In this document: positions 1 to 64,000 of the stretch, one piece after another
Numbering within the stretch: the first letter of the stretch is position 1
Layout of the letters: the number at the start of each line of letters is the position of its first letter
DNA from: Deltaproteobacteria bacterium
GTDB taxonomy: Bacteria; Myxococcota_A; Polyangia; Fen-1088
Length of the DNA stretch: 64,000 bases
Direction: 5' to 3'
NCBI GenBank assembly: GCA_033763315.1
Contig: JANRKS010000032.1
Span: 384,001-448,000, forward strand
Program-made: the position numbers and the translations under genes
The notes under the pieces: model-generated
Told to the model about the DNA's origin: nothing
The model's input: the letters and a program-made list of their open reading frames with translations, nothing else
The model's database searches: none

Positions 1-2
1 GG

Positions 3-233
3 CTGCTCGCGGGACGCAGCACGGTTGTGGTCTATGGTGAAACAACCGACGAAGCTTTGGCGGTGGCCGATGGGCTTGTTCGCCGCAACAGCAACAAGGG
101 ATTGCGCGTGGCCGTTCTGGTCGGCGGGTTTCCGGCCTGGCAGTTGGCTGGCTTTGCGTGTGCATCGGGCCCCTGTCCTGAATGCGCCGAAGACGCCTTG
201 ATCTGGCCCGGACCGGCAGGAGATCACAAATGA
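3..233 (+). CDS. Rhodanese-like domain protein, C-terminal part (5' truncated by window edge)
   Basis: Frame is open from base 3 (LLAGRSTVVVY...); VAVLVGGFPAW matches the rhodanese LxGGxxAW motif; stop overlaps the next ATG (ATGA). Confidence 0.7.
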   Translation: MLAGRSTVVVYGETTDEALAVADGLVRRNSNKGLRVAVLVGGFPAWQLAGFACASGPCPECAEDALIWPGPAGDHK

Positions 234-676
234 AGTGGCTTTTGTTGTTGCTTCGCTTGGTGCTGGGAGGGCTGTTCATTCTTGCCGGGGTGCTGAAGCT
301 GCACGATCCAAGCAAGTTCGCGCTTGAGATTTCGAACTATCAGTTGATCAGCACGGGCACAACGGCAATGGCCGCGCTGCTGCCTGCGATCGAGATTGTG
401 TCGGGCGCGGCGTTGATCGTGCTGCCACAAGCGTGGCGACGCGCGGCTGCGTTGCTGATCTTGCTGATGGTGATGATGTTTTCCGTGGCCGTCAGCAGCG
501 CTTACTTTCGCGGCATCAACATTGATTGTGGCTGCTTCGGTGGCGCGGCCTCTCCCATCACGTGGCTCACGTTGGTGCGCAACGCGGGGTTGCTTTTGGT
601 CAGCTTATTCTGTGTGGTGTTCGATCGACCCGCACCGCGGCCTTTCACCGCTTCGCCTTCACCGTTTCGCGCATGA
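230..676 (+). CDS. MauE/DoxX-family membrane protein
   Basis: LRLVLGGLFILAGVLKL and GINIDCGCFG motifs, four hydrophobic segments; ATG 230 preceded by AGGAG. Confidence 0.88.
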   Translation: MKWLLLLLRLVLGGLFILAGVLKLHDPSKFALEISNYQLISTGTTAMAALLPAIEIVSGAALIVLPQAWRRAAALLILLMVMMFSVAVSSAYFRGINIDCGCFGGAASPITWLTLVRNAGLLLVSLFCVVFDRPAPRPFTASPSPFRA

Positions 677-1473
677 AGCCGATAGGAGAGCTGCCGGCCG
701 TCGTGGCGCAATCCCTTGTGGGTGTCGCCTTCGATGTTGATGATACGATCACGCACGAAGGGCGCCTTGAGCTGCCCGCGTACGAGGCGATGTGGAAACT
801 GCGTGCGGCGGGCCTGCGCTTGATGGCCGTCACGGGGCGCCCCTTGGGCTGGGCCGACGTGTTGGCCAGGCAATGGCCGATCGATGTGGCCATCGGCGAA
901 AACGGTGCCGGCTGGATCCACCGGGAGGCGGCGCGGTTCCACGAAGGGTATTTCGCCTCGCAGGCCGAGCGGGACGCCAACCAAGAGCGCCTGTCCGCTT
1001 TGTTGGTTGAAGTGAAGCGGAAGTTGCCCCACATCGTGTTGGCGCAAGATCAGCGGGCGCGTCGTTGCGACATGGCGTTTGACATCGGCGAGAGTGAACA
1101 GGTGCCGCCGGAGGACGTCGCCAAGCTGTGCCGCTTGATCGAAAGCGCGGGGGCCCTTGCGGCGGTGTCGAGCGTGCATGCGCACGCCGTGTTTGGCGAT
1201 TGGAATAAGGCGCGTGGCATCGTGCGCGCGGCACAGGCGGTGTGGGGTGATGATGTTGAGGCCTTTCCTGCACGCTGGTTGTTCATTGGCGACAGCGGCA
1301 ACGATGCGCCTGCGTTCTCGTTTTTTCCTGTGACGGCAGGCGTGGCCAATGTGGTTGAACATTTGCAGCGTTTGCCGAAGGCCCCCGCCTATGTGGCCAC
1401 GCTGCCGCGTGGCCGCGGTTTCGCCGAGATCGCCTCGCACATCTTGCGCTTGCGGCAGGAGCCTCTCGCGTGA
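673..1473 (+). CDS. HAD-superfamily hydrolase, subfamily IIB
   Basis: FDVDDT motif I, VTGR motif II, IGENG, NK, FIGDSGND motif IV; ATGA overlap at 673. Confidence 0.88.
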   Translation: MKPIGELPAVVAQSLVGVAFDVDDTITHEGRLELPAYEAMWKLRAAGLRLMAVTGRPLGWADVLARQWPIDVAIGENGAGWIHREAARFHEGYFASQAERDANQERLSALLVEVKRKLPHIVLAQDQRARRCDMAFDIGESEQVPPEDVAKLCRLIESAGALAAVSSVHAHAVFGDWNKARGIVRAAQAVWGDDVEAFPARWLFIGDSGNDAPAFSFFPVTAGVANVVEHLQRLPKAPAYVATLPRGRGFAEIASHILRLRQEPLA

Positions 1474-2435
1474 CCTTGTTCCGTCCCGCATTCGGTTTGG
1501 CGAACGCGCACGCCCAAACGATCTGGCCGTCCAAGTTTCGCCGCGTAAAGCACCTTCCCGTGGTCCAGGCGGCGTGGCCACGTCCACAGGGTGGCGTGGT
1601 GGATATGGTATTGCGGCCTTATAAAACCAGCTGCCCCGGCGTGTTGCTGTTGCACGGGCTTGAAGGTTCGGCGCGATCGAATTACCTGCGCGGCATGATG
1701 AGCGCGGTGGATCAGGCGGGCTATAACGTGGCCGCGCTCGAGTTTCATTCGTGTGGCCCTTCGCCCCCTTCGTCACCGCAGCTTTATCATTCAGGGCGCA
1801 CAGATGAGATAGCGTTTGCGATCTCCCAGTTGCGCACGCTGTGGAAAGGCGCGCCGCTGGCGGCCTGCGGTTTCTCGCTGGGTGGCAACGCGCTGTTGAA
1901 ATATCTCGGCGAAACGGGGGACGATGCGCCGTTGGTGGCGGCCGTGGCGATATCAGTGCCATTTGATTTGGCGGCATGCGCACGCAGTTTGGATGGCCCC
2001 GGTTTTTTCGCCAAAACTTACCGAAACTACTTTCTTAAATCGCTGCGGCGCAAAGCCATCGAGGTGGCACAACGCTTTTCCGTGCCGTTCTCCGAGGAAC
2101 AAGTCAACGCGTGCCGCACGCTGCGGGCGTTTGACGATCTGGTTACGGCGCCTTTGTTTGGCTTTGCGAGCGCAGAGGATTATTGGGCGCGCAATTCATC
2201 GGCCGGCTTTTTGGCGGGCATTCGTCGCCCCGCGCTCCTGCTTTCTGCGGCGGACGATCCGTTTATCCCGAAAAGCGCAATCCCTCGCGACGTCATTGCC
2301 GCCAACCCGCGTTTGCAGCTTCTGCTTTCACACCAGGGCGGCCATGCCGGGTTCTTGCACGGGCCCCCGTGGCGTTTGCGCTATTGGTCCGAATCCGCCG
2401 CGCTAACGTTTTTGCAGCAAAAGCTAGGCGTCTGA
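1470..2435 (+). CDS. YheT-family alpha/beta hydrolase
   Basis: NAHAQT, LLHGLEG, GFSLGG nucleophile elbow, DDPF, GGHAGF. Confidence 0.9.
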   Translation: MTLFRPAFGLANAHAQTIWPSKFRRVKHLPVVQAAWPRPQGGVVDMVLRPYKTSCPGVLLLHGLEGSARSNYLRGMMSAVDQAGYNVAALEFHSCGPSPPSSPQLYHSGRTDEIAFAISQLRTLWKGAPLAACGFSLGGNALLKYLGETGDDAPLVAAVAISVPFDLAACARSLDGPGFFAKTYRNYFLKSLRRKAIEVAQRFSVPFSEEQVNACRTLRAFDDLVTAPLFGFASAEDYWARNSSAGFLAGIRRPALLLSAADDPFIPKSAIPRDVIAANPRLQLLLSHQGGHAGFLHGPPWRLRYWSESAALTFLQQKLGV

Positions 2436-3587
2436 CGCAAGACGGGCCGCGCTGGCGGCCACGTCGTTAAGCTGTTCTTCGTTGAGGTGAATGTGCGGCG
2501 CCATTCGCAACCATCCCAGCCGTTCGGCCGCCACAATGCCCGCTTCGCCTAACCGCGTGACGAGGCGACTCATGTCCTTGCCCGGCATACGCGCGGCCAC
2601 GATGGCGCTCTTCCCGCCACCAAACTGATCGCGCGCCAACTCGAACCCATGCGCGCGCAAACCATCTGCCAAGTGTGTGGCGAGCGCATGCACGCGGTCT
2701 TGCACCGCTGCAAATCCCAACGACGACAAATAGTGCAAGCTGGCTTCAAAATGCGTCCAATCTGTGAAGCTGGGCGTGGAAACAACATAACGAGCCACGC
2801 TTGGTTTAACTTCATCCCGGTAGGGAAAATACACGTGATCGTTGATCACCGAACCCGTGCCCTTGAACGGGAATTCCAACAGGTCCAAAAGATCCCGGCG
2901 CATGTAAAGCGCGCCCAGGCCGATGGGGCCCATCAGCCACTTCCAGGCCGAAAACGCCATCGCCGCGATGTTGCACGCCACAACATCGATGTTCACGTGC
3001 CCCACGCCCTGCGCACCATCAACGATGAACAGCACATTGTGTTCGGCGCACAGACGGCCAAGCGCTTCGAGAGGCAAGGGCATGCCCGTGCACCAATGCA
3101 CGGCCGACACAGTGAGCACGCGCGTACGTTCGTTGAACACCTGACGGGCGGACTCAACAACGTCTGCGGGCGTGGGGCCATCTTGCAACGCCACAAGCTT
3201 CACACCCTGGGCCAGCAACTGCTGCCAGGGATAAACGTTGCTGGGGTATTCGTTGCGCATGAGCACAACTTCATCGCCTGCCTGCAGCGACAAGCCCAAA
3301 CTGATGAACGTCATGCCTTCGGTGGTGTGGTGAATGGGCGCCACGTCTTCGAGGGGCGCGTTGATGAGCGGCGCCAGTTGGCCTGCGATCGAGGCCATCA
3401 AGTCTTCCTCAGAACGCGTGCCAAAGATGACCTTGCGTGCGTAGCCTTCCAGGTGCGCCTTCACCGCATTCATCACGGGCGTTGGCATGGGCGCGATCCC
3501 ACAACTGTTGAGCCACGTGACCTCATTGTTCACGCGAAAGTCCTGAGCCACAGCAAGCCAGTTGGGCGTTAAACGCGCGGAGGGCAT
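2424..3587 (-). CDS. Aminotransferase class V (cysteine desulfurase/IPN epimerase-like) PLP enzyme
   Basis: EYPSNVYPW, VDGAQGVG, SAWKWLMGP (PLP lysine), LRMAPH. Confidence 0.9.
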   Translation of the reverse strand: MPSARLTPNWLAVAQDFRVNNEVTWLNSCGIAPMPTPVMNAVKAHLEGYARKVIFGTRSEEDLMASIAGQLAPLINAPLEDVAPIHHTTEGMTFISLGLSLQAGDEVVLMRNEYPSNVYPWQQLLAQGVKLVALQDGPTPADVVESARQVFNERTRVLTVSAVHWCTGMPLPLEALGRLCAEHNVLFIVDGAQGVGHVNIDVVACNIAAMAFSAWKWLMGPIGLGALYMRRDLLDLLEFPFKGTGSVINDHVYFPYRDEVKPSVARYVVSTPSFTDWTHFEASLHYLSSLGFAAVQDRVHALATHLADGLRAHGFELARDQFGGGKSAIVAARMPGKDMSRLVTRLGEAGIVAAERLGWLRMAPHIHLNEEQLNDVAASAARLASDA

Positions 3588-3630
3588 CCGGCGACCTTAC
3601 TGCGCCGCTTGGCAGGCGCGCAACCCTGCG

Positions 3631-4761
3631 CTATTCGGCCGCGAGCAAACGGTTGACGGCGGCGGCCGAAAGCCCACGAAACCGCTTTCGTTTGGCCGTT
3701 TGCACCTGCACGGCACCAAAACGTGCGGGAAGGGCGCCGTCACGAATGCCCCGCTCAAGGTGCGAAAGCGCTGGCGGCGACAACGTGGCGAGCGTGCCTG
3801 AAAGAATCACATTCGCCAGGCCAAATAGGTTCAACGCGGCCGCGATGGCTTGTGCGGTGGCGGTGAGCGTGTCCAGCAACCAAGGGGCCGGGGAGGGGGA
3901 GGACAGCGCCTGCGCCACGCTCTTCGATTCCACACGTGCGGCGCTCCACGACGCATGCAACCCGCCATCACCCAACAACGTTTCCAGGCAACCGCGTGCG
4001 CCGCAGCCACACAAGCGGGTGTGGCCCACAACCGGCGAATGGCCAAGCTCGCCCACAACCGCAGAGGCACCGGCAAACAAACGCCCTTGCATCACAACCG
4101 CGGCGCCCACGCCTTCGCCGCTGTCGACCAGCAAGAAGTCGCGCTCGTTGGGGGCGTCCCGCATGTGGCCCAGCGCCAGCGCGCGGATCTCTTGCACCAC
4201 GCACACTGGTTTGCCGAAGATCTCGCGGCACTCAGCGAGCCAATCGATGCCTTTGGCCCATGGCAAGTTCGGTGAGAACAAACAGCGGCCCTGGTCCTCG
4301 TCCACAACGCCGGGCAAGCTTACAACGCCGCCCCACAAACCTTTCGGTGCGTGGCCATGCACCAAGACGCGCAGCCTTTGCAACCATGTATCTGCCGCCT
4401 TGGGCGTGGCGAATCGTTCGTGCGGTGTCTCGTCGTTGGTGCCGGCCACGGGCGCCCATTGCACATCGGTGTGGTTGACGCCCACCCGCACCAGCGCAAA
4501 CCGCGGCGTATTTGTTTGCAACCGCAGCGGTTGCCCCGGTCGCCCCAACCGCGTTTGCGTCGCAGGATCTTCGGTGACTTCCACGGCCACGTTTTCAATC
4601 ACGCGGGCGCGCAGCAGTTCATCCAAAATCTTTCCCGCCGTGGGACGGCTCATACCCGTGCGGTCCGCAAGTTCCGCCCGTGTGGCCACTTCATCGCGCA
4701 GCAGGCGTTCAAGCAGCAACCGCTGGTTCATCACACGCAGGCTGCTGGGAATGCCTTTCAT
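3631..4761 (-). CDS. ROK-family transcriptional regulator
   Basis: N-terminal HTH (TRAELADRTGMSRPT); GELGH and CGCGARGCLE ROK motifs. Confidence 0.9.
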   Translation of the reverse strand: MKGIPSSLRVMNQRLLLERLLRDEVATRAELADRTGMSRPTAGKILDELLRARVIENVAVEVTEDPATQTRLGRPGQPLRLQTNTPRFALVRVGVNHTDVQWAPVAGTNDETPHERFATPKAADTWLQRLRVLVHGHAPKGLWGGVVSLPGVVDEDQGRCLFSPNLPWAKGIDWLAECREIFGKPVCVVQEIRALALGHMRDAPNERDFLLVDSGEGVGAAVVMQGRLFAGASAVVGELGHSPVVGHTRLCGCGARGCLETLLGDGGLHASWSAARVESKSVAQALSSPSPAPWLLDTLTATAQAIAAALNLFGLANVILSGTLATLSPPALSHLERGIRDGALPARFGAVQVQTAKRKRFRGLSAAAVNRLLAAE

Positions 4762-4770
4762 GGGGTTCCT

Positions 4771-6945
4771 TTAGATACCCAAAGCGCTGCCGCGTGCCAA
4801 GGCGGAGGCTGCATGTTGCACAAAATCGATGCGAACCTCGGATTCCACAACCGATCGCCGAATGCCACCCCACGCGGCGGCCGGCGTGAGTGCGAGATAA
4901 TCATTGCCGGGGCGGATTTGGTCCTGCGCCAAGGCACGCAACGCCCGCTCTACTTGCGTTTGCAGCGCGTGTACATCGCGCTGGTGGCGTTTGGCTAGCG
5001 CCAGCACAGCTGTGAGTGCTTCGGCGAACCCTGCGGCCGCGGGCGCTTGCGGAATGAGAACGTGCGAGAAGCCATAGTGGCCTGTAAATGCGCCGGCGCG
5101 TTCATCGGGAGAAAACTGCAAACGCCCTATGAAGTCAGCGTAGCCAAGGCAAAAGTCGACCCACCGTGGTTTGACCACGTCGTCGGGCAACGCTTCGGCC
5201 GCCATGCATGTCCAGCTGTCGATGCCATAGCTGAAGCGACCTAGAAAATCTGCGTATTTTTCGCCCGTGAGAAAGTCGAGAGCGCGCACGGCGGCGGTTT
5301 GCAGCGTTGGATCTTGCAGCGTTCGTGCGGCTGAGGCCAACGCCATGGCGGCTTCCTCCGTGGCGAACATCTGGGCGGGTGCCTTCGTGACGCGTCGACC
5401 GGCCTGCACATCAAACACCGCGGCCAAGTCGCCGTTGGATTTTTGTTGGTGAAGTAAAAATGCGGCCAGGTCAGCGGCTTGCTTTGCCCACGTGGTGTCG
5501 CCAGAGGCACGCTGATAAGTGACAAGCGCGAGCAGTGCCAAAGCATTGGGCCCCACGCGCGCCACGGCGCCTTCGCGCAAACACAGGTGGCCATCACACG
5601 CGGGCTCCATGTGGTTTAGCAACCATTGCAACGCACGCTGGCTGCCGGCAAGAAACCCATGCCCCGGAGCCAAGGGTTCAAGCATCGCCAACGCATAGGC
5701 TGTGCCTGCGTGGCGTGCTTCGTTGTATCCCTGCGCAGGCGTTGTGTTCGTCCACGGCCGATACACGTAAGCGAATGTTCCGTCAGGCGCTTGCGCCCGC
5801 ACGATGAATTGGCCGGCAGCCACGGCGGCCGCGTGCGTGTTGGCTGGGACTTGCACCACCCCTCGTTCGACTGAGCAAACATGCGCGGGTGGCTCTTCGC
5901 ACTCGATGAAACCTTGCACGGCGAAGCGCTCCACCGTGCCAGCGGCAGGATGCTTGAGTTGTTGTGCAAGCCACGGCGTGGGCACGCCCAAGCGCAGCTC
6001 ATTGAGGAATGGCAACAACGGCGATTCACCATAGACGTCGGCCGCGATCACATCGTCTGGAAGCACAACCGTGTTTGCATCTGCACCCTTCACACGCAAC
6101 CCATCGCGCCCCGGATCAAAGGCCATGGCTTGCAGCGCTTCTGGCCACGCCAACACAGGCGCCGCAGGGCCGACGACGTCGAGCTTAAGTTGAGCGGCCG
6201 CGTTGGTATCCGGCAGACGCGAGGCCGCTTGCACGGCCGCTGCACGCAACGAATCGCCTTGACCGTGCGCGCGCGCCTGCAAACGCCCATTGGCGAAAGC
6301 CGACAGATAAACTTCATGCGCATCTCCTGAGCCCGATGGCGCTGCACACGGCTTTTGGATCAAGCACTGCCGCGCGCCTTTGAGCGCTTGCGCCACAACG
6401 TCGCGTGGCAAAGGCGACGGGGCCGCCAAGGCAAACCGCGTGTGAATGCCGGCCGTGCCGACCAGCGGCAACAACACGAACGTGGCCAGCACACCACGAA
6501 TGCCTCTGCGCCACAGCTGGCTGATGCCGCCCTGAGGGGCAAGCAAGGCTTTGAGCCGCAGCGCTGGATAAAGCGAAAGCAACTGAAACGCGGTTGCGGC
6601 GATGAGCAACGCCACCAACGACGCGCCCTTGCCGAACGAGCCATAAACGGATCGAAGATAAGCCCATGACAACAACAGCCCGGCCACCGCGATGACACCA
6701 AATGCGATGCCCACCAACGCGGTCACGACGGCGACTTTTCTCGCCCACGGGCGCTGTCGCCACAGGCTTGGCGCCGTGACCACATGCGCCCCCAGGTACA
6801 AAAGCAGCGCCGCATTGGCTGCGGGCCATTTCCACGGCACAAATGCCAGCAACACCATCGCTGCAACGCCTCCGTACAAAGCGTCGAGCGCCGCCCAAAA
6901 GCGAAACGTGGATGAATAACTATGAGGGGCGGCGGGCTCAATCAT
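4771..6945 (-). CDS. Membrane-anchored protein of unknown function: N-terminal TM helices, AMMECR1-like middle, alpha-helical barrel C-terminus
   Basis: About 5 hydrophobic segments; FDPGRDGL; FAYVY..YNEARHAGTAYAL; EVRIDFVQHA. Start ATG 6945 chosen because the longer ORF overlaps the next gene. Confidence 0.6.
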   Translation of the reverse strand: MIEPAAPHSYSSTFRFWAALDALYGGVAAMVLLAFVPWKWPAANAALLLYLGAHVVTAPSLWRQRPWARKVAVVTALVGIAFGVIAVAGLLLSWAYLRSVYGSFGKGASLVALLIAATAFQLLSLYPALRLKALLAPQGGISQLWRRGIRGVLATFVLLPLVGTAGIHTRFALAAPSPLPRDVVAQALKGARQCLIQKPCAAPSGSGDAHEVYLSAFANGRLQARAHGQGDSLRAAAVQAASRLPDTNAAAQLKLDVVGPAAPVLAWPEALQAMAFDPGRDGLRVKGADANTVVLPDDVIAADVYGESPLLPFLNELRLGVPTPWLAQQLKHPAAGTVERFAVQGFIECEEPPAHVCSVERGVVQVPANTHAAAVAAGQFIVRAQAPDGTFAYVYRPWTNTTPAQGYNEARHAGTAYALAMLEPLAPGHGFLAGSQRALQWLLNHMEPACDGHLCLREGAVARVGPNALALLALVTYQRASGDTTWAKQAADLAAFLLHQQKSNGDLAAVFDVQAGRRVTKAPAQMFATEEAAMALASAARTLQDPTLQTAAVRALDFLTGEKYADFLGRFSYGIDSWTCMAAEALPDDVVKPRWVDFCLGYADFIGRLQFSPDERAGAFTGHYGFSHVLIPQAPAAAGFAEALTAVLALAKRHQRDVHALQTQVERALRALAQDQIRPGNDYLALTPAAAWGGIRRSVVESEVRIDFVQHAASALARGSALGI

Positions 6946-6988
6946 GCGCAGGGCGCATGATAGGACGAATTTCCTTAGCGGGGGAAGG

Positions 6989-9652
6989 CTAACGCATTTG
7001 CTTCCGGCGGCGCAGGCGCATGAGCGCCAACCCGAGCAACGCCAGGGTTGGCAACCAGCTGTGTGCACGCCCTTGCCCCACGTGGCAGCTGCAGCCCTCG
7101 CCAGAACCTTGTGTGACGGCGGGAGCGGCGCCGCCGTCCATTTGCGTTTCGAATGCGGGTGGGCACGTTGTGCCTGGGGCGCTGACGCACGCGTCGCACG
7201 CGTTCACGAGGCCGTCACCATCGGGATCTTGGCAAGCGTCGCCAATGCCATCGTGATCGCCATCGGCTTGGTCTGGGTTGTAGTGTTTGGGACAGTTGTC
7301 ATACAACGCGATTTGCCCATCAGGCTTGCTTTGCCCGCCGCAGTCGGCGTCGTCGTCAGCCACTTCATTGGGCTCAAAGTGCGTGAAGCGTAGAAAATCG
7401 ATCCGAAGGCAGCCTGAATCTTTGAGGTTGTTAGGATCGCAATTGGTGAGCGGCTCGCTTGAGGGGCGGAAGCTGAATTGTGTGTGAACCTTGTTTGTGA
7501 AAGCATCGATTTTCGCGAGGTTCGTGGCGTAAGTGTGGAACTCACCGTCAGCAATCAGGAAGGTGCTGGGGTCGGTGGGAATGCGCACAGTGACGTCACC
7601 GATCTGCGCCGTGGCGAACGCATTCTTGGGTCCGTCCTTGGGCAACGAGAGGCGCGCCAAGAAGCTGTTGATGCCGCCTTCAACATTGGCCTGCCCGTCG
7701 ATCCACAACGGCGGTTGGTTGTTGTGGCTGGCAAAAGTCAGCGTTCCCGCGGCGCCGGGCGTGCGCACGTTCATGAAGCTCAAAATCTTGTCAGTGTTGT
7801 CATCCGGTTGTGGACCTGACACCACGAACTGCAAACCACCGGTCGGCACGAATGAACGTTTGTCGTCCATCTCCTGCATGAACTCCCAGTAAGGCGTCTC
7901 GTCGATGTTCGAGTCATAACCCGCCACCATCTTGCCGCGGTAACTCGTCAACATGTACCACTGCTGCTGCCAAGCCTTGCGCCACTTCTTCGCAAGCGCG
8001 ATGTGTTTGGCGTTGATCTCCGCGAGCCAATCGGGGCGCTCGCAGATTTTTCCAATGGCGCACGTGGAGCCGGGCATGTTTTGGCTTTCGTACTCGTGTG
8101 GCTTCGTAACGATCACCCACAGTTGCTTGAAGACGTGTGGCGCGTCTTCGAATGCCGGGACGCGCACGGGCGTGTTGCCCAGCAATTCTGGCAGCGTGAA
8201 GCTCACGCGGCGGCTGTCGGAGAACATGGTTACGGGCTCGGCGCCGATGCCGATTGCGAGCAGCTTGGGCAAGCCCATACGCGGACCGGCTGTGCGGGTG
8301 AACCTATCAAGAGTCGCTATTCGCCCAATCATGTCGCCCGGGCGCGCGGCGAAGGCTTGAATCGTTGGTACGCCATCAAGACGGTTCGACGATGAACTGG
8401 GAACCAGACCCAACAGCCACAGCTCCAGAGGATGGAACATCGAAGTCGCTTTCCCCCCGTGGGGCCAGGAGGACACTCGGTTGGCTGCCGGGCCGAATGC
8501 CTTCGCGGTTCGATTGCCATTTTCCTCCCAATTCACGCCGCCCATCAACGAAGTGTCGAAATCGATGAACGAGTTCCATATGCGGGGTCGAATCCGTTGG
8601 TACATTGCACCTTCGGTGTCGCACGACCTCGTCCTTTGGGCCGAGATCCTTCCCGAGGGCGGCCGAAGCGAGCCAGCTAGAGAAGATTTCACGTCCGGGC
8701 AGACCGACAACGGCCCTGCCATTTTGGGCAATATGCCTTCGCCCTGCTGAAAGCCCGATGTTTGGCTCAAATCAGGCTCGCGGAGAGCCATGCCCGGCCA
8801 GCTAGGTGGCGCCAGCGGCTCGGCGTTCGCAGAGGCTTGTGTACAGAAATTTGCTGGCAACAGAGCAAGCGGGATCGCTGGTTCGTCCCGGTTGTCCTGA
8901 GGGGAGCAAAAACTACGTGCGTCAGCAGACATCGAATACCAGCTGTCATCCTCCATTCCAGCTTCTGCCTTCAGGTATGGTCCAAACATCTGCGCCGACG
9001 CCTGCGCAAAGGCCTGATATGCTGACATGCCATCCGAGCACATTGAGTTTGGCCCGCAGTTCTTGTAGCGTCCGCGTTCAGGATCTGCATTGGCAGTGTC
9101 ACGGGGTGTAGTGTCCCCCATCGTCGTTGTGCTACCACCCACGGTGAATCCCACGAATGGGAAGTTTGGGTTGCGCTGCGTGACCTTCTGACCAATTCCA
9201 GCAATCTCGTTGACGCCCTCGCTTAACGCCGCATCGCCGAGCTTGGCACCGAGGACTGTTCCAGCCTTGGGGGCACGATAAAACATCATTGGGTTTGTGT
9301 CGCCGCCGAAGACGCCGGCCTGAGCTGCATCAACATAGAATAGGCCCATCTGATCCCAGACCGCCATTGCATCGTTCGCTCTGAGGATCTGAACAGCCTT
9401 TGTTGCGACTTTGACCTGGTCGAAAGTGCAGTTCGTTCTGAATATGTTCTGATCGCGCAGGGATCCGTCACGACAACCAGATGTTAAGTCGTCAGTCCCT
9501 TCCAATATAAGGACGCCGTCTTCAACACAGTTGACCTTCTTCGCGGCGTTACATTTCAATGCTTGGTGTATCTCGGCACGCGCGGCGGCCGTCTCCGCCA
9601 AGTACCCACCAACCATCACAAACGTCGTTACCAGAGCAGCTTTTTTCATCAT
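6989..9652 (-). CDS. Large secreted surface protein with thrombospondin type-3-like repeats and MYXO-CTERM sorting signal
   Basis: Signal peptide; DNCPKHYNPDQADGDHDGIGDAC and DPDGDGLVNACDAC; C-terminal GCSCHVG..WLPTLALLGLALMRLRRRK; SD AAGGAG. Confidence 0.85.
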   Translation of the reverse strand: MMKKAALVTTFVMVGGYLAETAAARAEIHQALKCNAAKKVNCVEDGVLILEGTDDLTSGCRDGSLRDQNIFRTNCTFDQVKVATKAVQILRANDAMAVWDQMGLFYVDAAQAGVFGGDTNPMMFYRAPKAGTVLGAKLGDAALSEGVNEIAGIGQKVTQRNPNFPFVGFTVGGSTTTMGDTTPRDTANADPERGRYKNCGPNSMCSDGMSAYQAFAQASAQMFGPYLKAEAGMEDDSWYSMSADARSFCSPQDNRDEPAIPLALLPANFCTQASANAEPLAPPSWPGMALREPDLSQTSGFQQGEGILPKMAGPLSVCPDVKSSLAGSLRPPSGRISAQRTRSCDTEGAMYQRIRPRIWNSFIDFDTSLMGGVNWEENGNRTAKAFGPAANRVSSWPHGGKATSMFHPLELWLLGLVPSSSSNRLDGVPTIQAFAARPGDMIGRIATLDRFTRTAGPRMGLPKLLAIGIGAEPVTMFSDSRRVSFTLPELLGNTPVRVPAFEDAPHVFKQLWVIVTKPHEYESQNMPGSTCAIGKICERPDWLAEINAKHIALAKKWRKAWQQQWYMLTSYRGKMVAGYDSNIDETPYWEFMQEMDDKRSFVPTGGLQFVVSGPQPDDNTDKILSFMNVRTPGAAGTLTFASHNNQPPLWIDGQANVEGGINSFLARLSLPKDGPKNAFATAQIGDVTVRIPTDPSTFLIADGEFHTYATNLAKIDAFTNKVHTQFSFRPSSEPLTNCDPNNLKDSGCLRIDFLRFTHFEPNEVADDDADCGGQSKPDGQIALYDNCPKHYNPDQADGDHDGIGDACQDPDGDGLVNACDACVSAPGTTCPPAFETQMDGGAAPAVTQGSGEGCSCHVGQGRAHSWLPTLALLGLALMRLRRRKQMR

Positions 9653-9665
9653 GTCTCCTTGATGG

Positions 9666-11669
9666 CTAGCGAGAGAGGGATTGCGAAGGCGTCAAAAGCA
9701 GGCAACTCTGCACCGTGCCGATCAGGCCGCACGTCGTGCCTTGTGCCAGATTGGGGTTCGTCTGTTCGTCCGAGTACCAGATGTTTGTAGGGACGCGGCA
9801 CTCCGCCGCAGAGGGTGAACAACTGCGCGAACACGTTGACGTTTCGCTGGAGCAGGCGTAGCCAGGCATGAACTTTCCCCCGCACCGGCTATCAAGGGGG
9901 ATGCTGAGGGACTTTGTTGTTCCTCCAGCCTCAACAGGGGCTGTGATCGCCGATCCAGCTTCGTAGTTGATACCATTGGCGTTGCACGAGAACACGCATC
10001 GGCCGACGCCGGTCTCGTCTGCCGCACAGACATATATGGGGCCATCACGCTGAATCAGTCTCTGGGATTTCATAACCAGCTGACGTTGCGCTTCCAGCAG
10101 CTCTTCACCAACCTTCGATTTCAACTGTTCGAGTTCAGCCGGCGTTGCATTGCCGTTCACGAACCATTTCTCTACAACGTCTGTCTTCTCCACCCCTGCC
10201 TCTGACGTCTCTACAAATCCTCGACACTGCGCAATGGCGGGGCCGCAAAGGGCGTTGTACCGAACTCGCTTTGCGGCACAGAATGGGATCTGCGTGCCGT
10301 TGAAGAGACCACACTCCATGCCAATGCTTGCACACGGATCCGCGCCTCTGGTAGCGTTATCGCAACCGACCAGAGTGCTTGCCAGACCCACGTTCCTCAG
10401 CACGAGGTCCTTGCGTGGGGACAAACGACTCGCAGAAATGTTGCGCGGATCAAGGAGGCCGGATTCCCTCAAGGTTCTTTCTGTTGCCGCTTCGACACTC
10501 ACAATGTCCATTTCCAAATTCCACAGCCACCGAATCGGACGGTAGCCTGGAGCATCCGTCTTCTTCCGACGTGGCGCCGGCCCCGCCAACATCGATAGTT
10601 CGTCATAATACTTCTCGAGATCGAAAAACATCGCGTGCGGCACAATCATCAGACCCACCGGCGCCACTAGCGCATGCGTTTGACCGGCGGGCGCGGGCAC
10701 AACGTCGATGTCGAAGGTCTGCACGCGCCGATCGTCCTGCGCACTGTCGAACAGGCGGTACTTGTCTTGCTCGGCCGTGGCGCCAGCGATGGTTTCGCCC
10801 AGCGTTTCCCATCCGTTGACCAGCAAACAATCCACGCGCTTCTTACGATGCCACAATTCAATTTGTGGCTGCGGGATGCGGCGATCGCCCACGGCATACG
10901 CTGAGATTGTGGGCACCACGTAGGCTCGCGCGTCCACGATGGGGCAATTGATGGCAAACCCTGAAGGCTCTATCTTGATCCCCGATGTGGCCGCCGACGC
11001 CGCCGCCAATAAACTGGGAACGTCCTTGACTGAATCAGGATCAAACCCGTTGGGCACGCGCACCTTCACCACTTCCCACAGCCCTGAATACTTCTCGCCA
11101 CGCACATCGGCGCCGCCCGGCAACACATCCACCAACGGCCGCTGGTAATCCGCTGAACCGCGGCGTTCGTCGAGCCAGAGGTCTTCTTCGCGGTCTTCTT
11201 GCTTGGCTTGCAAGCGAGCAAAGCCATCCACGGCGCGCACATCTTTGCCACCTTTCATGAAGAACTGCCCCGTGGCCGTGTTCTTCTCAGGTTTCGCAAA
11301 CAAGGGCTCGCCCTTTTCGGTGAAGAAGAAGTACATCGGGAACACCGGAGCCGCGCCGGCCGTGCGGCCCGCAAGCGCTTCGGCGGCGTTGGGCATATTG
11401 CCCTTCACGAAGTTCACATTGCCGAAGTCATAAAACGTGGCGCCTTCGCCGCGCAAAAAGGCCGGCTTCGGTTTGATGATGTTGCGGCCGCCGAGATCGA
11501 CAAATAGCGAATGGGCCACGCCTCCATCGCCGCTTTCCAAGGCGTCAACGTCGGCGCCGGCATCGTCGGGCGTGCCACCGCCCACTTGCAGATCGCCGCA
11601 GCTCGTGAGTGCCACCGCTGTACATAGCCACAGGCGCGTGCGCCGCTTCCATCGTTGATGTTCTTGCAT
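9666..11669 (-). CDS. Cys-rich lipoprotein of unknown function
   Basis: Lipobox ALTSC; two loosely related segments (PG..KYSGLWEVVKV..NCPIV and PGYRPIRWLWNL); Cys-rich C-terminus; GGAG before ATG 11669. Confidence 0.75.
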   Translation of the reverse strand: MQEHQRWKRRTRLWLCTAVALTSCGDLQVGGGTPDDAGADVDALESGDGGVAHSLFVDLGGRNIIKPKPAFLRGEGATFYDFGNVNFVKGNMPNAAEALAGRTAGAAPVFPMYFFFTEKGEPLFAKPEKNTATGQFFMKGGKDVRAVDGFARLQAKQEDREEDLWLDERRGSADYQRPLVDVLPGGADVRGEKYSGLWEVVKVRVPNGFDPDSVKDVPSLLAAASAATSGIKIEPSGFAINCPIVDARAYVVPTISAYAVGDRRIPQPQIELWHRKKRVDCLLVNGWETLGETIAGATAEQDKYRLFDSAQDDRRVQTFDIDVVPAPAGQTHALVAPVGLMIVPHAMFFDLEKYYDELSMLAGPAPRRKKTDAPGYRPIRWLWNLEMDIVSVEAATERTLRESGLLDPRNISASRLSPRKDLVLRNVGLASTLVGCDNATRGADPCASIGMECGLFNGTQIPFCAAKRVRYNALCGPAIAQCRGFVETSEAGVEKTDVVEKWFVNGNATPAELEQLKSKVGEELLEAQRQLVMKSQRLIQRDGPIYVCAADETGVGRCVFSCNANGINYEAGSAITAPVEAGGTTKSLSIPLDSRCGGKFMPGYACSSETSTCSRSCSPSAAECRVPTNIWYSDEQTNPNLAQGTTCGLIGTVQSCLLLTPSQSLSR

Positions 11670-11702
11670 GTTGAATCTCCGCGTTCTGTCTTGACGCTTT
11701 GA

Positions 11703-11736
11703 CTTGTTCCCGCAGGTCGTGCGGAAGTTACAGCGC
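11703..11736 (-). promoter_or_regulatory. Putative ECF sigma promoter, copy 1 (upstream of the lipoprotein and MYXO-CTERM genes)
   Basis: Minus strand GCGCTGTAA-CTTCCGCACGAC-CTGCGGGAACAAG; outer blocks and 12-nt spacer length identical to the copy at 14192-14225. Confidence 0.75.
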
Positions 11737-12579
11737 AAACGCAAAGCCCAACGTCATCGTGGTGATGACGTTGGCGATCTCTGTCGTCATGCGATCGCTG
11801 CTTGTCACCAAGACCACGTCAGGCGCAAAAGGCCACGCGTTCAGGCGCAGATCCACAAAAAACGGCAATTTGCCCTTCCCTTGCCCACGCACCCCCGCTT
11901 GGGCTCCCCACGCTGCCGACCAATCCCGTTGCGCGTTTGGAACGCCCACACCTTTGGCCGTAAAAACGGACGCCGTCAGCCCAACATCGGCCTGCAACGC
12001 AAACCGACGAAACATGTTCTGCCACAAAACCGCAGGCGCGAGCTGCGTCGCCATCCAACGCGCTTCACCTTCACCCACGGCCACGGTGCGCGTCCCGCTT
12101 ATGGCCAACATCACGCGTGCGCCCCAGTGCCCGCCGGCGCCGATCCTCGTGACATCGCCGAGCGCAGCGGCAGCCACGCCATTTTCATCGAACGCCAGTC
12201 CAGGCCCGAGGCCCACCCACCACGCGCCGACGGGCGGCGGCGGCGGCAAAGGCTTCGCTTGCAGTTGTACGTCCACAGGTGGCAACGCCAAGGCTTCTGG
12301 TGATGCGAGCCAAGCCGCCAGCACAACACCTGCGCGCACAGCTTGTTCTTCGCAGCTGCCCTGCGCAGGCAAGATGCGCGTGCGCGATTGCCCCAAGGGA
12401 TCTGTGAAGGTCATCGCCACACCTTCTGATGCGGGCGACAAATGCAGGTGCCCTTCGGTGGTTTCGTTGGTCACCGACTCAGCGAGCACCGTGGATACCA
12501 GTGCGGGGCTGGGGCAATCGGTCTGCCCTGAAACAATCACGTCGCCGTTGAGCAGCGGCAGAAGCCAAAGAATCATCAT
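11728..12579 (-). CDS. Hypothetical exported protein; C-terminal part looks like an outer-membrane beta-barrel
   Basis: N-terminal CPSP..C domain, Pro linker, amphipathic Gly/aromatic-rich strands, ends LGFAFAL; ATGA overlap with the upstream gene. Confidence 0.6.
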   Translation of the reverse strand: MMILWLLPLLNGDVIVSGQTDCPSPALVSTVLAESVTNETTEGHLHLSPASEGVAMTFTDPLGQSRTRILPAQGSCEEQAVRAGVVLAAWLASPEALALPPVDVQLQAKPLPPPPPVGAWWVGLGPGLAFDENGVAAAALGDVTRIGAGGHWGARVMLAISGTRTVAVGEGEARWMATQLAPAVLWQNMFRRFALQADVGLTASVFTAKGVGVPNAQRDWSAAWGAQAGVRGQGKGKLPFFVDLRLNAWPFAPDVVLVTSSDRMTTEIANVITTMTLGFAFAL

Positions 12580-13619
12580 GGGGAGTTTTCGGTTTCGTTC
12601 GTGCCTCCCAACGCACGTCGCACGCTTTGCGCAAAGCGCCCGTGGGGGAAGCGTGTTTGATAATCCAAGTACACGCGGCGTGCCGCGGCAGAATCCCCAA
12701 GTTCTGCAAGACACACTCCCTCACCGTATAACACCCGTTCTTGTTGTAAAGGACGAAGTGCCGCCCCACGAATCTGTTGCAACGCGGCCATCGCTTCCTT
12801 GCATTGATGGCCCGCAGCCAGAAGTTCTGCGCGTAACAACGCAAGTTCGATCGGCAGGCTTCGCTTGTGTGCCACGGCATTCAATGCCTCCAAGGCTTCC
12901 GAACGCTGACCCAACGCCAAGAGCGCTTCGGCGCTGAGCATCTTTGCTTCATAAGCGAGATCGCTGTCTGCGTAAACGCGTTCAAACTCTTTCAACATAT
13001 CAAGCGCCACCGCGGGCCTGCGCTCCACGCGCAACGACCGCACCGCTTCACGCAGCAGTTGAGCCTCGGCAGACGGCGGAAGCGCCCACGCGGTCGTGTC
13101 TCCCACTGTCGGCGCAACGGCGTCAGTCGGTTCTGCGGGTGGCTCGGGCGGCATCTTGATTTCTGTTGCAGCGCGCTTGGCAAACGCCAAACGTTTCTGC
13201 GGAACAACGACCTCCGGTCGAACCTCAGGAGCGCTGGGGGGTTCAGCCTTCTCCTGAGGTTCCACCGTTGGTCTGAGATCTTGCTTCGGCGTCGCCGGCT
13301 TTGGCTTTTGCGGCAGCGGCGCCATGTGCGGAGCGCGCTCGTGCGCGAACCAATGTCCGCCGATGATTGCTGTTGTGGCCGCGCCCACCGTCATGCCCAG
13401 CAGCAGCACCGGCAGCGAAGTCAGCGCGGGAATAAGGCGTCGCAAAGCCGATCGTCTGTGAATGGCACGCGTGCGACGCAACAGAAGCTCCACCTGTGCG
13501 TCGTGGAATCGGGGTTGCGGGCCGGCGGCACGAAACAGATCACCGGCACGGACGCCAGAAGCGTCGAAGTCGGGAGGAACGTCGCGCAGGCGCACGGGAT
13601 CTTGGATGGGCCTACTCAT
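12576..13619 (-). CDS. Putative membrane anti-sigma factor with periplasmic TPR domain
   Basis: Directly after the ECF sigma; one TM, Pro/Lys/Glu linker, TPR-like tail (AEAQLLREA..YLDYQTRFPHGRF). Confidence 0.7.
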   Translation of the reverse strand: MSRPIQDPVRLRDVPPDFDASGVRAGDLFRAAGPQPRFHDAQVELLLRRTRAIHRRSALRRLIPALTSLPVLLLGMTVGAATTAIIGGHWFAHERAPHMAPLPQKPKPATPKQDLRPTVEPQEKAEPPSAPEVRPEVVVPQKRLAFAKRAATEIKMPPEPPAEPTDAVAPTVGDTTAWALPPSAEAQLLREAVRSLRVERRPAVALDMLKEFERVYADSDLAYEAKMLSAEALLALGQRSEALEALNAVAHKRSLPIELALLRAELLAAGHQCKEAMAALQQIRGAALRPLQQERVLYGEGVCLAELGDSAAARRVYLDYQTRFPHGRFAQSVRRALGGTNETENSP

Positions 13620-14178
13620 GGGATGCGCCTTTGCTGCCGCTTTGCAGTTGCGATAACTCGACGAAAAGTTGTGCGCGCCCCCGGTGCAGTCGCACCCGCA
13701 CATTGTTGGGTGTGCAGCCCAAGAGCAACCCGATCGCCTCGGTTTCCATGCCCTCAAGCTCGAACAAGATCAAAGGGGTACGGTGCTTTTCAGGCAAACG
13801 ATCGAGCGCCTTGTAGAGCAAGCGCACCTTCTCCTGCCGTTCAAGATCCTCGCCAGGGCCGCGAATGTGAGCGACATGATCGGGCTCATGCTCGCTGCGT
13901 TTGAGCCAGCGACGGAAGCGGCCCTCCGACCGGCGCCGTTTCAAGATAACCTTCTCAGTGATGCGAAACAGCCAGGTTCCAAGCTTGGCATCGCCGCGAA
14001 AGGCGCTACGCCCCTTCCACGCGGCGATGAGCACCTCTTGCACGAGATCTTCCGCATCGCACCCTGGGCCTGCCAATCGTCTCACCCAGCCTTCAATGCG
14101 ACGCACGTCCTCCGCGCCCAGGGCGTCGGATTCGCCGGCTTTGGGCTCGGCTGGCAGGGCAGGGGACAGGCGCAGCAT
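13612..14178 (-). CDS. ECF sigma-70 factor
   Basis: Region 2 DAEDLVQEVLI..FRGDAKLGTWLFRI; region 4 LDRLPEKHRTPLILFELEGM..VRVRLHRGR. Confidence 0.93.
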   Translation of the reverse strand: MLRLSPALPAEPKAGESDALGAEDVRRIEGWVRRLAGPGCDAEDLVQEVLIAAWKGRSAFRGDAKLGTWLFRITEKVILKRRRSEGRFRRWLKRSEHEPDHVAHIRGPGEDLERQEKVRLLYKALDRLPEKHRTPLILFELEGMETEAIGLLLGCTPNNVRVRLHRGRAQLFVELSQLQSGSKGASHE

Positions 14179-14191
14179 CGGAAGTGAAAGG

Positions 14192-14225
14192 CTTGTTCCC
14201 GCAGCCTGTCGCAGAATTACAGCGC
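14192..14225 (-). promoter_or_regulatory. Putative autoregulatory ECF promoter, copy 2
   Basis: Minus strand GCGCTGTAA-TTCTGCGACAGG-CTGCGGGAACAAG ending 13 nt before the sigma ATG. Confidence 0.75.
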
Positions 14226-14378
14226 GCGGAAGAAGGATCGTCGATTTTCAGCCAGGCCGCCCGTGTGATGGCGGCTACCCCGGGAGGGCGCACGCACAAG
14301 GCCCCTCTGGCGCGTCTGGCTGCGGCATGTTCAAGTGCAGCTGCCCCCAACATCCTCATTTAGCCGGAGTGTTTCTTG

Positions 14379-15551
14379 ATGCGTCGTATCTCCTCGTTTC
14401 TCCTTCTAGGCGTACTGTCTCTGTGCGCAGGAACGGCCTCATCCGCAGACCTTGCCACCACACCACCCATGGGCTGGAACAGTTGGAACAAGTTCGCCTG
14501 CAACGTGAGCGAAGACTTGATCAAGGGTGCCGCAGACGCGCTCGTGTCCAGTGGCATGAAAGACGCGGGCTACAACTACATCGTGATTGATGACTGCTGG
14601 CAGATCTCCCGCGACGCCAAAGGCAAGATTGTGGCGGATCCCAAGCGCTTCCCCGCCGGCATCAAAGCGTTGGCGGATTACGTGCACGGCAAAGGCTTGA
14701 AGTTCGGCATCTACTCAGATGCGGGCACCCAAACGTGCGCCAAGCGGCCGGGATCCAAAGGGCACGAAGCGCTGGACGCCAAGACGTATGCCGAATGGGG
14801 CGTTGACTACGTGAAGTACGACTGGTGCAACACCCCAGGGCAAGACACGCGCGATGCTTACGCGCGCATGAGCCAAGCGCTGAGCGCATCGGGCCGCCCC
14901 ATGGTGTTTTCGATTTGCGAGTGGGGCTCAACGCAACCGTGGTTATGGGCGCAAGGGGTGGGGCACTTGTGGCGCACCACGGGAGACATTCAAGATTGTT
15001 GGGATTGCGCGCGCAGCTGGGGCGGCATGGGCATCACGCACATCATCGATCAAATGGCGGAGCTGCATCCCTTTGCTGGGCCGGGGCACTGGAATGATCC
15101 CGATATGCTTGAAGTGGGCAATGGCGGATTGAGCGCCATCGAAAACCGATCGCACTTTAGCTTTTGGGCACTGTTCGCTGCACCGTTGATCGCAGGCAAC
15201 GACCTGCAAAACATGACGCCCGAGGTTCGCGCGATCCTCACGAACAAGGAGGTCATCGCCGTGAACCAAGACGCTCTCGGTATGCAAGGGCGCAAAGTGT
15301 GGGACGACGGGCCGGGTGAAGTGTGGATTAAGCCTTTGGTCAACGGCGCCCGTGCGGTAATTCTGTTTAACCGCGGCACAGAAGCGCGCAAGCTCACGGC
15401 CACGTGGCAAAGCCTTGGCCTGTTTCCGGCGGGCAAAGCGGTGGTGCGCGACTTATGGACGCAAGCTGACGTGGGCACGATGACCGAGAAGTTTTCGGCC
15501 CAAGTCGAACCGCACGGCGTGGTGATGGTGACAATCAAGCCGAAGCCATAG
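14379..15551 (+). CDS. Alpha-galactosidase, GH27
   Basis: Signal peptide; TPPMGWNSWN, IDDCW, VKYDWC, WRTTGDI, WNDPDMLEVGN. Confidence 0.95.
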   Translation: MRRISSFLLLGVLSLCAGTASSADLATTPPMGWNSWNKFACNVSEDLIKGAADALVSSGMKDAGYNYIVIDDCWQISRDAKGKIVADPKRFPAGIKALADYVHGKGLKFGIYSDAGTQTCAKRPGSKGHEALDAKTYAEWGVDYVKYDWCNTPGQDTRDAYARMSQALSASGRPMVFSICEWGSTQPWLWAQGVGHLWRTTGDIQDCWDCARSWGGMGITHIIDQMAELHPFAGPGHWNDPDMLEVGNGGLSAIENRSHFSFWALFAAPLIAGNDLQNMTPEVRAILTNKEVIAVNQDALGMQGRKVWDDGPGEVWIKPLVNGARAVILFNRGTEARKLTATWQSLGLFPAGKAVVRDLWTQADVGTMTEKFSAQVEPHGVVMVTIKPKP

Positions 15552-15553
15552 CG

Positions 15554-16771
15554 CTACGGCAGGTCGCGAACGCAACGGAAACCAACCGCATCCCAGGTAT
15601 CAAAACCGTCATATTCGTAGACGCTAAAATCGAACATGGCGTTCCATCCGCGCATCAAGGCCTTTGAATCTCGATATTCCTTTTTTGCAGTAAACTCGCC
15701 GAAGCCACGATCGCGGTTGGCGCCGATCCATCGCGTTCCGTTCCACGTCGAGGCCGCGGGCAAGATAAACTTTGGATCAAGAGCAATAAAGCGCGGTGGC
15801 ATTTGTGTGTCGGTTTTGGAGCGTGCCAAAACTTGCACAAATTCGGCGCTGTCGAACTGATAGACGAGCGCTTCGCTGGAATCCGTGCCGTCGCCCGCCT
15901 GCACGCTCAGAAGCACGCTGTTGCTGTCCTTCTTCACCTCTAACCATTCAGCGAAATTATTGAAGTCCCATATCACCTCGCCGTTAATTAACGTGAGTGC
16001 CCGACGTTTCTCACCACCTTGGCCCCAAGGTGTGGCCTCTGTGGCGCCTGTGTCGCTATAGGGATTTGAAGTGTTGCTTACAGCCACACCGCCAAAGCCA
16101 GTTGGTAAGTTCCCCATGCCCCGAGCACAGCCACTCCACGTCCAGCTCGCGGCTTCCAACTGCAGCGCGATCGTCATCCACTCGTCGTTGGTCATCAAGT
16201 GGTAGCCTGCTCCCAAAGCCGCGCATTGTGCCTTGGCCTGCTTCTGGCTGATAAAACGCCAAGGCCTTCCGTCGGGCCGTGATTCTGGATGGTGCTCCGT
16301 CAGTGACAGCTGTTCAGGCTTTCCGTCGGCTCGCCCCTCCAAAACAACTTCGCCCTTGCTGTTCACAGCCTTCATTTCAAATTTCGGCACGCAGAAATCA
16401 CGATCCACCTGTCCAATGCCCGTTGATGATTTACCTGGGACCAATGCGTATTGCGCAGGGCAACCAGCGTTGGTCGCAAGCAAAGGAATTTCCTTGGGTG
16501 GCGAGCAGGGGTCAGTCGGTGCGGTGTCGGGCACGTTTGCAACCACGGCGTCGTCGACGGTGTTGCGCATGTCGATGCTGCGCGTGTCATCAAGAGACGC
16601 GTCGGTCAGTGCTGCCCCGGCATCCGTGACTTCGCCTGGGCGTGCGACCAGCTCGTATCCCAACCGACCGCACGAGACGAACGCGATGCCAAGAAGGACC
16701 CAAGGAAGGTGGTGAAGGATTGGACGGCTCACGTGTTCTCGCAGGCGCAAGATGCGCACATCGAAAATCAT
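15554..16771 (-). CDS. Lipoprotein with FGE-sulfatase-like C-type lectin fold domain
   Basis: Lipobox FVSCGRLGY; FCVPKFEMK, PWRFISQKQAKAQC, HLMTNDEW, NGEVIWD..EW, terminal VGFRCVR. Start uncertain. Confidence 0.75.
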   Translation of the reverse strand: MIFDVRILRLREHVSRPILHHLPWVLLGIAFVSCGRLGYELVARPGEVTDAGAALTDASLDDTRSIDMRNTVDDAVVANVPDTAPTDPCSPPKEIPLLATNAGCPAQYALVPGKSSTGIGQVDRDFCVPKFEMKAVNSKGEVVLEGRADGKPEQLSLTEHHPESRPDGRPWRFISQKQAKAQCAALGAGYHLMTNDEWMTIALQLEAASWTWSGCARGMGNLPTGFGGVAVSNTSNPYSDTGATEATPWGQGGEKRRALTLINGEVIWDFNNFAEWLEVKKDSNSVLLSVQAGDGTDSSEALVYQFDSAEFVQVLARSKTDTQMPPRFIALDPKFILPAASTWNGTRWIGANRDRGFGEFTAKKEYRDSKALMRGWNAMFDFSVYEYDGFDTWDAVGFRCVRDLP

Positions 16772-16818
16772 CGGCAGGAGCGCCTCTGCGCTTTAATCTC
16801 GTGGTCGCCTATTGCAAA

Positions 16819-17295
16819 TCAGCGAGTGCGCTTTAGCGACGTGAGTAGGTCTTTTTTTGCTTCGCGCGCACCTTGCGCCGCGAGTTCGTCAGCGCGCGCG
16901 TTCCCCGCGTTGCCGTTGTGTGCGCGAATCCATTGCCAGCGGACCACAATCTGTCTTCTGTGGATGCACGCAGCAATGCGCCTTACGCTCGCCGCGATAA
17001 GCGGGTCCACCTTCGCAAAATCACTTTGGCGCCAGGTGTCCAGGTTCTTCGTCATGTTCTGCACAAGTGGCAGGTTGTCGGAAAAGACAACCACCGCCGC
17101 GTGATCAGGCAGCACCGATAACGCTTCTGCCACCGCCTGGTACTCCATAATCTTGGCGAGCGTGCCTATTGCTTTGCCGTAGCCCTCGACCGGTAACCCC
17201 GCTGGCGGCTCGATCCTAAAGCCCCGTCCCCCTGGTGCGCCCTCGCTGGCCTTGCACGACCCGTCCGTGTAACACAGGTATTCGACGCGCGTCAC
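16819..17295 (-). CDS. rnhA: Ribonuclease HI-family protein (divergent)
   Basis: YTDGS, E in IMEY, SD, WQWIRAHNGNAGNARADELA; GTG 17295 lies 6 nt after TATCCT. Confidence 0.8.
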   Translation of the reverse strand: MTRVEYLCYTDGSCKASEGAPGGRGFRIEPPAGLPVEGYGKAIGTLAKIMEYQAVAEALSVLPDHAAVVVFSDNLPLVQNMTKNLDTWRQSDFAKVDPLIAASVRRIAACIHRRQIVVRWQWIRAHNGNAGNARADELAAQGAREAKKDLLTSLKRTR

Positions 17296-17364
17296 TTCAC
17301 CAGGATAGGTTACAAACCGAATGGCGTGCAACCAAATGCGCGACGCAGGACTCGGGGCAATCCG

Positions 17365-18162
17365 TTAACGCTTACCAAACCGCGGTACCCGCTTCGCGGT
17401 AAACGCTGCGTAGCCTTCTTGAAAATCTGGCTCCTGCATGCACTCGACTTGCGCCGTCATCTCAGCGGCGGCGTGTTCATCAAATCCACGCACCCACGTG
17501 TCGTTGAGCAAGATCTTTGTACGCTTTGTGGCTTCTGGCGGTGTCTGCAGCAGTTGCTCCACCAACGCGTCCGTCCGCTGACGCAGCTCTGGCTCGCTCG
17601 CCACGACGTTCACCAAGCCGATCGCAAGCGCGTCGCGTGCATCAATGAAACTGCCCAGCAGCAGCAACTCTGCAGCCCTCCCGTGCCCCACCAAGCGTGG
17701 CAGCAACCAGGACACGCCCATATCGCCTGCGCACAAGCCAACTTTAGGGAACACAAACCCCAACCGTGCGCGATCGCTTGCCACCCGCAGATCAGTCGCC
17801 AAGGCCAAAGCTGCGCCGCCCCCCACCGCGACGCCATCGATCGCAGCCACGATGATCTGCGGCGCCGCGCGCATGGCCTGCACTGTAGACATCGTCAACT
17901 CGTTGAACTGGCGCAGCTCTTCTGCGCCCGCGTTTACCAAGCGGCCGATGATGTCTTTGACGTGACCCCCGGAACAAAAGTTCCTGTTGGCGCCAGTCAA
18001 AACCACTACGCGCAATCGTTCATCTAGCGCCACCGCACGAAAGCCGTCGCGCAGCTCTTCGTACGTTCCGATGGTCAGGGCGTTCTTGTGTGGCGCATCT
18101 AGTGTGAAGGTCACAACACCATCACCGTTCGCTTCACAGCGGAAGTGTCGCGGCGCAAACAT
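17365..18162 (-). CDS. Enoyl-CoA hydratase/isomerase family protein
   Basis: FCSGG, AAIDGVAVGGGAALALATD, DFQEGYAAF. Confidence 0.9.
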   Translation of the reverse strand: MFAPRHFRCEANGDGVVTFTLDAPHKNALTIGTYEELRDGFRAVALDERLRVVVLTGANRNFCSGGHVKDIIGRLVNAGAEELRQFNELTMSTVQAMRAAPQIIVAAIDGVAVGGGAALALATDLRVASDRARLGFVFPKVGLCAGDMGVSWLLPRLVGHGRAAELLLLGSFIDARDALAIGLVNVVASEPELRQRTDALVEQLLQTPPEATKRTKILLNDTWVRGFDEHAAAEMTAQVECMQEPDFQEGYAAFTAKRVPRFGKR

Positions 18163-18163
18163 C

Positions 18164-18556
18164 TTAGGGGATCACGGCCAAGCCTTGGATCTCAACCACG
18201 GCTTCAGCATCGATCAAGCCTTTGACTTCCACCAAGGCCATCGCGGGATAGTGCGAGCCGAATACGTCCCTCCACACTTGCCCCACTTCTTCGGTGGCGA
18301 AATGGTATTGACGTTGGTCCGTCACGAAGATGGTCAGCGAAATGACGTCGGTGGCTTGGCCCCCCGCGGCCTTGACCACTGACAGAACGTTCGCCAACGC
18401 TTGTGCGAACTGCGCGGCGAAGCCACGGCTGACTTCCATCTTCGGCGGCTTGCCCCCTATCTGCCCCGCAATCGCCAACACGCGGCCCGTAGCCGCCACC
18501 CCGTGCGCGTACCCTTTGGGACGCGACCAACCCTTCGGCAAAATCACTTCGGACAT
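18164..18556 (-). CDS. RidA/YjgF-family protein
   Basis: PKGYAHG, IAGQIG, YPAMALVEV, VEIQG. Confidence 0.9.
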   Translation of the reverse strand: MSEVILPKGWSRPKGYAHGVAATGRVLAIAGQIGGKPPKMEVSRGFAAQFAQALANVLSVVKAAGGQATDVISLTIFVTDQRQYHFATEEVGQVWRDVFGSHYPAMALVEVKGLIDAEAVVEIQGLAVIP

Positions 18557-18680
18557 GTTGCCCCTGTTTATCGGAAAGGCGCGCGCCCGTCGATGTGGGC
18601 CTGCGTGCCGGCTTGCAAATCGACGCCTTGGCGCAGAAAAAACCTCGCTCTCAGACGTTCCGGCACCTTAGTGATTTGGT

Positions 18681-18766
18681 ATAAGTTACTGAAATTAAAT
18701 GTAAAAATAAGAGGCCATTGGCACTCTCGCCTGCCGCTTGACAGTGCAATCGTTGTGCTTATACCT
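18681..18766 (+). promoter_or_regulatory. Probable sigma-70 promoter with AT-rich upstream tract and a CIRCE-like half site
   Basis: TTGACA 18738-18743; TATACC 18760-18765 (16-nt spacer, imperfect); AT-rich 18681-18710; TTGGCACTC 18718-18726. Confidence 0.5.
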
Positions 18767-18794
18767 AAGTCGCCACGAGCTGAGGAGTCCAAGG

Positions 18795-19115
18795 ATGCCG
18801 GTTTACGAATACCGCTGTAACGCGTGCGGTCATGAATTTGAAGAGCAGCAGAAGATGAGCGACGAGCCCATCAAGGTCTGCCCGAAGTGCAAAAAGAAGA
18901 AAGTTGAACGGCTGATCAGCCTCACCTCGTTCCACCTCAAAGGTGGTGGCTGGTATTCGGATCTCTACGGCTCGTCCAAGGGCGGCGCCAAGGCCGAAGC
19001 CAAAACCGAATCGTCGTCCGAGACAAAATCAGAAACGAAGTCTGAAACCAAGACCGAGGCCAAGGCTGACAAGCCCGCCAAGGCCGAGAAGGTGAAGAAA
19101 GCCTCCTCTACGTAA
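18795..19115 (+). CDS. FmdB-family zinc-ribbon protein
   Basis: [24 protein letters not shown]; low-complexity K/E/S tail; SD GAGGAG. Confidence 0.92.
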
Positions 19116-19121
19116 TTTTTT

Positions 19122-19160
19122 GCGGCCGCGTGTACACCACAAGCGGCCGTTTGTTTTTTT
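19122..19160 (+). terminator. Terminator-like hairpin between the FmdB gene and groES
   Basis: GCGGCCGC..GCGGCCGT stem followed by TTGTTTTTTT. Confidence 0.45.
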
Positions 19161-19190
19161 GAATTAGAGACCCACCACAGGAGAAACACC

Positions 19191-19481
19191 ATGAAAGTAC
19201 GTCCCCTTTACGACCGTTTGTTGGTCAAGCGCATTGCCGAAGAGACGAAGACCGCAGGCGGTCTGTTCATCCCCGAGACAGCCAAAGAAAAGCCCCAAGA
19301 GGCTTTGGTTGTGGCTGTTGGCAACGGCAAGATCCAAGAAGACGGCAAGCTTCGTAAGCTCGAAGTCAAAGCCGGCGACAAGGTGTTGTTCTCGAAGTAC
19401 TCGGGCAACGAAATCAAGATCGATGGCGAAGAGCACCTAATCCTCAAAGAGGATGATGTTCTGGCCGTTCTCGAAAAGTAA
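19191..19481 (+). CDS. groES: Co-chaperonin GroES
   Basis: [30 protein letters not shown]; SD AGGAG. Confidence 0.99.
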
Positions 19482-21155
<1,674 letters not shown>

Positions 21156-21184
21156 GTCTCACGCACCCACAATTCCCAAAAACG

Positions 21185-21220
21185 AAAGGGATCCGGTCAT
21201 TGACCAGATCCCTTTTTTTT
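21185..21220 (+). terminator. Rho-independent terminator after groEL
   Basis: AAAGGGATCCGGTC-ATT-GACCAGATCCC followed by T8. Confidence 0.9.
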
Positions 21221-21258
21221 CTTGTGCCCCACACAAGCGGCGCAACTAGAGCGCAGCC

Positions 21259-22128
21259 TCATAGCTTCGGGCTGACAAGTCTTATGCCCACAGAAGCCCA
21301 TCGTTCAAAACGTTCGTTTTGGGACGCGCCCGGCACTGTCACCAAGGTGCTGCCGAAGGTGCCATCCATCTGGACGTTGTCGTTGAAGATGTAACGAAGC
21401 CCGAGTTGCATCGCTGGGTAATCGGTCCGCGGGTCGAAGGGGTCGCCATAAAACACTTCGGTGGCGCTGTGAAGGCCCGCAAAAAGATGTGTCTGCACGC
21501 CAATGCCGCTCGTGGTAAGCGTGCTTGCGCGGTTTCCTCCGGAGGCGGAGAGACCTCCCGGCGACGCGCTGCCTTGGTCGCCGCCAGAGCCGCTTGCGTT
21601 GCTGCCATTGTCAGCCGCTGCAAACCCGAGATTCACATGGATGAGCACGGCCTCGTTCCAAAGTGACTCTGTGGCCGCTGCATACACAAAGCCTCCCCAT
21701 CCGGGCGCTTTAAGTGATCCCGTTCCAGCAGGCGCGAGTGTGCCGGCGGCGACGGCAAGACCTGGCCACCCGTTGTCTTGGGCAGCAATGATGAGCGCCT
21801 TAGCCTGCAGAATGGGCCCAGAGATCGAATAGCCGCGCACGGCGCCCGTATGGTTGGCCCCGTGAACGAACCCCGCAGTTAACTCAAGCCAATCGGTTGG
21901 ACCATAAGCGGCGAGGGCGTTGTGTTCGTAGGCGAGGCGGTCGACCAACAACCACGTTTCAAGCTGGGCCAAACGCTTTCCAACCACGCGTGCGTCGTCA
22001 GTGACGAAGGGCCGAATTGCGTGAGCAACGCCTGGCGTGGTGAGGGGCGCAACCCACACAAAAGCAGCCAAGATCCGCGCATAGGCTTTCACTGTTGCCG
22101 GCTTAGATGAGTGGCGGGCGATGCACAT
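21259..22128 (-). CDS. Hypothetical exported protein, probable outer-membrane beta-barrel
   Basis: Signal peptide ending AHA-IRPFVTDDARVV; amphipathic strands; start uncertain. Confidence 0.6.
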   Translation of the reverse strand: MCIARHSSKPATVKAYARILAAFVWVAPLTTPGVAHAIRPFVTDDARVVGKRLAQLETWLLVDRLAYEHNALAAYGPTDWLELTAGFVHGANHTGAVRGYSISGPILQAKALIIAAQDNGWPGLAVAAGTLAPAGTGSLKAPGWGGFVYAAATESLWNEAVLIHVNLGFAAADNGSNASGSGGDQGSASPGGLSASGGNRASTLTTSGIGVQTHLFAGLHSATEVFYGDPFDPRTDYPAMQLGLRYIFNDNVQMDGTFGSTLVTVPGASQNERFERWASVGIRLVSPKL

Positions 22129-22229
22129 TGGAAACCACAACTAGCACACCTTGCCGTCCCCAGCGTGACAAAGGCCGCCTCCGCGAGTTGGGCCTCGCAG
22201 CAAGAGGCAATGTGCGCTAGGCGTTACAC

Positions 22230-22580
22230 ATGAGCTACCAAGCGTCAGGGCGGCTGCTGAAGAAGTTTGACATCAACCAGGTGTCAGATCGGTTTCGTAA
22301 ACGCGAGTTCGTGATTGAGATCGCGGATGGAAAGTATCCGCAGACAGTGATGTTTCAACTCACGGGCGATCGATGTGACCAGCTCGACAAGATCGAAGAG
22401 GGGCAGCCTGTGGAGGTGGAGTTTGCTTTGCGGGGGCGCGAGTGGACAAGCCCGAAGGGCGAAGTGAAATACTTCAATACATTGGATGTCTGGACCGTCA
22501 GTGCCTCGCGAGGCGCCGGCTTTGACGACGAGCCTTTGCCCGAAGAGCCGATGGAGCCTTCCGACGACGTGCCATTTTAG
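22230..22580 (+). CDS. DUF3127-family OB-fold protein with SSB-like acidic tail
   Basis: FRKREFVI..YPQ..F.LRGREW..YFNTLDVW; C-terminal DDVPF. Confidence 0.88.
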   Translation: MSYQASGRLLKKFDINQVSDRFRKREFVIEIADGKYPQTVMFQLTGDRCDQLDKIEEGQPVEVEFALRGREWTSPKGEVKYFNTLDVWTVSASRGAGFDDEPLPEEPMEPSDDVPF

Positions 22581-22651
22581 GCTCTACCGGTGAGCAGCTT
22601 GTGCCGCAAACAGGCAGCGTGGCGCGCCGGAGTCCGCGCTATGATGTGCCT

Positions 22652-23374
22652 ATGAGGCTCATCGGTTTCTTCTTCGCGGGGTTGTTGGTTGCGACGCTCG
22701 GTGTGCAAACCATCATCTTGCGCAAAGCCAACATGCGTCTTGAAACGTTGGAGAAGCAGCTGACAGCGATGCGTGATGAGCAGCACGCAAGCGAGATGCA
22801 TGGTGCCCCCGTAGAGCGCGAAGCCACCCTGCTGCCCTCGCATCGTCCCGCATTGCTTGACGCCACTGACTTGCCAGCGGCGTCGTTGGGCGCGTTGGGC
22901 GCCGCCGCTCAACAAGCGGGCGGCTTGGCCGGCATCGCCGCAGCCGGTGATGATCCATTGCCGTTGCCCCTTGAATTGTCGTCGCCCCAAGCGCGAGAGC
23001 AATTGGCCGCGTTTGTACGTGTGCAATTCGCGAAGGAGCGGCAGGCCGAAGAACGGCAGCGGGTGCAAGAGATGATCGAACGGCAAAACCAGTTCAACGA
23101 CGCGCTCGCGCAAAAGTTGGGACTTGCTGGCAACACCAGCGCCCAGTTCCTCAGCGTGCTTGGCCAGGCTCAAGAGCAGCGCCGAGATCTGATGGCCAAG
23201 GGAGTGCAGAACAACATGCCGCGCGCCGAGCTTCGCGATAAAATGCGAGAGGTTTCGCAGAAAGCGGACGACCAGATCAAGGCGCTGCTCGGCGAAGAAA
23301 AGTTCAAGCAGTACGAAGACCACCGCCGGCAGGAGGGTCCCCGCGGCGGGTTTGGCAGGGGTGCAAATCAATAG
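22652..23374 (+). CDS. Hypothetical membrane-anchored helical protein
   Basis: N-terminal TM, coiled-coil-like body, ends LLGEEKFKQY..GPRGGFGRG; ATG 6 nt after TATGAT. Confidence 0.7.
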   Translation: MRLIGFFFAGLLVATLGVQTIILRKANMRLETLEKQLTAMRDEQHASEMHGAPVEREATLLPSHRPALLDATDLPAASLGALGAAAQQAGGLAGIAAAGDDPLPLPLELSSPQAREQLAAFVRVQFAKERQAEERQRVQEMIERQNQFNDALAQKLGLAGNTSAQFLSVLGQAQEQRRDLMAKGVQNNMPRAELRDKMREVSQKADDQIKALLGEEKFKQYEDHRRQEGPRGGFGRGANQ

Positions 23375-23449
23375 CTTGGTAGGCGCCCACGGCGGTGTTG
23401 TCTATGCCGCGCAGGTCCGGGCGGCCACCGGGCCAGGCGTCAGAACGGT

Positions 23450-24670
23450 TTGCCGTTTTCCCATGATGACAGCGAACGTTGTTGTCCATTTGTGGTGCCT
23501 TGCCGAACCGTCTTCGCCTGTCTATGTGTGGGATTGATCTCGGCTTGTGCGGGATCAACGGCTCAACCAACCTCCACGGACCCCTGCGTGCTGCCTCACG
23601 GGGCCACCAGCGCCAAAGCCACCGCCGCCTACGAAACATTCAAGCGAGTGACGGTAACCGCAGATGGTGCATCAGATTTCTTACGCGTCTTTAAGCCAGA
23701 TTCCGGAACCGTCATCGGTTCCACGGTTTCCGAGGGCATGGGCTACGGGCTGTTGCTGGCCGTTTATCACGACGATCAGGCAGTCTTCGATCAGCTGTGG
23801 CGTTACACCGCGAAGTACCTCAACGCCAATGGCCTCATGGATTGGGAAGTGGATCCACAGGGCGCGGTCATTGGCAAAGGTGCCGCCAGCGATGGCGACG
23901 AGGACATCGCTTTTGCCCTGGTTATGGCGTCGCGCAAGTGGGGCGGCCGAGGATCGCTTGATGAAGCCTATGTGACCCTCGGCGTGCGCATGATCGACGC
24001 CCTTTTGAAACATGCAGTGGACGTGGATCGAAACAGCCTGTGGAAGCCGGGTGACCGCTGGGGCCCGCGCGACATCACGAATTTGTCATATTTCGCACCT
24101 GCTTATTTTCGCGTGTTTGGCGAAGTTTCTGGCAAGCAGGCTGCGTGGGACGCGGTGATCGACGGCAACTATGACGTCTTGGATCGCACGCTTAACGATA
24201 TGTTGGGCAACAAGAACAACGGGCTCGTGCCTGCTTGGTCTAACTCGGTCGGCGAAACCGTTTCGGCCTATACAGGTGCAGCCACACACTTTCAGAACGA
24301 TTCCACGCGCACGCCGTTTCGCATCGGCCAAGACTATTGTTGGTGGAAGGAACCGCGGGCGAAATCCTACCTCAACAAAATTGCTGCCTTTTATGCAGGT
24401 GAGGGCGTCGCAAATATCAAAGATGGCTACAACCTAGACGGCACGCCACGTCCCGAGCGCCCCAACGTTGCCACCCAAGCCGCATCGTTCGTCGGCCCAG
24501 CAGGGGTTGCTTTCATGAGCGATCCCAAATACCAAAACCAGCTCGACGAAGCGTGGGCCAAGGTTGCAACAGAAACGCTCACCAATGGCACCATCTACTA
24601 TCAGAAATCATGGACGGCCTTGTCGCTGCTTATGATGGCGGGAGATATGCAGGTGTTGCCACAGAAGTAG
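23450..24670 (+). CDS. Glycoside hydrolase family 8 lipoprotein (endoglucanase-like)
   Basis: Lipobox LISAC; TVSEGMGYG and ASDGDEDIA catalytic motifs; NLSYFAPAY. Start uncertain. Confidence 0.9.
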   Translation: MPFSHDDSERCCPFVVPCRTVFACLCVGLISACAGSTAQPTSTDPCVLPHGATSAKATAAYETFKRVTVTADGASDFLRVFKPDSGTVIGSTVSEGMGYGLLLAVYHDDQAVFDQLWRYTAKYLNANGLMDWEVDPQGAVIGKGAASDGDEDIAFALVMASRKWGGRGSLDEAYVTLGVRMIDALLKHAVDVDRNSLWKPGDRWGPRDITNLSYFAPAYFRVFGEVSGKQAAWDAVIDGNYDVLDRTLNDMLGNKNNGLVPAWSNSVGETVSAYTGAATHFQNDSTRTPFRIGQDYCWWKEPRAKSYLNKIAAFYAGEGVANIKDGYNLDGTPRPERPNVATQAASFVGPAGVAFMSDPKYQNQLDEAWAKVATETLTNGTIYYQKSWTALSLLMMAGDMQVLPQK

Positions 24671-24676
24671 ATGGTC

Positions 24677-24991
24677 TTATCTGTGCGCGTGTCGGCTTTG
24701 TGGCGAGGTGGCGCGGGCTTTGGTGCGGCCTGAAAGTGCGGTGGCAGCCTTGGCGCCATTTGCAGACTTCCGCGTGGACTTGCGGGATGGGCGGCTCGTG
24801 GCGGAGGCCTCAAACGCGGTTGTCATACCCGAAGTGACTTTCGCGGTGTTGTGGGGCCGCTCCGCCTGGCTGGCCTCCAACTCTTCGACATTCACGCCGC
24901 TGTTCGCCAAGGCTTCTTTACGGGCCCGACTCTCATGTGGCTCGGCAGAAGCGGCATGCTTGGTTTCTTCAGTCAGACGTTTCTTTTTCAT
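24677..24991 (-). CDS. Small basic hypothetical protein
   Basis: Fills the gap between two genes; RPSRKSTRKSAN resembles small conserved hypothetical proteins (from memory). Confidence 0.55.
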   Translation of the reverse strand: MKKKRLTEETKHAASAEPHESRARKEALANSGVNVEELEASQAERPHNTAKVTSGMTTAFEASATSRPSRKSTRKSANGAKAATALSGRTKARATSPQSRHAHR

Positions 24992-25058
24992 GACATGAGG
25001 CGTGTGCATACGGTGGGCCAAGAGCTTTGTGGTATGGAAACGGCATCACAGCGTCCCC

Positions 25059-26831
25059 TCAAGGACCCGTTAAGCGAACACGTGCGTACGAACTTGGATC
25101 ACGGAAGCTCGTATCCTGTGTTGTAAACCACGCCACTTTGCGTTCGCGCAAACCGCCGTCGTCATCGTCGTTCACGTGAACGTCCAAGCCGAAAATCTTT
25201 CCTGAGGCGGCCGTGGTGCCCAAGGTCGTCCATGGGAACGTGATCTCCATCCCGTAACCGTTGCCGGATTGGTCTTGCCCAAACACCACGCCCTCGATGC
25301 GTCGCAACGAAACGTTTTGCGGCTCGGTGTCTCTCCAGCCGAAGAGGAAGTGATGATCGTTGGCGCCGTCCAGCGTGGTGCCTCGGTTGCCATCGGCATC
25401 AATGTAGACTTCAACTGTATCGTCATCGAACGAACCTTGTCCGGGGCTGTCATTCACACGCATAGCGTCTTGCACAAGCACCAAGAGGTGCAGACCCAAG
25501 GGAGACCAAAACGCCCTGAATTGCACACCGAAGTTATTGACGGGTGTGCCCACTACATATTTTTCGATCGCTTGCGGAGCGCTGGCCGTGGCCCACGCAA
25601 GGTCGATGTCGCCATTGATCACGGGTGGGGTGGACTTCCACGGAATGTCGAGGATCGGAAATGCGCCACATGCACCAAGAACACAGATGTTTGCGCCTGT
25701 GCAACCAACGTCGCTTGAACAACGTTGCAAGCACGCGGCCGCACCCCCACACACGTAAGGGTTGCAAGACGTCGTGGTACCAGCCACGCACGTACCGGTG
25801 CCGTTGCAAATCGACGCTGCCTTGGCTTGGCTCGCAACACATGAGGCTTCTGCGCAGATCGTTCCCTGCGGATAAACCGCACACTGGCCTTGTCCATCGC
25901 AAGCGCCATTGCGGCCACACGTGCTGGCGGACATGGCGCTGCATTCACCCGGATCCGCCATTTGCCCCGCAGGAACGAACCGGCATTGGCCGCGGCTGCC
26001 GGCCACCGCACACGAACGGCACTGCCCGCCGCAGGCTTCGTTACAGCACACGCCGTCAACACAGAAATTGGTGGCACACTGGGTGTTCGCTGTGCAGGCG
26101 GACCCCTCATTGCGCCGGCCTTCGCACACGCCGCCTTGGCACGTGAAGCCTGAGGCACAATCCGTGGATGAATCACAGCGTGTGAGGCAACTTGCAGGCC
26201 CACAAACAAACGGGCTGCAAGGAATGGGCGCCGCTGGCGTGCAGGTGCCGGCACCGTCGCAACTGCCTCGTCCCTTCGCCGTCATACCTTGGCACGATTC
26301 GGCGTCGCCGCACACGGTGCCCCTTGCATGTTTGCTGCATCCGCCCTGCCCATCACATTGTCCGGTGGTGCCGCATGTTCCGGCTGCCTCAGTGACGCAG
26401 ACGTTGCGAGGATCCTTTTGACCGGCTTGTGCCAACCGGCAACGGCCTTTGTCCGCTGCGCTTGCGCATGTGCGGCAAGCGCCTCCGCAAGCTTCCTCAC
26501 AACACACGCCATCAACGCAAAAGCCACTGGCGCATTCACCCGCACAGGCACACGTTTGGCCCGGTGATTTGCCAAAGCCTGTCGCGCCTACGCACGGCAG
26601 GGTGGCAACGTCAGGCGCCGCGGCATCGCCCGAAATGGCTGCCCCACCGGATCCGCCCCCGCCATTGCCCAAGGCATCCATGACGTTGCCGGCCGCGCCT
26701 GCTTCAGGACCTTCCCCAGTGCCGCCTGTGCCCGGTTCATCGTCCATTGAGACGGAAAGGCCTGTGTTTGAGACCGTGCACGCACACAAAAGCGTCACCC
26801 CCACCATCACCAACCAAAGCTGTCGTGTCAT
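25059..26831 (-). CDS. Cys-rich repeat lipoprotein with C-terminal CBM9-like sugar-binding domain
   Basis: Lipobox LCAC; two CxxxFCVDGVCCxxACGGxCRxC units; PPVINGDID..DDTVEVYID..YGMEITFPW..DVHVNDDD. Confidence 0.82.
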   Translation of the reverse strand: MTRQLWLVMVGVTLLCACTVSNTGLSVSMDDEPGTGGTGEGPEAGAAGNVMDALGNGGGGSGGAAISGDAAAPDVATLPCVGATGFGKSPGQTCACAGECASGFCVDGVCCEEACGGACRTCASAADKGRCRLAQAGQKDPRNVCVTEAAGTCGTTGQCDGQGGCSKHARGTVCGDAESCQGMTAKGRGSCDGAGTCTPAAPIPCSPFVCGPASCLTRCDSSTDCASGFTCQGGVCEGRRNEGSACTANTQCATNFCVDGVCCNEACGGQCRSCAVAGSRGQCRFVPAGQMADPGECSAMSASTCGRNGACDGQGQCAVYPQGTICAEASCVASQAKAASICNGTGTCVAGTTTSCNPYVCGGAAACLQRCSSDVGCTGANICVLGACGAFPILDIPWKSTPPVINGDIDLAWATASAPQAIEKYVVGTPVNNFGVQFRAFWSPLGLHLLVLVQDAMRVNDSPGQGSFDDDTVEVYIDADGNRGTTLDGANDHHFLFGWRDTEPQNVSLRRIEGVVFGQDQSGNGYGMEITFPWTTLGTTAASGKIFGLDVHVNDDDDGGLRERKVAWFTTQDTSFRDPSSYARVRLTGP

Positions 26832-27116
26832 CGAAGTTACCTACGTGTTAAGGACTCACGCCGGATGCGCCGGCAACTGCCGAATGTTTAGCACGCGACG
26901 TCGCTTCGACACGCGAACCTGCACGTGGGGCTAGCGCATGCCGTGGGCCACGGTGTTTAGCGCTGTGACGATCGCGTGAGCCATACACGTCACCTTGGCG
27001 CCACCGACGTGTTGTGACCGGACCGTCTGGCGGTCGTGGGGCCGTTAAGACGCATCAGATGTCACAAGCGCCATATGGCCTTGGAGTTGCAAACCCTCGT
27101 CAATGGAGGCAGCGGC

Positions 27117-27461
27117 ATGGCATCAAGGCATAAGGATTCTATCGATCCAAGGGCAGGCACCTTGGGTAAACCAACGACCGGCAAGGGTGTGTGGTCAGGC
27201 GAAGCGGTGGCCCGCGCCCGCGGCGAGGAAGCGGAAGCCGGCGCTCTGCGGGCCGAGGGCCATGGTCCTGTGTCTGGCGCCCGCGCCTTAGATGAAAATC
27301 GATCGGATGTTGATAAGCGCACGCGCAAACCACCCGCAGTGAAGCAGCACTTGTCACAAGAGGACATCGAGGCGGCACAGCGCCTGAAACAAGAAGCGGC
27401 CGCCGAGGAGCACCGTCGGGTGCAGGCTGAACGAGGCGTGGGCCCCCACGGCAAGCTCTAA
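27117..27461 (+). CDS. Hypothetical protein
   Basis: GGAGG SD before ATG 27117; hydrophilic ORF filling the gap. Confidence 0.6.
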   Translation: MASRHKDSIDPRAGTLGKPTTGKGVWSGEAVARARGEEAEAGALRAEGHGPVSGARALDENRSDVDKRTRKPPAVKQHLSQEDIEAAQRLKQEAAAEEHRRVQAERGVGPHGKL

Positions 27462-27495
27462 GCAGACCGAGGGAACTCGCGGTATTGTTGGCAAC

Positions 27496-28794
27496 GTGGC
27501 TAAGGACGAGGAAGAGCTGGTCATCGCGGGCCAGAAGGTCAGGGTGAGTCATCCGGATAAGCCGTACTTCTCCAAGCAAACGCGGCTATCGAAGATCGAC
27601 ATCGTCCGGTATTTCTTGTCGGTGGCGCCGGGGGCGCTGGCGGGCATTCGCGATCGACCGATCGTCCTCAAGCGTTTTGTTGATGGGGCAGAGGCAGAAC
27701 CATTTTATCAAAAGCGTGCGCCGCAGACGCGGCCAGATTTCATCCGCACAGTGACTCTGGCATTTCCGTCGGGGCGAACCGCGGAAGAGGTCGTTGTGGA
27801 TGACGCCGCCGGCTTGGCTTGGGTTGTGAACCTGGGTTGCATGGAGCTGCACCCGCACCCTGTGCGCAGCGCCGATCTCGAACACCCTGACGAGTTGCGC
27901 GTGGACTTGGATCCCACAACAAACGTTCCGTGGGCCGATGTGAGGCGTGTGGCTTTGGAGGTGAACGCCGTTCTGGGCGAGATGAAACTGCAAGGGTGGC
28001 CAAAGACGAGCGGCTCGCGCGGCATCCACATCAACGTTCGGATTTTTCCGCGTTGGACGTTCACCCAAGTGCGACGTGCGGCTTTGGCTTTGTCGCGTGA
28101 AATTGAACGCCGCTTGCCTGGTTTGGCCACGTCAAAGTGGTGGAAAGACGAACGGCAAGGCGTGTTCTTGGATTACAACCAAAACGCCAAAGATCGCACC
28201 ACATGTTCGGCGTATTCCGTGCGCCCTTTGCCCGACGCGCGCGTATCGGCGCCCTTAACTTGGACCGAGGTTCCTGATTGCGAGGCGGCTGATTTTACGG
28301 TGCACACCATGCCCGCACGCTTTGCGGCGTTGGGCGATCCACACGCAGGTATGGACGGCGCGGCGGGATCGCTCGAACCATTGTTGGAGCTTGCTGATCG
28401 CGACGAAGCCGCGGGGTTGGGCGATGCGCCGTGGCCACCGCACTTTCGCAAGATGGAAGGCGAGCCCGCGCGCGTGTCGCGCAGCCGCGCCGCCAAGCCC
28501 GCGGCGGCGACCAAAAAAGCCAGCCCACGGGTGCGCGCGCCGTTGGTGGTGGTGGCAAAATCATCCGACAAGGAAGCGGCGTTGGCGGGGCTGCAACGCT
28601 GGAAAGCTCGGCACAAAGACGTGGCTGCGCTAATCACGGATGAAGACGTTCTCGTGGATCGCATGCGGGGGCGATCCACAGTGTGGACGCGTGTTCGCGT
28701 TAACTTGAAGAACGTGCCGCCTGATTTGCACCCGCCACCCGAAGAGCCGGACCCCAACGACGATCCCACCGCGGCGTTTCGCGCGAAGTCTTAA
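27496..28794 (+). CDS. ligD: LigD/Prim-PolC-type primase-polymerase with C-terminal extension
   Basis: VSHPDKPYF, FYQKR, ELRVDLDP, KTSGSRGIH, FLDYNQN, AYSVRP; no ligase domain. Confidence 0.88.
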   Translation: MAKDEEELVIAGQKVRVSHPDKPYFSKQTRLSKIDIVRYFLSVAPGALAGIRDRPIVLKRFVDGAEAEPFYQKRAPQTRPDFIRTVTLAFPSGRTAEEVVVDDAAGLAWVVNLGCMELHPHPVRSADLEHPDELRVDLDPTTNVPWADVRRVALEVNAVLGEMKLQGWPKTSGSRGIHINVRIFPRWTFTQVRRAALALSREIERRLPGLATSKWWKDERQGVFLDYNQNAKDRTTCSAYSVRPLPDARVSAPLTWTEVPDCEAADFTVHTMPARFAALGDPHAGMDGAAGSLEPLLELADRDEAAGLGDAPWPPHFRKMEGEPARVSRSRAAKPAAATKKASPRVRAPLVVVAKSSDKEAALAGLQRWKARHKDVAALITDEDVLVDRMRGRSTVWTRVRVNLKNVPPDLHPPPEEPDPNDDPTAAFRAKS

Positions 28795-29864
28795 AGCGCG
28801 AAGATCTCCTGCAATTCGCGCGGGGGAACCACTTCCAATTGAAGAAACGTGCAATCGCTTGGGCGTTTGTCGGTACGCCAACGACGAAAGTGAGCGATGT
28901 GACGAAAGCGGCTGCCTTGCATGTGGTCGTAGGCCACCTCCACCACAAGTTCGGGCAATAATGGCACCCACGAGAGATCTTTGCCTTGGCTCCACCGGCT
29001 GGCACCGCCGGGTCGACGGTGGTTGTCGCCGCCATCGGACGCGCCCCATTCTTTCCACGGGTGATCTTGTGTTGATGCCAGCTTGTAAGGGGCCAGCACA
29101 TCCACCAATTCCTTGCGCTTGGCTTGCGTGAAGCTCGAACACACGCCCACGTGTTCAAGGCTGCCCGCATCGTTGTAAAGGCCAAGCAATAGAGATCCCA
29201 CCATGGTTCCTTGCGCGTCCTTGTGCCAGCGAAAGCCAGCCACCACGCAATCGCAATCGCGCTCATGTTTGACCTTCAACATCACGCGCTTGTTGGGCTC
29301 ATAAGCCCCGTCCGATGGTTTGGCCATCACCCCGTCAAGCCCGGCTCCCTCAAAGCGGCTAAACCAGTCCACGGCCAAGGCACGATCTTGCGTGGCAGGC
29401 GTGATGTAAAGTGGTGGCGAGGCTTTGGCCAACAACGACCGCATCATCTCGCGACGCTGCGCAAACGGAACACTCCGTAGATCGTGCGTGCCTTCGCACA
29501 GCAAATCGAAAAACACGATCGACGCGGGTATCTGTTGCGAGAGCAGCTTGATGCGTGAAGCGGCGGGGTGCAGCCGCAGCTGCAGGGCCTCGAAATCCAG
29601 CGCGTTGTTGCGCGCAATCACGATCTCGCCGTCGAACACGCAGCGATTGGGCAGCTGTTGCAAGAGCGGCTCAATCAACTCAGGGTAATACCGCGCCAGC
29701 GGCTTTTCATCGCGGCTTTGAATCAGCAGCTCGTCGCCGTCGCGGAACACCAGCGCACGAAAGCCGTCCCACTTTGGCTCGAAGATCCAATCACCCGTGC
29801 GCGGCAGCTCGCTCACGCGTTTGGCGAGCATAGGCAAAACCGGAGGGGCCACCGCAAGATCCAT
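28791..29864 (-). CDS. ligC: ATP-dependent DNA ligase, LigC type
   Basis: EPKWDGFR, DGEIV, FDLL, GLDGVMAK, MLKVK, RFRH. Confidence 0.92.
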   Translation of the reverse strand: MDLAVAPPVLPMLAKRVSELPRTGDWIFEPKWDGFRALVFRDGDELLIQSRDEKPLARYYPELIEPLLQQLPNRCVFDGEIVIARNNALDFEALQLRLHPAASRIKLLSQQIPASIVFFDLLCEGTHDLRSVPFAQRREMMRSLLAKASPPLYITPATQDRALAVDWFSRFEGAGLDGVMAKPSDGAYEPNKRVMLKVKHERDCDCVVAGFRWHKDAQGTMVGSLLLGLYNDAGSLEHVGVCSSFTQAKRKELVDVLAPYKLASTQDHPWKEWGASDGGDNHRRPGGASRWSQGKDLSWVPLLPELVVEVAYDHMQGSRFRHIAHFRRWRTDKRPSDCTFLQLEVVPPRELQEIFAL

Positions 29865-29930
29865 GCACCTGATCTAGCATGCGGGGCAGCGCCGTTGAAC
29901 CCGGCGCCAGACCGGAACGTCCCCGCCGGT

Positions 29931-31277
29931 CTAGGCCAGCAGCGCCCCGATGGTGCTCGTGGCCATCGAGCTGCCTTGGCCAAACTGCTTCATCGGCAGG
30001 CCAATCGCGTTGAGCACCGAAAGGTGTACCGTGGAAGGATTGCCGCGGTTGCCACGGATGTGTTGATCCGTTTTCAGTTTGCCCCCGGCGCCGCCCGCCA
30101 CGATGATGGGCATCTCTTCGCGTGAATGGCTGCGCCCTTCGGACACTTCCGACATACACAGCATCGCCACATTATCCAACAGCGTGCCGCCTGCCTCGTT
30201 CACGCCCTTCCACTTTTCCAGCATGTACGCCAGCTCTTGCATCACGAACACGACGCCCTCATGGATGCGGGGCTGACCGGCGCCACCCCCATCGCCGTGG
30301 GTCATGATGTGAAAATCTTCCGTGTGTCCCAGCTCCTTGAAGATGGGCGCATACCAGGTGAACAGCTGGTACGAAAACGCGCGCGTCAAATCGCAGGCCA
30401 GCGCCAGTGTGAAGACGTCAGTCATGAGACGGTTCCGCAAGCGCAACTCTGGGTTCACGGACTTGACGTCTGTGGGTCGCGTCGGTGTGGCGCACATACC
30501 GCTGCTTCCCATGGCGGGCGCCGCTTTGAGGCGCTTTTCGATCTCGCCGATCTCCGATAGGTGTTGATCGAGCCTGGCCCTATCACGCGCGCCCAACCGG
30601 TTGCGCAACGTTTTGGCGTCGGCGTTGATAACGTCGAGAACGCCTTGTTGTGCGCGCGCCAGGCGGTCACCGTCGGCGGGGGACGTGGTCGACGTTCGGC
30701 CTTTGAAAAGCTTATCGAATACGATCATGGGCGACGTTTCGCCGGGGTTCACGCTGCCCGGGCCATTGTGCGAAATGTCTCGCGGCGTGGTTCCTTCGCC
30801 CCCAAAGGGCGAGCGGTGGGCCGCCAAGTGAAGAGCATCGAACGCGGCTTTTCCCGCCCACGCCTTTTTCACGACCACGTCTATGGAAGGCAACGCCGCC
30901 GTTGTGCCCGATTGGTATCCCATGGGCCCGGCGCCCGTGAGCATCGCTTGCTGCCCGGCGTGGTGAACGGTGCCATCGGGGGAAGAGAACATGCCCGTCA
31001 CAACGCTGATCTTGTCTTTGACTTTGGCCAGCGGCATGAGCTGATCGCTTAACGCCCACTGGCTGCCTTGGCCCGTGGCTTTCGGGATCCAACGGCTGGG
31101 CAACATGCCGCTGCCCCACCACCACACGCCAAAGCGGACAGGCATCGGTCCGCCTGCGGCCAACGCTGTTCCATTGGTGTTCACCATGGCATCGAGCAAC
31201 GGCAACGCCACGGCTGTCGACACGCCACCCACCATTCCACGCAACACAGTCCTTCGGGGCAAGCTTGTGGTCTTCAT
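29931..31277 (-). CDS. DUF1552-family protein (Tat signal)
   Basis: PRRTVLRG..ALPLLDAM, PSID, LGARDRARLDQHL, ALACDLTR, GTLLDN. Confidence 0.9.
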   Translation of the reverse strand: MKTTSLPRRTVLRGMVGGVSTAVALPLLDAMVNTNGTALAAGGPMPVRFGVWWWGSGMLPSRWIPKATGQGSQWALSDQLMPLAKVKDKISVVTGMFSSPDGTVHHAGQQAMLTGAGPMGYQSGTTAALPSIDVVVKKAWAGKAAFDALHLAAHRSPFGGEGTTPRDISHNGPGSVNPGETSPMIVFDKLFKGRTSTTSPADGDRLARAQQGVLDVINADAKTLRNRLGARDRARLDQHLSEIGEIEKRLKAAPAMGSSGMCATPTRPTDVKSVNPELRLRNRLMTDVFTLALACDLTRAFSYQLFTWYAPIFKELGHTEDFHIMTHGDGGGAGQPRIHEGVVFVMQELAYMLEKWKGVNEAGGTLLDNVAMLCMSEVSEGRSHSREEMPIIVAGGAGGKLKTDQHIRGNRGNPSTVHLSVLNAIGLPMKQFGQGSSMATSTIGALLA

Positions 31278-31284
31278 GTGTGTC

Positions 31285-33024
31285 CTATGGATTTGCAGAG
31301 GCGAAACGGAAGCCGTCGCTGGCGGCGATCGCGGTGACAAGGGCTGTGAAACGGTGGTCGCCGGTCTTCCACTTTTCAGTGACGCTCGCGATGACTCTGG
31401 CTTCGTCGTCGCTTTCCACGTGCGACGTGGTGAAGCGATAAAGCTGGCGTACCAAGCATGATTCGGCGTCGGGGCTCTGCTTGATCGCGCTCGCCAGTTC
31501 GCGTGCGTTCTTGAAGGCGACGCCGTCCAGCTCGCCCGAGGCGTCGATCGTGAGCGTGCGCTCCGTTTCCCGGTAGACGCCTATGCCGTCGAAGTTTTCA
31601 AGGCCAAATCCCAGGGGATCGATTTGCAGGTGGCATGAGCGGCATTGAGGTTTCACCAAATGATCCGTCAAACGCTGCCTTGTGGTGATGTTCTGGTTGG
31701 CGGCGGGTTCGGGGATGTTTGTGTCAACGTCAGCAGGCGCGGAAGCCACGTGTTGGCACAAGATCTCTTCGCGGATGTACTTGCCGCGCAAAGTGGGCGA
31801 CGAACGCGTCTCTTTCGCGCGGTGGGCAAGCCAAGCGCCAAAGCCGAGGATGCCGGCGCGCGCGCCATCGTCGGGCAAGGTGATTTTTGTAAAGCCCTGG
31901 CCCGAAGGCGCGGGCAGGCCGTACAGTTTTGCCAGATTTGCGTCAACGAACGTGGTGCGGTTGTCGAAAAGATCACGCAGATCGCCCTCGCGTTCGAAGA
32001 TCAAATCTTGCACCGTTCGTTCCACTTCGCCTTTCATAGACGCAACCAGCGCTGGGGAAAATAACGGGTACGAAGCGGCGTCCTTCGGCACGCCCTCAAG
32101 TTCTTCCAACTTGTAAAGCTCAAAGAACACGCGGGCCAACGCGTCGCGCGCCTTGGCATCTGCCAACAAGCGCTTGGCTTGCGCTTGCACATTTGACGAT
32201 TTCACCAGCTCACCTTTTTCAGCAGCCGCCAGCAATTCCGCATCGGGCGTGGTTGCCCACAACGAATAAGAGAGGCGGCTCGCCATCTCGTAAGACGTGT
32301 AGCGTAGCCGGCTGCTGTCAGCTGGATCGGGCTCACCCAACTCGACCCGGTACAAGAACGCGGGCGACTGCAGAAACGCCGCCAAAGCGAATTGCAGGCC
32401 CATCCACGGGCTTGAAAAGTCGGCGCCCACGGCCGCAACCAGCGCCAAATACTTCTTCACTTCATCGTCCGTCAACGGCCGCCGGAACGCGCGGCCACCA
32501 AAGCGACGCACGAAGGCTTCGATGCAGGGATCGGTGGCCGACGCTGGCTCACATCCGACGAACGCTCTCCGAAGCGTCGTATCTTTGAACAACGCTTCCG
32601 CTGTGCTGTAGGCGGCGTTCTGAAACTTATCGACGGCGCCCGCCGATAGGGTGCCGTTTGCCGCACCCACCACGCTGAACCCCGCTTGCGACGGCACCTC
32701 ATCAACATCGCCGCTTGGCGAAATGCCTAGAAGGTCACGCACTGAATTGCGGTACTCGATGCGCGTGAGGGCACGCAGGCTGATCGGAGCCGCTTTGAAT
32801 GGCGGTAGATCAGGATCCACCATTGGATCGTTTCCGCCGGAGCCGCCGTGGTTGCTGTCGCCGCCGGAACCACCCGCTTCACCATCATCGGGCGAAGCCG
32901 AGCCGCTACACGCGGCGAGCGTCAAGGTAAGCGTGGCGAACAGTGCGCGGCCTGCGATCAACCGCGAGGCGGCACGACGGCTTCGCACGCACAGGCTTGC
33001 GAGAACTTCTTCTGCCAAGTGCAT
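31285..33024 (-). CDS. DUF1592-family lipoprotein (DUF1587/1595/1592/1588/1585 architecture), one CxxCH
   Basis: RALTRIEYRNSVRDLLG, RAFRRPL, SPAFLYRVE, ASRLSYSLW, SPTLRG, CRSCH..DPLGFGLENFD. Confidence 0.9.
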   Translation of the reverse strand: MHLAEEVLASLCVRSRRAASRLIAGRALFATLTLTLAACSGSASPDDGEAGGSGGDSNHGGSGGNDPMVDPDLPPFKAAPISLRALTRIEYRNSVRDLLGISPSGDVDEVPSQAGFSVVGAANGTLSAGAVDKFQNAAYSTAEALFKDTTLRRAFVGCEPASATDPCIEAFVRRFGGRAFRRPLTDDEVKKYLALVAAVGADFSSPWMGLQFALAAFLQSPAFLYRVELGEPDPADSSRLRYTSYEMASRLSYSLWATTPDAELLAAAEKGELVKSSNVQAQAKRLLADAKARDALARVFFELYKLEELEGVPKDAASYPLFSPALVASMKGEVERTVQDLIFEREGDLRDLFDNRTTFVDANLAKLYGLPAPSGQGFTKITLPDDGARAGILGFGAWLAHRAKETRSSPTLRGKYIREEILCQHVASAPADVDTNIPEPAANQNITTRQRLTDHLVKPQCRSCHLQIDPLGFGLENFDGIGVYRETERTLTIDASGELDGVAFKNARELASAIKQSPDAESCLVRQLYRFTTSHVESDDEARVIASVTEKWKTGDHRFTALVTAIAASDGFRFASANP

Positions 33025-33282
33025 CGTAGGTCCAGTGTGTGTCCCTGGCCGCCAACGCTGCAATCGGCAAACCCACGCAAACCCGCGTTTTCGGGGAAAC
33101 TCTCATCGAATGCCAAAGAAGTTCGGGGGCGCCGCAAAGGCGTAACTCGGGTGCGCCTTGGGCTGACGGCACCCTTGGCGCGTCAATCCAACCCTGCGCC
33201 AAGACAAAAACGTGGGCCGCACACCTGATATTTGGGCGCGTTTAGCCCGCGGACCGATCGTCTAAAGTACAATCCTGCCCTC

Positions 33283-34044
33283 ATGTTTCGACCGTGCATT
33301 GATTTGCGGCAGGGCAAAGTGGTTCAAATCGTTGGCGGCACGCTGACCGACGCTGGCACGGACACGCACACAAATTTCGAGTCCGACAAGCCGCCCGCGT
33401 GGTTTGCGCAGCTTTACCGCAATGATGGCCTCACGGGAGGGCACGTCATTGCGTTGGGCCCCGGCAACGAAGCGGCCGCGCGCGAGGCCTTGGCGGCGTG
33501 GCCGGGCGGTTTGCAGTATGGCGGGGGTGTCACGGCCGACAACGCTGAAGCCTGGCTGCAAGCCGGGGCTTCACACGTGATCGTGACTTCCTGGGTCTTC
33601 AGCGCCGGGCGGCTTAATGAAGAGCGTTTGGCACAGCTGCAAAAGCGCGTGGGTCGCGAACACCTCGTACTCGATTTAAGTTGTCGCAAACGCGATGGGG
33701 CGTATTGGGTGGTCACCGATCGCTGGCAAAATTTCACAAACATGGTGGTCAACCAGCAAACGTGTGAATCGCTTGCAGCGGCGTGCTCTGAGTTTCTTGT
33801 GCACGCCGTTGACGTCGAGGGTTTGTGCCGTGGCATTGACGGTGATCTGGTGGCAAACTTGGCGCGCTGGTCGCCGCTTCCAGCCACGTATGCGGGGGGG
33901 GCCCAGTCACTGCAGGATCTGCAAGACGTCGAACGCCTAGGTGCTGGCCGCATTCACCTCACGATTGGCAGCGCGCTCGACATTTTCGGCGGCCACGGTG
34001 TGCGTTATGACGACTGCGTGGCCTTCAACAAGCGCCTCGCTTGA
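33283..34044 (+). CDS. hisA: ProFAR isomerase HisA, eukaryote-like (His6) type
   Basis: MFRPCIDLRQGKVVQIVGGTL, GGHVIALG, LVLDLSCR, HAVDVEGL, TIGSALDIFGG. Confidence 0.93.
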   Translation: MFRPCIDLRQGKVVQIVGGTLTDAGTDTHTNFESDKPPAWFAQLYRNDGLTGGHVIALGPGNEAAAREALAAWPGGLQYGGGVTADNAEAWLQAGASHVIVTSWVFSAGRLNEERLAQLQKRVGREHLVLDLSCRKRDGAYWVVTDRWQNFTNMVVNQQTCESLAAACSEFLVHAVDVEGLCRGIDGDLVANLARWSPLPATYAGGAQSLQDLQDVERLGAGRIHLTIGSALDIFGGHGVRYDDCVAFNKRLA

Positions 34045-34075
34045 CCGCCGCACGCGCACGGAATAGACAGCTCAG

Positions 34076-34885
34076 GTGTTTGCTGCTTACACCGCCCTCG
34101 CAGGCTTAGCTTTCAAATCCGTGGCGTGGCTTGCCGCGGTGGCTGGTGTGGTGCTGTTCCTCGGGGGAGCGATCGTGACCTTTGTGTTCATCGATACGGT
34201 GAACCGCGCTTTGATGGCGCGCCCTCAACCCACGTATGTGCGCCGTTTTGCGACCGCGGCCTGTCTGTTGTGGGCGCTTGTTTTACCGCTGTTTTTTGGC
34301 GTGGCGGGGTTCACGTGGGGCTTGGGCCGCGGGCTCGGCAGCGTTGTTGAGGGACCCGTCAGCCGAACGGTTCGCGGCTCGGCTTTGCCATGGATCGCCA
34401 CCGCCGATGGCTTCGGCAGCAAGTTGCTGGGCCGATGGGCCTTGGCAAAACGTTTGTCGGAAACGGAATTCACACTGGTCACGCAAACGGCGCCGCGGTG
34501 GTTGGCTGATGTCTTGTTCCCGGGTGATAAGCCAGCGCCGTGGTTGAGCGCGATCGGCGTGTCCGTGCCGCCCGCGGTGGTGAGCGTGCTGCGCGAGGGT
34601 TTGCAAACCGCCCCGCAAAAGCACCCAACACTATTCGGTGCGGCCCTGCGCAACTTGCGGGATCGCAGCAAAGGCGACGCCAAGAACCGCCCCACACTCA
34701 AAGAAACGCTTGAGGCGATGATCGCGCCGTCTGTGTTCCACAACGCGGCCCAAAGCATTCGCGACAAGGCGTGGCACTACGTGGCGTGGCTGCTTGTGAT
34801 GGCCGTATTGGTGGCGTCTGTTTCCGCGGCGGCGCTGCGCTTATTGTGGCGATCGCCCGGTGCTGCGGTAGGGGCCGCGTCGTGA
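34076..34885 (+). CDS. Hypothetical membrane protein
   Basis: Several hydrophobic segments; GTGA overlap with the next gene. Confidence 0.65.
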   Translation: MFAAYTALAGLAFKSVAWLAAVAGVVLFLGGAIVTFVFIDTVNRALMARPQPTYVRRFATAACLLWALVLPLFFGVAGFTWGLGRGLGSVVEGPVSRTVRGSALPWIATADGFGSKLLGRWALAKRLSETEFTLVTQTAPRWLADVLFPGDKPAPWLSAIGVSVPPAVVSVLREGLQTAPQKHPTLFGAALRNLRDRSKGDAKNRPTLKETLEAMIAPSVFHNAAQSIRDKAWHYVAWLLVMAVLVASVSAAALRLLWRSPGAAVGAAS

Positions 34886-35892
34886 GCGAAACAAGCGGCA
34901 CGTTCAGCAAACCCGTGGCGTTTGTGCGCGCGTTCGTGAGCCAGTACGCGCCGTGGTTGTCACTGGCCATTGGCGTCTTGGCGCGGGTGCTCAGCAACCA
35001 CGATATTAACTTTGCCCCCAAAGCTGTGGCTTTGTTGATCGTCGCGTGGACTTTGCCTGCGGTGTTTGCGCGGGTGCTGCCATCGCCGCAGGCGGGCGTC
35101 AAAGAGCCAAAGTGGCGCAACGTCATCCGCACCACGGGCGCGCCGTTTGTTGTGGTTGCCCTTTACAAGAACGTGCTGTTCTTCTTGGTCCCCATCTGGT
35201 TTGGGTCGGCGCACATTCCTTCCGTGAACATGGGCGCGCCCCTTGTGTTGGCGGCCATGGCCTTGTTCACATGTTTTTCTCACCAATACCACCATCACGT
35301 GATTGAGCACCCGGTTCGTCGCGTGGTGTGGTCGGCCGTGGTTCTGTTTGCGGCACTGGTCCCGGCGTTGGCGGTGCTCGCGTTCATGTCGCCACGGCTT
35401 TCTTTGTTCTTTGCGGCGTTGCTCGCCACGGCCATCGCCACCGCGTCGCTCAAAGGTGGCGCGAACTTGCTTAGCCACCGCGCCGTGGTCCGGCTCTTGT
35501 GGAGCGCCATGCCGGTGGCACTGCTGGTGGCCGCTGCCGCGCCGCTGTTGCCGCCCGTGCCGGCCGTTTGTCACGACAAAGGTGCAGGTACAGCTTTGCT
35601 TAACCATAACCTTGTGAACCAGGCCAACTCGTTTCCAAAAGGCACACGTCGCGTTTATGCGTGGTTTGCGGTGTCGCTGCCTGCGGGTTACCGCCAGCGC
35701 GTGGCGTTTCAGTGGTTTCACAACGGCAAGAAGGTGGGCGGGCCGATCCCGTCCACAATCGAAGGCGGGCGCAGCACGGGATACCGCACGGCCACCTACA
35801 AAACGGCACCCGCTGTGGGCCACTGGCGTGCCGAGCTTTACAGCGACGCTTCACAACTGGTGGCGCGCGTGTCGTTCGAGATCGAACCGTAA
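34882..35892 (+). CDS. Membrane protein with C-terminal DUF2914 domain
   Basis: Multiple TM segments then VYAWFAV..FQWFHNG..IEGGRSTGYRT..GHWRAE. Confidence 0.8.
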   Translation: MSETSGTFSKPVAFVRAFVSQYAPWLSLAIGVLARVLSNHDINFAPKAVALLIVAWTLPAVFARVLPSPQAGVKEPKWRNVIRTTGAPFVVVALYKNVLFFLVPIWFGSAHIPSVNMGAPLVLAAMALFTCFSHQYHHHVIEHPVRRVVWSAVVLFAALVPALAVLAFMSPRLSLFFAALLATAIATASLKGGANLLSHRAVVRLLWSAMPVALLVAAAAPLLPPVPAVCHDKGAGTALLNHNLVNQANSFPKGTRRVYAWFAVSLPAGYRQRVAFQWFHNGKKVGGPIPSTIEGGRSTGYRTATYKTAPAVGHWRAELYSDASQLVARVSFEIEP

Positions 35893-36032
35893 GTGGCTAA
35901 GTCATTTTGCTGTGTGGTTCCACCTCAAGACTTTGGTCATAGGGATTGTGCTGTGGGCTCACGCACGTGCAAGTTGCAGAGGCCGAAAACACATCAAGGT
36001 GATCTGCTTCTTTGCCCCCTAAACTGGCGCTT

Positions 36033-37421
36033 ATGAACCGCCGGCTGTTCTTGCAACAATCCTCGTGCGCGCTCGCTTTGTTGTCCGCAGTCGCCAAGAC
36101 CGCGGCCGCCAGCAATGTCATCACATATCAATACCCGCGGCTTGCCCCTCGCTCCCCTCTTTACAAGGTGTGGGCCGGCGGCCATGAGCAGGTGGTGTAT
36201 CAAACGTCCGTGGGCGGCATGGCCACGTTCGCTTGCGACGGCGATGTGGAAATCGAGGTGCAAGTGCCGCCAACGGCGCGCGAGGTGCGCGTGGCACCCG
36301 CCCGCTATGCAATTACGGCAGCGAAGACGGGTGATCGCTTGCGCTTTCGCATGCCGTCGGGCGCCAACCTGCTCGTTGAAATCGATTCCTTGCCCCACCT
36401 GTTCATCTTCGCCAACAAGCCGGAAGCGCACCTGCCCGATCCAAGCGCACAGGGCGTGCACTATTTCAAAGCCGGTCAGATCTATGAAGTGGGCGAGTTG
36501 CGTCTGCGCGACAACGAGACGCTTTACATCGAAGGTGGTGCGGTCGTCCGTGGTTGTGTGCGCGCCACGTCCGCCAAGAACGTGCGGGTGGCAGGCCACG
36601 GCATCCTTGACGGCGGCTTTTACCAAAAAGAGATCGACAGCCGTCGTTTGATCGTGTTTGAGCAGTGTCACAACAGCACGATCGAAAACATCACTTTGAT
36701 CGAGCCTTCGTCATGGATGATCATGCTTGGCGATTGTGAAGACGTAACCCTCAGCAACGTAAAGGAGCTGGGTCTGCTGGGGGGCACCGACGGCGTCGAT
36801 ATCGTTGGCTCACGCCGCATTCGCGTTCAAAACGGCTTTTTGCGCAACGGTGACGATTGCATCGCGATCAAGTCGCTCGATATGCGCCGGCACGGCAAAG
36901 ACGCGAGTGTTGATTTTACGCGCGACGTGCAAGACATCGACATCGTGGGCTGTTCGTTCATGGCTTATCTTGGCGGCCAGGCCATGGAGGTGGGCCACGA
37001 GCTGCGCTCGCAATCGATCAAAGGCATCCGCTTCCGTGATTGCGACGTCCTTAAGAAGCCAAACTACGGCGCGCCGTTTGGCATTCACAACGCCGATGGC
37101 GCCACCGTGAGCGATGTGCTGTTCGAGAACATCCGCGTCGAACACCACTACGATAAACTCGTCGATTTCCGGATCATTGAAAGCCGCTGGTCGCAGGGGA
37201 AAACGCGCGGCCACGTGCGAAACGTTACGTTGCGGAACATCGACGTCACCGTCTCGCAGTTCAACACCGGCTACACCATGTCGTTGATTGGTGGCTTCAA
37301 CAAAGACCACAAGATCGTGGGCGTCACGTTCGATAACTTCCGGCTCAATGGCAAACGCGCCACGAAGCCGGACGATCTGGATCTGTATACGCGCTACGCC
37401 GAGAAAATTGGTTTTCGCTAG
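36033..37421 (+). CDS. Tat-exported parallel beta-helix glycoside hydrolase (GH28/GH49-like)
   Basis: MNRRLFL Tat signal; LYIEGGAVVRG, GHGILDG, TDGVDI, GDDCIAIK. Confidence 0.8.
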   Translation: MNRRLFLQQSSCALALLSAVAKTAAASNVITYQYPRLAPRSPLYKVWAGGHEQVVYQTSVGGMATFACDGDVEIEVQVPPTAREVRVAPARYAITAAKTGDRLRFRMPSGANLLVEIDSLPHLFIFANKPEAHLPDPSAQGVHYFKAGQIYEVGELRLRDNETLYIEGGAVVRGCVRATSAKNVRVAGHGILDGGFYQKEIDSRRLIVFEQCHNSTIENITLIEPSSWMIMLGDCEDVTLSNVKELGLLGGTDGVDIVGSRRIRVQNGFLRNGDDCIAIKSLDMRRHGKDASVDFTRDVQDIDIVGCSFMAYLGGQAMEVGHELRSQSIKGIRFRDCDVLKKPNYGAPFGIHNADGATVSDVLFENIRVEHHYDKLVDFRIIESRWSQGKTRGHVRNVTLRNIDVTVSQFNTGYTMSLIGGFNKDHKIVGVTFDNFRLNGKRATKPDDLDLYTRYAEKIGFR

Positions 37422-37428
37422 CGTCTGG

Positions 37429-39534
37429 TCATAAGCCCGGCACGGCTTCGCCGCTCAAGCCTAAGCTGCGTGCCGGCGCCGTGTTCTTGACCGATACGAA
37501 GAACAAAGCGGCCTGGTGGCGCTCCAGCTTTGCTTTTAGGGTCTTGCCCGCGCCCAGCGCCGTCGACGCCCCTGGATTCCACTGCCACACATAGCTTTGG
37601 CCGCGCACACCCAGGCTTGCCAGGTCGATCGATGCCTCCACAGGGTGTTCATTGCGATTCAGCACCAACACGGCGTGCGCCTGCAGGGCGGGGTAATCGC
37701 GCACGGCCACAAGCGCGTTCACATCTTTGCCGTGTTTGCCCCACAACGGAAAGCGCGCCTTGCCGAAGGTTTTCCCTGGTTGAACGAACCGCAACAGCGC
37801 CAACCGATCGGGCGCCAAACGGTGCGGCCGATCCGACGTGGATACCACTCCACCCAAGATGCCATTCCACAGCGTCAAAGCCACGGCTTCGTCGTTGCTC
37901 AGCCGCGTTGAACCCGTGCCGTCGCGCACATAAAGTACGTCTGGATCGTTTTGCCACAACACATTGTTCATGTATTGCGTGGCGATCGTTTCTTGGAACA
38001 TGTTCACCGTGTTGCCGTCGCTCGTCCAACTGTCAGTGTCCACGTCATATCCCACGCGCATAGAATCGGCGTAACCCAACATGGGCCCAAACGGTGTGAT
38101 GCAACCGTGGAAATAGGCGTCCGCGCCGATTTCTTCTTTGATCATGCGAACCACATCCACAAAGTTTTGCACCGACGTTTTGCCCGGCGTTTGGCGCTTT
38201 ACCAAGGTTGAATCCTTAAAGCCCCACTCCATGAAATCCATCTTGTAGGCTTTGACGCCCCACTTGCGATAGGTGGCAAATACATTGCGCAAGAACGCAA
38301 AGGCGCCAGGGTGCGTGGTGTCGAGGTAATAACGCTCTTCTTCAGTGGCGTAGATGTAGAAAAACGGTTTGCCTTTCCCATGCACGATCGGTTTGCCTTG
38401 CAGATCGTGCACGACCCACTCGGGGTGGTCTTTGTAAAGCCGGCTCAGCGACGACACCATAAACGGCGCCACCCACAATCCCGGTGCATATCCCGCGTTG
38501 CGAATCGTGTTGAAGGTGGCTTGCAGGCCGCCTTCGTAAACGCGTTCATCCGCTTGCAGCCAATCGCCGAGTGGGGAAAACCCCGCATCGATCAACACGC
38601 TTTGAAATGGCAAAGGCGGTTGTATTTTCGCCATGCCAGCCAACGTGTCTTTGAGCCGCGCGGTGTCGTGGCCCTCGTAAAACTCATACCAGCTGTCCCA
38701 ATGAAACCGCGGCGGCGATTTGACCTTGATGTTGTTTGCCTGCGCCAAGCGCTGCGCCCACGTGTCCAGCGCTTGCGGCAGCGAGGGCGCCGCCAAAATG
38801 TGCAAGCGCGGCAGGACGAGTCGTTGCTTGGGCAGCGGGATGTTCTCGGTTGAGAAACCGGCTTCAAACAAAACGTCATCAAGCGCCGGCTTCTTCTCAA
38901 CCAATTCCCGCCGGTGGCTCTTGTTGTAAAGCGTGCAGCGTTGCAAGTAATCCTTGTGATCCACGGCGCCTGCCAAAAGCGTGTGCTCCGTGCCCGCCAC
39001 CACAGCCGTGGTCAAAAATGAATCGTATGACCACGCCGCCTCGAACAATTTATTGGGCGAATGTGTGTTGGTCGCGGCGGGAATCTCAAACACGCCGCTG
39101 GGGCCGCCAAAGCCTAAGCCCTGTTTGAAGAAGCGATCGGCACCCACAACCCGCGCTCCCGCCAAGGGGAACACCCAGTGCGGTGCCGTGCTGAACCCTT
39201 CGAGGACCGCATCCACCCAAGCGACTTCGCCGTCCGCGCCCACGTTCAATACCAGGCGGCCCCCCACGAGTTCGTAGGTGATCGTGGTCGCGTCGCCCGA
39301 TTTCTGCGTCTGCACGCGCACCGGATGAACGGGAACGTCATCGATGGCAGGGTAGGCCCCCTGCAAAGCCAAAGGGCCCACGCGCACGTCGAAGCGGCCG
39401 TCCCCAAACGTTTGCACGCTCGGGCTCGCCTTAGGTGCCGCCGCTTGGGTGGGGGTCGGCACCTCGAGAGCCGCCAAACCTGCAAGTAGGCCGCGTCTTT
39501 TGAATTTCAGGTCACGCAACTTGGGCGATGTCAT
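37429..39534 (-). CDS. Tat-exported alpha-galactosidase-like protein, GH36
   Basis: KRRGLLAG; WDSWYEFY, LIDAG, GLWVAPF, LDTTHP, KMDF, MRVGYD, NDPD. Confidence 0.85.
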   Translation of the reverse strand: MTSPKLRDLKFKRRGLLAGLAALEVPTPTQAAAPKASPSVQTFGDGRFDVRVGPLALQGAYPAIDDVPVHPVRVQTQKSGDATTITYELVGGRLVLNVGADGEVAWVDAVLEGFSTAPHWVFPLAGARVVGADRFFKQGLGFGGPSGVFEIPAATNTHSPNKLFEAAWSYDSFLTTAVVAGTEHTLLAGAVDHKDYLQRCTLYNKSHRRELVEKKPALDDVLFEAGFSTENIPLPKQRLVLPRLHILAAPSLPQALDTWAQRLAQANNIKVKSPPRFHWDSWYEFYEGHDTARLKDTLAGMAKIQPPLPFQSVLIDAGFSPLGDWLQADERVYEGGLQATFNTIRNAGYAPGLWVAPFMVSSLSRLYKDHPEWVVHDLQGKPIVHGKGKPFFYIYATEEERYYLDTTHPGAFAFLRNVFATYRKWGVKAYKMDFMEWGFKDSTLVKRQTPGKTSVQNFVDVVRMIKEEIGADAYFHGCITPFGPMLGYADSMRVGYDVDTDSWTSDGNTVNMFQETIATQYMNNVLWQNDPDVLYVRDGTGSTRLSNDEAVALTLWNGILGGVVSTSDRPHRLAPDRLALLRFVQPGKTFGKARFPLWGKHGKDVNALVAVRDYPALQAHAVLVLNRNEHPVEASIDLASLGVRGQSYVWQWNPGASTALGAGKTLKAKLERHQAALFFVSVKNTAPARSLGLSGEAVPGL

Positions 39535-39685
39535 CGGCGCTTGGTTGCCGCCCATGAACAACCGTTCGGGCCCGCGGGCGGACATGTGCGGCCGACGTCA
39601 CACTCGCTCTTTGGGGCCCTCCACCAAGAATTTCTCGCGCCGTTTTTCGTGTTCGCGCCGCGCCACCCTATACTGAAGCGGCACT

Positions 39686-40084
39686 ATGGTCGTTACGTCA
39701 GACCGCGATCGGCGGGGGCTTCACCGCGTGGAAATCTACGCGCAGGCCACATTTCGCGGCGCGGAGGTTCAGATCATGGATGTGCGCAACCTGTCATCAG
39801 GCGGCGTTTACCTGGTGGGCACGCCGCAGGAGTATCCAGAGCTTGTGCCGGGCCGGGAGTTTGAGCTGGTGATCTTCGGCACGGAAGACGGGGCCGGCGA
39901 TGAAGAGGAATTCAACATCATTTGCCGGGCGCGGGTCATTCGCGTCGATCCAGGCTGGCCCGACAAACGCCCCCCCGGCTTTGGCGTCACTTTGGATCCC
40001 GCCGATCAGGACCAACGCGATCGGTTGGCCAACCTGTTGTTGCGAGCCAGCGCTTACCGCCCGGGCGGCCGCACGGGCGATTGA
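39686..40084 (+). CDS. PilZ-domain protein
   Basis: DRRGLHR (RxxxR) and NLSSGG (D/NxSxxG) motifs. Confidence 0.85.
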   Translation: MVVTSDRDRRGLHRVEIYAQATFRGAEVQIMDVRNLSSGGVYLVGTPQEYPELVPGREFELVIFGTEDGAGDEEEFNIICRARVIRVDPGWPDKRPPGFGVTLDPADQDQRDRLANLLLRASAYRPGGRTGD

Positions 40085-40153
40085 TGGGCCCGGTTTGCCG
40101 CTCCGTGTAGGCGAAAAATTGCCGCCGTCGGCCTCCCGAGATAACAACAAGAG

Positions 40154-40486
40154 GTGTTTCGCATCCTCCGCATCGGATTTGTTGTGGCGTGTTTCGGCGC
40201 CTTGTTCTGGTTCGGCACGCAGGTGAAGCTGGGTGAGCTCACGCTTTACGAACACGTGCGGGCCATTGGGCAAAGCAAAGAATCACAAGAGCTGATCGAC
40301 GGCACCAAGGAACGCGTGTCAGGCGTGCTGGGCGGCGACGACGAAAAAACGGTGAAGGCCACCCAGCCGAAGGACGTGGCCAAGCCGGGGCGCCCCCGGG
40401 GCGAGATCGCCGCTGGCAAACCTGCCGACGCCGTGCCTGATTCCGATCGAAAGGCGTTGAAGAAGCTCATCGAGTCGCGACGGTGA
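40154..40486 (+). CDS. Hypothetical small membrane-anchored protein
   Basis: N-terminal TM, VKLGELTLYEHVRAIG; GTGA overlap with the protease gene. Confidence 0.7.
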   Translation: MFRILRIGFVVACFGALFWFGTQVKLGELTLYEHVRAIGQSKESQELIDGTKERVSGVLGGDDEKTVKATQPKDVAKPGRPRGEIAAGKPADAVPDSDRKALKKLIESRR

Positions 40487-41853
40487 GGTGGCGTGGGGCG
40501 GCCGTGGCCTTCGCGGCCGTTGTCACGCTTGCGCCGCGCTTGCACGCCGAGGCGCCGCCGCTGTGGCGTGAAGGCAAGCCCAACCGCACCAACGTACCAT
40601 TGTCGCAATTGGTTTCACGGGCGCGCGCTGGCGTGGTGCAAGTGCGCGGTCAGCTGGCAGGGCGCGCGGCCTATTCCGCTTCGGGCCGCTTGTCGGTCGG
40701 CACGGGGTTTGTCATCTCGGCCGAAGGCTACGTCATCACCAATGAACACGTGGTGCGTGAAGCCGAGGAGCTGCAGGTACGGCTGGCCGATGGCAGAGAG
40801 CTATCCGCGTGCGTGCAAGGCGTGGACGCCATCACGGACATCGCTTTGCTCAAGGTGCGATCGCCGCGGCCGCTTGCCCCTTTGCCGTTGGGGGATCCCG
40901 CGTCGGTCAAAGAAGGCGACGACGTGTTCGTGATTGGCAACCCGTTCGGTTTTGATCACAGCGTCACCGCCGGCATTCTTTCCGCCAAGGATCGCATTGT
41001 TGAACGGCAAGCCACCGCGGAAGCCGTCACCACAGCCCCGTATGCGTTTTATCTGCAAACCGACGCCGCCATCAACATGGGCAATTCCGGTGGGCCGTTG
41101 TTGTCATCACAGGGCTTTGTTGTTGGTGTGGCCTCGGCGTTTTGGGGCGGCGCTCAACCCGCGCAGGGCATTGGTTTTGCCATCCCGATCGATGTTGTGA
41201 AGCAGTTGTTGCCATCGCTCGCGTCCACCGGCCGCGTCATACGCTCGTGGATGGGTGTGGATGTGCAATCGGTGGATCCGGCGCTGGCGGATGCTTTCGG
41301 ACTGCCGAGCACGCAGGGCGCCCTCTTGGCTGCGGTCGCGAAACAGGGTCCGGCCGCGGTGGCGGGGCTCAAGGCGGGCGATGTGATGGTGGCGTGGGGC
41401 AAGCACGCTTTGGCCGGGGTTGAGGATTTTAAGATCTACGCGCAGCTGACGCCCGCGGGGCAAAAGGTGGACGTGCGCGTGTTGCGACAGGGAGTTGTCG
41501 TCAAGGTTCCGATCGTCACAGGCTCGGCGCCTTCCACACCCGCATTCGTGCCGCACCCCGCTGCCTGCGCCAGCAAATTGATGGGTGGGTTGCCGGCGTT
41601 GGGGCTCGACTACAAAAGCGCCGAAGGTGGCGGCGTTGTGGTTCGCAAGGTGAGCGCGGGCGCCGCGCGCTTGGCAGGCCTGCTGCCCGGCGATGTGATC
41701 ACGCAAGTCAACGACGTGATTCTCAAAGACGCGGCTGACTTCACGCGCGCCCTCGTGGCCTCAAACAAACCCCACCCCATTTTGATCCACCGCGAAGACT
41801 CGTTCTTTTGGGTTTCGCTGCCGGCCCACCTGCCCCCCGCCCCGGCGCCGTAA
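40483..41853 (+). CDS. HtrA/DegP-family serine protease with two PDZ domains
   Basis: TNEHV, TDIALL, QTDAAINMGNSGGPL; two GLxxGD PDZ motifs. Confidence 0.93.
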   Translation: MRWRGAAVAFAAVVTLAPRLHAEAPPLWREGKPNRTNVPLSQLVSRARAGVVQVRGQLAGRAAYSASGRLSVGTGFVISAEGYVITNEHVVREAEELQVRLADGRELSACVQGVDAITDIALLKVRSPRPLAPLPLGDPASVKEGDDVFVIGNPFGFDHSVTAGILSAKDRIVERQATAEAVTTAPYAFYLQTDAAINMGNSGGPLLSSQGFVVGVASAFWGGAQPAQGIGFAIPIDVVKQLLPSLASTGRVIRSWMGVDVQSVDPALADAFGLPSTQGALLAAVAKQGPAAVAGLKAGDVMVAWGKHALAGVEDFKIYAQLTPAGQKVDVRVLRQGVVVKVPIVTGSAPSTPAFVPHPAACASKLMGGLPALGLDYKSAEGGGVVVRKVSAGAARLAGLLPGDVITQVNDVILKDAADFTRALVASNKPHPILIHREDSFFWVSLPAHLPPAPAP

Positions 41854-41879
41854 TCGCCAAGGGTGCTATACCGGCACGT

Positions 41880-42215
41880 ATGAGCACGATGGAAGAAAAG
41901 CGGTACCGCCAGCTGGTCGACGATGCGTTCGCCCGGATCGACGCCGCCTTTGAAGAGGCTGATCCGGATCTCGCCGAATCATCGCTGTCGCAAGGCACGC
42001 TCACCATCACGTTCAAAAACCGCCACCGCTTCATCGTCTCGCCACAGACCCCGGTGCGGCAGATCTGGGTCGCTTACCTCGACCGCGCCTGGCACTTGGA
42101 CTATCAGCCACAAAGCGGAAGCTGGCTGGACGATCGTGGGCAAGGCATCGATCTTTACCGCTTGGTGGAAGACACGACCTTGCAGGCCGCAGGCGTGACC
42201 GTGAAGGTGGCCTAA
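41880..42215 (+). CDS. cyaY: Iron donor protein CyaY (frataxin family)
   Basis: GTLTITF..IVSPQTPVRQIWVA..AWHLDY..W. Confidence 0.85.
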   Translation: MSTMEEKRYRQLVDDAFARIDAAFEEADPDLAESSLSQGTLTITFKNRHRFIVSPQTPVRQIWVAYLDRAWHLDYQPQSGSWLDDRGQGIDLYRLVEDTTLQAAGVTVKVA

Positions 42216-42439
42216 CGAACCGAGACGGCGCCTGCGCGGTAGACCAAGCGACTTACGCGCGGCACCTCTGCCGGCGCCGCGGAAAGCCGGCGAGGGCGGG
42301 GGATCGGGGCAATGGCTCGGGCCATCGGGCGTGGGCCGGGCGCCGGGTCAATGCGCGGCACCGCACGCAAAGCTCCCACGCCCGCCGTTCCCGCAGCTTT
42401 GCAGTCGGGTTTGTTGGGTTGGGCAAACGCGTGCTTCAT
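42212..42439 (-). CDS. Possible small hypothetical protein
   Basis: Short Pro/Arg/Ala-rich ORF in an otherwise empty gap; no motif. Confidence 0.3.
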   Translation of the reverse strand: MKHAFAQPNKPDCKAAGTAGVGALRAVPRIDPAPGPRPMARAIAPIPRPRRLSAAPAEVPRVSRLVYRAGAVSVR

Positions 42440-42580
42440 GACAAGCATCGTTGAAGCCCTTGTATCTACGGTCAAATTTTCGAACACGAAAACTTGCGTT
42501 GGCCCGCAATCACTGGGGCACACGCTTGCTCGGGCCGGCCAAATTAGCGGTCGCAGCCACTTCGGCCTTATAATGAAGCC

Positions 42581-43774
42581 GTGTCAGGCATGCTCTACGA
42601 TGTGTTCGTGGTCGGGGCGAAAGACCCTTCACCTGTGGCCCAGATGCATTTGGCCGCGGCCCTGGCCAAACATTTCCAGGCGCCCGTGGCAGACGTGTCG
42701 CAGGCCATCACCAGCCGCAACTTGCGCGCTGGCAAGTCGCTCGACGAAGCGCAGGCCCGCATCTTGTCCCAGCAACTCGCCGGCATGGGCGCCGAGACCG
42801 AATTGCGGCCCAGCATGGCGGCGGGGCGCGCGCGGCAGCCCACCATGTCGGGCGGCAAGCCGGGCACCGGTGAAGGCACGGTGCCAACACTATCGACCCT
42901 CACCACCACGCCAGGCACCGACGTTGTGGGGCGGGATCCATTCGCCGGCCACACGGCTGTGCCGCACGCGTTGCCCACGGTGGCCACCGGCCCTCATCAC
43001 AGCGGGCCGCACACCTTGGGCGGTCACATGACGGGTGTGGCCACGGGCGGCCCTCTTCCTTCGGTCCGCCCTGGCGGAAATCAGGCCACCCGCGCGGGCA
43101 CGCAGGCTGCGCCCGCCACGCGGGGGGCAGGAGGCGCACGCGACGCTTTTGGCGCGCCAGAAGAGAATCTGCCGCGCCTGGAATTGGCTCGCCCCACCAG
43201 CACAACGCGCGCCGTGACCGAGACATCCGAGGTGTTGCCCAAGGCACGCACGTCGTTGCCCGGCACCTCAGGGATGGATCACATGCGCCTCGGCGCCGCC
43301 GATAGCGGCGTGTCGGGCGTGCAATCCGAAGGTGATCAAGCCAAATCGCACATGCAGCGCTGTGCGAAGCACGGCCTCTATTACGACCAGCGCACGTCTT
43401 CTGGGTGTCGCAAGTGCCTTGAGCCGGCCAAGCAGCTCGCGCGCAAGATTGAACGCAACGCTTTGGGCTTTAAACTCATGGCTTTGCGCGATGACCCCGC
43501 CAAACGCGCCTCGTGGGGTTTGGGTTTGGCCTTGGCCTTGGGGTTCATCCCCGCGGCCTGGCACGCGCTCACCTTCGGGCGCCCCGAAATTTCCGCTCTG
43601 CGCGCGGAGCAGGCCGTGCTGTCGCAAAAAGTCGGCACCGAGGAAACGATTCGCCAATACCACGAGCTTGATAAACGCGTGCATGAGTCGCATTCCAAGC
43701 ACCGTCGCAACACCGGCTTGCTTTGGGTGGTGGTTGCGGGCGGCGCTTTAGCAGGGTGGTACCGGCTGACGTGA
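42581..43774 (+). CDS. Hypothetical membrane protein with low-complexity linker and CxxH..CxxC motif
   Basis: GTG 6 nt after TATAAT; CAKHG..CRKC; two C-terminal TM helices. Confidence 0.7.
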   Translation: MSGMLYDVFVVGAKDPSPVAQMHLAAALAKHFQAPVADVSQAITSRNLRAGKSLDEAQARILSQQLAGMGAETELRPSMAAGRARQPTMSGGKPGTGEGTVPTLSTLTTTPGTDVVGRDPFAGHTAVPHALPTVATGPHHSGPHTLGGHMTGVATGGPLPSVRPGGNQATRAGTQAAPATRGAGGARDAFGAPEENLPRLELARPTSTTRAVTETSEVLPKARTSLPGTSGMDHMRLGAADSGVSGVQSEGDQAKSHMQRCAKHGLYYDQRTSSGCRKCLEPAKQLARKIERNALGFKLMALRDDPAKRASWGLGLALALGFIPAAWHALTFGRPEISALRAEQAVLSQKVGTEETIRQYHELDKRVHESHSKHRRNTGLLWVVVAGGALAGWYRLT

Positions 43775-43790
43775 TAGGCTTACATGCCTC

Positions 43791-44225
43791 ATGAGTGATT
43801 CTGGTTCGAGCTTCGGCGGTCGCAAGCGATCGATGCGCGATGTGGGCGGCACCTCGGGTGGCCTCGGTGAATTCTTCATAGGCGCGGCGATGGCCGCGGT
43901 GGGCGGTTATCTGTTGACGAACCAGGTGGAAGTGCACACCTCGTTCTGGCGCTTCGGCGGCTATGGCTTCGGTCCCACCCTCATCCCGCTGCTCATTGGT
44001 GTGTTCGCCCTGTTTTTCAACGCCAAATCAAAGCTTGGGTGGGTGCTCACCGTGGGTGGCGGCTTGTTCATTTTCGCCAACATCTTGATGAACATGGACA
44101 TCCTGTTTCGCCCCACAAGCTTGTTCAACACGCTGCTGATGTTGGGCCTCTTGGCAGGCGGCTTGGGGCTGGTATTCAAGAGCCTGCGCCCCCACCGGGC
44201 GGCCGCTTCAAGCGGCGATGAATGA
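43791..44225 (+). CDS. Hypothetical 4-TM membrane protein
   Basis: GGTSGGLGEFFIG followed by four hydrophobic segments. Confidence 0.8.
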   Translation: MSDSGSSFGGRKRSMRDVGGTSGGLGEFFIGAAMAAVGGYLLTNQVEVHTSFWRFGGYGFGPTLIPLLIGVFALFFNAKSKLGWVLTVGGGLFIFANILMNMDILFRPTSLFNTLLMLGLLAGGLGLVFKSLRPHRAAASSGDE

Positions 44226-44267
44226 ATATCAGGCATTTTGCCTACATGTGGGTTAAGATCAAAGGCT

Positions 44268-45326
44268 GTGAGAATTGGACGTTATCTAGCCCTCGAGCTC
44301 GCCGTGTTGGCTTTGGCCGTCACGGGGTTGTCGCTCGGCATGGGCAAGTTCGCGTCCGCTTTGGCCGCGCGTTCCACCCGCGCCTACGATCGTCCCGCGC
44401 CGTGGTTGGTTCCGCGCCAAGAGCTTGATTTGCACCCGCGGCCGCTGGCACGTGAAGCGGCCGGCACCTTCTTAGGAATGGCCGACGAGCTTTTGCTTGA
44501 GCGCATCCGCAAGCAACCTGTGGTGCGCGTCAAGGTCAACAAAGGCGGCTCGTCGCTGTCGTTTCGTCTCGATTTTGCCGATGGGTCGCGGGCGGCGTTC
44601 AAACCCGCGCAGACCAATTTGCAAACCATTCCGCGCAAAGAAGTGGCGGCTTACCGCTTAAATCGCCTTTTGGGCCTCAACGCTGTGCCGCCGGCCGCGC
44701 CGCGCTCGCTGTCCCGTGAAGAACTGCTTTCGCATTTGCATCCAGACAGCGCGCCGTCCATTCCGCGCATCGAAGCTGAAACGATCTTCGCCGCCGCGGG
44801 CACGACCCAGGGGGCCGTGTCCTACTGGATTCCGGTAATCAAAGATTCTTTGCTCGATAGCCCGCAGGCTGTGGCGCAAAGCGAGCAATGGCTGACGGTG
44901 GGCCAAGAGATTCCGCGCGAAAAGCACACTTTGATGGGGCAAGTCTCGGATCTTGTGGTGTTCGACTTTCTCACGTCGAATCCCGACCGCTATTCGGGCG
45001 GCAACATGCAGATGTCGGCCGATGGCCAGAAGCTGTTTTTCATGGACAACACGATGGCGTTTTTCGTGAACGACGAGGCGCGTGAGATCAACCGCAAGGC
45101 GTTGCTGCGCACGCAGAAGTTTTCGCGTCATTTGTGGCAGGCGCTGCCGCGGCTCACGGAGTCCGCGTTTCGCGCGGCCATCTTGGAAGAGCCTGGCATC
45201 ACAGTGTCCGCCGTGCTCACGGAAGCTGAGCTGCGGGCCGTGGTGGCACGCGCCCGTTTCGCCCGGAACTACATCCACACGCTGATCGAACAGTTTGGCG
45301 AAGACCAGGTTTTGGCCTTCCCCTAG
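44268..45326 (+). CDS. Fam20C/Four-jointed-like atypical kinase with N-terminal signal anchor
   Basis: AAFKP, KEVAAYRLNRLLGLNAVPP, FDFLTSNPDR, FMDN. Confidence 0.7.
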   Translation: MRIGRYLALELAVLALAVTGLSLGMGKFASALAARSTRAYDRPAPWLVPRQELDLHPRPLAREAAGTFLGMADELLLERIRKQPVVRVKVNKGGSSLSFRLDFADGSRAAFKPAQTNLQTIPRKEVAAYRLNRLLGLNAVPPAAPRSLSREELLSHLHPDSAPSIPRIEAETIFAAAGTTQGAVSYWIPVIKDSLLDSPQAVAQSEQWLTVGQEIPREKHTLMGQVSDLVVFDFLTSNPDRYSGGNMQMSADGQKLFFMDNTMAFFVNDEAREINRKALLRTQKFSRHLWQALPRLTESAFRAAILEEPGITVSAVLTEAELRAVVARARFARNYIHTLIEQFGEDQVLAFP

Positions 45327-45410
45327 CAAGTCGAGTGTCACGCAGGGGCGGGGGGCGCCCCGGGACTTTCCTTGTTTGCCGCGGGCACCCTGCTACCTTT
45401 GGGCGCTGGC

Positions 45411-46829
45411 ATGCCCTCCCCATCGTCCGGAAATATCGCTTCCCCCGCTTCGCGTGTTGCCAGAGGCGATCGCAAGACCGTGCACTTCGTGTCGTTGGGT
45501 TGCCCCAAAAACCGCGTCGACACCGAAGTGATGTTGGGGCACACGAGCGACGCCGGTTACGAGCTCGTCACCACGCCTGAAACGGCGGACGTCATCGTGA
45601 TCAACACGTGCGGCTTCATTGGCGAGGCCAAGCAAGAATCAGTCGACGCCATCCTTGAGATGGCAAAATACAAGGAAGCAGGCAGCTGCCAACGCTTGGT
45701 TGTCACGGGCTGTCTGTCGCAGCGGTATCCCAAAGAGTTGGCCGACGAAATGCCCGAAGTGGATCACTTCTTGGGCACCGATGAAGTGGATCAAATCACA
45801 ACGGCGATCTCGGCCAGCGAGCGCCGTGTGCAGGTGGTTGAAAAGCCCCGTTTCTTGTACGACGATTTGGCGCCACGGCGTCCATCAATGGCCACGCACA
45901 CGGCCTACGTGAAGATCGCCGAAGGCTGTGATCGCCCGTGCGCGTTTTGCATCATTCCACAGCTGCGTGGCCCGCAACGCAGCCGCGCCCCTGAGTCTGT
46001 GTTGCGCGAGGTGCAAGCCTTGGCGGCCGCGGGCACCAAAGAGATCTGCTTGGTGGCACAAGATCTCACCACGTATGGGCGCGATCTGCCGAATGGCAAG
46101 GATGAAGACGGCCCGCGTTTGGCCACGTTGCTTAAGTCTTTGGCGCAGGTGCAAGGCATTCGTTGGATTCGCTTGCACTACGCGTATCCCACGGCCGTCA
46201 CGGATGAGTTGTTGGATGTGATGGCGAGTGAACCACGCGTCGCCAAGTACCTCGACGTGCCTTTGCAACACGTGGACGACGGCGTCCTCAAGTCGATGCG
46301 GCGTGGCCACACATCGAAGGCCGTTTACGATTTGGTTGAACGCGCGCGCCGCAAGGTGCCGGGCCTGACCTTGCGGACCACCTTTATCGTGGGTCATCCC
46401 GGTGAAACGGATGAAGCGTTCGAGAAGCTGCGCGCCTTTGTGGCGGGAGCGGATCTCGATCGGGTAGGTGTATTCCCGTATTCCAAAGAAGACGGCACCG
46501 TGTCGGCGTTGCTGCCGTTGCGCGTTCTAAAAAAGGACTCCGATTCTCGGCGCCGCGCGCTCATGCGCCTGCAGCGCGACATCTCCAAAAAGAAGATGGC
46601 GGCGTTCAAAGGCAAAGAGATCGAAGTGCTGGTGGAAGGGCCGTCCGAGGAATCGGAATACGTCCTTAAAGGTCGCCACGAAGGCCAAGCCCCGGAGATT
46701 GACGGGCAGGTGTTCTTGACGCTAGACGAATACCAGCCGCGTCAAGGTGAGCTCGTGCGTGCCATTGTCACGGGCAGCGCTGAATACGATTTGGCGGCCA
46801 CGGTTCTTGGGCCCGCTCACGTGTCATAA
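45411..46829 (+). CDS. rimO: Ribosomal protein S12 methylthiotransferase RimO
   Basis: SLGCPKNRVD, NTCGFI, GCDRPCAFC radical SAM motif, APEIDG TRAM domain. Confidence 0.95.
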   Translation: MPSPSSGNIASPASRVARGDRKTVHFVSLGCPKNRVDTEVMLGHTSDAGYELVTTPETADVIVINTCGFIGEAKQESVDAILEMAKYKEAGSCQRLVVTGCLSQRYPKELADEMPEVDHFLGTDEVDQITTAISASERRVQVVEKPRFLYDDLAPRRPSMATHTAYVKIAEGCDRPCAFCIIPQLRGPQRSRAPESVLREVQALAAAGTKEICLVAQDLTTYGRDLPNGKDEDGPRLATLLKSLAQVQGIRWIRLHYAYPTAVTDELLDVMASEPRVAKYLDVPLQHVDDGVLKSMRRGHTSKAVYDLVERARRKVPGLTLRTTFIVGHPGETDEAFEKLRAFVAGADLDRVGVFPYSKEDGTVSALLPLRVLKKDSDSRRRALMRLQRDISKKKMAAFKGKEIEVLVEGPSEESEYVLKGRHEGQAPEIDGQVFLTLDEYQPRQGELVRAIVTGSAEYDLAATVLGPAHVS

Positions 46830-46971
46830 AGCCGCCAAAGCGCCACATCGCTGACGCTTCTCGCTGGCTTACCTTGGCACCGGGCCATTTTTACCCGGCT
46901 GGTCCACCTCCTAGCCCACGCAAGGTTCAACCGGTGCGCCGTTCTGCCGATGGGTTCTTCGGAAACCCATA

Positions 46972-48525
46972 GTGGCCACCAATTCTTTTCCACCCAACGA
47001 CGATGACGCCGAGCGCGCGCTCGAGCCTGGCACGCGGCTCGGTCGCTATCAGCTCGTGCGGTTATTGGGCCACGGCGGTATGGGCGCGGTGTATGAAGCG
47101 ATCCACGTTGATCTGAAAAAGCGCGTGGCGCTCAAAACGCTGTTGCGTAAGCACGCGTCCAACAAAGACTCGCGCGCGCGGTTCTTGCGCGAAGGCGAGG
47201 CAGCGTCCCGCATACGCCATCCGAACGTGGTGGACGTCACCGACGTGGGATTGGATAAGGGCATTCCATTCTTGGTGATGGAATACCTCACCGGCCAAAG
47301 CTTGCACGATCTGTTGACCAAGCGTGGTTCGTTGCCTCTGGTTGAAGCCGTGTCGCTGATGCTGCCTGTGCTTTCAGCGGTCGCAGAAGGGCACCGTCGG
47401 GGCGTCTTTCACCGTGATCTCAAACCCCACAACATTTTCGTCGGGCAAACGCGCGCCGGCGAGGTGCTGCCGAAGGTGCTCGATTTTGGCATCTCGAAAC
47501 TCAAAGACGAAGGCAAACCGAACACGTTTACGGAAGCCAATTCGTTCTTAGGCACCGTGACCTATATGTCGCCCGAACAAGCGCGCGCCGCGCGTTCGGT
47601 GGACGGCCGCAGCGATGAGTATTCGCTGGCGGTGGTGCTGTATCAATGCGTGACCGGGCGAACGCCGCACGTGGGTGAAAATACGATCGAACTTATCTAC
47701 AAGATCGCTTCTGGCGAGTTCGATCCACCGCGCAAGCACCGGCCCGATCTGCCGCAAGAGTTTGAATCCGTCTTGATGCGCGCGTTGTGTACGAGTCCCG
47801 ACGCGCGCTATGAGTCCGTGCGCCTGTTTGCGTCGGCCCTCTTGCCGTTCGCTTCACAAGAAGCGCGTGCGTTGTGGGAGCGCGAGTTCACCGAACGTGA
47901 GCGGCCTTTGACGCCTGCGCCGCCGGCCCCCGATTCCACCTTGGCCGCGCTGGCGACTTTGACCACTCTCAACGGCGCCACCACGCTCAGTGGCAGCGCT
48001 TCAGAAGTGGACGGGCCACCATTGTTTCCGACGGGACGACGTTTTCCGCGGTTGCCCATCGCTTTGGCGGGCGCCGCCATTTTGACCGCGGCGTTGGCGT
48101 TCTTCATTTCCTCGAAGCTATCGTCGCGGACGCCTTCGCGCCCAGAGGTGATCGCGTCGACCGTGAGTCCTCGTCCAACGAACGGTGAAAAGAATGTGCG
48201 CACGTTCTCGATCAAGGCGAGCGCGCCGCACGCGCTTATCGAGCTCGATGGCGTTGCTGTTGGCACGGGTGTGGCCAAACAAGCCGTGCCCGTGTCAGAG
48301 CAGCCGCATCACCTTAAAATTACGGCGCTAGGGTTCCATCCCTACGAGACGATGTTCACTGCCGACGCTTTGCCGCCCGCGTTTGTGGAGCTGGAGCGTG
48401 TGGCTGCCGCCGCGCCCGCCGGGGCCGCGCGAAAAGCGCAATCTGTTGCCAAAGCCACAGGTCCCATCAAGGGCAAATCTGGCAAGCCAAAGCGTGGCAC
48501 AAACAACGCGCTGATCTTGGAATAG
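46972..48525 (+). CDS. Hanks-type Ser/Thr protein kinase with TM and PEGA-like periplasmic domain
   Basis: GHGGMG, VALK, HRDLKPHN, DFG, YMSPEQ; TM then IELDG..ALGFHPY. Confidence 0.95.
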   Translation: MATNSFPPNDDDAERALEPGTRLGRYQLVRLLGHGGMGAVYEAIHVDLKKRVALKTLLRKHASNKDSRARFLREGEAASRIRHPNVVDVTDVGLDKGIPFLVMEYLTGQSLHDLLTKRGSLPLVEAVSLMLPVLSAVAEGHRRGVFHRDLKPHNIFVGQTRAGEVLPKVLDFGISKLKDEGKPNTFTEANSFLGTVTYMSPEQARAARSVDGRSDEYSLAVVLYQCVTGRTPHVGENTIELIYKIASGEFDPPRKHRPDLPQEFESVLMRALCTSPDARYESVRLFASALLPFASQEARALWEREFTERERPLTPAPPAPDSTLAALATLTTLNGATTLSGSASEVDGPPLFPTGRRFPRLPIALAGAAILTAALAFFISSKLSSRTPSRPEVIASTVSPRPTNGEKNVRTFSIKASAPHALIELDGVAVGTGVAKQAVPVSEQPHHLKITALGFHPYETMFTADALPPAFVELERVAAAAPAGAARKAQSVAKATGPIKGKSGKPKRGTNNALILE

Positions 48526-48528
48526 CCG

Positions 48529-49503
48529 ATGCGATCGCGACACCTTATCTTGCTTGCGTGTTTGGCACTGACCTTCATGTGGCGGCCAACGGTCATGGCC
48601 GCCCCTGCCGATGGCAGTGAAGCGCTGATTCGTGAAGGCCTCAGCCTGCGCCGCAATGGCGATGACGAAGGCGCGCTCGAGCGGTTTTCCCGCGCAGCCG
48701 CGATCCACCGTGGTGGCCGCGTGTTGGCGCAAATTGCGTTGGCTGAGCAGGCGCTCGGGCGTTGGGTGGACGCCGAAGCGCATCTGGTCGAATCGCTCGG
48801 CTTGCGCGAGGAAGCGTGGATTGCAAAGAATCGACCCCTGCTCGAAAGCGCGTTGGCCGACATCTCTGGGCATCTTGGCACCTTAGAGCTCATAAGCAGC
48901 GTCGCGGGGGCCAGGGTGAAGGTCAATGGAACTGAACGTGGCACGATGCCTTTGCGCGCGCCTCTGCGTGTTCCCTCAGGCACCGTCACCGTTGAACTTG
49001 AAGCCGACGGATACTTCCCACTCGCGCGGGGCGTGGTGGTGTTGGCGGGGGGCAAGGCGCGCGAGACGTTGAATATGGTGCCGGTCAAAGAGAATCTGCC
49101 CACGGTGGCGTTGCTGCCCCGCCCGCAAACGGTCGAGCCTGCCGCTTCCATGTTGGTGCAACCCGCGGACGCGCCGCCAGCACCCTCAGGGCGTTGGCAA
49201 CGTCGAGCGGCGTGGACGACGGCTGTGGCTGCCGGCGCGCTGTTGGTTTACGGCGGCATCAGCCACTATCAGCGCGAGCACGCCGTCAAGGACGGCACAC
49301 GCGACGGTTGCACGCAAATCAGCACGGATCCGAAATGCGAGAGCTTGCGCGCGGATCTGGACGCATACGAGACGAAGATGGCGATCGGCTATGCAGGCGC
49401 CGCGGCGCTGGCTGCAACCTCGGGCCTCTTGTTCTGGTTGGCGCCTGAGTCGTCTTCCAGCAACAGCGCCAGCGCCACCTTGTTCATGCGAGGTAGCTTC
49501 TAA
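48529..49503 (+). CDS. TPR + PEGA domain exported protein
   Basis: Signal peptide, TPR (LAEQALGRWVDAEAHL), PEGA (GARVKVNG..EADGY), C-terminal hydrophobic hairpin, ends RGSF. Confidence 0.85.
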   Translation: MRSRHLILLACLALTFMWRPTVMAAPADGSEALIREGLSLRRNGDDEGALERFSRAAAIHRGGRVLAQIALAEQALGRWVDAEAHLVESLGLREEAWIAKNRPLLESALADISGHLGTLELISSVAGARVKVNGTERGTMPLRAPLRVPSGTVTVELEADGYFPLARGVVVLAGGKARETLNMVPVKENLPTVALLPRPQTVEPAASMLVQPADAPPAPSGRWQRRAAWTTAVAAGALLVYGGISHYQREHAVKDGTRDGCTQISTDPKCESLRADLDAYETKMAIGYAGAAALAATSGLLFWLAPESSSSNSASATLFMRGSF

Positions 49504-50621
49504 TGGCAAGGCGCGTGTCATTGCCCGCGGTTCGCGTGGGCCTGTTCGCTGTCGCTGCGCTTGTGTGGGGGTGTTCCGAGTTGCCGCTCGGCTCGCCTGA
49601 CGCTGAAGATGTGATACCAGCTGCTGACGCCGCCGCCGGCGGGACCTCGGTGTTGCCGATGGGCGGCCAGGGGGCGTTGGCGCTGCTTGGCGGCGGCGGC
49701 CAACCTTCTGGCGGGACCGCTGGCGTGCCTTCAGGCGGCGGTGGCACACCCAACACCGGTGGCACACCAAACACAGGTGGTGCCTTCAACACAGGTGGCA
49801 CACCAAACACTGGCGGCACACCAAACACTGGCGGCACACCAAACACAGGTGGCACACCAAACACTGGCGGCACACCGAACACAGGTGGGGCCCCCAACAC
49901 TTGTCAACCCGAGCGCATCACTTGCTCAATCATGACGCGCACCGTGTGCGATGCGAGTGGCACCGTCGCGACCACCTGCCAATTTGGCTGCCTGACTGGC
50001 ACCACAGATTGCCGCGAGTGCCCCACCGATGGCGTCATCGATTGCCCTTCAAACACCACCACACGCTCGTGTACCAACGGCCGATGGACCGCGACCACCG
50101 CCTGCTTGGCCACCAAGGTGTGCGAGGCCAACAAGGGCTGCGTGTGTCCCGCAGGCCAAGGCTCGTTGCTTGGCAAATGCTACGAAACAGCCGGTTTCAC
50201 AGTGCCCTTCAACTATCTGGGGACTGTTAGCCCAGGCTTTCTTTATGTTCAGAAGATGAATCTTTCAAGGGCCGGCAACGTTGTGGGCCTAGGGATGCTG
50301 GGGCAAACTGGATCGGGCCGCGCCCGCATGGTTCTTTATAAAGACGCCAGTGGCCCTTCATCGCTTGTTTCTGAAACACCCCCTTTTGACGTGTTCAGAG
50401 GCCAAGTGAACGTCGCGGCCACCGCCACAGTCGCCGTCACGGCGGGTGCGTATTGGGTGGGCGCGGTCTTCGAAACCACAGGCAAGTTCAACCAAGACTA
50501 CAACACCTCGGTGAACGCACGCACGCGGGCTCACCCTTTCACGACATCGTTTCCGGCGACGTTTGGCAGCGGCACAGATTCGACGCCGCCACCCATCAAC
50601 TACTACGTGCTGATCGAATAG
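49503..50621 (+). CDS. Lipoprotein with GGTPNT repeat linker, Cys-rich region and C-terminal beta domain
   Basis: Lipobox VWGC; start overlaps the upstream stop (TAATG). Confidence 0.8.
   Translation: MARRVSLPAVRVGLFAVAALVWGCSELPLGSPDAEDVIPAADAAAGGTSVLPMGGQGALALLGGGGQPSGGTAGVPSGGGGTPNTGGTPNTGGAFNTGGTPNTGGTPNTGGTPNTGGTPNTGGTPNTGGAPNTCQPERITCSIMTRTVCDASGTVATTCQFGCLTGTTDCRECPTDGVIDCPSNTTTRSCTNGRWTATTACLATKVCEANKGCVCPAGQGSLLGKCYETAGFTVPFNYLGTVSPGFLYVQKMNLSRAGNVVGLGMLGQTGSGRARMVLYKDASGPSSLVSETPPFDVFRGQVNVAATATVAVTAGAYWVGAVFETTGKFNQDYNTSVNARTRAHPFTTSFPATFGSGTDSTPPPINYYVLIE
49740..49901 (+). repeat. Nine-copy 18-bp coding tandem repeat (GGTPNT)
   Basis: Unit GG(T/C)GGCACACCAAACAC(A/T); two variant units (GGAFNT, GGAPNT). 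Confidence 0.92.
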
Positions 50622-50693
50622 CCACAGTCCTGTGTTGAACTTGTCATCGCATCGGCACGCCGCGGTCACCGCGGCCTCGATACGATGCAACGT

Positions 50694-52610
50694 ATGCCAA
50701 CGCGCCGAACCTTGCTGGGCCACGCGGCCAAAGGAGCCGCGGTTACCGCTGCGTGGCCGGCCACCAAGATCCTCGGCGCATCGCGAAGCAGTTTGTCGGC
50801 GGTCAAACACGTCGTTATCTTCAGCCAAGAAAACCGCTCGTTCGACCACTACTGCGGCACCATGGGCGGCGTGCGCGGTTACGGCGATCGGCACCCGGTC
50901 CGCCAGCCCAATGGCGACGTGGTGTTTGCGCAACGAACCCGCGGGGGAAAGGTTGTGTACCCGTACCGGCTGGCTTCAGGTATCACGTCGGGCCAATGCG
51001 TGGGCGAAGTGGCGCACGATTGGAGCACGGGAACGGACGCCCTTAACGACGGCCACATGGATGGCTGGGGCCGGCACAAAGGCCATAAAGCGATGTCGTA
51101 CTACACGCGCGCAGACATCCCCTACTTCTATGGCCTCGCTGATGCGTTCACGCTTTGTGATGCCTACTTCTGTTCGTTCAACGGACCTACGAATCCAAAC
51201 CGCCTCTTCATGATGACTGGCACCATCGATGCCGGTGGCCGCCACGAGGGCCCCATCACCGACAACCACGAGCCTGGTTTTTCGTGGACCACGTACCCGG
51301 AGCGCTTACAAACCGCCGGCGTGTCATGGCGCATCTACCAGGAAGAAGATAACTACGACAACAACGCGCTCGCCTGGTTCAAACAGTTTCGCGACGCCCC
51401 TCGTTCATCGCCGCTTTACCAAAACGGCATGCATCGTTGGCCGCGATCGCAGTTCGCGTCCGACGTGCGCAACAACACCTTGCCAGCCGTGTCGTGGATC
51501 TTGGCCCCGACTGAGTTCTCAGAACACCCCGAACACTCGCCGAACCGGGGCATGCACTTCGCCGCGCAAAATTACATCGCCGCGCTCGCGGCGAACCCCG
51601 ATGTGTGGGCCACCACGGTGTTCATATGGACGTACGACGAAAACGGCGGCTTTTTCGATCACGTCGTGCCACCGATGCCTGCGCCGGGCACACAGGATGA
51701 AATGATCGATGGGCGTCCCCTCGGCTTAGGGCCGCGCGTCCCAACGCTGATCATGTCGCCTTGGAGTCGTGGCGGCGCCGTTTGCAGCGAGGTTTTCGAT
51801 CACACCTCGTTGCTTCGCTTTTTGGAAGTTTGGACGGGCGTGCAAGAGCCCAACATCAGCGCCTGGCGGCGAACCGTTTGTGGTGATCTGACGTCAGCTT
51901 TCGATTTCACTTCCATGACAGTTGCGTTTCCCGGCTTGCCCGATCCGCAGCCCGCCGCCGATTTAGCCGTGCAAAACTGCGAGTCGTTGCGACGCGCGGC
52001 TCCTGCCGATGAGAACGCCGTGCCGCCGCAAGAAGAGCGGCTAAAGCCTTTGCGCGTGTCACCTTACCGCTTTGAAGCGGAGCTCACTGTGCAAGCGCAC
52101 GCACAGAGGCTGAAGTTGACGGTAGCAAATGCAGGTGCTGTGGGCGCTAGCTTTCACGTGCGCCAACCTGAATCGGCGCCATTGCACTTTACAGCCAGCG
52201 CAGGCCAGGTTCAGCGCGTGAACCTCGGGATCAAGAACAATGTCTACGACGTTGAACTGCATGGTCCTGTCGGGTTCTTCCGGGGGTGGCAAGGGCGGCT
52301 TCTGGAGGGCGAGCCTCAGCTTGAAGTCACCGTCGATGCGGCCCAACGCAAGCTCGCTGTGATCGTGGCGAACCCATGTGAGCAACAACTTGCCCTCGAG
52401 CTTTCCTCGCCTTTGGCAGGCCTCGTAGACCAATGCCGATCGATGGTGGTCCCAGGGCGAAGCTCCTTCGCGCTTTCGCTTCCGTGCGCCAGCGGCTGGT
52501 ACGACTACGTTTTCACCTGCGAAGACGTATTGCACTGGAAGCGCCAGCTCGCGGGCCATGTCGGAGCCCGCGCGACGATCAGCGGCGGACCATCCCAAAG
52601 CGCCGCCTGA
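50694..52610 (+). CDS. Phosphocholine-specific phospholipase C, Tat-exported
   Basis: TRRTLL Tat signal; QENRSFDHY, GPTNPNR, SEHP, YDENGGFFDHV, DHTS, WRRTVCGDLT. Confidence 0.93.
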   Translation: MPTRRTLLGHAAKGAAVTAAWPATKILGASRSSLSAVKHVVIFSQENRSFDHYCGTMGGVRGYGDRHPVRQPNGDVVFAQRTRGGKVVYPYRLASGITSGQCVGEVAHDWSTGTDALNDGHMDGWGRHKGHKAMSYYTRADIPYFYGLADAFTLCDAYFCSFNGPTNPNRLFMMTGTIDAGGRHEGPITDNHEPGFSWTTYPERLQTAGVSWRIYQEEDNYDNNALAWFKQFRDAPRSSPLYQNGMHRWPRSQFASDVRNNTLPAVSWILAPTEFSEHPEHSPNRGMHFAAQNYIAALAANPDVWATTVFIWTYDENGGFFDHVVPPMPAPGTQDEMIDGRPLGLGPRVPTLIMSPWSRGGAVCSEVFDHTSLLRFLEVWTGVQEPNISAWRRTVCGDLTSAFDFTSMTVAFPGLPDPQPAADLAVQNCESLRRAAPADENAVPPQEERLKPLRVSPYRFEAELTVQAHAQRLKLTVANAGAVGASFHVRQPESAPLHFTASAGQVQRVNLGIKNNVYDVELHGPVGFFRGWQGRLLEGEPQLEVTVDAAQRKLAVIVANPCEQQLALELSSPLAGLVDQCRSMVVPGRSSFALSLPCASGWYDYVFTCEDVLHWKRQLAGHVGARATISGGPSQSAA

Positions 52611-52625
52611 CGCGTCTATCTGCGC

Positions 52626-53711
52626 TCAGCTTGCCAACTCGATCATCCGCAGCATGGCGCGCGCCGCGCCCTCGCGTACGTTGTCGGGCACCGTGATCAA
52701 GCGTTCTGCCGGTTCGTCACGCAGCGTTTCGTACACCGATTCCAAATCGGTCGCCTTCATGTACTGGCACAAGCGGCACGGCTTATAGAACTGCTTTTCC
52801 GGGTGTTCAAGCTCCATGCGCACCACCAGGCCGCACTCGGTCAAGATGGCGTACTTCTTGATGTCGGGGTTGCCTTCCACGAATTTCGCCATTTGTGACG
52901 TCGACAGCACGTGATCGGCCGCGCGTTGCAGCTCGGGGCGCACCTCGCCGTGCACGATGATCGCTGTTTGCGGATCTTGAGCGCGAATCTTGTCGATGTC
53001 ATCGCGGGTCATCTGGTGATGCACATGGCACGCGCCTTCCCACGCGAACACGTTGCCCGCCATTCCGTCACGTTCACCCTGTTCGATCAGCGGTTGAACC
53101 ATGGACCAATATTCTTTAGGCGAAAACGTGTGCGGATCAGGCGGTGGCAAATACATCCGGTTGGTTTTGATGGCCACCTGGTAGGCCAAGTTTTGATCCG
53201 GCACGAACAAGATGTCGGGTGCGCCCAATCGATCCGCAATCTTCGCGGCGTTGGAGCTCGTGCAGCATGTATCTGAGATCGCTTTGACGTCGGCGTACGT
53301 GTTCACATAGGTCATCGTCACGAACTTGCGGCCCATCGAACGCAGAAACTCTTGCCGCTCTTCCACATCGGCTGCGTCCACTTCGGCAAGCGAACACAAC
53401 GCGCTCATGTTGGGCAGATACACGGGCCGCTGGGGGGCCAATGTGTAACAGCCCTCCGCCATGAACTTAACGCCGCAGAACACCACCATGCGCGCGTCGA
53501 GATCGCGCGCGCGCACCGCCAGTTCAAACGAATCGCCCACGTAATCGGCCACGGCTTGCACTTCGGGGACCTGGTAATTGTGCGCGGGCACAAACGCGTT
53601 CTTCTCGCGCTTAAGGCGCGCGATCTCTTGCCACAAAAAGCTCACGCGATCCGCAGCTTGTGCCTCGATGTTGCCCGAGCGAACCAATTTATCAACGGTG
53701 ATGAGCGACAT
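52626..53711 (-). CDS. nadA: Quinolinate synthase NadA
   Basis: AHNYQ, GDS, FCGVKFMAE, CSLA, YVNT, CTSSNA, PDQNL, CHVH, CQYM. Confidence 0.93.
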   Translation of the reverse strand: MSLITVDKLVRSGNIEAQAADRVSFLWQEIARLKREKNAFVPAHNYQVPEVQAVADYVGDSFELAVRARDLDARMVVFCGVKFMAEGCYTLAPQRPVYLPNMSALCSLAEVDAADVEERQEFLRSMGRKFVTMTYVNTYADVKAISDTCCTSSNAAKIADRLGAPDILFVPDQNLAYQVAIKTNRMYLPPPDPHTFSPKEYWSMVQPLIEQGERDGMAGNVFAWEGACHVHHQMTRDDIDKIRAQDPQTAIIVHGEVRPELQRAADHVLSTSQMAKFVEGNPDIKKYAILTECGLVVRMELEHPEKQFYKPCRLCQYMKATDLESVYETLRDEPAERLITVPDNVREGAARAMLRMIELAS

Positions 53712-53747
53712 TGTCTTTCTCTTGCATAGCGCGTGGCACAGCGATCG

Positions 53748-55436
53748 TCACAGCCCTTTGAGCTGGGCTTGCCCGCTTGCCTTGGCTTTCGCCATCGCCG
53801 CCCGCCGCAGCTGCCCACCCGTGGGCCCACGTCCAAGCTTCGCACGCGTTTTCTCGCCGTGACCCGGCCCTAAAATGTCGCGCAAGTAGGCCGTCAACTC
53901 GAATGTGTCCGAGTGCTTTTCATTGTGGCACTGCTTGCACGTGGTTTCGGGCACCGCCGTATGAACGGTGGCCGGCTCGTCCAGGCCTTCTTCGGCCACG
54001 TGCAGCGAGCCTGGCCCATGGCACACCTCGCACTGCACAGATTCAAGTGCCTTCGTGAATCCAAGAGATGTGCCGCCCACTTGTCCGTATCCCGTCACGT
54101 GGCAGCCCACGCATTCGAGATCGGCTTGTTTGCCGCCATCCACAAGTGTTTTCCATGCGTGTGCATGCACGGTGGTTTTCCAGAACTTCATCTCGGGCTT
54201 GTGGCAGCGCGCGCATGAAGCATCGCCCACATAGTGTGCGCGTGCCGGCTCCGCTTTGGGAGGCGGCGTTGCGGCCGCCAAATTGATGGCGCCGATGGCT
54301 TTGTCCAAAGCGCGCATCGCTGTGGTCACCTGCTTGTCTTGTGGCAAAGCGCGCCGCATGGGTAGCAACTCGTTCACGAAGAACGAGCCGTTGGCGGGGG
54401 GGGCCCATCGCCCTGGCAACGCTTGCTGCTCGGCCACCAGCGCCTCGTATTCGCGCTGCTTGCTGGTCACGAACGCGGCGTCCGCTGTCTTGTCTTGTTT
54501 CCAAACGGTGAGCTGCTTCGCGAGGTTGTCGGCCGTGCGACGCAGCTCAAGCCGCCGCGCTTGCAGGGCCGCCTCGCTGCCGGCGTCTTGCAGTGGCTCA
54601 TAACCGCCCCCCGCCTTCGGGCGCAGCACCACTTCGATGCGTCCGGCTTTTTGCAACTCCGCCGCCGCCGATACGATGAACGTGCTGCCCACGCCATCGG
54701 CCTTTTCCATTCCCGCTTCGGTGGCCGTGCCAAGCACGATGAAGTCTGCACCGGCTTTACGTGCCAGTTTGCGCGCCATGGGGCGATCCACCGCGGCCAC
54801 CACCACCACCAAATCGGCGCCAGCGGCACGCAACCGCGTTACGTCCTTTGCGGCTGCCGCCACCGGCTCGTCGGCCGCCAGCTTCGCAAGCGCCGCCACT
54901 TCGGGCTCCACCACGCCGATGACGCCCACCTTAACGTTGCCGACCTGCCGTAGCTCTGCCGCTCGCACCCCGGGCCCACGCGCGTTGGCGGCCAGCCGGG
55001 GAGGCTGCACAAACGCCGCGCCCGCCGCCAGATCGGCCGCGCCCAGTGCCGAACCCGCCAACCCCAACGCCGTGAGGCGCTCGGCCAGAAATTGCGCCTT
55101 GAGTTTGGCGGCTGCCAGCTTCTCCGGCGGGATGCCGAGCGGAAACAGCATGTTGCCGCCATCCACCAGCAGCACCGGTCCCCGCTTTTGCGCCGCACGC
55201 ACGACGCTGGCATAGCGGTCGATGCCACCCAGCGGGTCGCTGTTGCAGCCGCAGGGCTCTAAGGTGCCGCCGATCGCGCTTGTGTAGAAGATGGTCACGC
55301 GCGCTTCTTTGGTGTTGGGTGTGCCAGCGAAGGCTGGCGCTCGCCCACAGACCAGGGCCATCCAAAGAATTGTTTGAATCAATCGCAGGCGGCGCCCGCC
55401 ACGGTGCGCTGGTCGGGCCATCGAGGGCTTCGTCAT
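53748..55436 (-). CDS. UshA/5'-nucleotidase-like domain fused to tetraheme cytochrome c (c554-like)
   Basis: GTLEPCGC..GGIDR, VDGGN; four CxxCH (CARCH, CVGCH, CEVCH, CKQCH); signal peptide. Confidence 0.85.
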   Translation of the reverse strand: MTKPSMARPAHRGGRRLRLIQTILWMALVCGRAPAFAGTPNTKEARVTIFYTSAIGGTLEPCGCNSDPLGGIDRYASVVRAAQKRGPVLLVDGGNMLFPLGIPPEKLAAAKLKAQFLAERLTALGLAGSALGAADLAAGAAFVQPPRLAANARGPGVRAAELRQVGNVKVGVIGVVEPEVAALAKLAADEPVAAAAKDVTRLRAAGADLVVVVAAVDRPMARKLARKAGADFIVLGTATEAGMEKADGVGSTFIVSAAAELQKAGRIEVVLRPKAGGGYEPLQDAGSEAALQARRLELRRTADNLAKQLTVWKQDKTADAAFVTSKQREYEALVAEQQALPGRWAPPANGSFFVNELLPMRRALPQDKQVTTAMRALDKAIGAINLAAATPPPKAEPARAHYVGDASCARCHKPEMKFWKTTVHAHAWKTLVDGGKQADLECVGCHVTGYGQVGGTSLGFTKALESVQCEVCHGPGSLHVAEEGLDEPATVHTAVPETTCKQCHNEKHSDTFELTAYLRDILGPGHGEKTRAKLGRGPTGGQLRRAAMAKAKASGQAQLKGL

Positions 55437-55552
55437 GATTTGCGGGCTATTTATGCCACGGAAGTGGCAGATGGTCGTTGCGCTCACCTCGGTTGCCGGC
55501 TATTCCTGGTCACCCGATTCGCCCGGTCACGACGTTCCCTTGGGACGTTCCC

Positions 55553-55581
55553 TTGACAGGGCGGTTCTGAAAAAGTAGTTT
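55553..55581 (+). promoter_or_regulatory. Sigma-70 promoter of the rpsP operon
   Basis: TTGACA 55553-55558, 17-nt spacer, TAGTTT 55576-55581. Confidence 0.7.
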
Positions 55582-55615
55582 GTGCCGCTCTTCTCCGAGG
55601 ATCACGAGGATCATT

Positions 55616-55873
55616 ATGTCCGTTTCCCTTCGTTTGACGCGCGTTGGGGCCAAGAAGGCTCCGTTTTACCGAATTGTTGCGGCTGACAGCCGTAGCCCCC
55701 GTGATGGTCGTTTCATCGAGCAGATCGGCGTGTTTGACCCCCTGCGCACCCCACCCGAGCTCCGGCTTGACGTGGATCGCGCTGCCTACTGGTTGAAGAA
55801 CGGGGCCCAAGCCTCGGACACTGTCGACGGTCTGCTTCGGACCGCCCGCAAGGCGGCGGCGGAAGCTAAGTAA
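55616..55873 (+). CDS. rpsP: 30S ribosomal protein S16
   Basis: [35 protein letters not shown]. Confidence 0.98.
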
Positions 55874-55883
55874 AGGGGCGCCC

Positions 55884-56165
55884 GTGAGTGAGGGCACCCT
55901 AGAGTCTACAGATGGCGTCGCGCAGGCAGAGGCTTTGCGCGACTTGCTCGATCATTTGGCCAAATCTCTGGTTGAAAGCCCCGAGAAGGTCGAGATCACC
56001 GAAATAGAAGAGCCCGACGCTCTTGTATTCGAGCTGCGCGTTGACGAAGCCGACTTAGGGCGCGTGATCGGCCGCCAAGGCCGCACCGCCAAGGCGCTTC
56101 GCACGGTGTTGTCCGCGGCCTCCGCCAAGATGAAGCGACGGGTCATCTTAGACATTATCGAGTGA
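55884..56165 (+). CDS. khpA: KH-domain RNA-binding protein KhpA
   Basis: DLGRVIGRQGRTAKALR; conserved position after rpsP. Confidence 0.93.
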   Translation: MSEGTLESTDGVAQAEALRDLLDHLAKSLVESPEKVEITEIEEPDALVFELRVDEADLGRVIGRQGRTAKALRTVLSAASAKMKRRVILDIIE

Positions 56166-56217
56166 TTTCACCTTCGCTTTTGCCAGCTTAGGTATATTGG
56201 CCCTAAGGTAGGGATTC

Positions 56218-56784
56218 ATGGGAAATCCCTTTGCTTACGACGATGCGCGATTGCCCTTGGGCGTGGTTGGTCGTGCCCATGCCACCCGCGGCGAGGTCAA
56301 TTTTCGCGCATACAACGAAGACAGCCGCACTCTTTCGAATGTGCCGCTGCCTTTTGCGGCTTTATTGGAAGACGCCCAGGCCCAGCGCCAAGAGGTCAAG
56401 ATCACCTCGGTGCGGTTCGTGCGCGACCACTTCCTGGTGCAATTCGAAGGCATCACCACCCGCGATCAGGCCGAGACGCTCACAGGCCGCGTGCTGTGGC
56501 TGGAGCGCAAACTGCTGCCGCCGCTTGGGCCGGGGGAATACTACTGGCAGGATCTCGTGGGCTGCGACGTCTTCGACCAGCATGACGAATCGTTAGGGAA
56601 GGTGCAGTCCGTCTTCAGCAACAAGGCACACGGCGTGGCCGTGGTGGTCTCGCCAGCGGGCGACGAACTCCTATTTCCGCTGGTGCCGGCCGTGCTGATG
56701 GACGTAAACATCAGTGAACGTCGGGTGCGGGTGGAACGTCTGCCCGAAGAAGATCTCAACGACGCCCACCTGCAATCCGATTGA
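56218..56784 (+). CDS. rimM: Ribosome maturation factor RimM
   Basis: [28 protein letters not shown]; operon context. Confidence 0.95.
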
Positions 56785-56792
56785 ATCTTGGC

Positions 56793-57563
56793 ATGAACGC
56801 CCCGCCGCTTCACTGCGAACTCATCACGCTGTTCCCCGAGTTTTTCGCCAGTTTCGTCAGCACCAGTTTGCTTGGCAAGGCGCTGGACGCAGGCATGGTG
56901 CGGTTCGACTTCACGAACCCGCGGGATTTTTCCACCTCGAAGCACCGCACCGTTGACGACACCCCTTACGGGGGCGGCCCTGGCATGGTCCTGCAGGCGC
57001 CGCCGGTGGTGGCCGCCGTTGAACACGCCCTGACCGAGCGGGGCCCCGCTCACCGCATTTTGTTGTCGCCTCAGGGGCAAGTGTTTGACCAGCGGCTGTC
57101 CGAAACTTTAGCGGCCAAGCGCAGGCTGCTGTTTGTTTGCGGCCGTTACGAGGGCGTCGATGAACGCGTGGCTGAGCTGTGCGCCGACCAGGTCATTAGC
57201 ATCGGCGATTTCGTGCTTTCAGGCGGCGAGTTGGCCGCCGCCGTCATCATCGAAGCCGTGTCGCGCCTCATTCCCGGGGTTTTGGGTTCGCAGGCCTCCG
57301 TGGAAGATGAATCGCATGCCATCGGGCGTCTCGAATACCCGCAATACACGCGGCCTCCAGAGTTTCGTGGGCACAAGGTGCCCGACATCCTCATATCTGG
57401 GGATCACGCCAAGATCGCGGCCTGGCGCCGCAAACAAAGCTTTCTGCGGACTGTGGCTCGCCGGCCCGACCTGTTGTTATCCCATCCGCCGAGCGCTGAG
57501 GAGAGGGCTTGGGCGGCGGCCGCGGCGGCACAATCCGCTGACCCGGGCGACGAGCAGGTTTAG
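56793..57563 (+). CDS. trmD: tRNA (guanine-N1)-methyltransferase TrmD
   Basis: [46 protein letters not shown]. Confidence 0.97.
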
Positions 57564-57629
57564 CTGACTCGCTGTCTTGACTTCCCCGCGATCTCCGCGT
57601 AGAGATGTCAGCCCTTCGCGAGACTTGTC

Positions 57630-58010
57630 ATGAGCCAGAACCCCATTATCCAGAGCATTGAAGCCTCTTACCTCAAGACGGAACTGCCGCAGTTTCGCCC
57701 CGGGGACAGCGTACGCGTTCACTCCAAGATTCGCGAAGGCGACAAAGAGCGCGTCCAGGTGTTCGAGGGCATCGTGATTGGCCGCAAACGCGGTGGCGCT
57801 CGCGCGTCGTTCACGGTTCGCAAGATTTCGTACGGTATGGGCGTGGAACGCGTGTTCCCGTCTCATTCCTCCCGCATCGAGAAGGTTGAAGTGGTCAGCC
57901 GCGGACATGTCCGTCGCGCTCGCCTCAACTTCCTGCGCGATCTGCAAGGCAAAGCCGCTCGCATCAAGAGCGATGTGGTCGGTTCGTCCGTCGCTCAGAC
58001 CGGCCGCTAA
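57630..58010 (+). CDS. rplS: 50S ribosomal protein L19
   Basis: [37 protein letters not shown]. Confidence 0.98.
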
Positions 58011-58036
58011 GGCCACTCGGTTCCGCAGGCCAGGTT

Positions 58037-58069
58037 TAAAGCCGACTCCGCGTTGCGGGGCCGGCTTTA
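58037..58069. terminator. Hairpin between convergent rplS and yraN, probable bidirectional terminator
   Basis: TAAAGCCGACTCCGC-GTT-GCGGGGCCGGCTTTA. Confidence 0.65.
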
Positions 58070-58441
58070 TTCATGTGTGTCGAACGCGGCAGGCACGTGT
58101 TGGCAATCCCGCACCTGCCCCCCTTCGTCGAAGGTCACCGCCACCACGTCAAAGCGATACTCGCGCGCGGGCAGGGACTCTTCGCTTAAAAACAGGCGGG
58201 CCGCCCGGATCACCTGTGCCCGTTTCGACGCCGTAACTGTCTCCAGGGCGTGCCCCTGTTGGTCCCCGGTGCGAGAGCGGACCTCCACGAAAACGCACGT
58301 GCCGTCTTTGGTGGCCACAATGTCGAGCTCGCCTTGCGGCCGGCGCCAATTGCGAAACGCAATCGTGAAGCCTTGGCCTTCGAAAAGACGAACGGCGAGC
58401 TCCTCGGCCTGTTGGCCCAAAGCTCGCCGCTGCAGCGTCAT
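58067..58441 (-). CDS. yraN: YraN-family (UPF0102) protein
   Basis: LGQQAEELA, NWR..GELDIVA, FVEVRSR, RFDVVAV. Confidence 0.92.
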   Translation of the reverse strand: MTLQRRALGQQAEELAVRLFEGQGFTIAFRNWRRPQGELDIVATKDGTCVFVEVRSRTGDQQGHALETVTASKRAQVIRAARLFLSEESLPAREYRFDVVAVTFDEGGQVRDCQHVPAAFDTHE

Positions 58442-58459
58442 CTAAGCTCGCACGGAAGG

Positions 58460-58966
58460 CTAAAGAGCCTCGCAGGCCTTTGGCACCGGCGCCTTGCCCT
58501 TGGCGTCGACCTTCACGAAGTCTTTGCAGACGCACATTTTCTTGCAGGCCAGGGGGCCCACGACGAAGGGTTGAGCGCAAGCGAAGCCCTGGGTGCAACG
58601 CTTGTCGTTGGTGTTGTTCTTGTCCCGCGTCTCGGCCTCGTCGCAGTCCGAGTTCTTGGAGCACTCAGCCGTGCAAAACGCTGACGTTCCGCTGTTCACC
58701 ACGCCCTGGTCGTAGGAAGGCTGGATGCAGAGCCGGGTGGGGCATTCAAGCGCTTGATCGTTAAACACACCCGAGGTTTCAGTCGTGCTGGCGAGTACTT
58801 TGCAGGTTCGACCGATCGCCTGGTCTTCACAGGCCGAGGTGCCGAGGAGCGCTGCCGCCATTACGAAAAGTCCAAAACCGTTTGCCAGGTGGCCCCATCG
58901 GCCGCGTGAAACGTTACGGGTCAACTGCAGTAACCAAGCGCGCGAAGCACCAAATTGGGGGCGCAT
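58460..58966 (-). CDS. cglC: Gliding-motility lipoprotein CglC (GltK)-like
   Basis: Lipobox TSAC; IGRTC..ALEC..RLC..FCTAEC..C..CKKMCVC Cys pattern; adjacent to gltC; SD AAGGAG. Confidence 0.65.
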   Translation of the reverse strand: MRPQFGASRAWLLQLTRNVSRGRWGHLANGFGLFVMAAALLGTSACEDQAIGRTCKVLASTTETSGVFNDQALECPTRLCIQPSYDQGVVNSGTSAFCTAECSKNSDCDEAETRDKNNTNDKRCTQGFACAQPFVVGPLACKKMCVCKDFVKVDAKGKAPVPKACEAL

Positions 58967-59025
58967 GAAAGCTCCTTCGGGGTCCCGGTAGAGGACAAGC
59001 CTGTGCGGCTCGTCGAGGGTGAACA

Positions 59026-59054
59026 TTCTTAGGTCTTCGTCAGTAGAGTGTCAA
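59026..59054 (-). promoter_or_regulatory. Possible sigma-70 promoter for cglC
   Basis: Minus strand TTGACA, 17-nt spacer, TAAGAA. Confidence 0.45.
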
Positions 59055-59170
59055 CACGGCAGGAGGGTTGCTCGGGAAACCGCTGCGAAAAGTTCGATTT
59101 GGCCAGCAAAACCCACACATGACGTTTGTTTCTCAACACCTTACCACGAACGCTGCCGCTGGAGCTTCCC

Positions 59171-59200
59171 TTGACAGTTTCGATCGGGGTGCCTTAGCAT
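59171..59200 (+). promoter_or_regulatory. Probable sigma-70 promoter for gltC-gltD
   Basis: TTGACA 59171-59176, 18-nt spacer, TAGCAT 59195-59200. Confidence 0.6.
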
Positions 59201-59501
59201 GGGCCCCTTTCCGGACTCTTAAACTTATCTTCTGCCGGTCCGGTGTGGGCTTTGTGTCTTAAGAGTTTCGGCGCCCGGCGCCTTCTCGGCGTCAATGTGT
59301 CTGACTCGGTGCCTGTCTCGATGCTCATCCTCGACCCCCTTTGTGTTCTATGGCGTGAGGGCTTATTTGCTACCCTCCCGCTTCTTTGTTCTCTTCCTTG
59401 CTCCCTGCAACCCTAGCTTTGACCGTTGCCCCTTATCCCGTTGTCCCTCCTTGCTTTAGGGCACAACCAACATTTTCAGGACACCCGTGAGGACCCAAGA
59501 C

Positions 59502-61160
59502 ATGACTCGTCGGACTGTCGCAGCCGTCAGCTTCTCGCTGATCTGCAGCCTTTCATTTGTATGTGCACCCCAGGGCCTTGCGTTGGCCGCCAAAAAGAAG
59601 AAGGCCGAGGCGGAAACCGCCGCGGCTGGAACGGGGGAGCAGGGCTCACCTGTTCTTGAGCGCGCGCTCAAGCTCTATGACGCCAAGGAGTACCAGGGCG
59701 CCTCTATCGAATTGTTCAAGGTGGTGGAGGGAGAAACCGCCGACACCGACGCCAACAAGAAGAAGGCCGAATTCTTCATGGGCAAGACCTTGTACAACAT
59801 GAAGTTCTTGTCGGCGTCGCTCACCTTCTTCGACCGCATCGTCGAAGCGGGTCCGGCGCATCCGTTTTACGGTGAAACGCTGAAGTGGCTGGCTTCGCTG
59901 GCGCAGGGGCTCTCCGATTCAACGGCGGTCATCGACCGCATCGGCAAGTACGACCGCAAAGAGCTGGATCAGCCCGCAATTGAAAGCGTGCGCGACCAAC
60001 TTTACTTCTTGCTGGGGCGCTCGTTTTACCGCAAGCGCGAATTTGACCAGGCCGTCAGCCTGTTCCGCGCCGTCCCCAAAGACAGCAAGTACTACGTCAA
60101 GGCGAAGCTGTTCGAGGGCGCCACCTTCGTTCAGGAGTACAAAGGCAAAGAAGCCGCCGAAGCCTTCAAAGAGGTGCTTCGCGTGGCCGAGGAAAGCGAC
60201 AAGCCCGAGCTTAAGCCTTACGAAGAGCTGGCCAACCTTTCGCTTGCCCGTACGTTCTATTCCACGGGCCAATACCAGTTGGCCGCCAAGTACTATGACA
60301 AAGTATCGCCTGAGTCTTACGACTGGGCCAACAGCTTGTTCGAGGCATCGTGGGCGAACTTCATGTTGAAGACGGCCGGCTACCCGAAGGCCCTGGGCAA
60401 CATTCACACGCTGCAGGCTCCTTATTTCGAGAACTTCGTAAAGCCTGAGTCGGTGGCCGAGGCGCTTACGGTGCGCGCCACCATCTATTTCTACAATTGC
60501 CTTTACGACCGCGCCGCCGACGCCATCGCCGACTTCAACCGGCGTGTGCCCCCGTTGGCGCAAGATCTTGCAAAGATGCTTCAAAGCACGCAGGACAACA
60601 CGGAGTTCTTCGAGCTCGCGGTGAAGATCCAAAAGGGCAAATCGGGCCTGCCCAAGAACGTGGAGCGCGCCGCCAAAGCCGTGCTTTCCGACTTGAGCCT
60701 CGAACGCCGCTTCCAATACGTTGAGCAGTTGGATGGCGAGATGAAGCGCTTTGATGATTCGGAAGCGGCCTGGAAATCCACCGCGATTGCCAACGCCGTT
60801 TACACTGATCTCACCTTGCAAAAGTCACTCACCACAAATGAGGCCGGCGATTTGGCCCGCCAGCGCATCACACGCTTGGTCAGCGAACTGGCCCAGCTCA
60901 TCAAGCGCGTCATCAAGATCGAATACGAAATCTTGCAGGGCGAAAAGGGCACGTTGCAACAGGAGATCGTGACTGAGCAACAAGCCAACAAGGTCAACAA
61001 AGCCAAAGAGGTTGGCAATGTGCGCGTCGACGACGAGCACTTGTTCTGGCCGTTCACGGGTGAGTACTGGCGCGACGAACTTGGTTACTACCGCGTTCGC
61101 CTGATGAACAAGTGCGCCCGGAACGCCCCCGAAGGCGCGCCGGTGGGCCCCACCGAGTAG
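59502..61160 (+). CDS. gltC: Gliding-motility TPR protein GltC
   Basis: Signal peptide, TPRs, LFEASW..ALGNIHTL.APYF, C-terminal WPFTGEYWRDELGYY..C. Confidence 0.8.
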   Translation: MTRRTVAAVSFSLICSLSFVCAPQGLALAAKKKKAEAETAAAGTGEQGSPVLERALKLYDAKEYQGASIELFKVVEGETADTDANKKKAEFFMGKTLYNMKFLSASLTFFDRIVEAGPAHPFYGETLKWLASLAQGLSDSTAVIDRIGKYDRKELDQPAIESVRDQLYFLLGRSFYRKREFDQAVSLFRAVPKDSKYYVKAKLFEGATFVQEYKGKEAAEAFKEVLRVAEESDKPELKPYEELANLSLARTFYSTGQYQLAAKYYDKVSPESYDWANSLFEASWANFMLKTAGYPKALGNIHTLQAPYFENFVKPESVAEALTVRATIYFYNCLYDRAADAIADFNRRVPPLAQDLAKMLQSTQDNTEFFELAVKIQKGKSGLPKNVERAAKAVLSDLSLERRFQYVEQLDGEMKRFDDSEAAWKSTAIANAVYTDLTLQKSLTTNEAGDLARQRITRLVSELAQLIKRVIKIEYEILQGEKGTLQQEIVTEQQANKVNKAKEVGNVRVDDEHLFWPFTGEYWRDELGYYRVRLMNKCARNAPEGAPVGPTE

Positions 61161-61219
61161 CCAGCAGTTTGATAGCAAAAACGAAGATGTTGTTTAGGCA
61201 TCCCAAGGAGCTAGGTCTT

Positions 61220-64000
61220 ATGTCGACCACGCGATCGGGCGCTTTGCGCCGTTTCTGTACTCTGTCCACCCTGTCGGCATCGCTTCTGTTGTTGGGCGCG
61301 TCGTCGGTGACGGCCGCCCCCTACAAAAAGGGCGAGCGCGAGATCTCCGGGGTTCAACAAACCGATCTGACCAAGCCCAAAGCTCCGGACGCCTCCAAAC
61401 CGGGCGCCACCGGCCCGGTGCTGACGATCGATCAGTTCGTTGAGCAGAAGCGCTCGGAGATCATGAAGATCGTCGACAAGCAGATCGAGCAAATGCAGCG
61501 CTTGATCAACGTCACCGACGACAGCGATCCGCAAAAACCCGACTTTCACTTCCGTTTGGCGGAGTTGTTTGCGGAAAAGCACCGCTATTACACGTTCTAC
61601 GCGCGTGGCTTGGATCAAAAGATCTTCGACGCCAAGGGCAGCGAGAAGTCGTCCTTGCAGTCAAAGCAGAAGGAAGCCGAGAAGCGCAGCGACGCTTACT
61701 TGAAGGAAGCGGTGAAGGGCTACATGGCCGCCCGTAACTTCAAGAAGTACCAGCGCATGGACGAAGTGCTGTTCAAGCTTGCGTACCTGTTGCAAACGGT
61801 CAAACGCGAAGACTTGGCCCGCGAAGTGTTTCACGAGTTGATCAAGGATTACCCCAACTCGAAGTACATCCCCGACGCTTATCTTTCGTTCGCTGAATTC
61901 TATTTCGCCAAGGGCGAGATGGACGCGGCCCGCAAGTTCTACGAAAAGGTGGAACAGTTCCCTGACTCAAGCGTTTACGGCTACGCCGTTTACAAAAAGG
62001 GCTGGTGCTACGTCAACTTAGGCGACTTCAAGAAGGCGCTTGAGATCTTCGTGGGCGTCATTCGCCTCACCGAGCAAGGCAAAGGTGGCAACAAAGGCCA
62101 GCGTGATGCTTTGCAAAAGGAAGCCCGCAAGGACGTGGTCAAGGCCTACGCCCGCGTGGGTGGCCCCGACAAGGCGTGGGAGTTCTTCCAACGCGTGGGC
62201 GGCGACTTCGCTCCCAAGATGATGGAAGGCCTCGGCGAGCTTTACTGGGATCAAGGTATGTTCGGCGATTCCACGAAGGTCTACCGCCGCATCATCAGCT
62301 TGAACCCAGAGTCGGAGCGCGTGTGCGAATGGCAAAACAAGATCCTGCGCAACACGCTTTCCGAAGGCAAGAAGAGCGACCAGGTGCAGGAGCTGCAACG
62401 CATGGGTGCCGCCTATGAGTTGGCCTCCAAAAAGCAGGGCGTGAAGAAGAACATTCTCGACGAGTGCAAGAATGCTTTCCACGACACAACCAAAGAGCTG
62501 GCGCTTATCTGGCACAAGGAAGCCCAGAAGACAAAGAACCCGGACACCTACGAGTTGGTGCGGTTCGTTTACACCGAGTACTTGAAGTATTTCGAGAACG
62601 AACCCGGCGCGGCCGATATGCGGTTCTATTTCGCTGAAGTTTTGTGGATGACCGAACGCTGGAAAGAAGCGGCCGAGCAATACACAAAGTTCGTTGAAGC
62701 CAACCCCAAGCACAAAGATGCCAAGGATGCAGCCTACGCGGCCGTGTTGGCGTGGCAGAACGCTTTGAACATCACAGACACGCGCCCAGCGCAAAAAGAA
62801 GACGACAAGAAGTTCGAGAAGATCGAGCTGCCTGCCGCGCAGCGGAAGATGATTGAGGCCTATGACACGTACATCAAGTACGTGCCCGATTCGCCTGACT
62901 TGGTGAAGATCAAGTACCGCAAGGCGCGCGTTTACTACGAATACAACCACTTCGAGGAGGCCGCGAAGTACTTCGCCGAGGTGGTGAACAGCCACGCCGA
63001 CGACGAGCTCGCGATCTACTCGGCGAACTTGCTATTGGACTCTTTGAACGTGTTGGGCAAGACCGAAGAGCTGGTGGTCTGGGTGGATAAGTTTGTCCAA
63101 AACCCCGTGCTTATGAAGGACGAAGAGTTCCGCAAGCAGATGGTGTCGTTGAAGACCGACGCGCTCGTCAAAGAGGCGAAGGACTTTGAAGGGCAGGGCA
63201 AATACAAAGAGTGCGGCATCTCGATGGTGGCCGCGGCGGAGTCGATGCCCGATCACCCCAAGCACGACGAGCGTTTGTACAACGCGGGCCTGTGCTTTCA
63301 AAACGCACGCTTGATTGGCCAGGCAATTCGCTATCGACGCCAGCTGATCACCGAGCACCCAGACAGCAAACTTTCGCAGCGGGCACTGTTCCAGGTCGCG
63401 GCCGGTTACCACCAGATCGCTTCGTACACGAAGGCGTCGGAATACTACGAGCAATTCGCCACCAAGTTCCCTGGCGAGGATCGTTCACCCACCGCTTTGG
63501 GCAACGCCACGGCGTTCCGCATTGGCTTGGGCGAAAGCGACAAAGCCAAAGAGAACATGAACGCGTTCATCAAGTACTACGGTGGTCGCAAGCCCGTGGA
63601 TGCGGCTGACGTGTTCTTCCAGATGGGCGAGATCTACGAGAAACAAGGCGACGACGATGGCCTTGTCAAGCACCTCGATTCTTACCTCAAGACCTGGGGC
63701 AAGAAGGGCGGCGTTGATAAGGAAATCTTGGCTCACTTCAAGATGGGCGAGATCCTTTGGAGCCGTTCATGCCCCGTCAAAACGGTCAATGGCGCTTGTA
63801 TTGAGGTCAAGCGCGTCGAAGCGACAGGCCGTGAGTTGGCGTTCGACAAGATCAAGCGCTCGCAGAAGGGCAAACAAAAACGTTTGCGTGTGCCCAAGCA
63901 AACCCAGTGCGGTCCGGCCACGCGATCAAAGGTTATTGTGCATGACCGTAAATCGAACCTGGCCAAGGACGCGCAAAAGCACTTCGACGCCGTGTTGAAG
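61220..64000 (+). CDS. gltD: Gliding-motility TPR protein GltD/AgmU-like (3' truncated; absent from the ORF track)
   Basis: Translated by hand from ATG 61220 (SD AAGGAG): MSTTRSGALRR..FRLAELF..MDEVLFKLAY..LIKDYPNSKYIPDAYLSFAEFYF..YKKGWC; frame appears open to the window end. Confidence 0.8.
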   Translation, partial: MSTTRSGALRRFCTLSTLSASLLLLGASSVTAAPYKKGEREISGVQQTDLTKPKAPDASKPGATGPVLTIDQFVEQKRSEIMKIVDKQIEQMQRLINVTDDSDPQKPDFHFRLAELFAEKHRYYTFYARGLDQKIFDAKGSEKSSLQSKQKEAEKRSDAYLKEAVKGYMAARNFKKYQRMDEVLFKLAYLLQTVKREDLAREVFHELIKDYPNSKYIPDAYLSFAEFYFAKGEMDAARKFYEKVEQFPDSSVYGYAVYKKGWCYVNLGDFKKALEIFVGVIRLTEQGKGGNKGQRDALQKEARKDVVKAYARVGGPDKAWEFFQRVGGDFAPKMMEGLGELYWDQGMFGDSTKVYRRIISLNPESERVCEWQNKILRNTLSEGKKSDQVQELQRMGAAYELASKKQGVKKNILDECKNAFHDTTKELALIWHKEAQKTKNPDTYELVRFVYTEYLKYFENEPGAADMRFYFAEVLWMTERWKEAAEQYTKFVEANPKHKDAKDAAYAAVLAWQNALNITDTRPAQKEDDKKFEKIELPAAQRKMIEAYDTYIKYVPDSPDLVKIKYRKARVYYEYNHFEEAAKYFAEVVNSHADDELAIYSANLLLDSLNVLGKTEELVVWVDKFVQNPVLMKDEEFRKQMVSLKTDALVKEAKDFEGQGKYKECGISMVAAAESMPDHPKHDERLYNAGLCFQNARLIGQAIRYRRQLITEHPDSKLSQRALFQVAAGYHQIASYTKASEYYEQFATKFPGEDRSPTALGNATAFRIGLGESDKAKENMNAFIKYYGGRKPVDAADVFFQMGEIYEKQGDDDGLVKHLDSYLKTWGKKGGVDKEILAHFKMGEILWSRSCPVKTVNGACIEVKRVEATGRELAFDKIKRSQKGKQKRLRVPKQTQCGPATRSKVIVHDRKSNLAKDAQKHFDAVLK

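Follow-up and report, generated by a model that had tools for sequence, protein, structure and literature searches.

A putative envelope-spanning module of ECF sigma factor, membrane inhibitor and small outer-membrane barrel appears to control two surface proteins in a Polyangia genome

A sigma factor, a membrane inhibitor and a small outer-membrane barrel encoded side by side appear, from sequence and structure models, to form an envelope-spanning signalling bridge that controls two surface proteins. The genes lie in a 64,000-nt stretch of DNA (hereafter the window) from Deltaproteobacteria bacterium assembly GCA_033763315.1, contig JANRKS010000032.1, positions 384,001-448,000 of the forward strand, a genome placed by GTDB in Bacteria; Myxococcota_A; Polyangia; Fen-1088. 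Five ORFs, all co-oriented, occupy the minus strand between positions 6989 and 14178 in the order sigma factor, anti-sigma-like protein, gene 3 (the barrel), lipoprotein and 887-aa protein, the last two being referred to below as the payload. The sigma stop overlaps the anti-sigma ATG by 8 nt, the anti-sigma stop and the gene-3 ATG share an ATGA, and 13 nt separate the lipoprotein stop from the start of the 887-aa protein; the five-gene layout of the initial annotation, with its overlapping triad and narrow payload gap, was confirmed from these ORFs and junctions.

The first gene (13612-14178, minus strand) encodes a 188-aa ECF-type sigma factor recognized by Sigma70_r2 (57.4 bits, cut-off 24) and Sigma70_r4_2 (51.8 bits, cut-off 25.7) in Pfam and by TIGR02937 (88.3 bits, cut-off 42.9) in NCBIfam. 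It has regions 2 and 4 only, each above cut-off, as is characteristic of ECF (group 4) sigma factors. None of the equivalog-level and none of the FecI-type NCBIfam models reaches its cut-off for this protein. The nearest solved structures are the ECF factors SigH, SigE and RpoE (E 4e-14 to 1e-12), and identity to the sigma factors of seven related loci described below is 33-41%.

The second gene (12576-13619, minus strand) encodes a 347-aa single-pass membrane protein whose overlap with the sigma stop, hydropathy, proline content and homologues are suggestive of an anti-sigma factor. A cytoplasmic N-terminus of about 60 residues, short and poorly conserved, is followed by one hydrophobic helix (residues ~62-87), a proline-rich linker (22% proline over residues 105-185) and a C-terminal TPR-like domain (~185-340). 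Position and architecture point to an anti-sigma role, and gene overlap and architecture likewise speak for a putative binding of the sigma factor by the N-terminus. The anti-sigma families zf-HC2, RskA and FecR of Pfam were not detected in this protein or its relatives; FecR in particular gave no match at E <= 0.01 in the window protein, nor at E <= 0.1 in five relatives. The initial description of an anti-sigma factor with TPRs and without FecR thus stands as regards FecR, whereas the TPR scores of the window protein fall below the Pfam cut-offs (TPR_6, 25.4 against 26.3; TPR_16, 23.4 against 32.7) and those of three relatives exceed them (L001, TPR_6 29.1; L003, TPR_19 28.5 and TPR_6 27.8; L004, TPR_19 33.4). 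The YbgF model also weakly matches the TPR domain (E 6.7e-7, below cut-off), and BamD/YfiO-like models weakly match those of the relatives (E 0.05-0.1).

Gene 3 (11728-12579, minus strand) encodes a 283-aa protein, probably of the outer membrane, which was characterized by an AlphaFold2 model and Foldseek. The model (mean pLDDT 91.3) comprises a signal peptide, an N-terminal domain of beta-alpha-beta-beta-beta-alpha topology (residues 14-92) with conserved Cys22 and Cys76, a proline-rich linker (93-119) and an eight-stranded barrel (120-282). The modelled strands are long (17-19 residues) and the loops very short, which makes the barrel itself an unlikely ligand receptor. Foldseek retrieved OmpA, OmpX, Ail, OmpW and OprG (E 2e-6 to 1e-3), and the likeness to OmpA and OmpX is, as modelled, at the level of the fold only. 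Gene 3 has no Pfam or NCBIfam family and no PDB sequence relative. It belongs to a family of 117 representatives (at 50% identity), and no Pfam family reaches cut-off in any of the 67 members scanned; OMP_b-brl matches gene 3 at E 0.062 (13.9 bits, below the cut-off of 28.7), and such weak matches occur in just 2 of the 67. A TonB-dependent transducer was considered and rejected on the grounds of size, strand number and the lack of any TonB_dep_Rec, Plug or STN match from Pfam in gene 3 or the 67 family members. The two properties first ascribed to this protein, a barrel-like fold and no kinship with TonB-dependent receptors, are thereby upheld.

A contact between the TPR domain and the N-domain of the barrel, raised by the initial annotation as a subject for modelling, is predicted with high confidence. 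Three runs of complex prediction with anti-sigma residues 180-347 and barrel residues 14-95 scored 0.84, 0.84 and 0.81, whereas the highest of three controls reached 0.01. Solved complexes reach the mark that this pair passes in 116 of 157 cases and mismatched pairs in 2 of 215, counts that hold roughly here as the alignments were self-made. The runs share at least 96% of their contacts, with a partner pLDDT of at least 84. On the barrel side the interface is formed by residues 74-95, including the near-invariant A84 and W90, and on the anti-sigma side it includes the invariant L189 and L196. Neither the barrel nor the anti-sigma family has a sequence relative in the PDB, so that recall of a solved complex is unlikely, although TPR-helix contacts as such are widespread. 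The model supports, but does not show, docking of the TPR domain onto a conserved helix of the barrel N-domain.

Contigs were searched with an alignment of barrel relatives from which the window protein had been left out; this gave 94 pattern matches, from which eight relatives were confirmed, corresponding to eight loci (L001 to L008), all from Myxococcota or 'delta' MAGs. In each of them the barrel gene adjoins same-strand genes for homologues of the sigma factor (E 1e-30 to 1e-38) and of the anti-sigma factor (E 3e-7 to 3e-20); the triad is therefore conserved as a unit, as had been supposed, in all eight loci, for the retrieval of which the barrel alone had been used. Anti-sigma factor and barrel are separate ORFs in the window and in all eight loci, all nine modules are followed by a lipoprotein gene (lipoboxes read by eye), and the anti-sigma start overlaps the sigma stop in six of the seven loci examined, in addition to the window. 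Of the nine modules, window included, three read sigma-anti-barrel-lipoprotein, five barrel-sigma-anti-lipoprotein and one barrel-lipoprotein-sigma-anti, and a linkage that survives such rearrangement argues for function. L005 and L006 are close relatives, so that the loci do not amount to eight independent observations, and L008 is without sigma region 4 and most of the anti-sigma factor. The window barrel is 18-26% identical to those of the loci, only two of which are found with it by phmmer at E < 1e-3; it is therefore on the strength of family membership that the context is carried over. A quick tree places the window barrel in a clade of 19 rows and the members that fetched the loci in another clade, of 48 rows.

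A shared promoter-like motif had been proposed to head both sub-units of the cassette, and the repeat is confirmed and conserved across the relatives. Its two copies (direct repeat D1) make up the top direct-repeat family between positions 6900 and 14400; they are 34 nt long, 74% identical and exact at both ends, and they align in register as 9 identical bases, a 13-nt spacer and 13 identical bases. The copy before the sigma gene (14192-14225, minus strand) has a -35-like part, TGTAATTCT, at 14221-14213 and a -10-like part within 14204-14192, which leaves hardly any 5' leader ahead of the start codon (ATG at 14178). In the copy before the lipoprotein gene (11703-11736, minus strand) the -35-like part, TGTAACTTC, is at 11732-11724 and the -10-like part within 11715-11703, upstream of the ATG at 11669. 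The exact core 13-mer occurs at two places only in the 64-kb window, both of them motif copies; with up to two mismatches it was found five times against 2.7 expected, which puts the looser matches at chance level.

The corresponding sites of the relatives follow the consensus TG(T/A)AAGGT(T/C)...AC(A/C)AAG. A 31-nt matrix built with one locus left out at a time ranked the sigma- and lipoprotein-upstream sites first and second, over both strands, in six of the eight loci (L001, L002, L005, L006, L007 and L008), and the site recovered at 10725 in L002 was absent from the training set; L003 has a single site, which ranks first, and in L004 only the sigma-upstream site comes within the top six. 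Against a matrix from 14 sites of the relatives, the lipoprotein-upstream site of the window ranks 12 and the sigma-upstream site 67 of 127,940 positions, the best match (+58966) lying upstream of no gene; the -35-like element of the window, TGTAAYT, departs from the TGTAAGGT of the relatives. The strict -35 pattern has 12 matches in 1,296 nt of such upstream regions against 6 in the other ~254 kb, a comparison whose P value is inflated since the pattern was derived from the same sites. Taken as promoters, both motifs would be activated by the sigma factor encoded here. A sigma-70 promoter scan of the region, which does not cover ECF promoters, found nothing. The gaps between triad and payload are short, so that plain read-through from one into the other is possible. 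A strong terminator-like hairpin (11748-11774, minus strand) within the final codons of gene 3, immediately upstream of the -35-like element that precedes the lipoprotein gene, has a perfect 11-bp stem (-18.3 kcal/mol, z -3.66, 0 of 200 shuffles as stable) and may act as a partial terminator.

The first payload gene (9666-11669, minus strand) encodes a probable lipoprotein of 667 aa with 20 Cys and no known domain, whose lipobox (L-T-S-C, residues 21-24) was read by eye and which has no Pfam, NCBIfam or PDB match. Its family of 43 homologues was sampled by reading 13 of the 42 other N-termini and that of the window copy, and a lipoprotein-type N-terminus was seen in 14 of 14, one more, truncated, member being omitted; two distant members of the family carry DUF7482. 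The second gene (6989-9652, minus strand) encodes a secreted Cys-rich protein of 887 aa with thrombospondin type 3 repeats at ~777-826, which match COMP (E 9.5e-12), and with a MYXO-CTERM-like C-terminal sorting tag that reads by eye as GCSC, a hydrophobic helix and RRRK. The MYXO-CTERM model TIGR03901 scores 18.5 bits on its last 203 residues and 15.8 on its last 60 (cut-off 20), and a succession of Cys motif, hydrophobic helix and Arg-rich tail closes each of six homologues, full or partial. MYXO-CTERM surface proteins such as TraA and MtsC are sorted by myxosortase (PMC11980579); the 887-aa protein resembles them in the build of its C-terminus, where a Cys-containing motif precedes a hydrophobic helix and a basic tail. 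Thrombospondin type 3 repeats are common to it and the MtsC model, and the possibility of an MtsC orthologue was rejected since the score (31-33 bits, cut-off 350) is far below cut-off and covers the repeats only. The accessible portions of the literature on MYXO-CTERM proteins yielded no link to ECF modules.

The lipoproteins of the eight loci are unrelated to one another (FG-GAP, Vgb-lyase-like propeller, DUF1588/DUF1585 and several of unknown family), and a homologue of the window lipoprotein is found in none of them, in agreement with a payload that varies between loci. The proposal of a dedicated two-protein payload held for its first gene, which is always a lipoprotein gene, but not for the MYXO-CTERM partner, which was seen only in the closest relatives of the window. 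The suggested part of the payload in adhesion, kin or prey recognition found no support.

Links between ECF sigma factors and the outer membrane are known mainly as TonB-dependent cell-surface signalling and, since 2024, also as the single-chain Dma proteins, reported as restricted to Bacteroidota. In FecI/FecR/FecA systems, which are encoded by clustered genes, the outer-membrane component is a TonB-dependent transducer with 22 strands and a plug. Its N-terminal domain lies in the periplasm, where it meets the end of the anti-sigma factor. The present module shares the clustering, the three tiers of ECF sigma factor, single-pass anti-sigma factor and outer-membrane barrel and, as predicted, the contact in the periplasm; unlike FecA, however, its 283-aa barrel has eight strands and no plug and cannot transport, there is no FecR domain and no FecI-type NCBIfam model at cut-off, and the output is a lipoprotein instead of a transporter. 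Signalling of the FecI/FecR/FecA type is treated in PMC11637429, PMC10392083 and PMC9249621. A likeness is also seen with SigX-CfrX-CmpX-OprF (ECF102) of Pseudomonas aeruginosa, where the ECF sigma operon encodes a putative anti-sigma factor and an OmpA-family outer-membrane protein suspected in regulation (PMC7826278). A mechanosensitive channel belongs to the SigX system, and, as far as that text goes, neither a TPR anti-sigma factor nor an adjacent variable lipoprotein is part of it. OprF has a C-terminal peptidoglycan-binding domain and is not known to have an N-terminal docking domain.

The architecture, initially put forward as new, has a precedent in Dma/ECF21 (PMC10927553, PMC7826278). 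The anti-sigma factors of this group in Bacteroidota carry an eight-stranded outer-membrane barrel and control lipoproteins, their regulon being led by NigD lipoproteins, one of which (BT_4719) adjoins das1 (BT_4720) and dma1 (BT_4721) (PMC10927553). Both systems, on this evidence, combine an ECF sigma factor with an anti-sigma factor whose cytoplasmic N-terminus is joined by one inner-membrane helix to a long, non-globular linker in the periplasm, place an eight-stranded outer-membrane barrel at the far end and have lipoproteins, here by prediction, as main regulated genes, one of them adjacent. They differ in that Dma is one polypeptide, whereas here helix and linker belong to gene 2 and the barrel to gene 3, making the bridge a pair of proteins with a predicted non-covalent joint, and in that the TPR domain and the alpha/beta N-domain of the barrel are not described for Dma in the text consulted; the phylum here is Myxococcota, and the Dma authors found no structurally similar proteins outside Bacteroidota (PMC10927553). 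The supplement of PMC7826278 includes ECF21 subgroups in which anti-sigma factor and barrel have a gene each, at +1 and +2, and gives the ECF21 promoter motif as GCAACC / CGTCT, from which the motif described here differs.

Building on the computed domain identities, barrel fold, triad linkage and motif conservation, we favor, as the probable explanation, a three-component envelope-spanning regulator with a dedicated output. The ECF sigma factor would be held at the inner membrane by the single-pass product of the overlapping next gene, a presumed anti-sigma factor. The long proline-rich linker of this protein would cross the periplasm and end in the TPR domain, the groove of which would clamp the amphipathic conserved helix 76-92 of the periplasmic N-domain of the barrel, itself tethered by a proline-rich linker, such that the pair of proteins would connect cytoplasm and outer membrane. 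Some outer-membrane event, presumably the origin of the signal, would break or alter the bridge and inactivate the anti-sigma factor, possibly with proteolysis, and the released sigma factor would transcribe from two copies of its own bipartite promoter. The copy before the sigma operon would provide positive autoregulation; the other would drive the lipoprotein gene together with the MYXO-CTERM gene that begins 13 nt further on, the products of which would function at the surface.

The barrel might instead be dedicated to the lipoprotein as its outer-membrane partner, in the role of an anchor or of a surface-display or export helper, with the sigma/anti-sigma pair regulating both and no signal passing through the barrel. 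RcsF, threaded through OmpA-type barrels, and Slam, acting on neisserial lipoproteins, are precedents for such partnerships. The lipoprotein gene that follows the module in the window and all eight loci is in keeping with this proposal, as are the position of the L003 lipoprotein gene directly after the barrel gene, the long strands (17-19 residues), which resemble the protruding sheets of OmpX/Ail-type proteins, and a short motif and Gly-rich tether which, read by eye, the lipoproteins have in common after the lipid-anchored Cys. Yet the conserved barrel family stands beside lipoprotein families that are mutually unrelated, that of the window being represented in none of the eight loci, the high-confidence predicted partner of the N-domain is the TPR domain of the anti-sigma factor, and an eight-stranded barrel is not known to have a lumen through which a protein could be exported. 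In six of the eight loci, moreover, the first motif copy comes only after the barrel gene, which has no motif before it, an arrangement more in keeping with a sensor part already in place than with a target gene. We consider this alternative unlikely on its own terms, while noting that it is compatible with the envelope-spanning regulator and that the two are not mutually exclusive.

A general envelope-stress module, in which the TPR anti-sigma factor would monitor assembly of the co-encoded barrel as a reporter and the lipoprotein would be one member of a stress regulon, has a loose parallel in the sensing of unassembled porins by sigma-E/RseA/DegS. The weak TPR matches to YbgF and BamD/YfiO-like models, which describe outer-membrane maintenance proteins, and the SigE/RpoE-type stress sigma factors among the nearest solved relatives lean this way, but we judge it improbable in view of the size and diversity of the barrel family (117 representatives), of the lack of any further exact 13-mer in the 64 kb, and of the different lipoprotein found right behind its own motif in each copy, a pattern that many dedicated modules would explain better. 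Least probable is an ordinary sigma/anti-sigma pair with unrelated neighbours and a motif that is a chance or non-promoter repeat. Although the looser 13-mer matches are at chance level and the sigma-70 scan was empty (ECF promoters being outside its scope), this explanation is already disfavoured by the sigma and anti-sigma homologues at 8 of 8 barrel-fetched loci and by the cross-validation of the motif with the leave-one-locus-out matrix; the rank of the motif pair as top direct repeat of the region and the passing complex prediction also stand against it.

Going beyond the envelope-spanning regulator itself, Myxococcota might hold a large paralogous array of split bridges, each with a TPR domain clamping a barrel helix and each reporting the state of its own cognate lipoprotein, a speculative extension that we hold to be possible but rather doubtful. 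Such states would be, for example, arrival at the outer membrane, ligand capture, and loss by outer-membrane exchange or vesiculation. If true, it would amount to a 'one sensor, one lipoprotein' feedback system and would imply that a non-covalent version of the Dma principle arose or spread outside Bacteroidota. More generally, a conserved and widespread Myxococcota module performing this task through a pair of docking proteins would broaden that principle, and a barrel family without Pfam, NCBIfam or PDB relative would gain a role. The interface, with barrel helix 76-92 in the TPR groove, is open to direct experiment, and a testable regulon follows from the promoter motif predicted for a group of ECF sigma factors in myxobacteria. 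Together these would offer a handle on how predatory, social bacteria control single surface lipoproteins and MYXO-CTERM proteins.

The five genes of the cassette are arranged in tandem, all of them on the minus strand. The first (13612-14178) encodes an ECF sigma factor of 188 aa in which Pfam sigma regions 2 and 4 and TIGR02937 are found above cut-off. The start of the second gene (12576-13619; 347 aa), encoding an anti-sigma-like protein, overlaps the sigma stop by 8 nt, and an ATGA is common to the stop of this second gene and the start of gene 3 (11728-12579; 283 aa). The lipoprotein gene (9666-11669; 667 aa, 20 Cys) follows 58 nt downstream of gene 3, and that of an 887-aa protein (6989-9652) starts 13 nt past the lipoprotein stop. 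The anti-sigma-like protein has a single hydrophobic helix (residues ~62-87), a stretch with 22% proline (residues 105-185) and a C-terminal region with TPR matches slightly below Pfam cut-offs; a PDB sequence search with its profile returned nothing. The lipoprotein matched no known family in Pfam or NCBIfam and nothing in the PDB by sequence. The 887-aa protein is Cys-rich and carries thrombospondin type 3 repeats; at its C-terminus, a Cys motif precedes a hydrophobic helix and basic residues, a tail to which the MYXO-CTERM model gives 18.5 bits against a cut-off of 20, and the ESM Atlas gave no usable match to this protein. Three distant homologues of the 887-aa protein (P0006, P0007 and P0008) have C-terminal tags in which GGCF(L/M)QP(D/E)S precedes a helix and basic residues, unlike its closer homologues, in which the tag takes the GCxC form. 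The GGCF-type tag could represent another kind of Cys-containing sorting signal within this one family.

Upstream, the neighbour of the cassette is a divergently transcribed alpha-galactosidase gene, beyond which a minus-strand gene (15554-16771) encodes a 405-aa protein whose N-terminus resembles that of a lipoprotein and for which Pfam gave no match. On the other side, a co-oriented gene (4771-6945, minus strand) starting 43 nt after the 887-aa stop encodes a 724-aa membrane protein with about four N-terminal hydrophobic helices and no Pfam, NCBIfam or PDB match. A search of Rfam over positions 4500-16900 yielded no match.

The largest direct repeat in the region 6900-14400, found by a search without prior assumptions, consists of copies at 11703-11736 and 14192-14225 that align in register, blocks of 9 and then 13 identical bases flanking a variable spacer of 13 nt. 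The copies end 33 nt before the lipoprotein ATG and 13 nt before the sigma ATG, respectively. The exact 13-mer occurs at only these two sites in the 64 kb of the window, where looser matches are at chance level. One of the latter, a two-mismatch match at 16732-16744, was judged to be due to chance because it falls within the coding region, in the first codons of the 405-aa protein gene, and has no -35-like part. ORFs, junctions and repeat thus bear out in every particular the organization described in the initial annotation, namely co-oriented overlapping genes, a 13-nt gap and a promoter-like motif ahead of each of two sub-units. A perfect 11-bp hairpin (11748-11774, minus strand; -18.3 kcal/mol, z -3.66), with a weak U-rich tail behind it, is formed within the final codons of gene 3 and adjoins the lipoprotein -35-like element on its 5' side; it may insulate the payload, that is, the lipoprotein and 887-aa genes, from read-through.

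To judge from its predicted structure, gene 3 encodes a small barrel of the outer membrane that belongs to an undescribed family. While a word-index search with its product retrieved only two proteins, an exhaustive search of 1.84 billion representatives gave 117 at E <= 1e-3, nearly all of them 270-320 aa long and aligned end to end. The window protein and 66 of the 116 others were aligned (67 rows; long low-complexity matches, fragments and many low-ranked rows were omitted). Cys76 is invariant in this alignment and Cys22, Pro23, Arg68, Ala80, Ala84 and Trp90 are near-invariant; none of the 67 members hit a Pfam model at cut-off, and no PDB chain is related to gene 3 by sequence. The AlphaFold2 model built from this alignment (mean pLDDT 91.3) has a beta-alpha-beta-beta-beta-alpha domain (residues 14-92) joined through a proline-rich linker (93-119) to a barrel (120-282) with very short loops; conservation in the N-domain is only slightly above that in the barrel (2.36 versus 2.58 bits). 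Foldseek aligned the modelled barrel with OmpA, OmpX, Ail, OmpW and OprG at E-values of 2e-6 to 1e-3. Independently, the ESM Atlas located the gene 3 product within unnamed clusters from Myxococcota; its structural neighbours were OMP_b-brl proteins.

Genomic context was collected from a species-representative genome collection using as a query eight consensus-like members of the barrel family, the window protein being excluded; as a result of this choice, the nearest relatives of the window are not among the loci recovered. Eight of the 94 pattern matches encode a barrel relative, and the corresponding eight loci (L001 to L008) all come from metagenome-assembled genomes labelled Myxococcales, delta proteobacterium or Proteobacteria. 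Homologues of the window sigma factor (E 1e-30 to 1e-38) and of its anti-sigma-like protein (E 3e-7 to 3e-20), each searched against all locus ORFs, were found in all eight, adjacent to the barrel gene and on the same strand. The proposal that the triad is conserved as a unit is thereby upheld. The window barrel itself matched only two of the eight locus barrels at E < 1e-3 and is 18-26% identical to the locus barrels, and a quick tree placed the locus barrels in the other major clade; the context evidence therefore concerns distant family members.

Gene order is permuted among these loci. The order sigma, anti-sigma, barrel, lipoprotein is shared by the window, L007 and L008; five loci (L001, L002, L004, L005 and L006) have barrel, sigma, anti-sigma, lipoprotein; and L003 has barrel, lipoprotein, sigma, anti-sigma. 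In six of the seven loci examined, the anti-sigma start overlaps the sigma stop. In the anti-sigma proteins of L001 (11469-12968) and L002 (11325-12596), the membrane helix is separated from the Pro-rich linker by an additional, beta-rich segment of ~100 residues; suspected from the alignment to be FecR-like, this segment matched neither FecR nor any other Pfam family. The L008 copy of the module (9148-9941) looks degenerate, its sigma gene stopping short of region 4 and its anti-sigma being reduced to roughly the C-terminal 80 residues. The barrel, the lipoprotein gene and the two motif copies are nevertheless intact at this locus; either decay or an error in assembly could account for this. 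Mantel correlations among the sigma, anti-sigma and barrel identity matrices (r 0.89-0.93) were set aside as evidence because the close pair L005/L006 dominates them.

Reading the upstream regions of the loci revealed a shared bipartite element, TG(T/A)AAGGT(T/C), ~13 nt, G(G/C)xAC(A/C)AAG, beginning 34-68 nt before the sigma and lipoprotein start codons, several of the sigma starts being approximated from the alignment. A 31-nt matrix was built with each locus left out in turn, and the omitted locus was then scanned on both strands. The two best positions were exactly the sigma-upstream and lipoprotein-upstream sites in L001, L002, L005, L006, L007 and L008, L005 and L006 counting as one observation since they are close relatives; site 10725 of L002 was outside the training set throughout. 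The single site of L003 ranked first, as did the sigma site of L004, the lipoprotein site of which fell beyond the top six. A strict -35 pattern, itself derived from these sites, matches at 12 positions in such upstream windows (1,296 nt) versus six in the remaining ~254 kb. In six of the eight loci, the first motif copy comes after the barrel gene, which has no motif of its own.

Relative to this element, the window copies have kept the -10-like half and diverged in the -35-like half. The relatives' matrix ranked the two cassette sites 12 and 67 of 127,940 positions in the window. Its top match (18.2 bits) is at 58966 on the plus strand, antisense within an ORF (58460-59026), the next plus-strand gene beginning only at 59487. 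In view of these modest ranks and of the unexplained match at 58966, we rely on the repeat within the window and on the cross-validation among loci.

By eye, the gene following the module has a lipoprotein-type signal in every locus. A family scan covering seven of the eight loci (the L002 lipoprotein was left out) identified two FG-GAP proteins in L004, a Vgb-lyase-like propeller in L007 and DUF1588/DUF1585 in L003, the lipoproteins of L001, L005, L006 and L008 belonging to no known family. None of the eight loci encodes a homologue of the window lipoprotein, the 887-aa protein or the 724-aa membrane protein. Evidence for the payload pair of the window is indirect: the contigs bearing homologues of its lipoprotein have longest lengths of 11,755, 12,710 and 582,221 bp, the same three lengths recur for homologues of the 887-aa protein, and a barrel homologue with 73% identity to that of the window is on a contig of 11,755 bp. 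The role in adhesion, kin or prey recognition initially assigned to the payload is unsupported. We note that, as judged by eye, most payload lipoproteins continue after the lipid-anchored Cys with x-x-x-[H/Y/F/L]-x-[V/I/A]-G and a Gly/Ala/Asp-rich tether (window 11520-11600, minus strand; L001 13045; L003 10903; L004 5764 and 8276; L005 5033; L006 3084). This stretch might serve in sorting or docking, or it may be common across the phylum.

Complex prediction supports, at the level of a model, binding of the TPR domain to the barrel N-domain. Anti-sigma residues 180-347 (an eight-row alignment of the window and seven loci) modelled with barrel residues 14-95 (the 67-row alignment) scored 0.84, 0.84 and 0.81 in three runs, the best of three controls scoring 0.01. 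Of 157 solved complexes, 116 attain this score mark, as do two of 215 mismatched pairs; these counts are only rough because our own alignments were used. At least 96% of contacts agree between runs, and partner pLDDT is at least 84. On the barrel side, the predicted interface involves the second helix and following residues (74-95, including Ala84 and Trp90). The anti-sigma groove is formed by residues 180-198, 220-235, 256-262 and 286-289, among which Leu189 and Leu196 are invariant in the eight anti-sigma sequences.

These elements can be assembled into a most likely mechanism in which the sigma factor would be sequestered at the inner membrane by the product of gene 2, whose proline-rich linker would carry the TPR domain to the outer membrane, where it would hold the barrel N-domain. 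A change at the outer membrane would release the sigma factor, and the latter, to judge from motif conservation, would then use the two motif copies to transcribe both its own operon and the lipoprotein/MYXO-CTERM pair. With loops as short as those in its model, the barrel is more likely to serve as an anchor or a relay than as a receptor, and the lipoprotein, variable as it is, may be at once the output and what is monitored. Other readings are less likely. The barrel might instead be a helper in lipoprotein display; with lower probability still, the whole could be a general stress module; and it is very unlikely that the arrangement is due to chance.

The signalling reading has precedents. 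The closest characterized system is Dma1/Das1 of Bacteroides thetaiotaomicron, the anti-sigma of which carries an eight-stranded outer-membrane barrel and whose most strongly regulated genes include two NigD lipoproteins, one of them beside the operon (PMC10927553). Its authors state that no similar proteins were found outside Bacteroidota (PMC10927553). The ECF classification paper describes some ECF21 subgroups with anti-sigma and barrel encoded as separate genes, adds that none of the ECF21 members had then been studied, and also mentions SigX-CfrX-CmpX-OprF (PMC7826278). The single chain that defines Dma is absent from the Myxococcota module, as are the defining features of FecIRA signalling; its layout nonetheless suggests that it works like both. 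The structural part of the initial annotation (triad, barrel fold and motif) was largely right, and its claim of complete novelty is unsupported in light of Dma1/Das1 and ECF21. A search of open-access full text and bioRxiv found no myxobacterial description of this module. The cassette is real, conserved and more than the sum of its annotations, and the Myxococcota module at its core is best read as an anti-sigma system that spans the envelope in split form, with docking through a TPR domain and with lipoproteins as a variable output.
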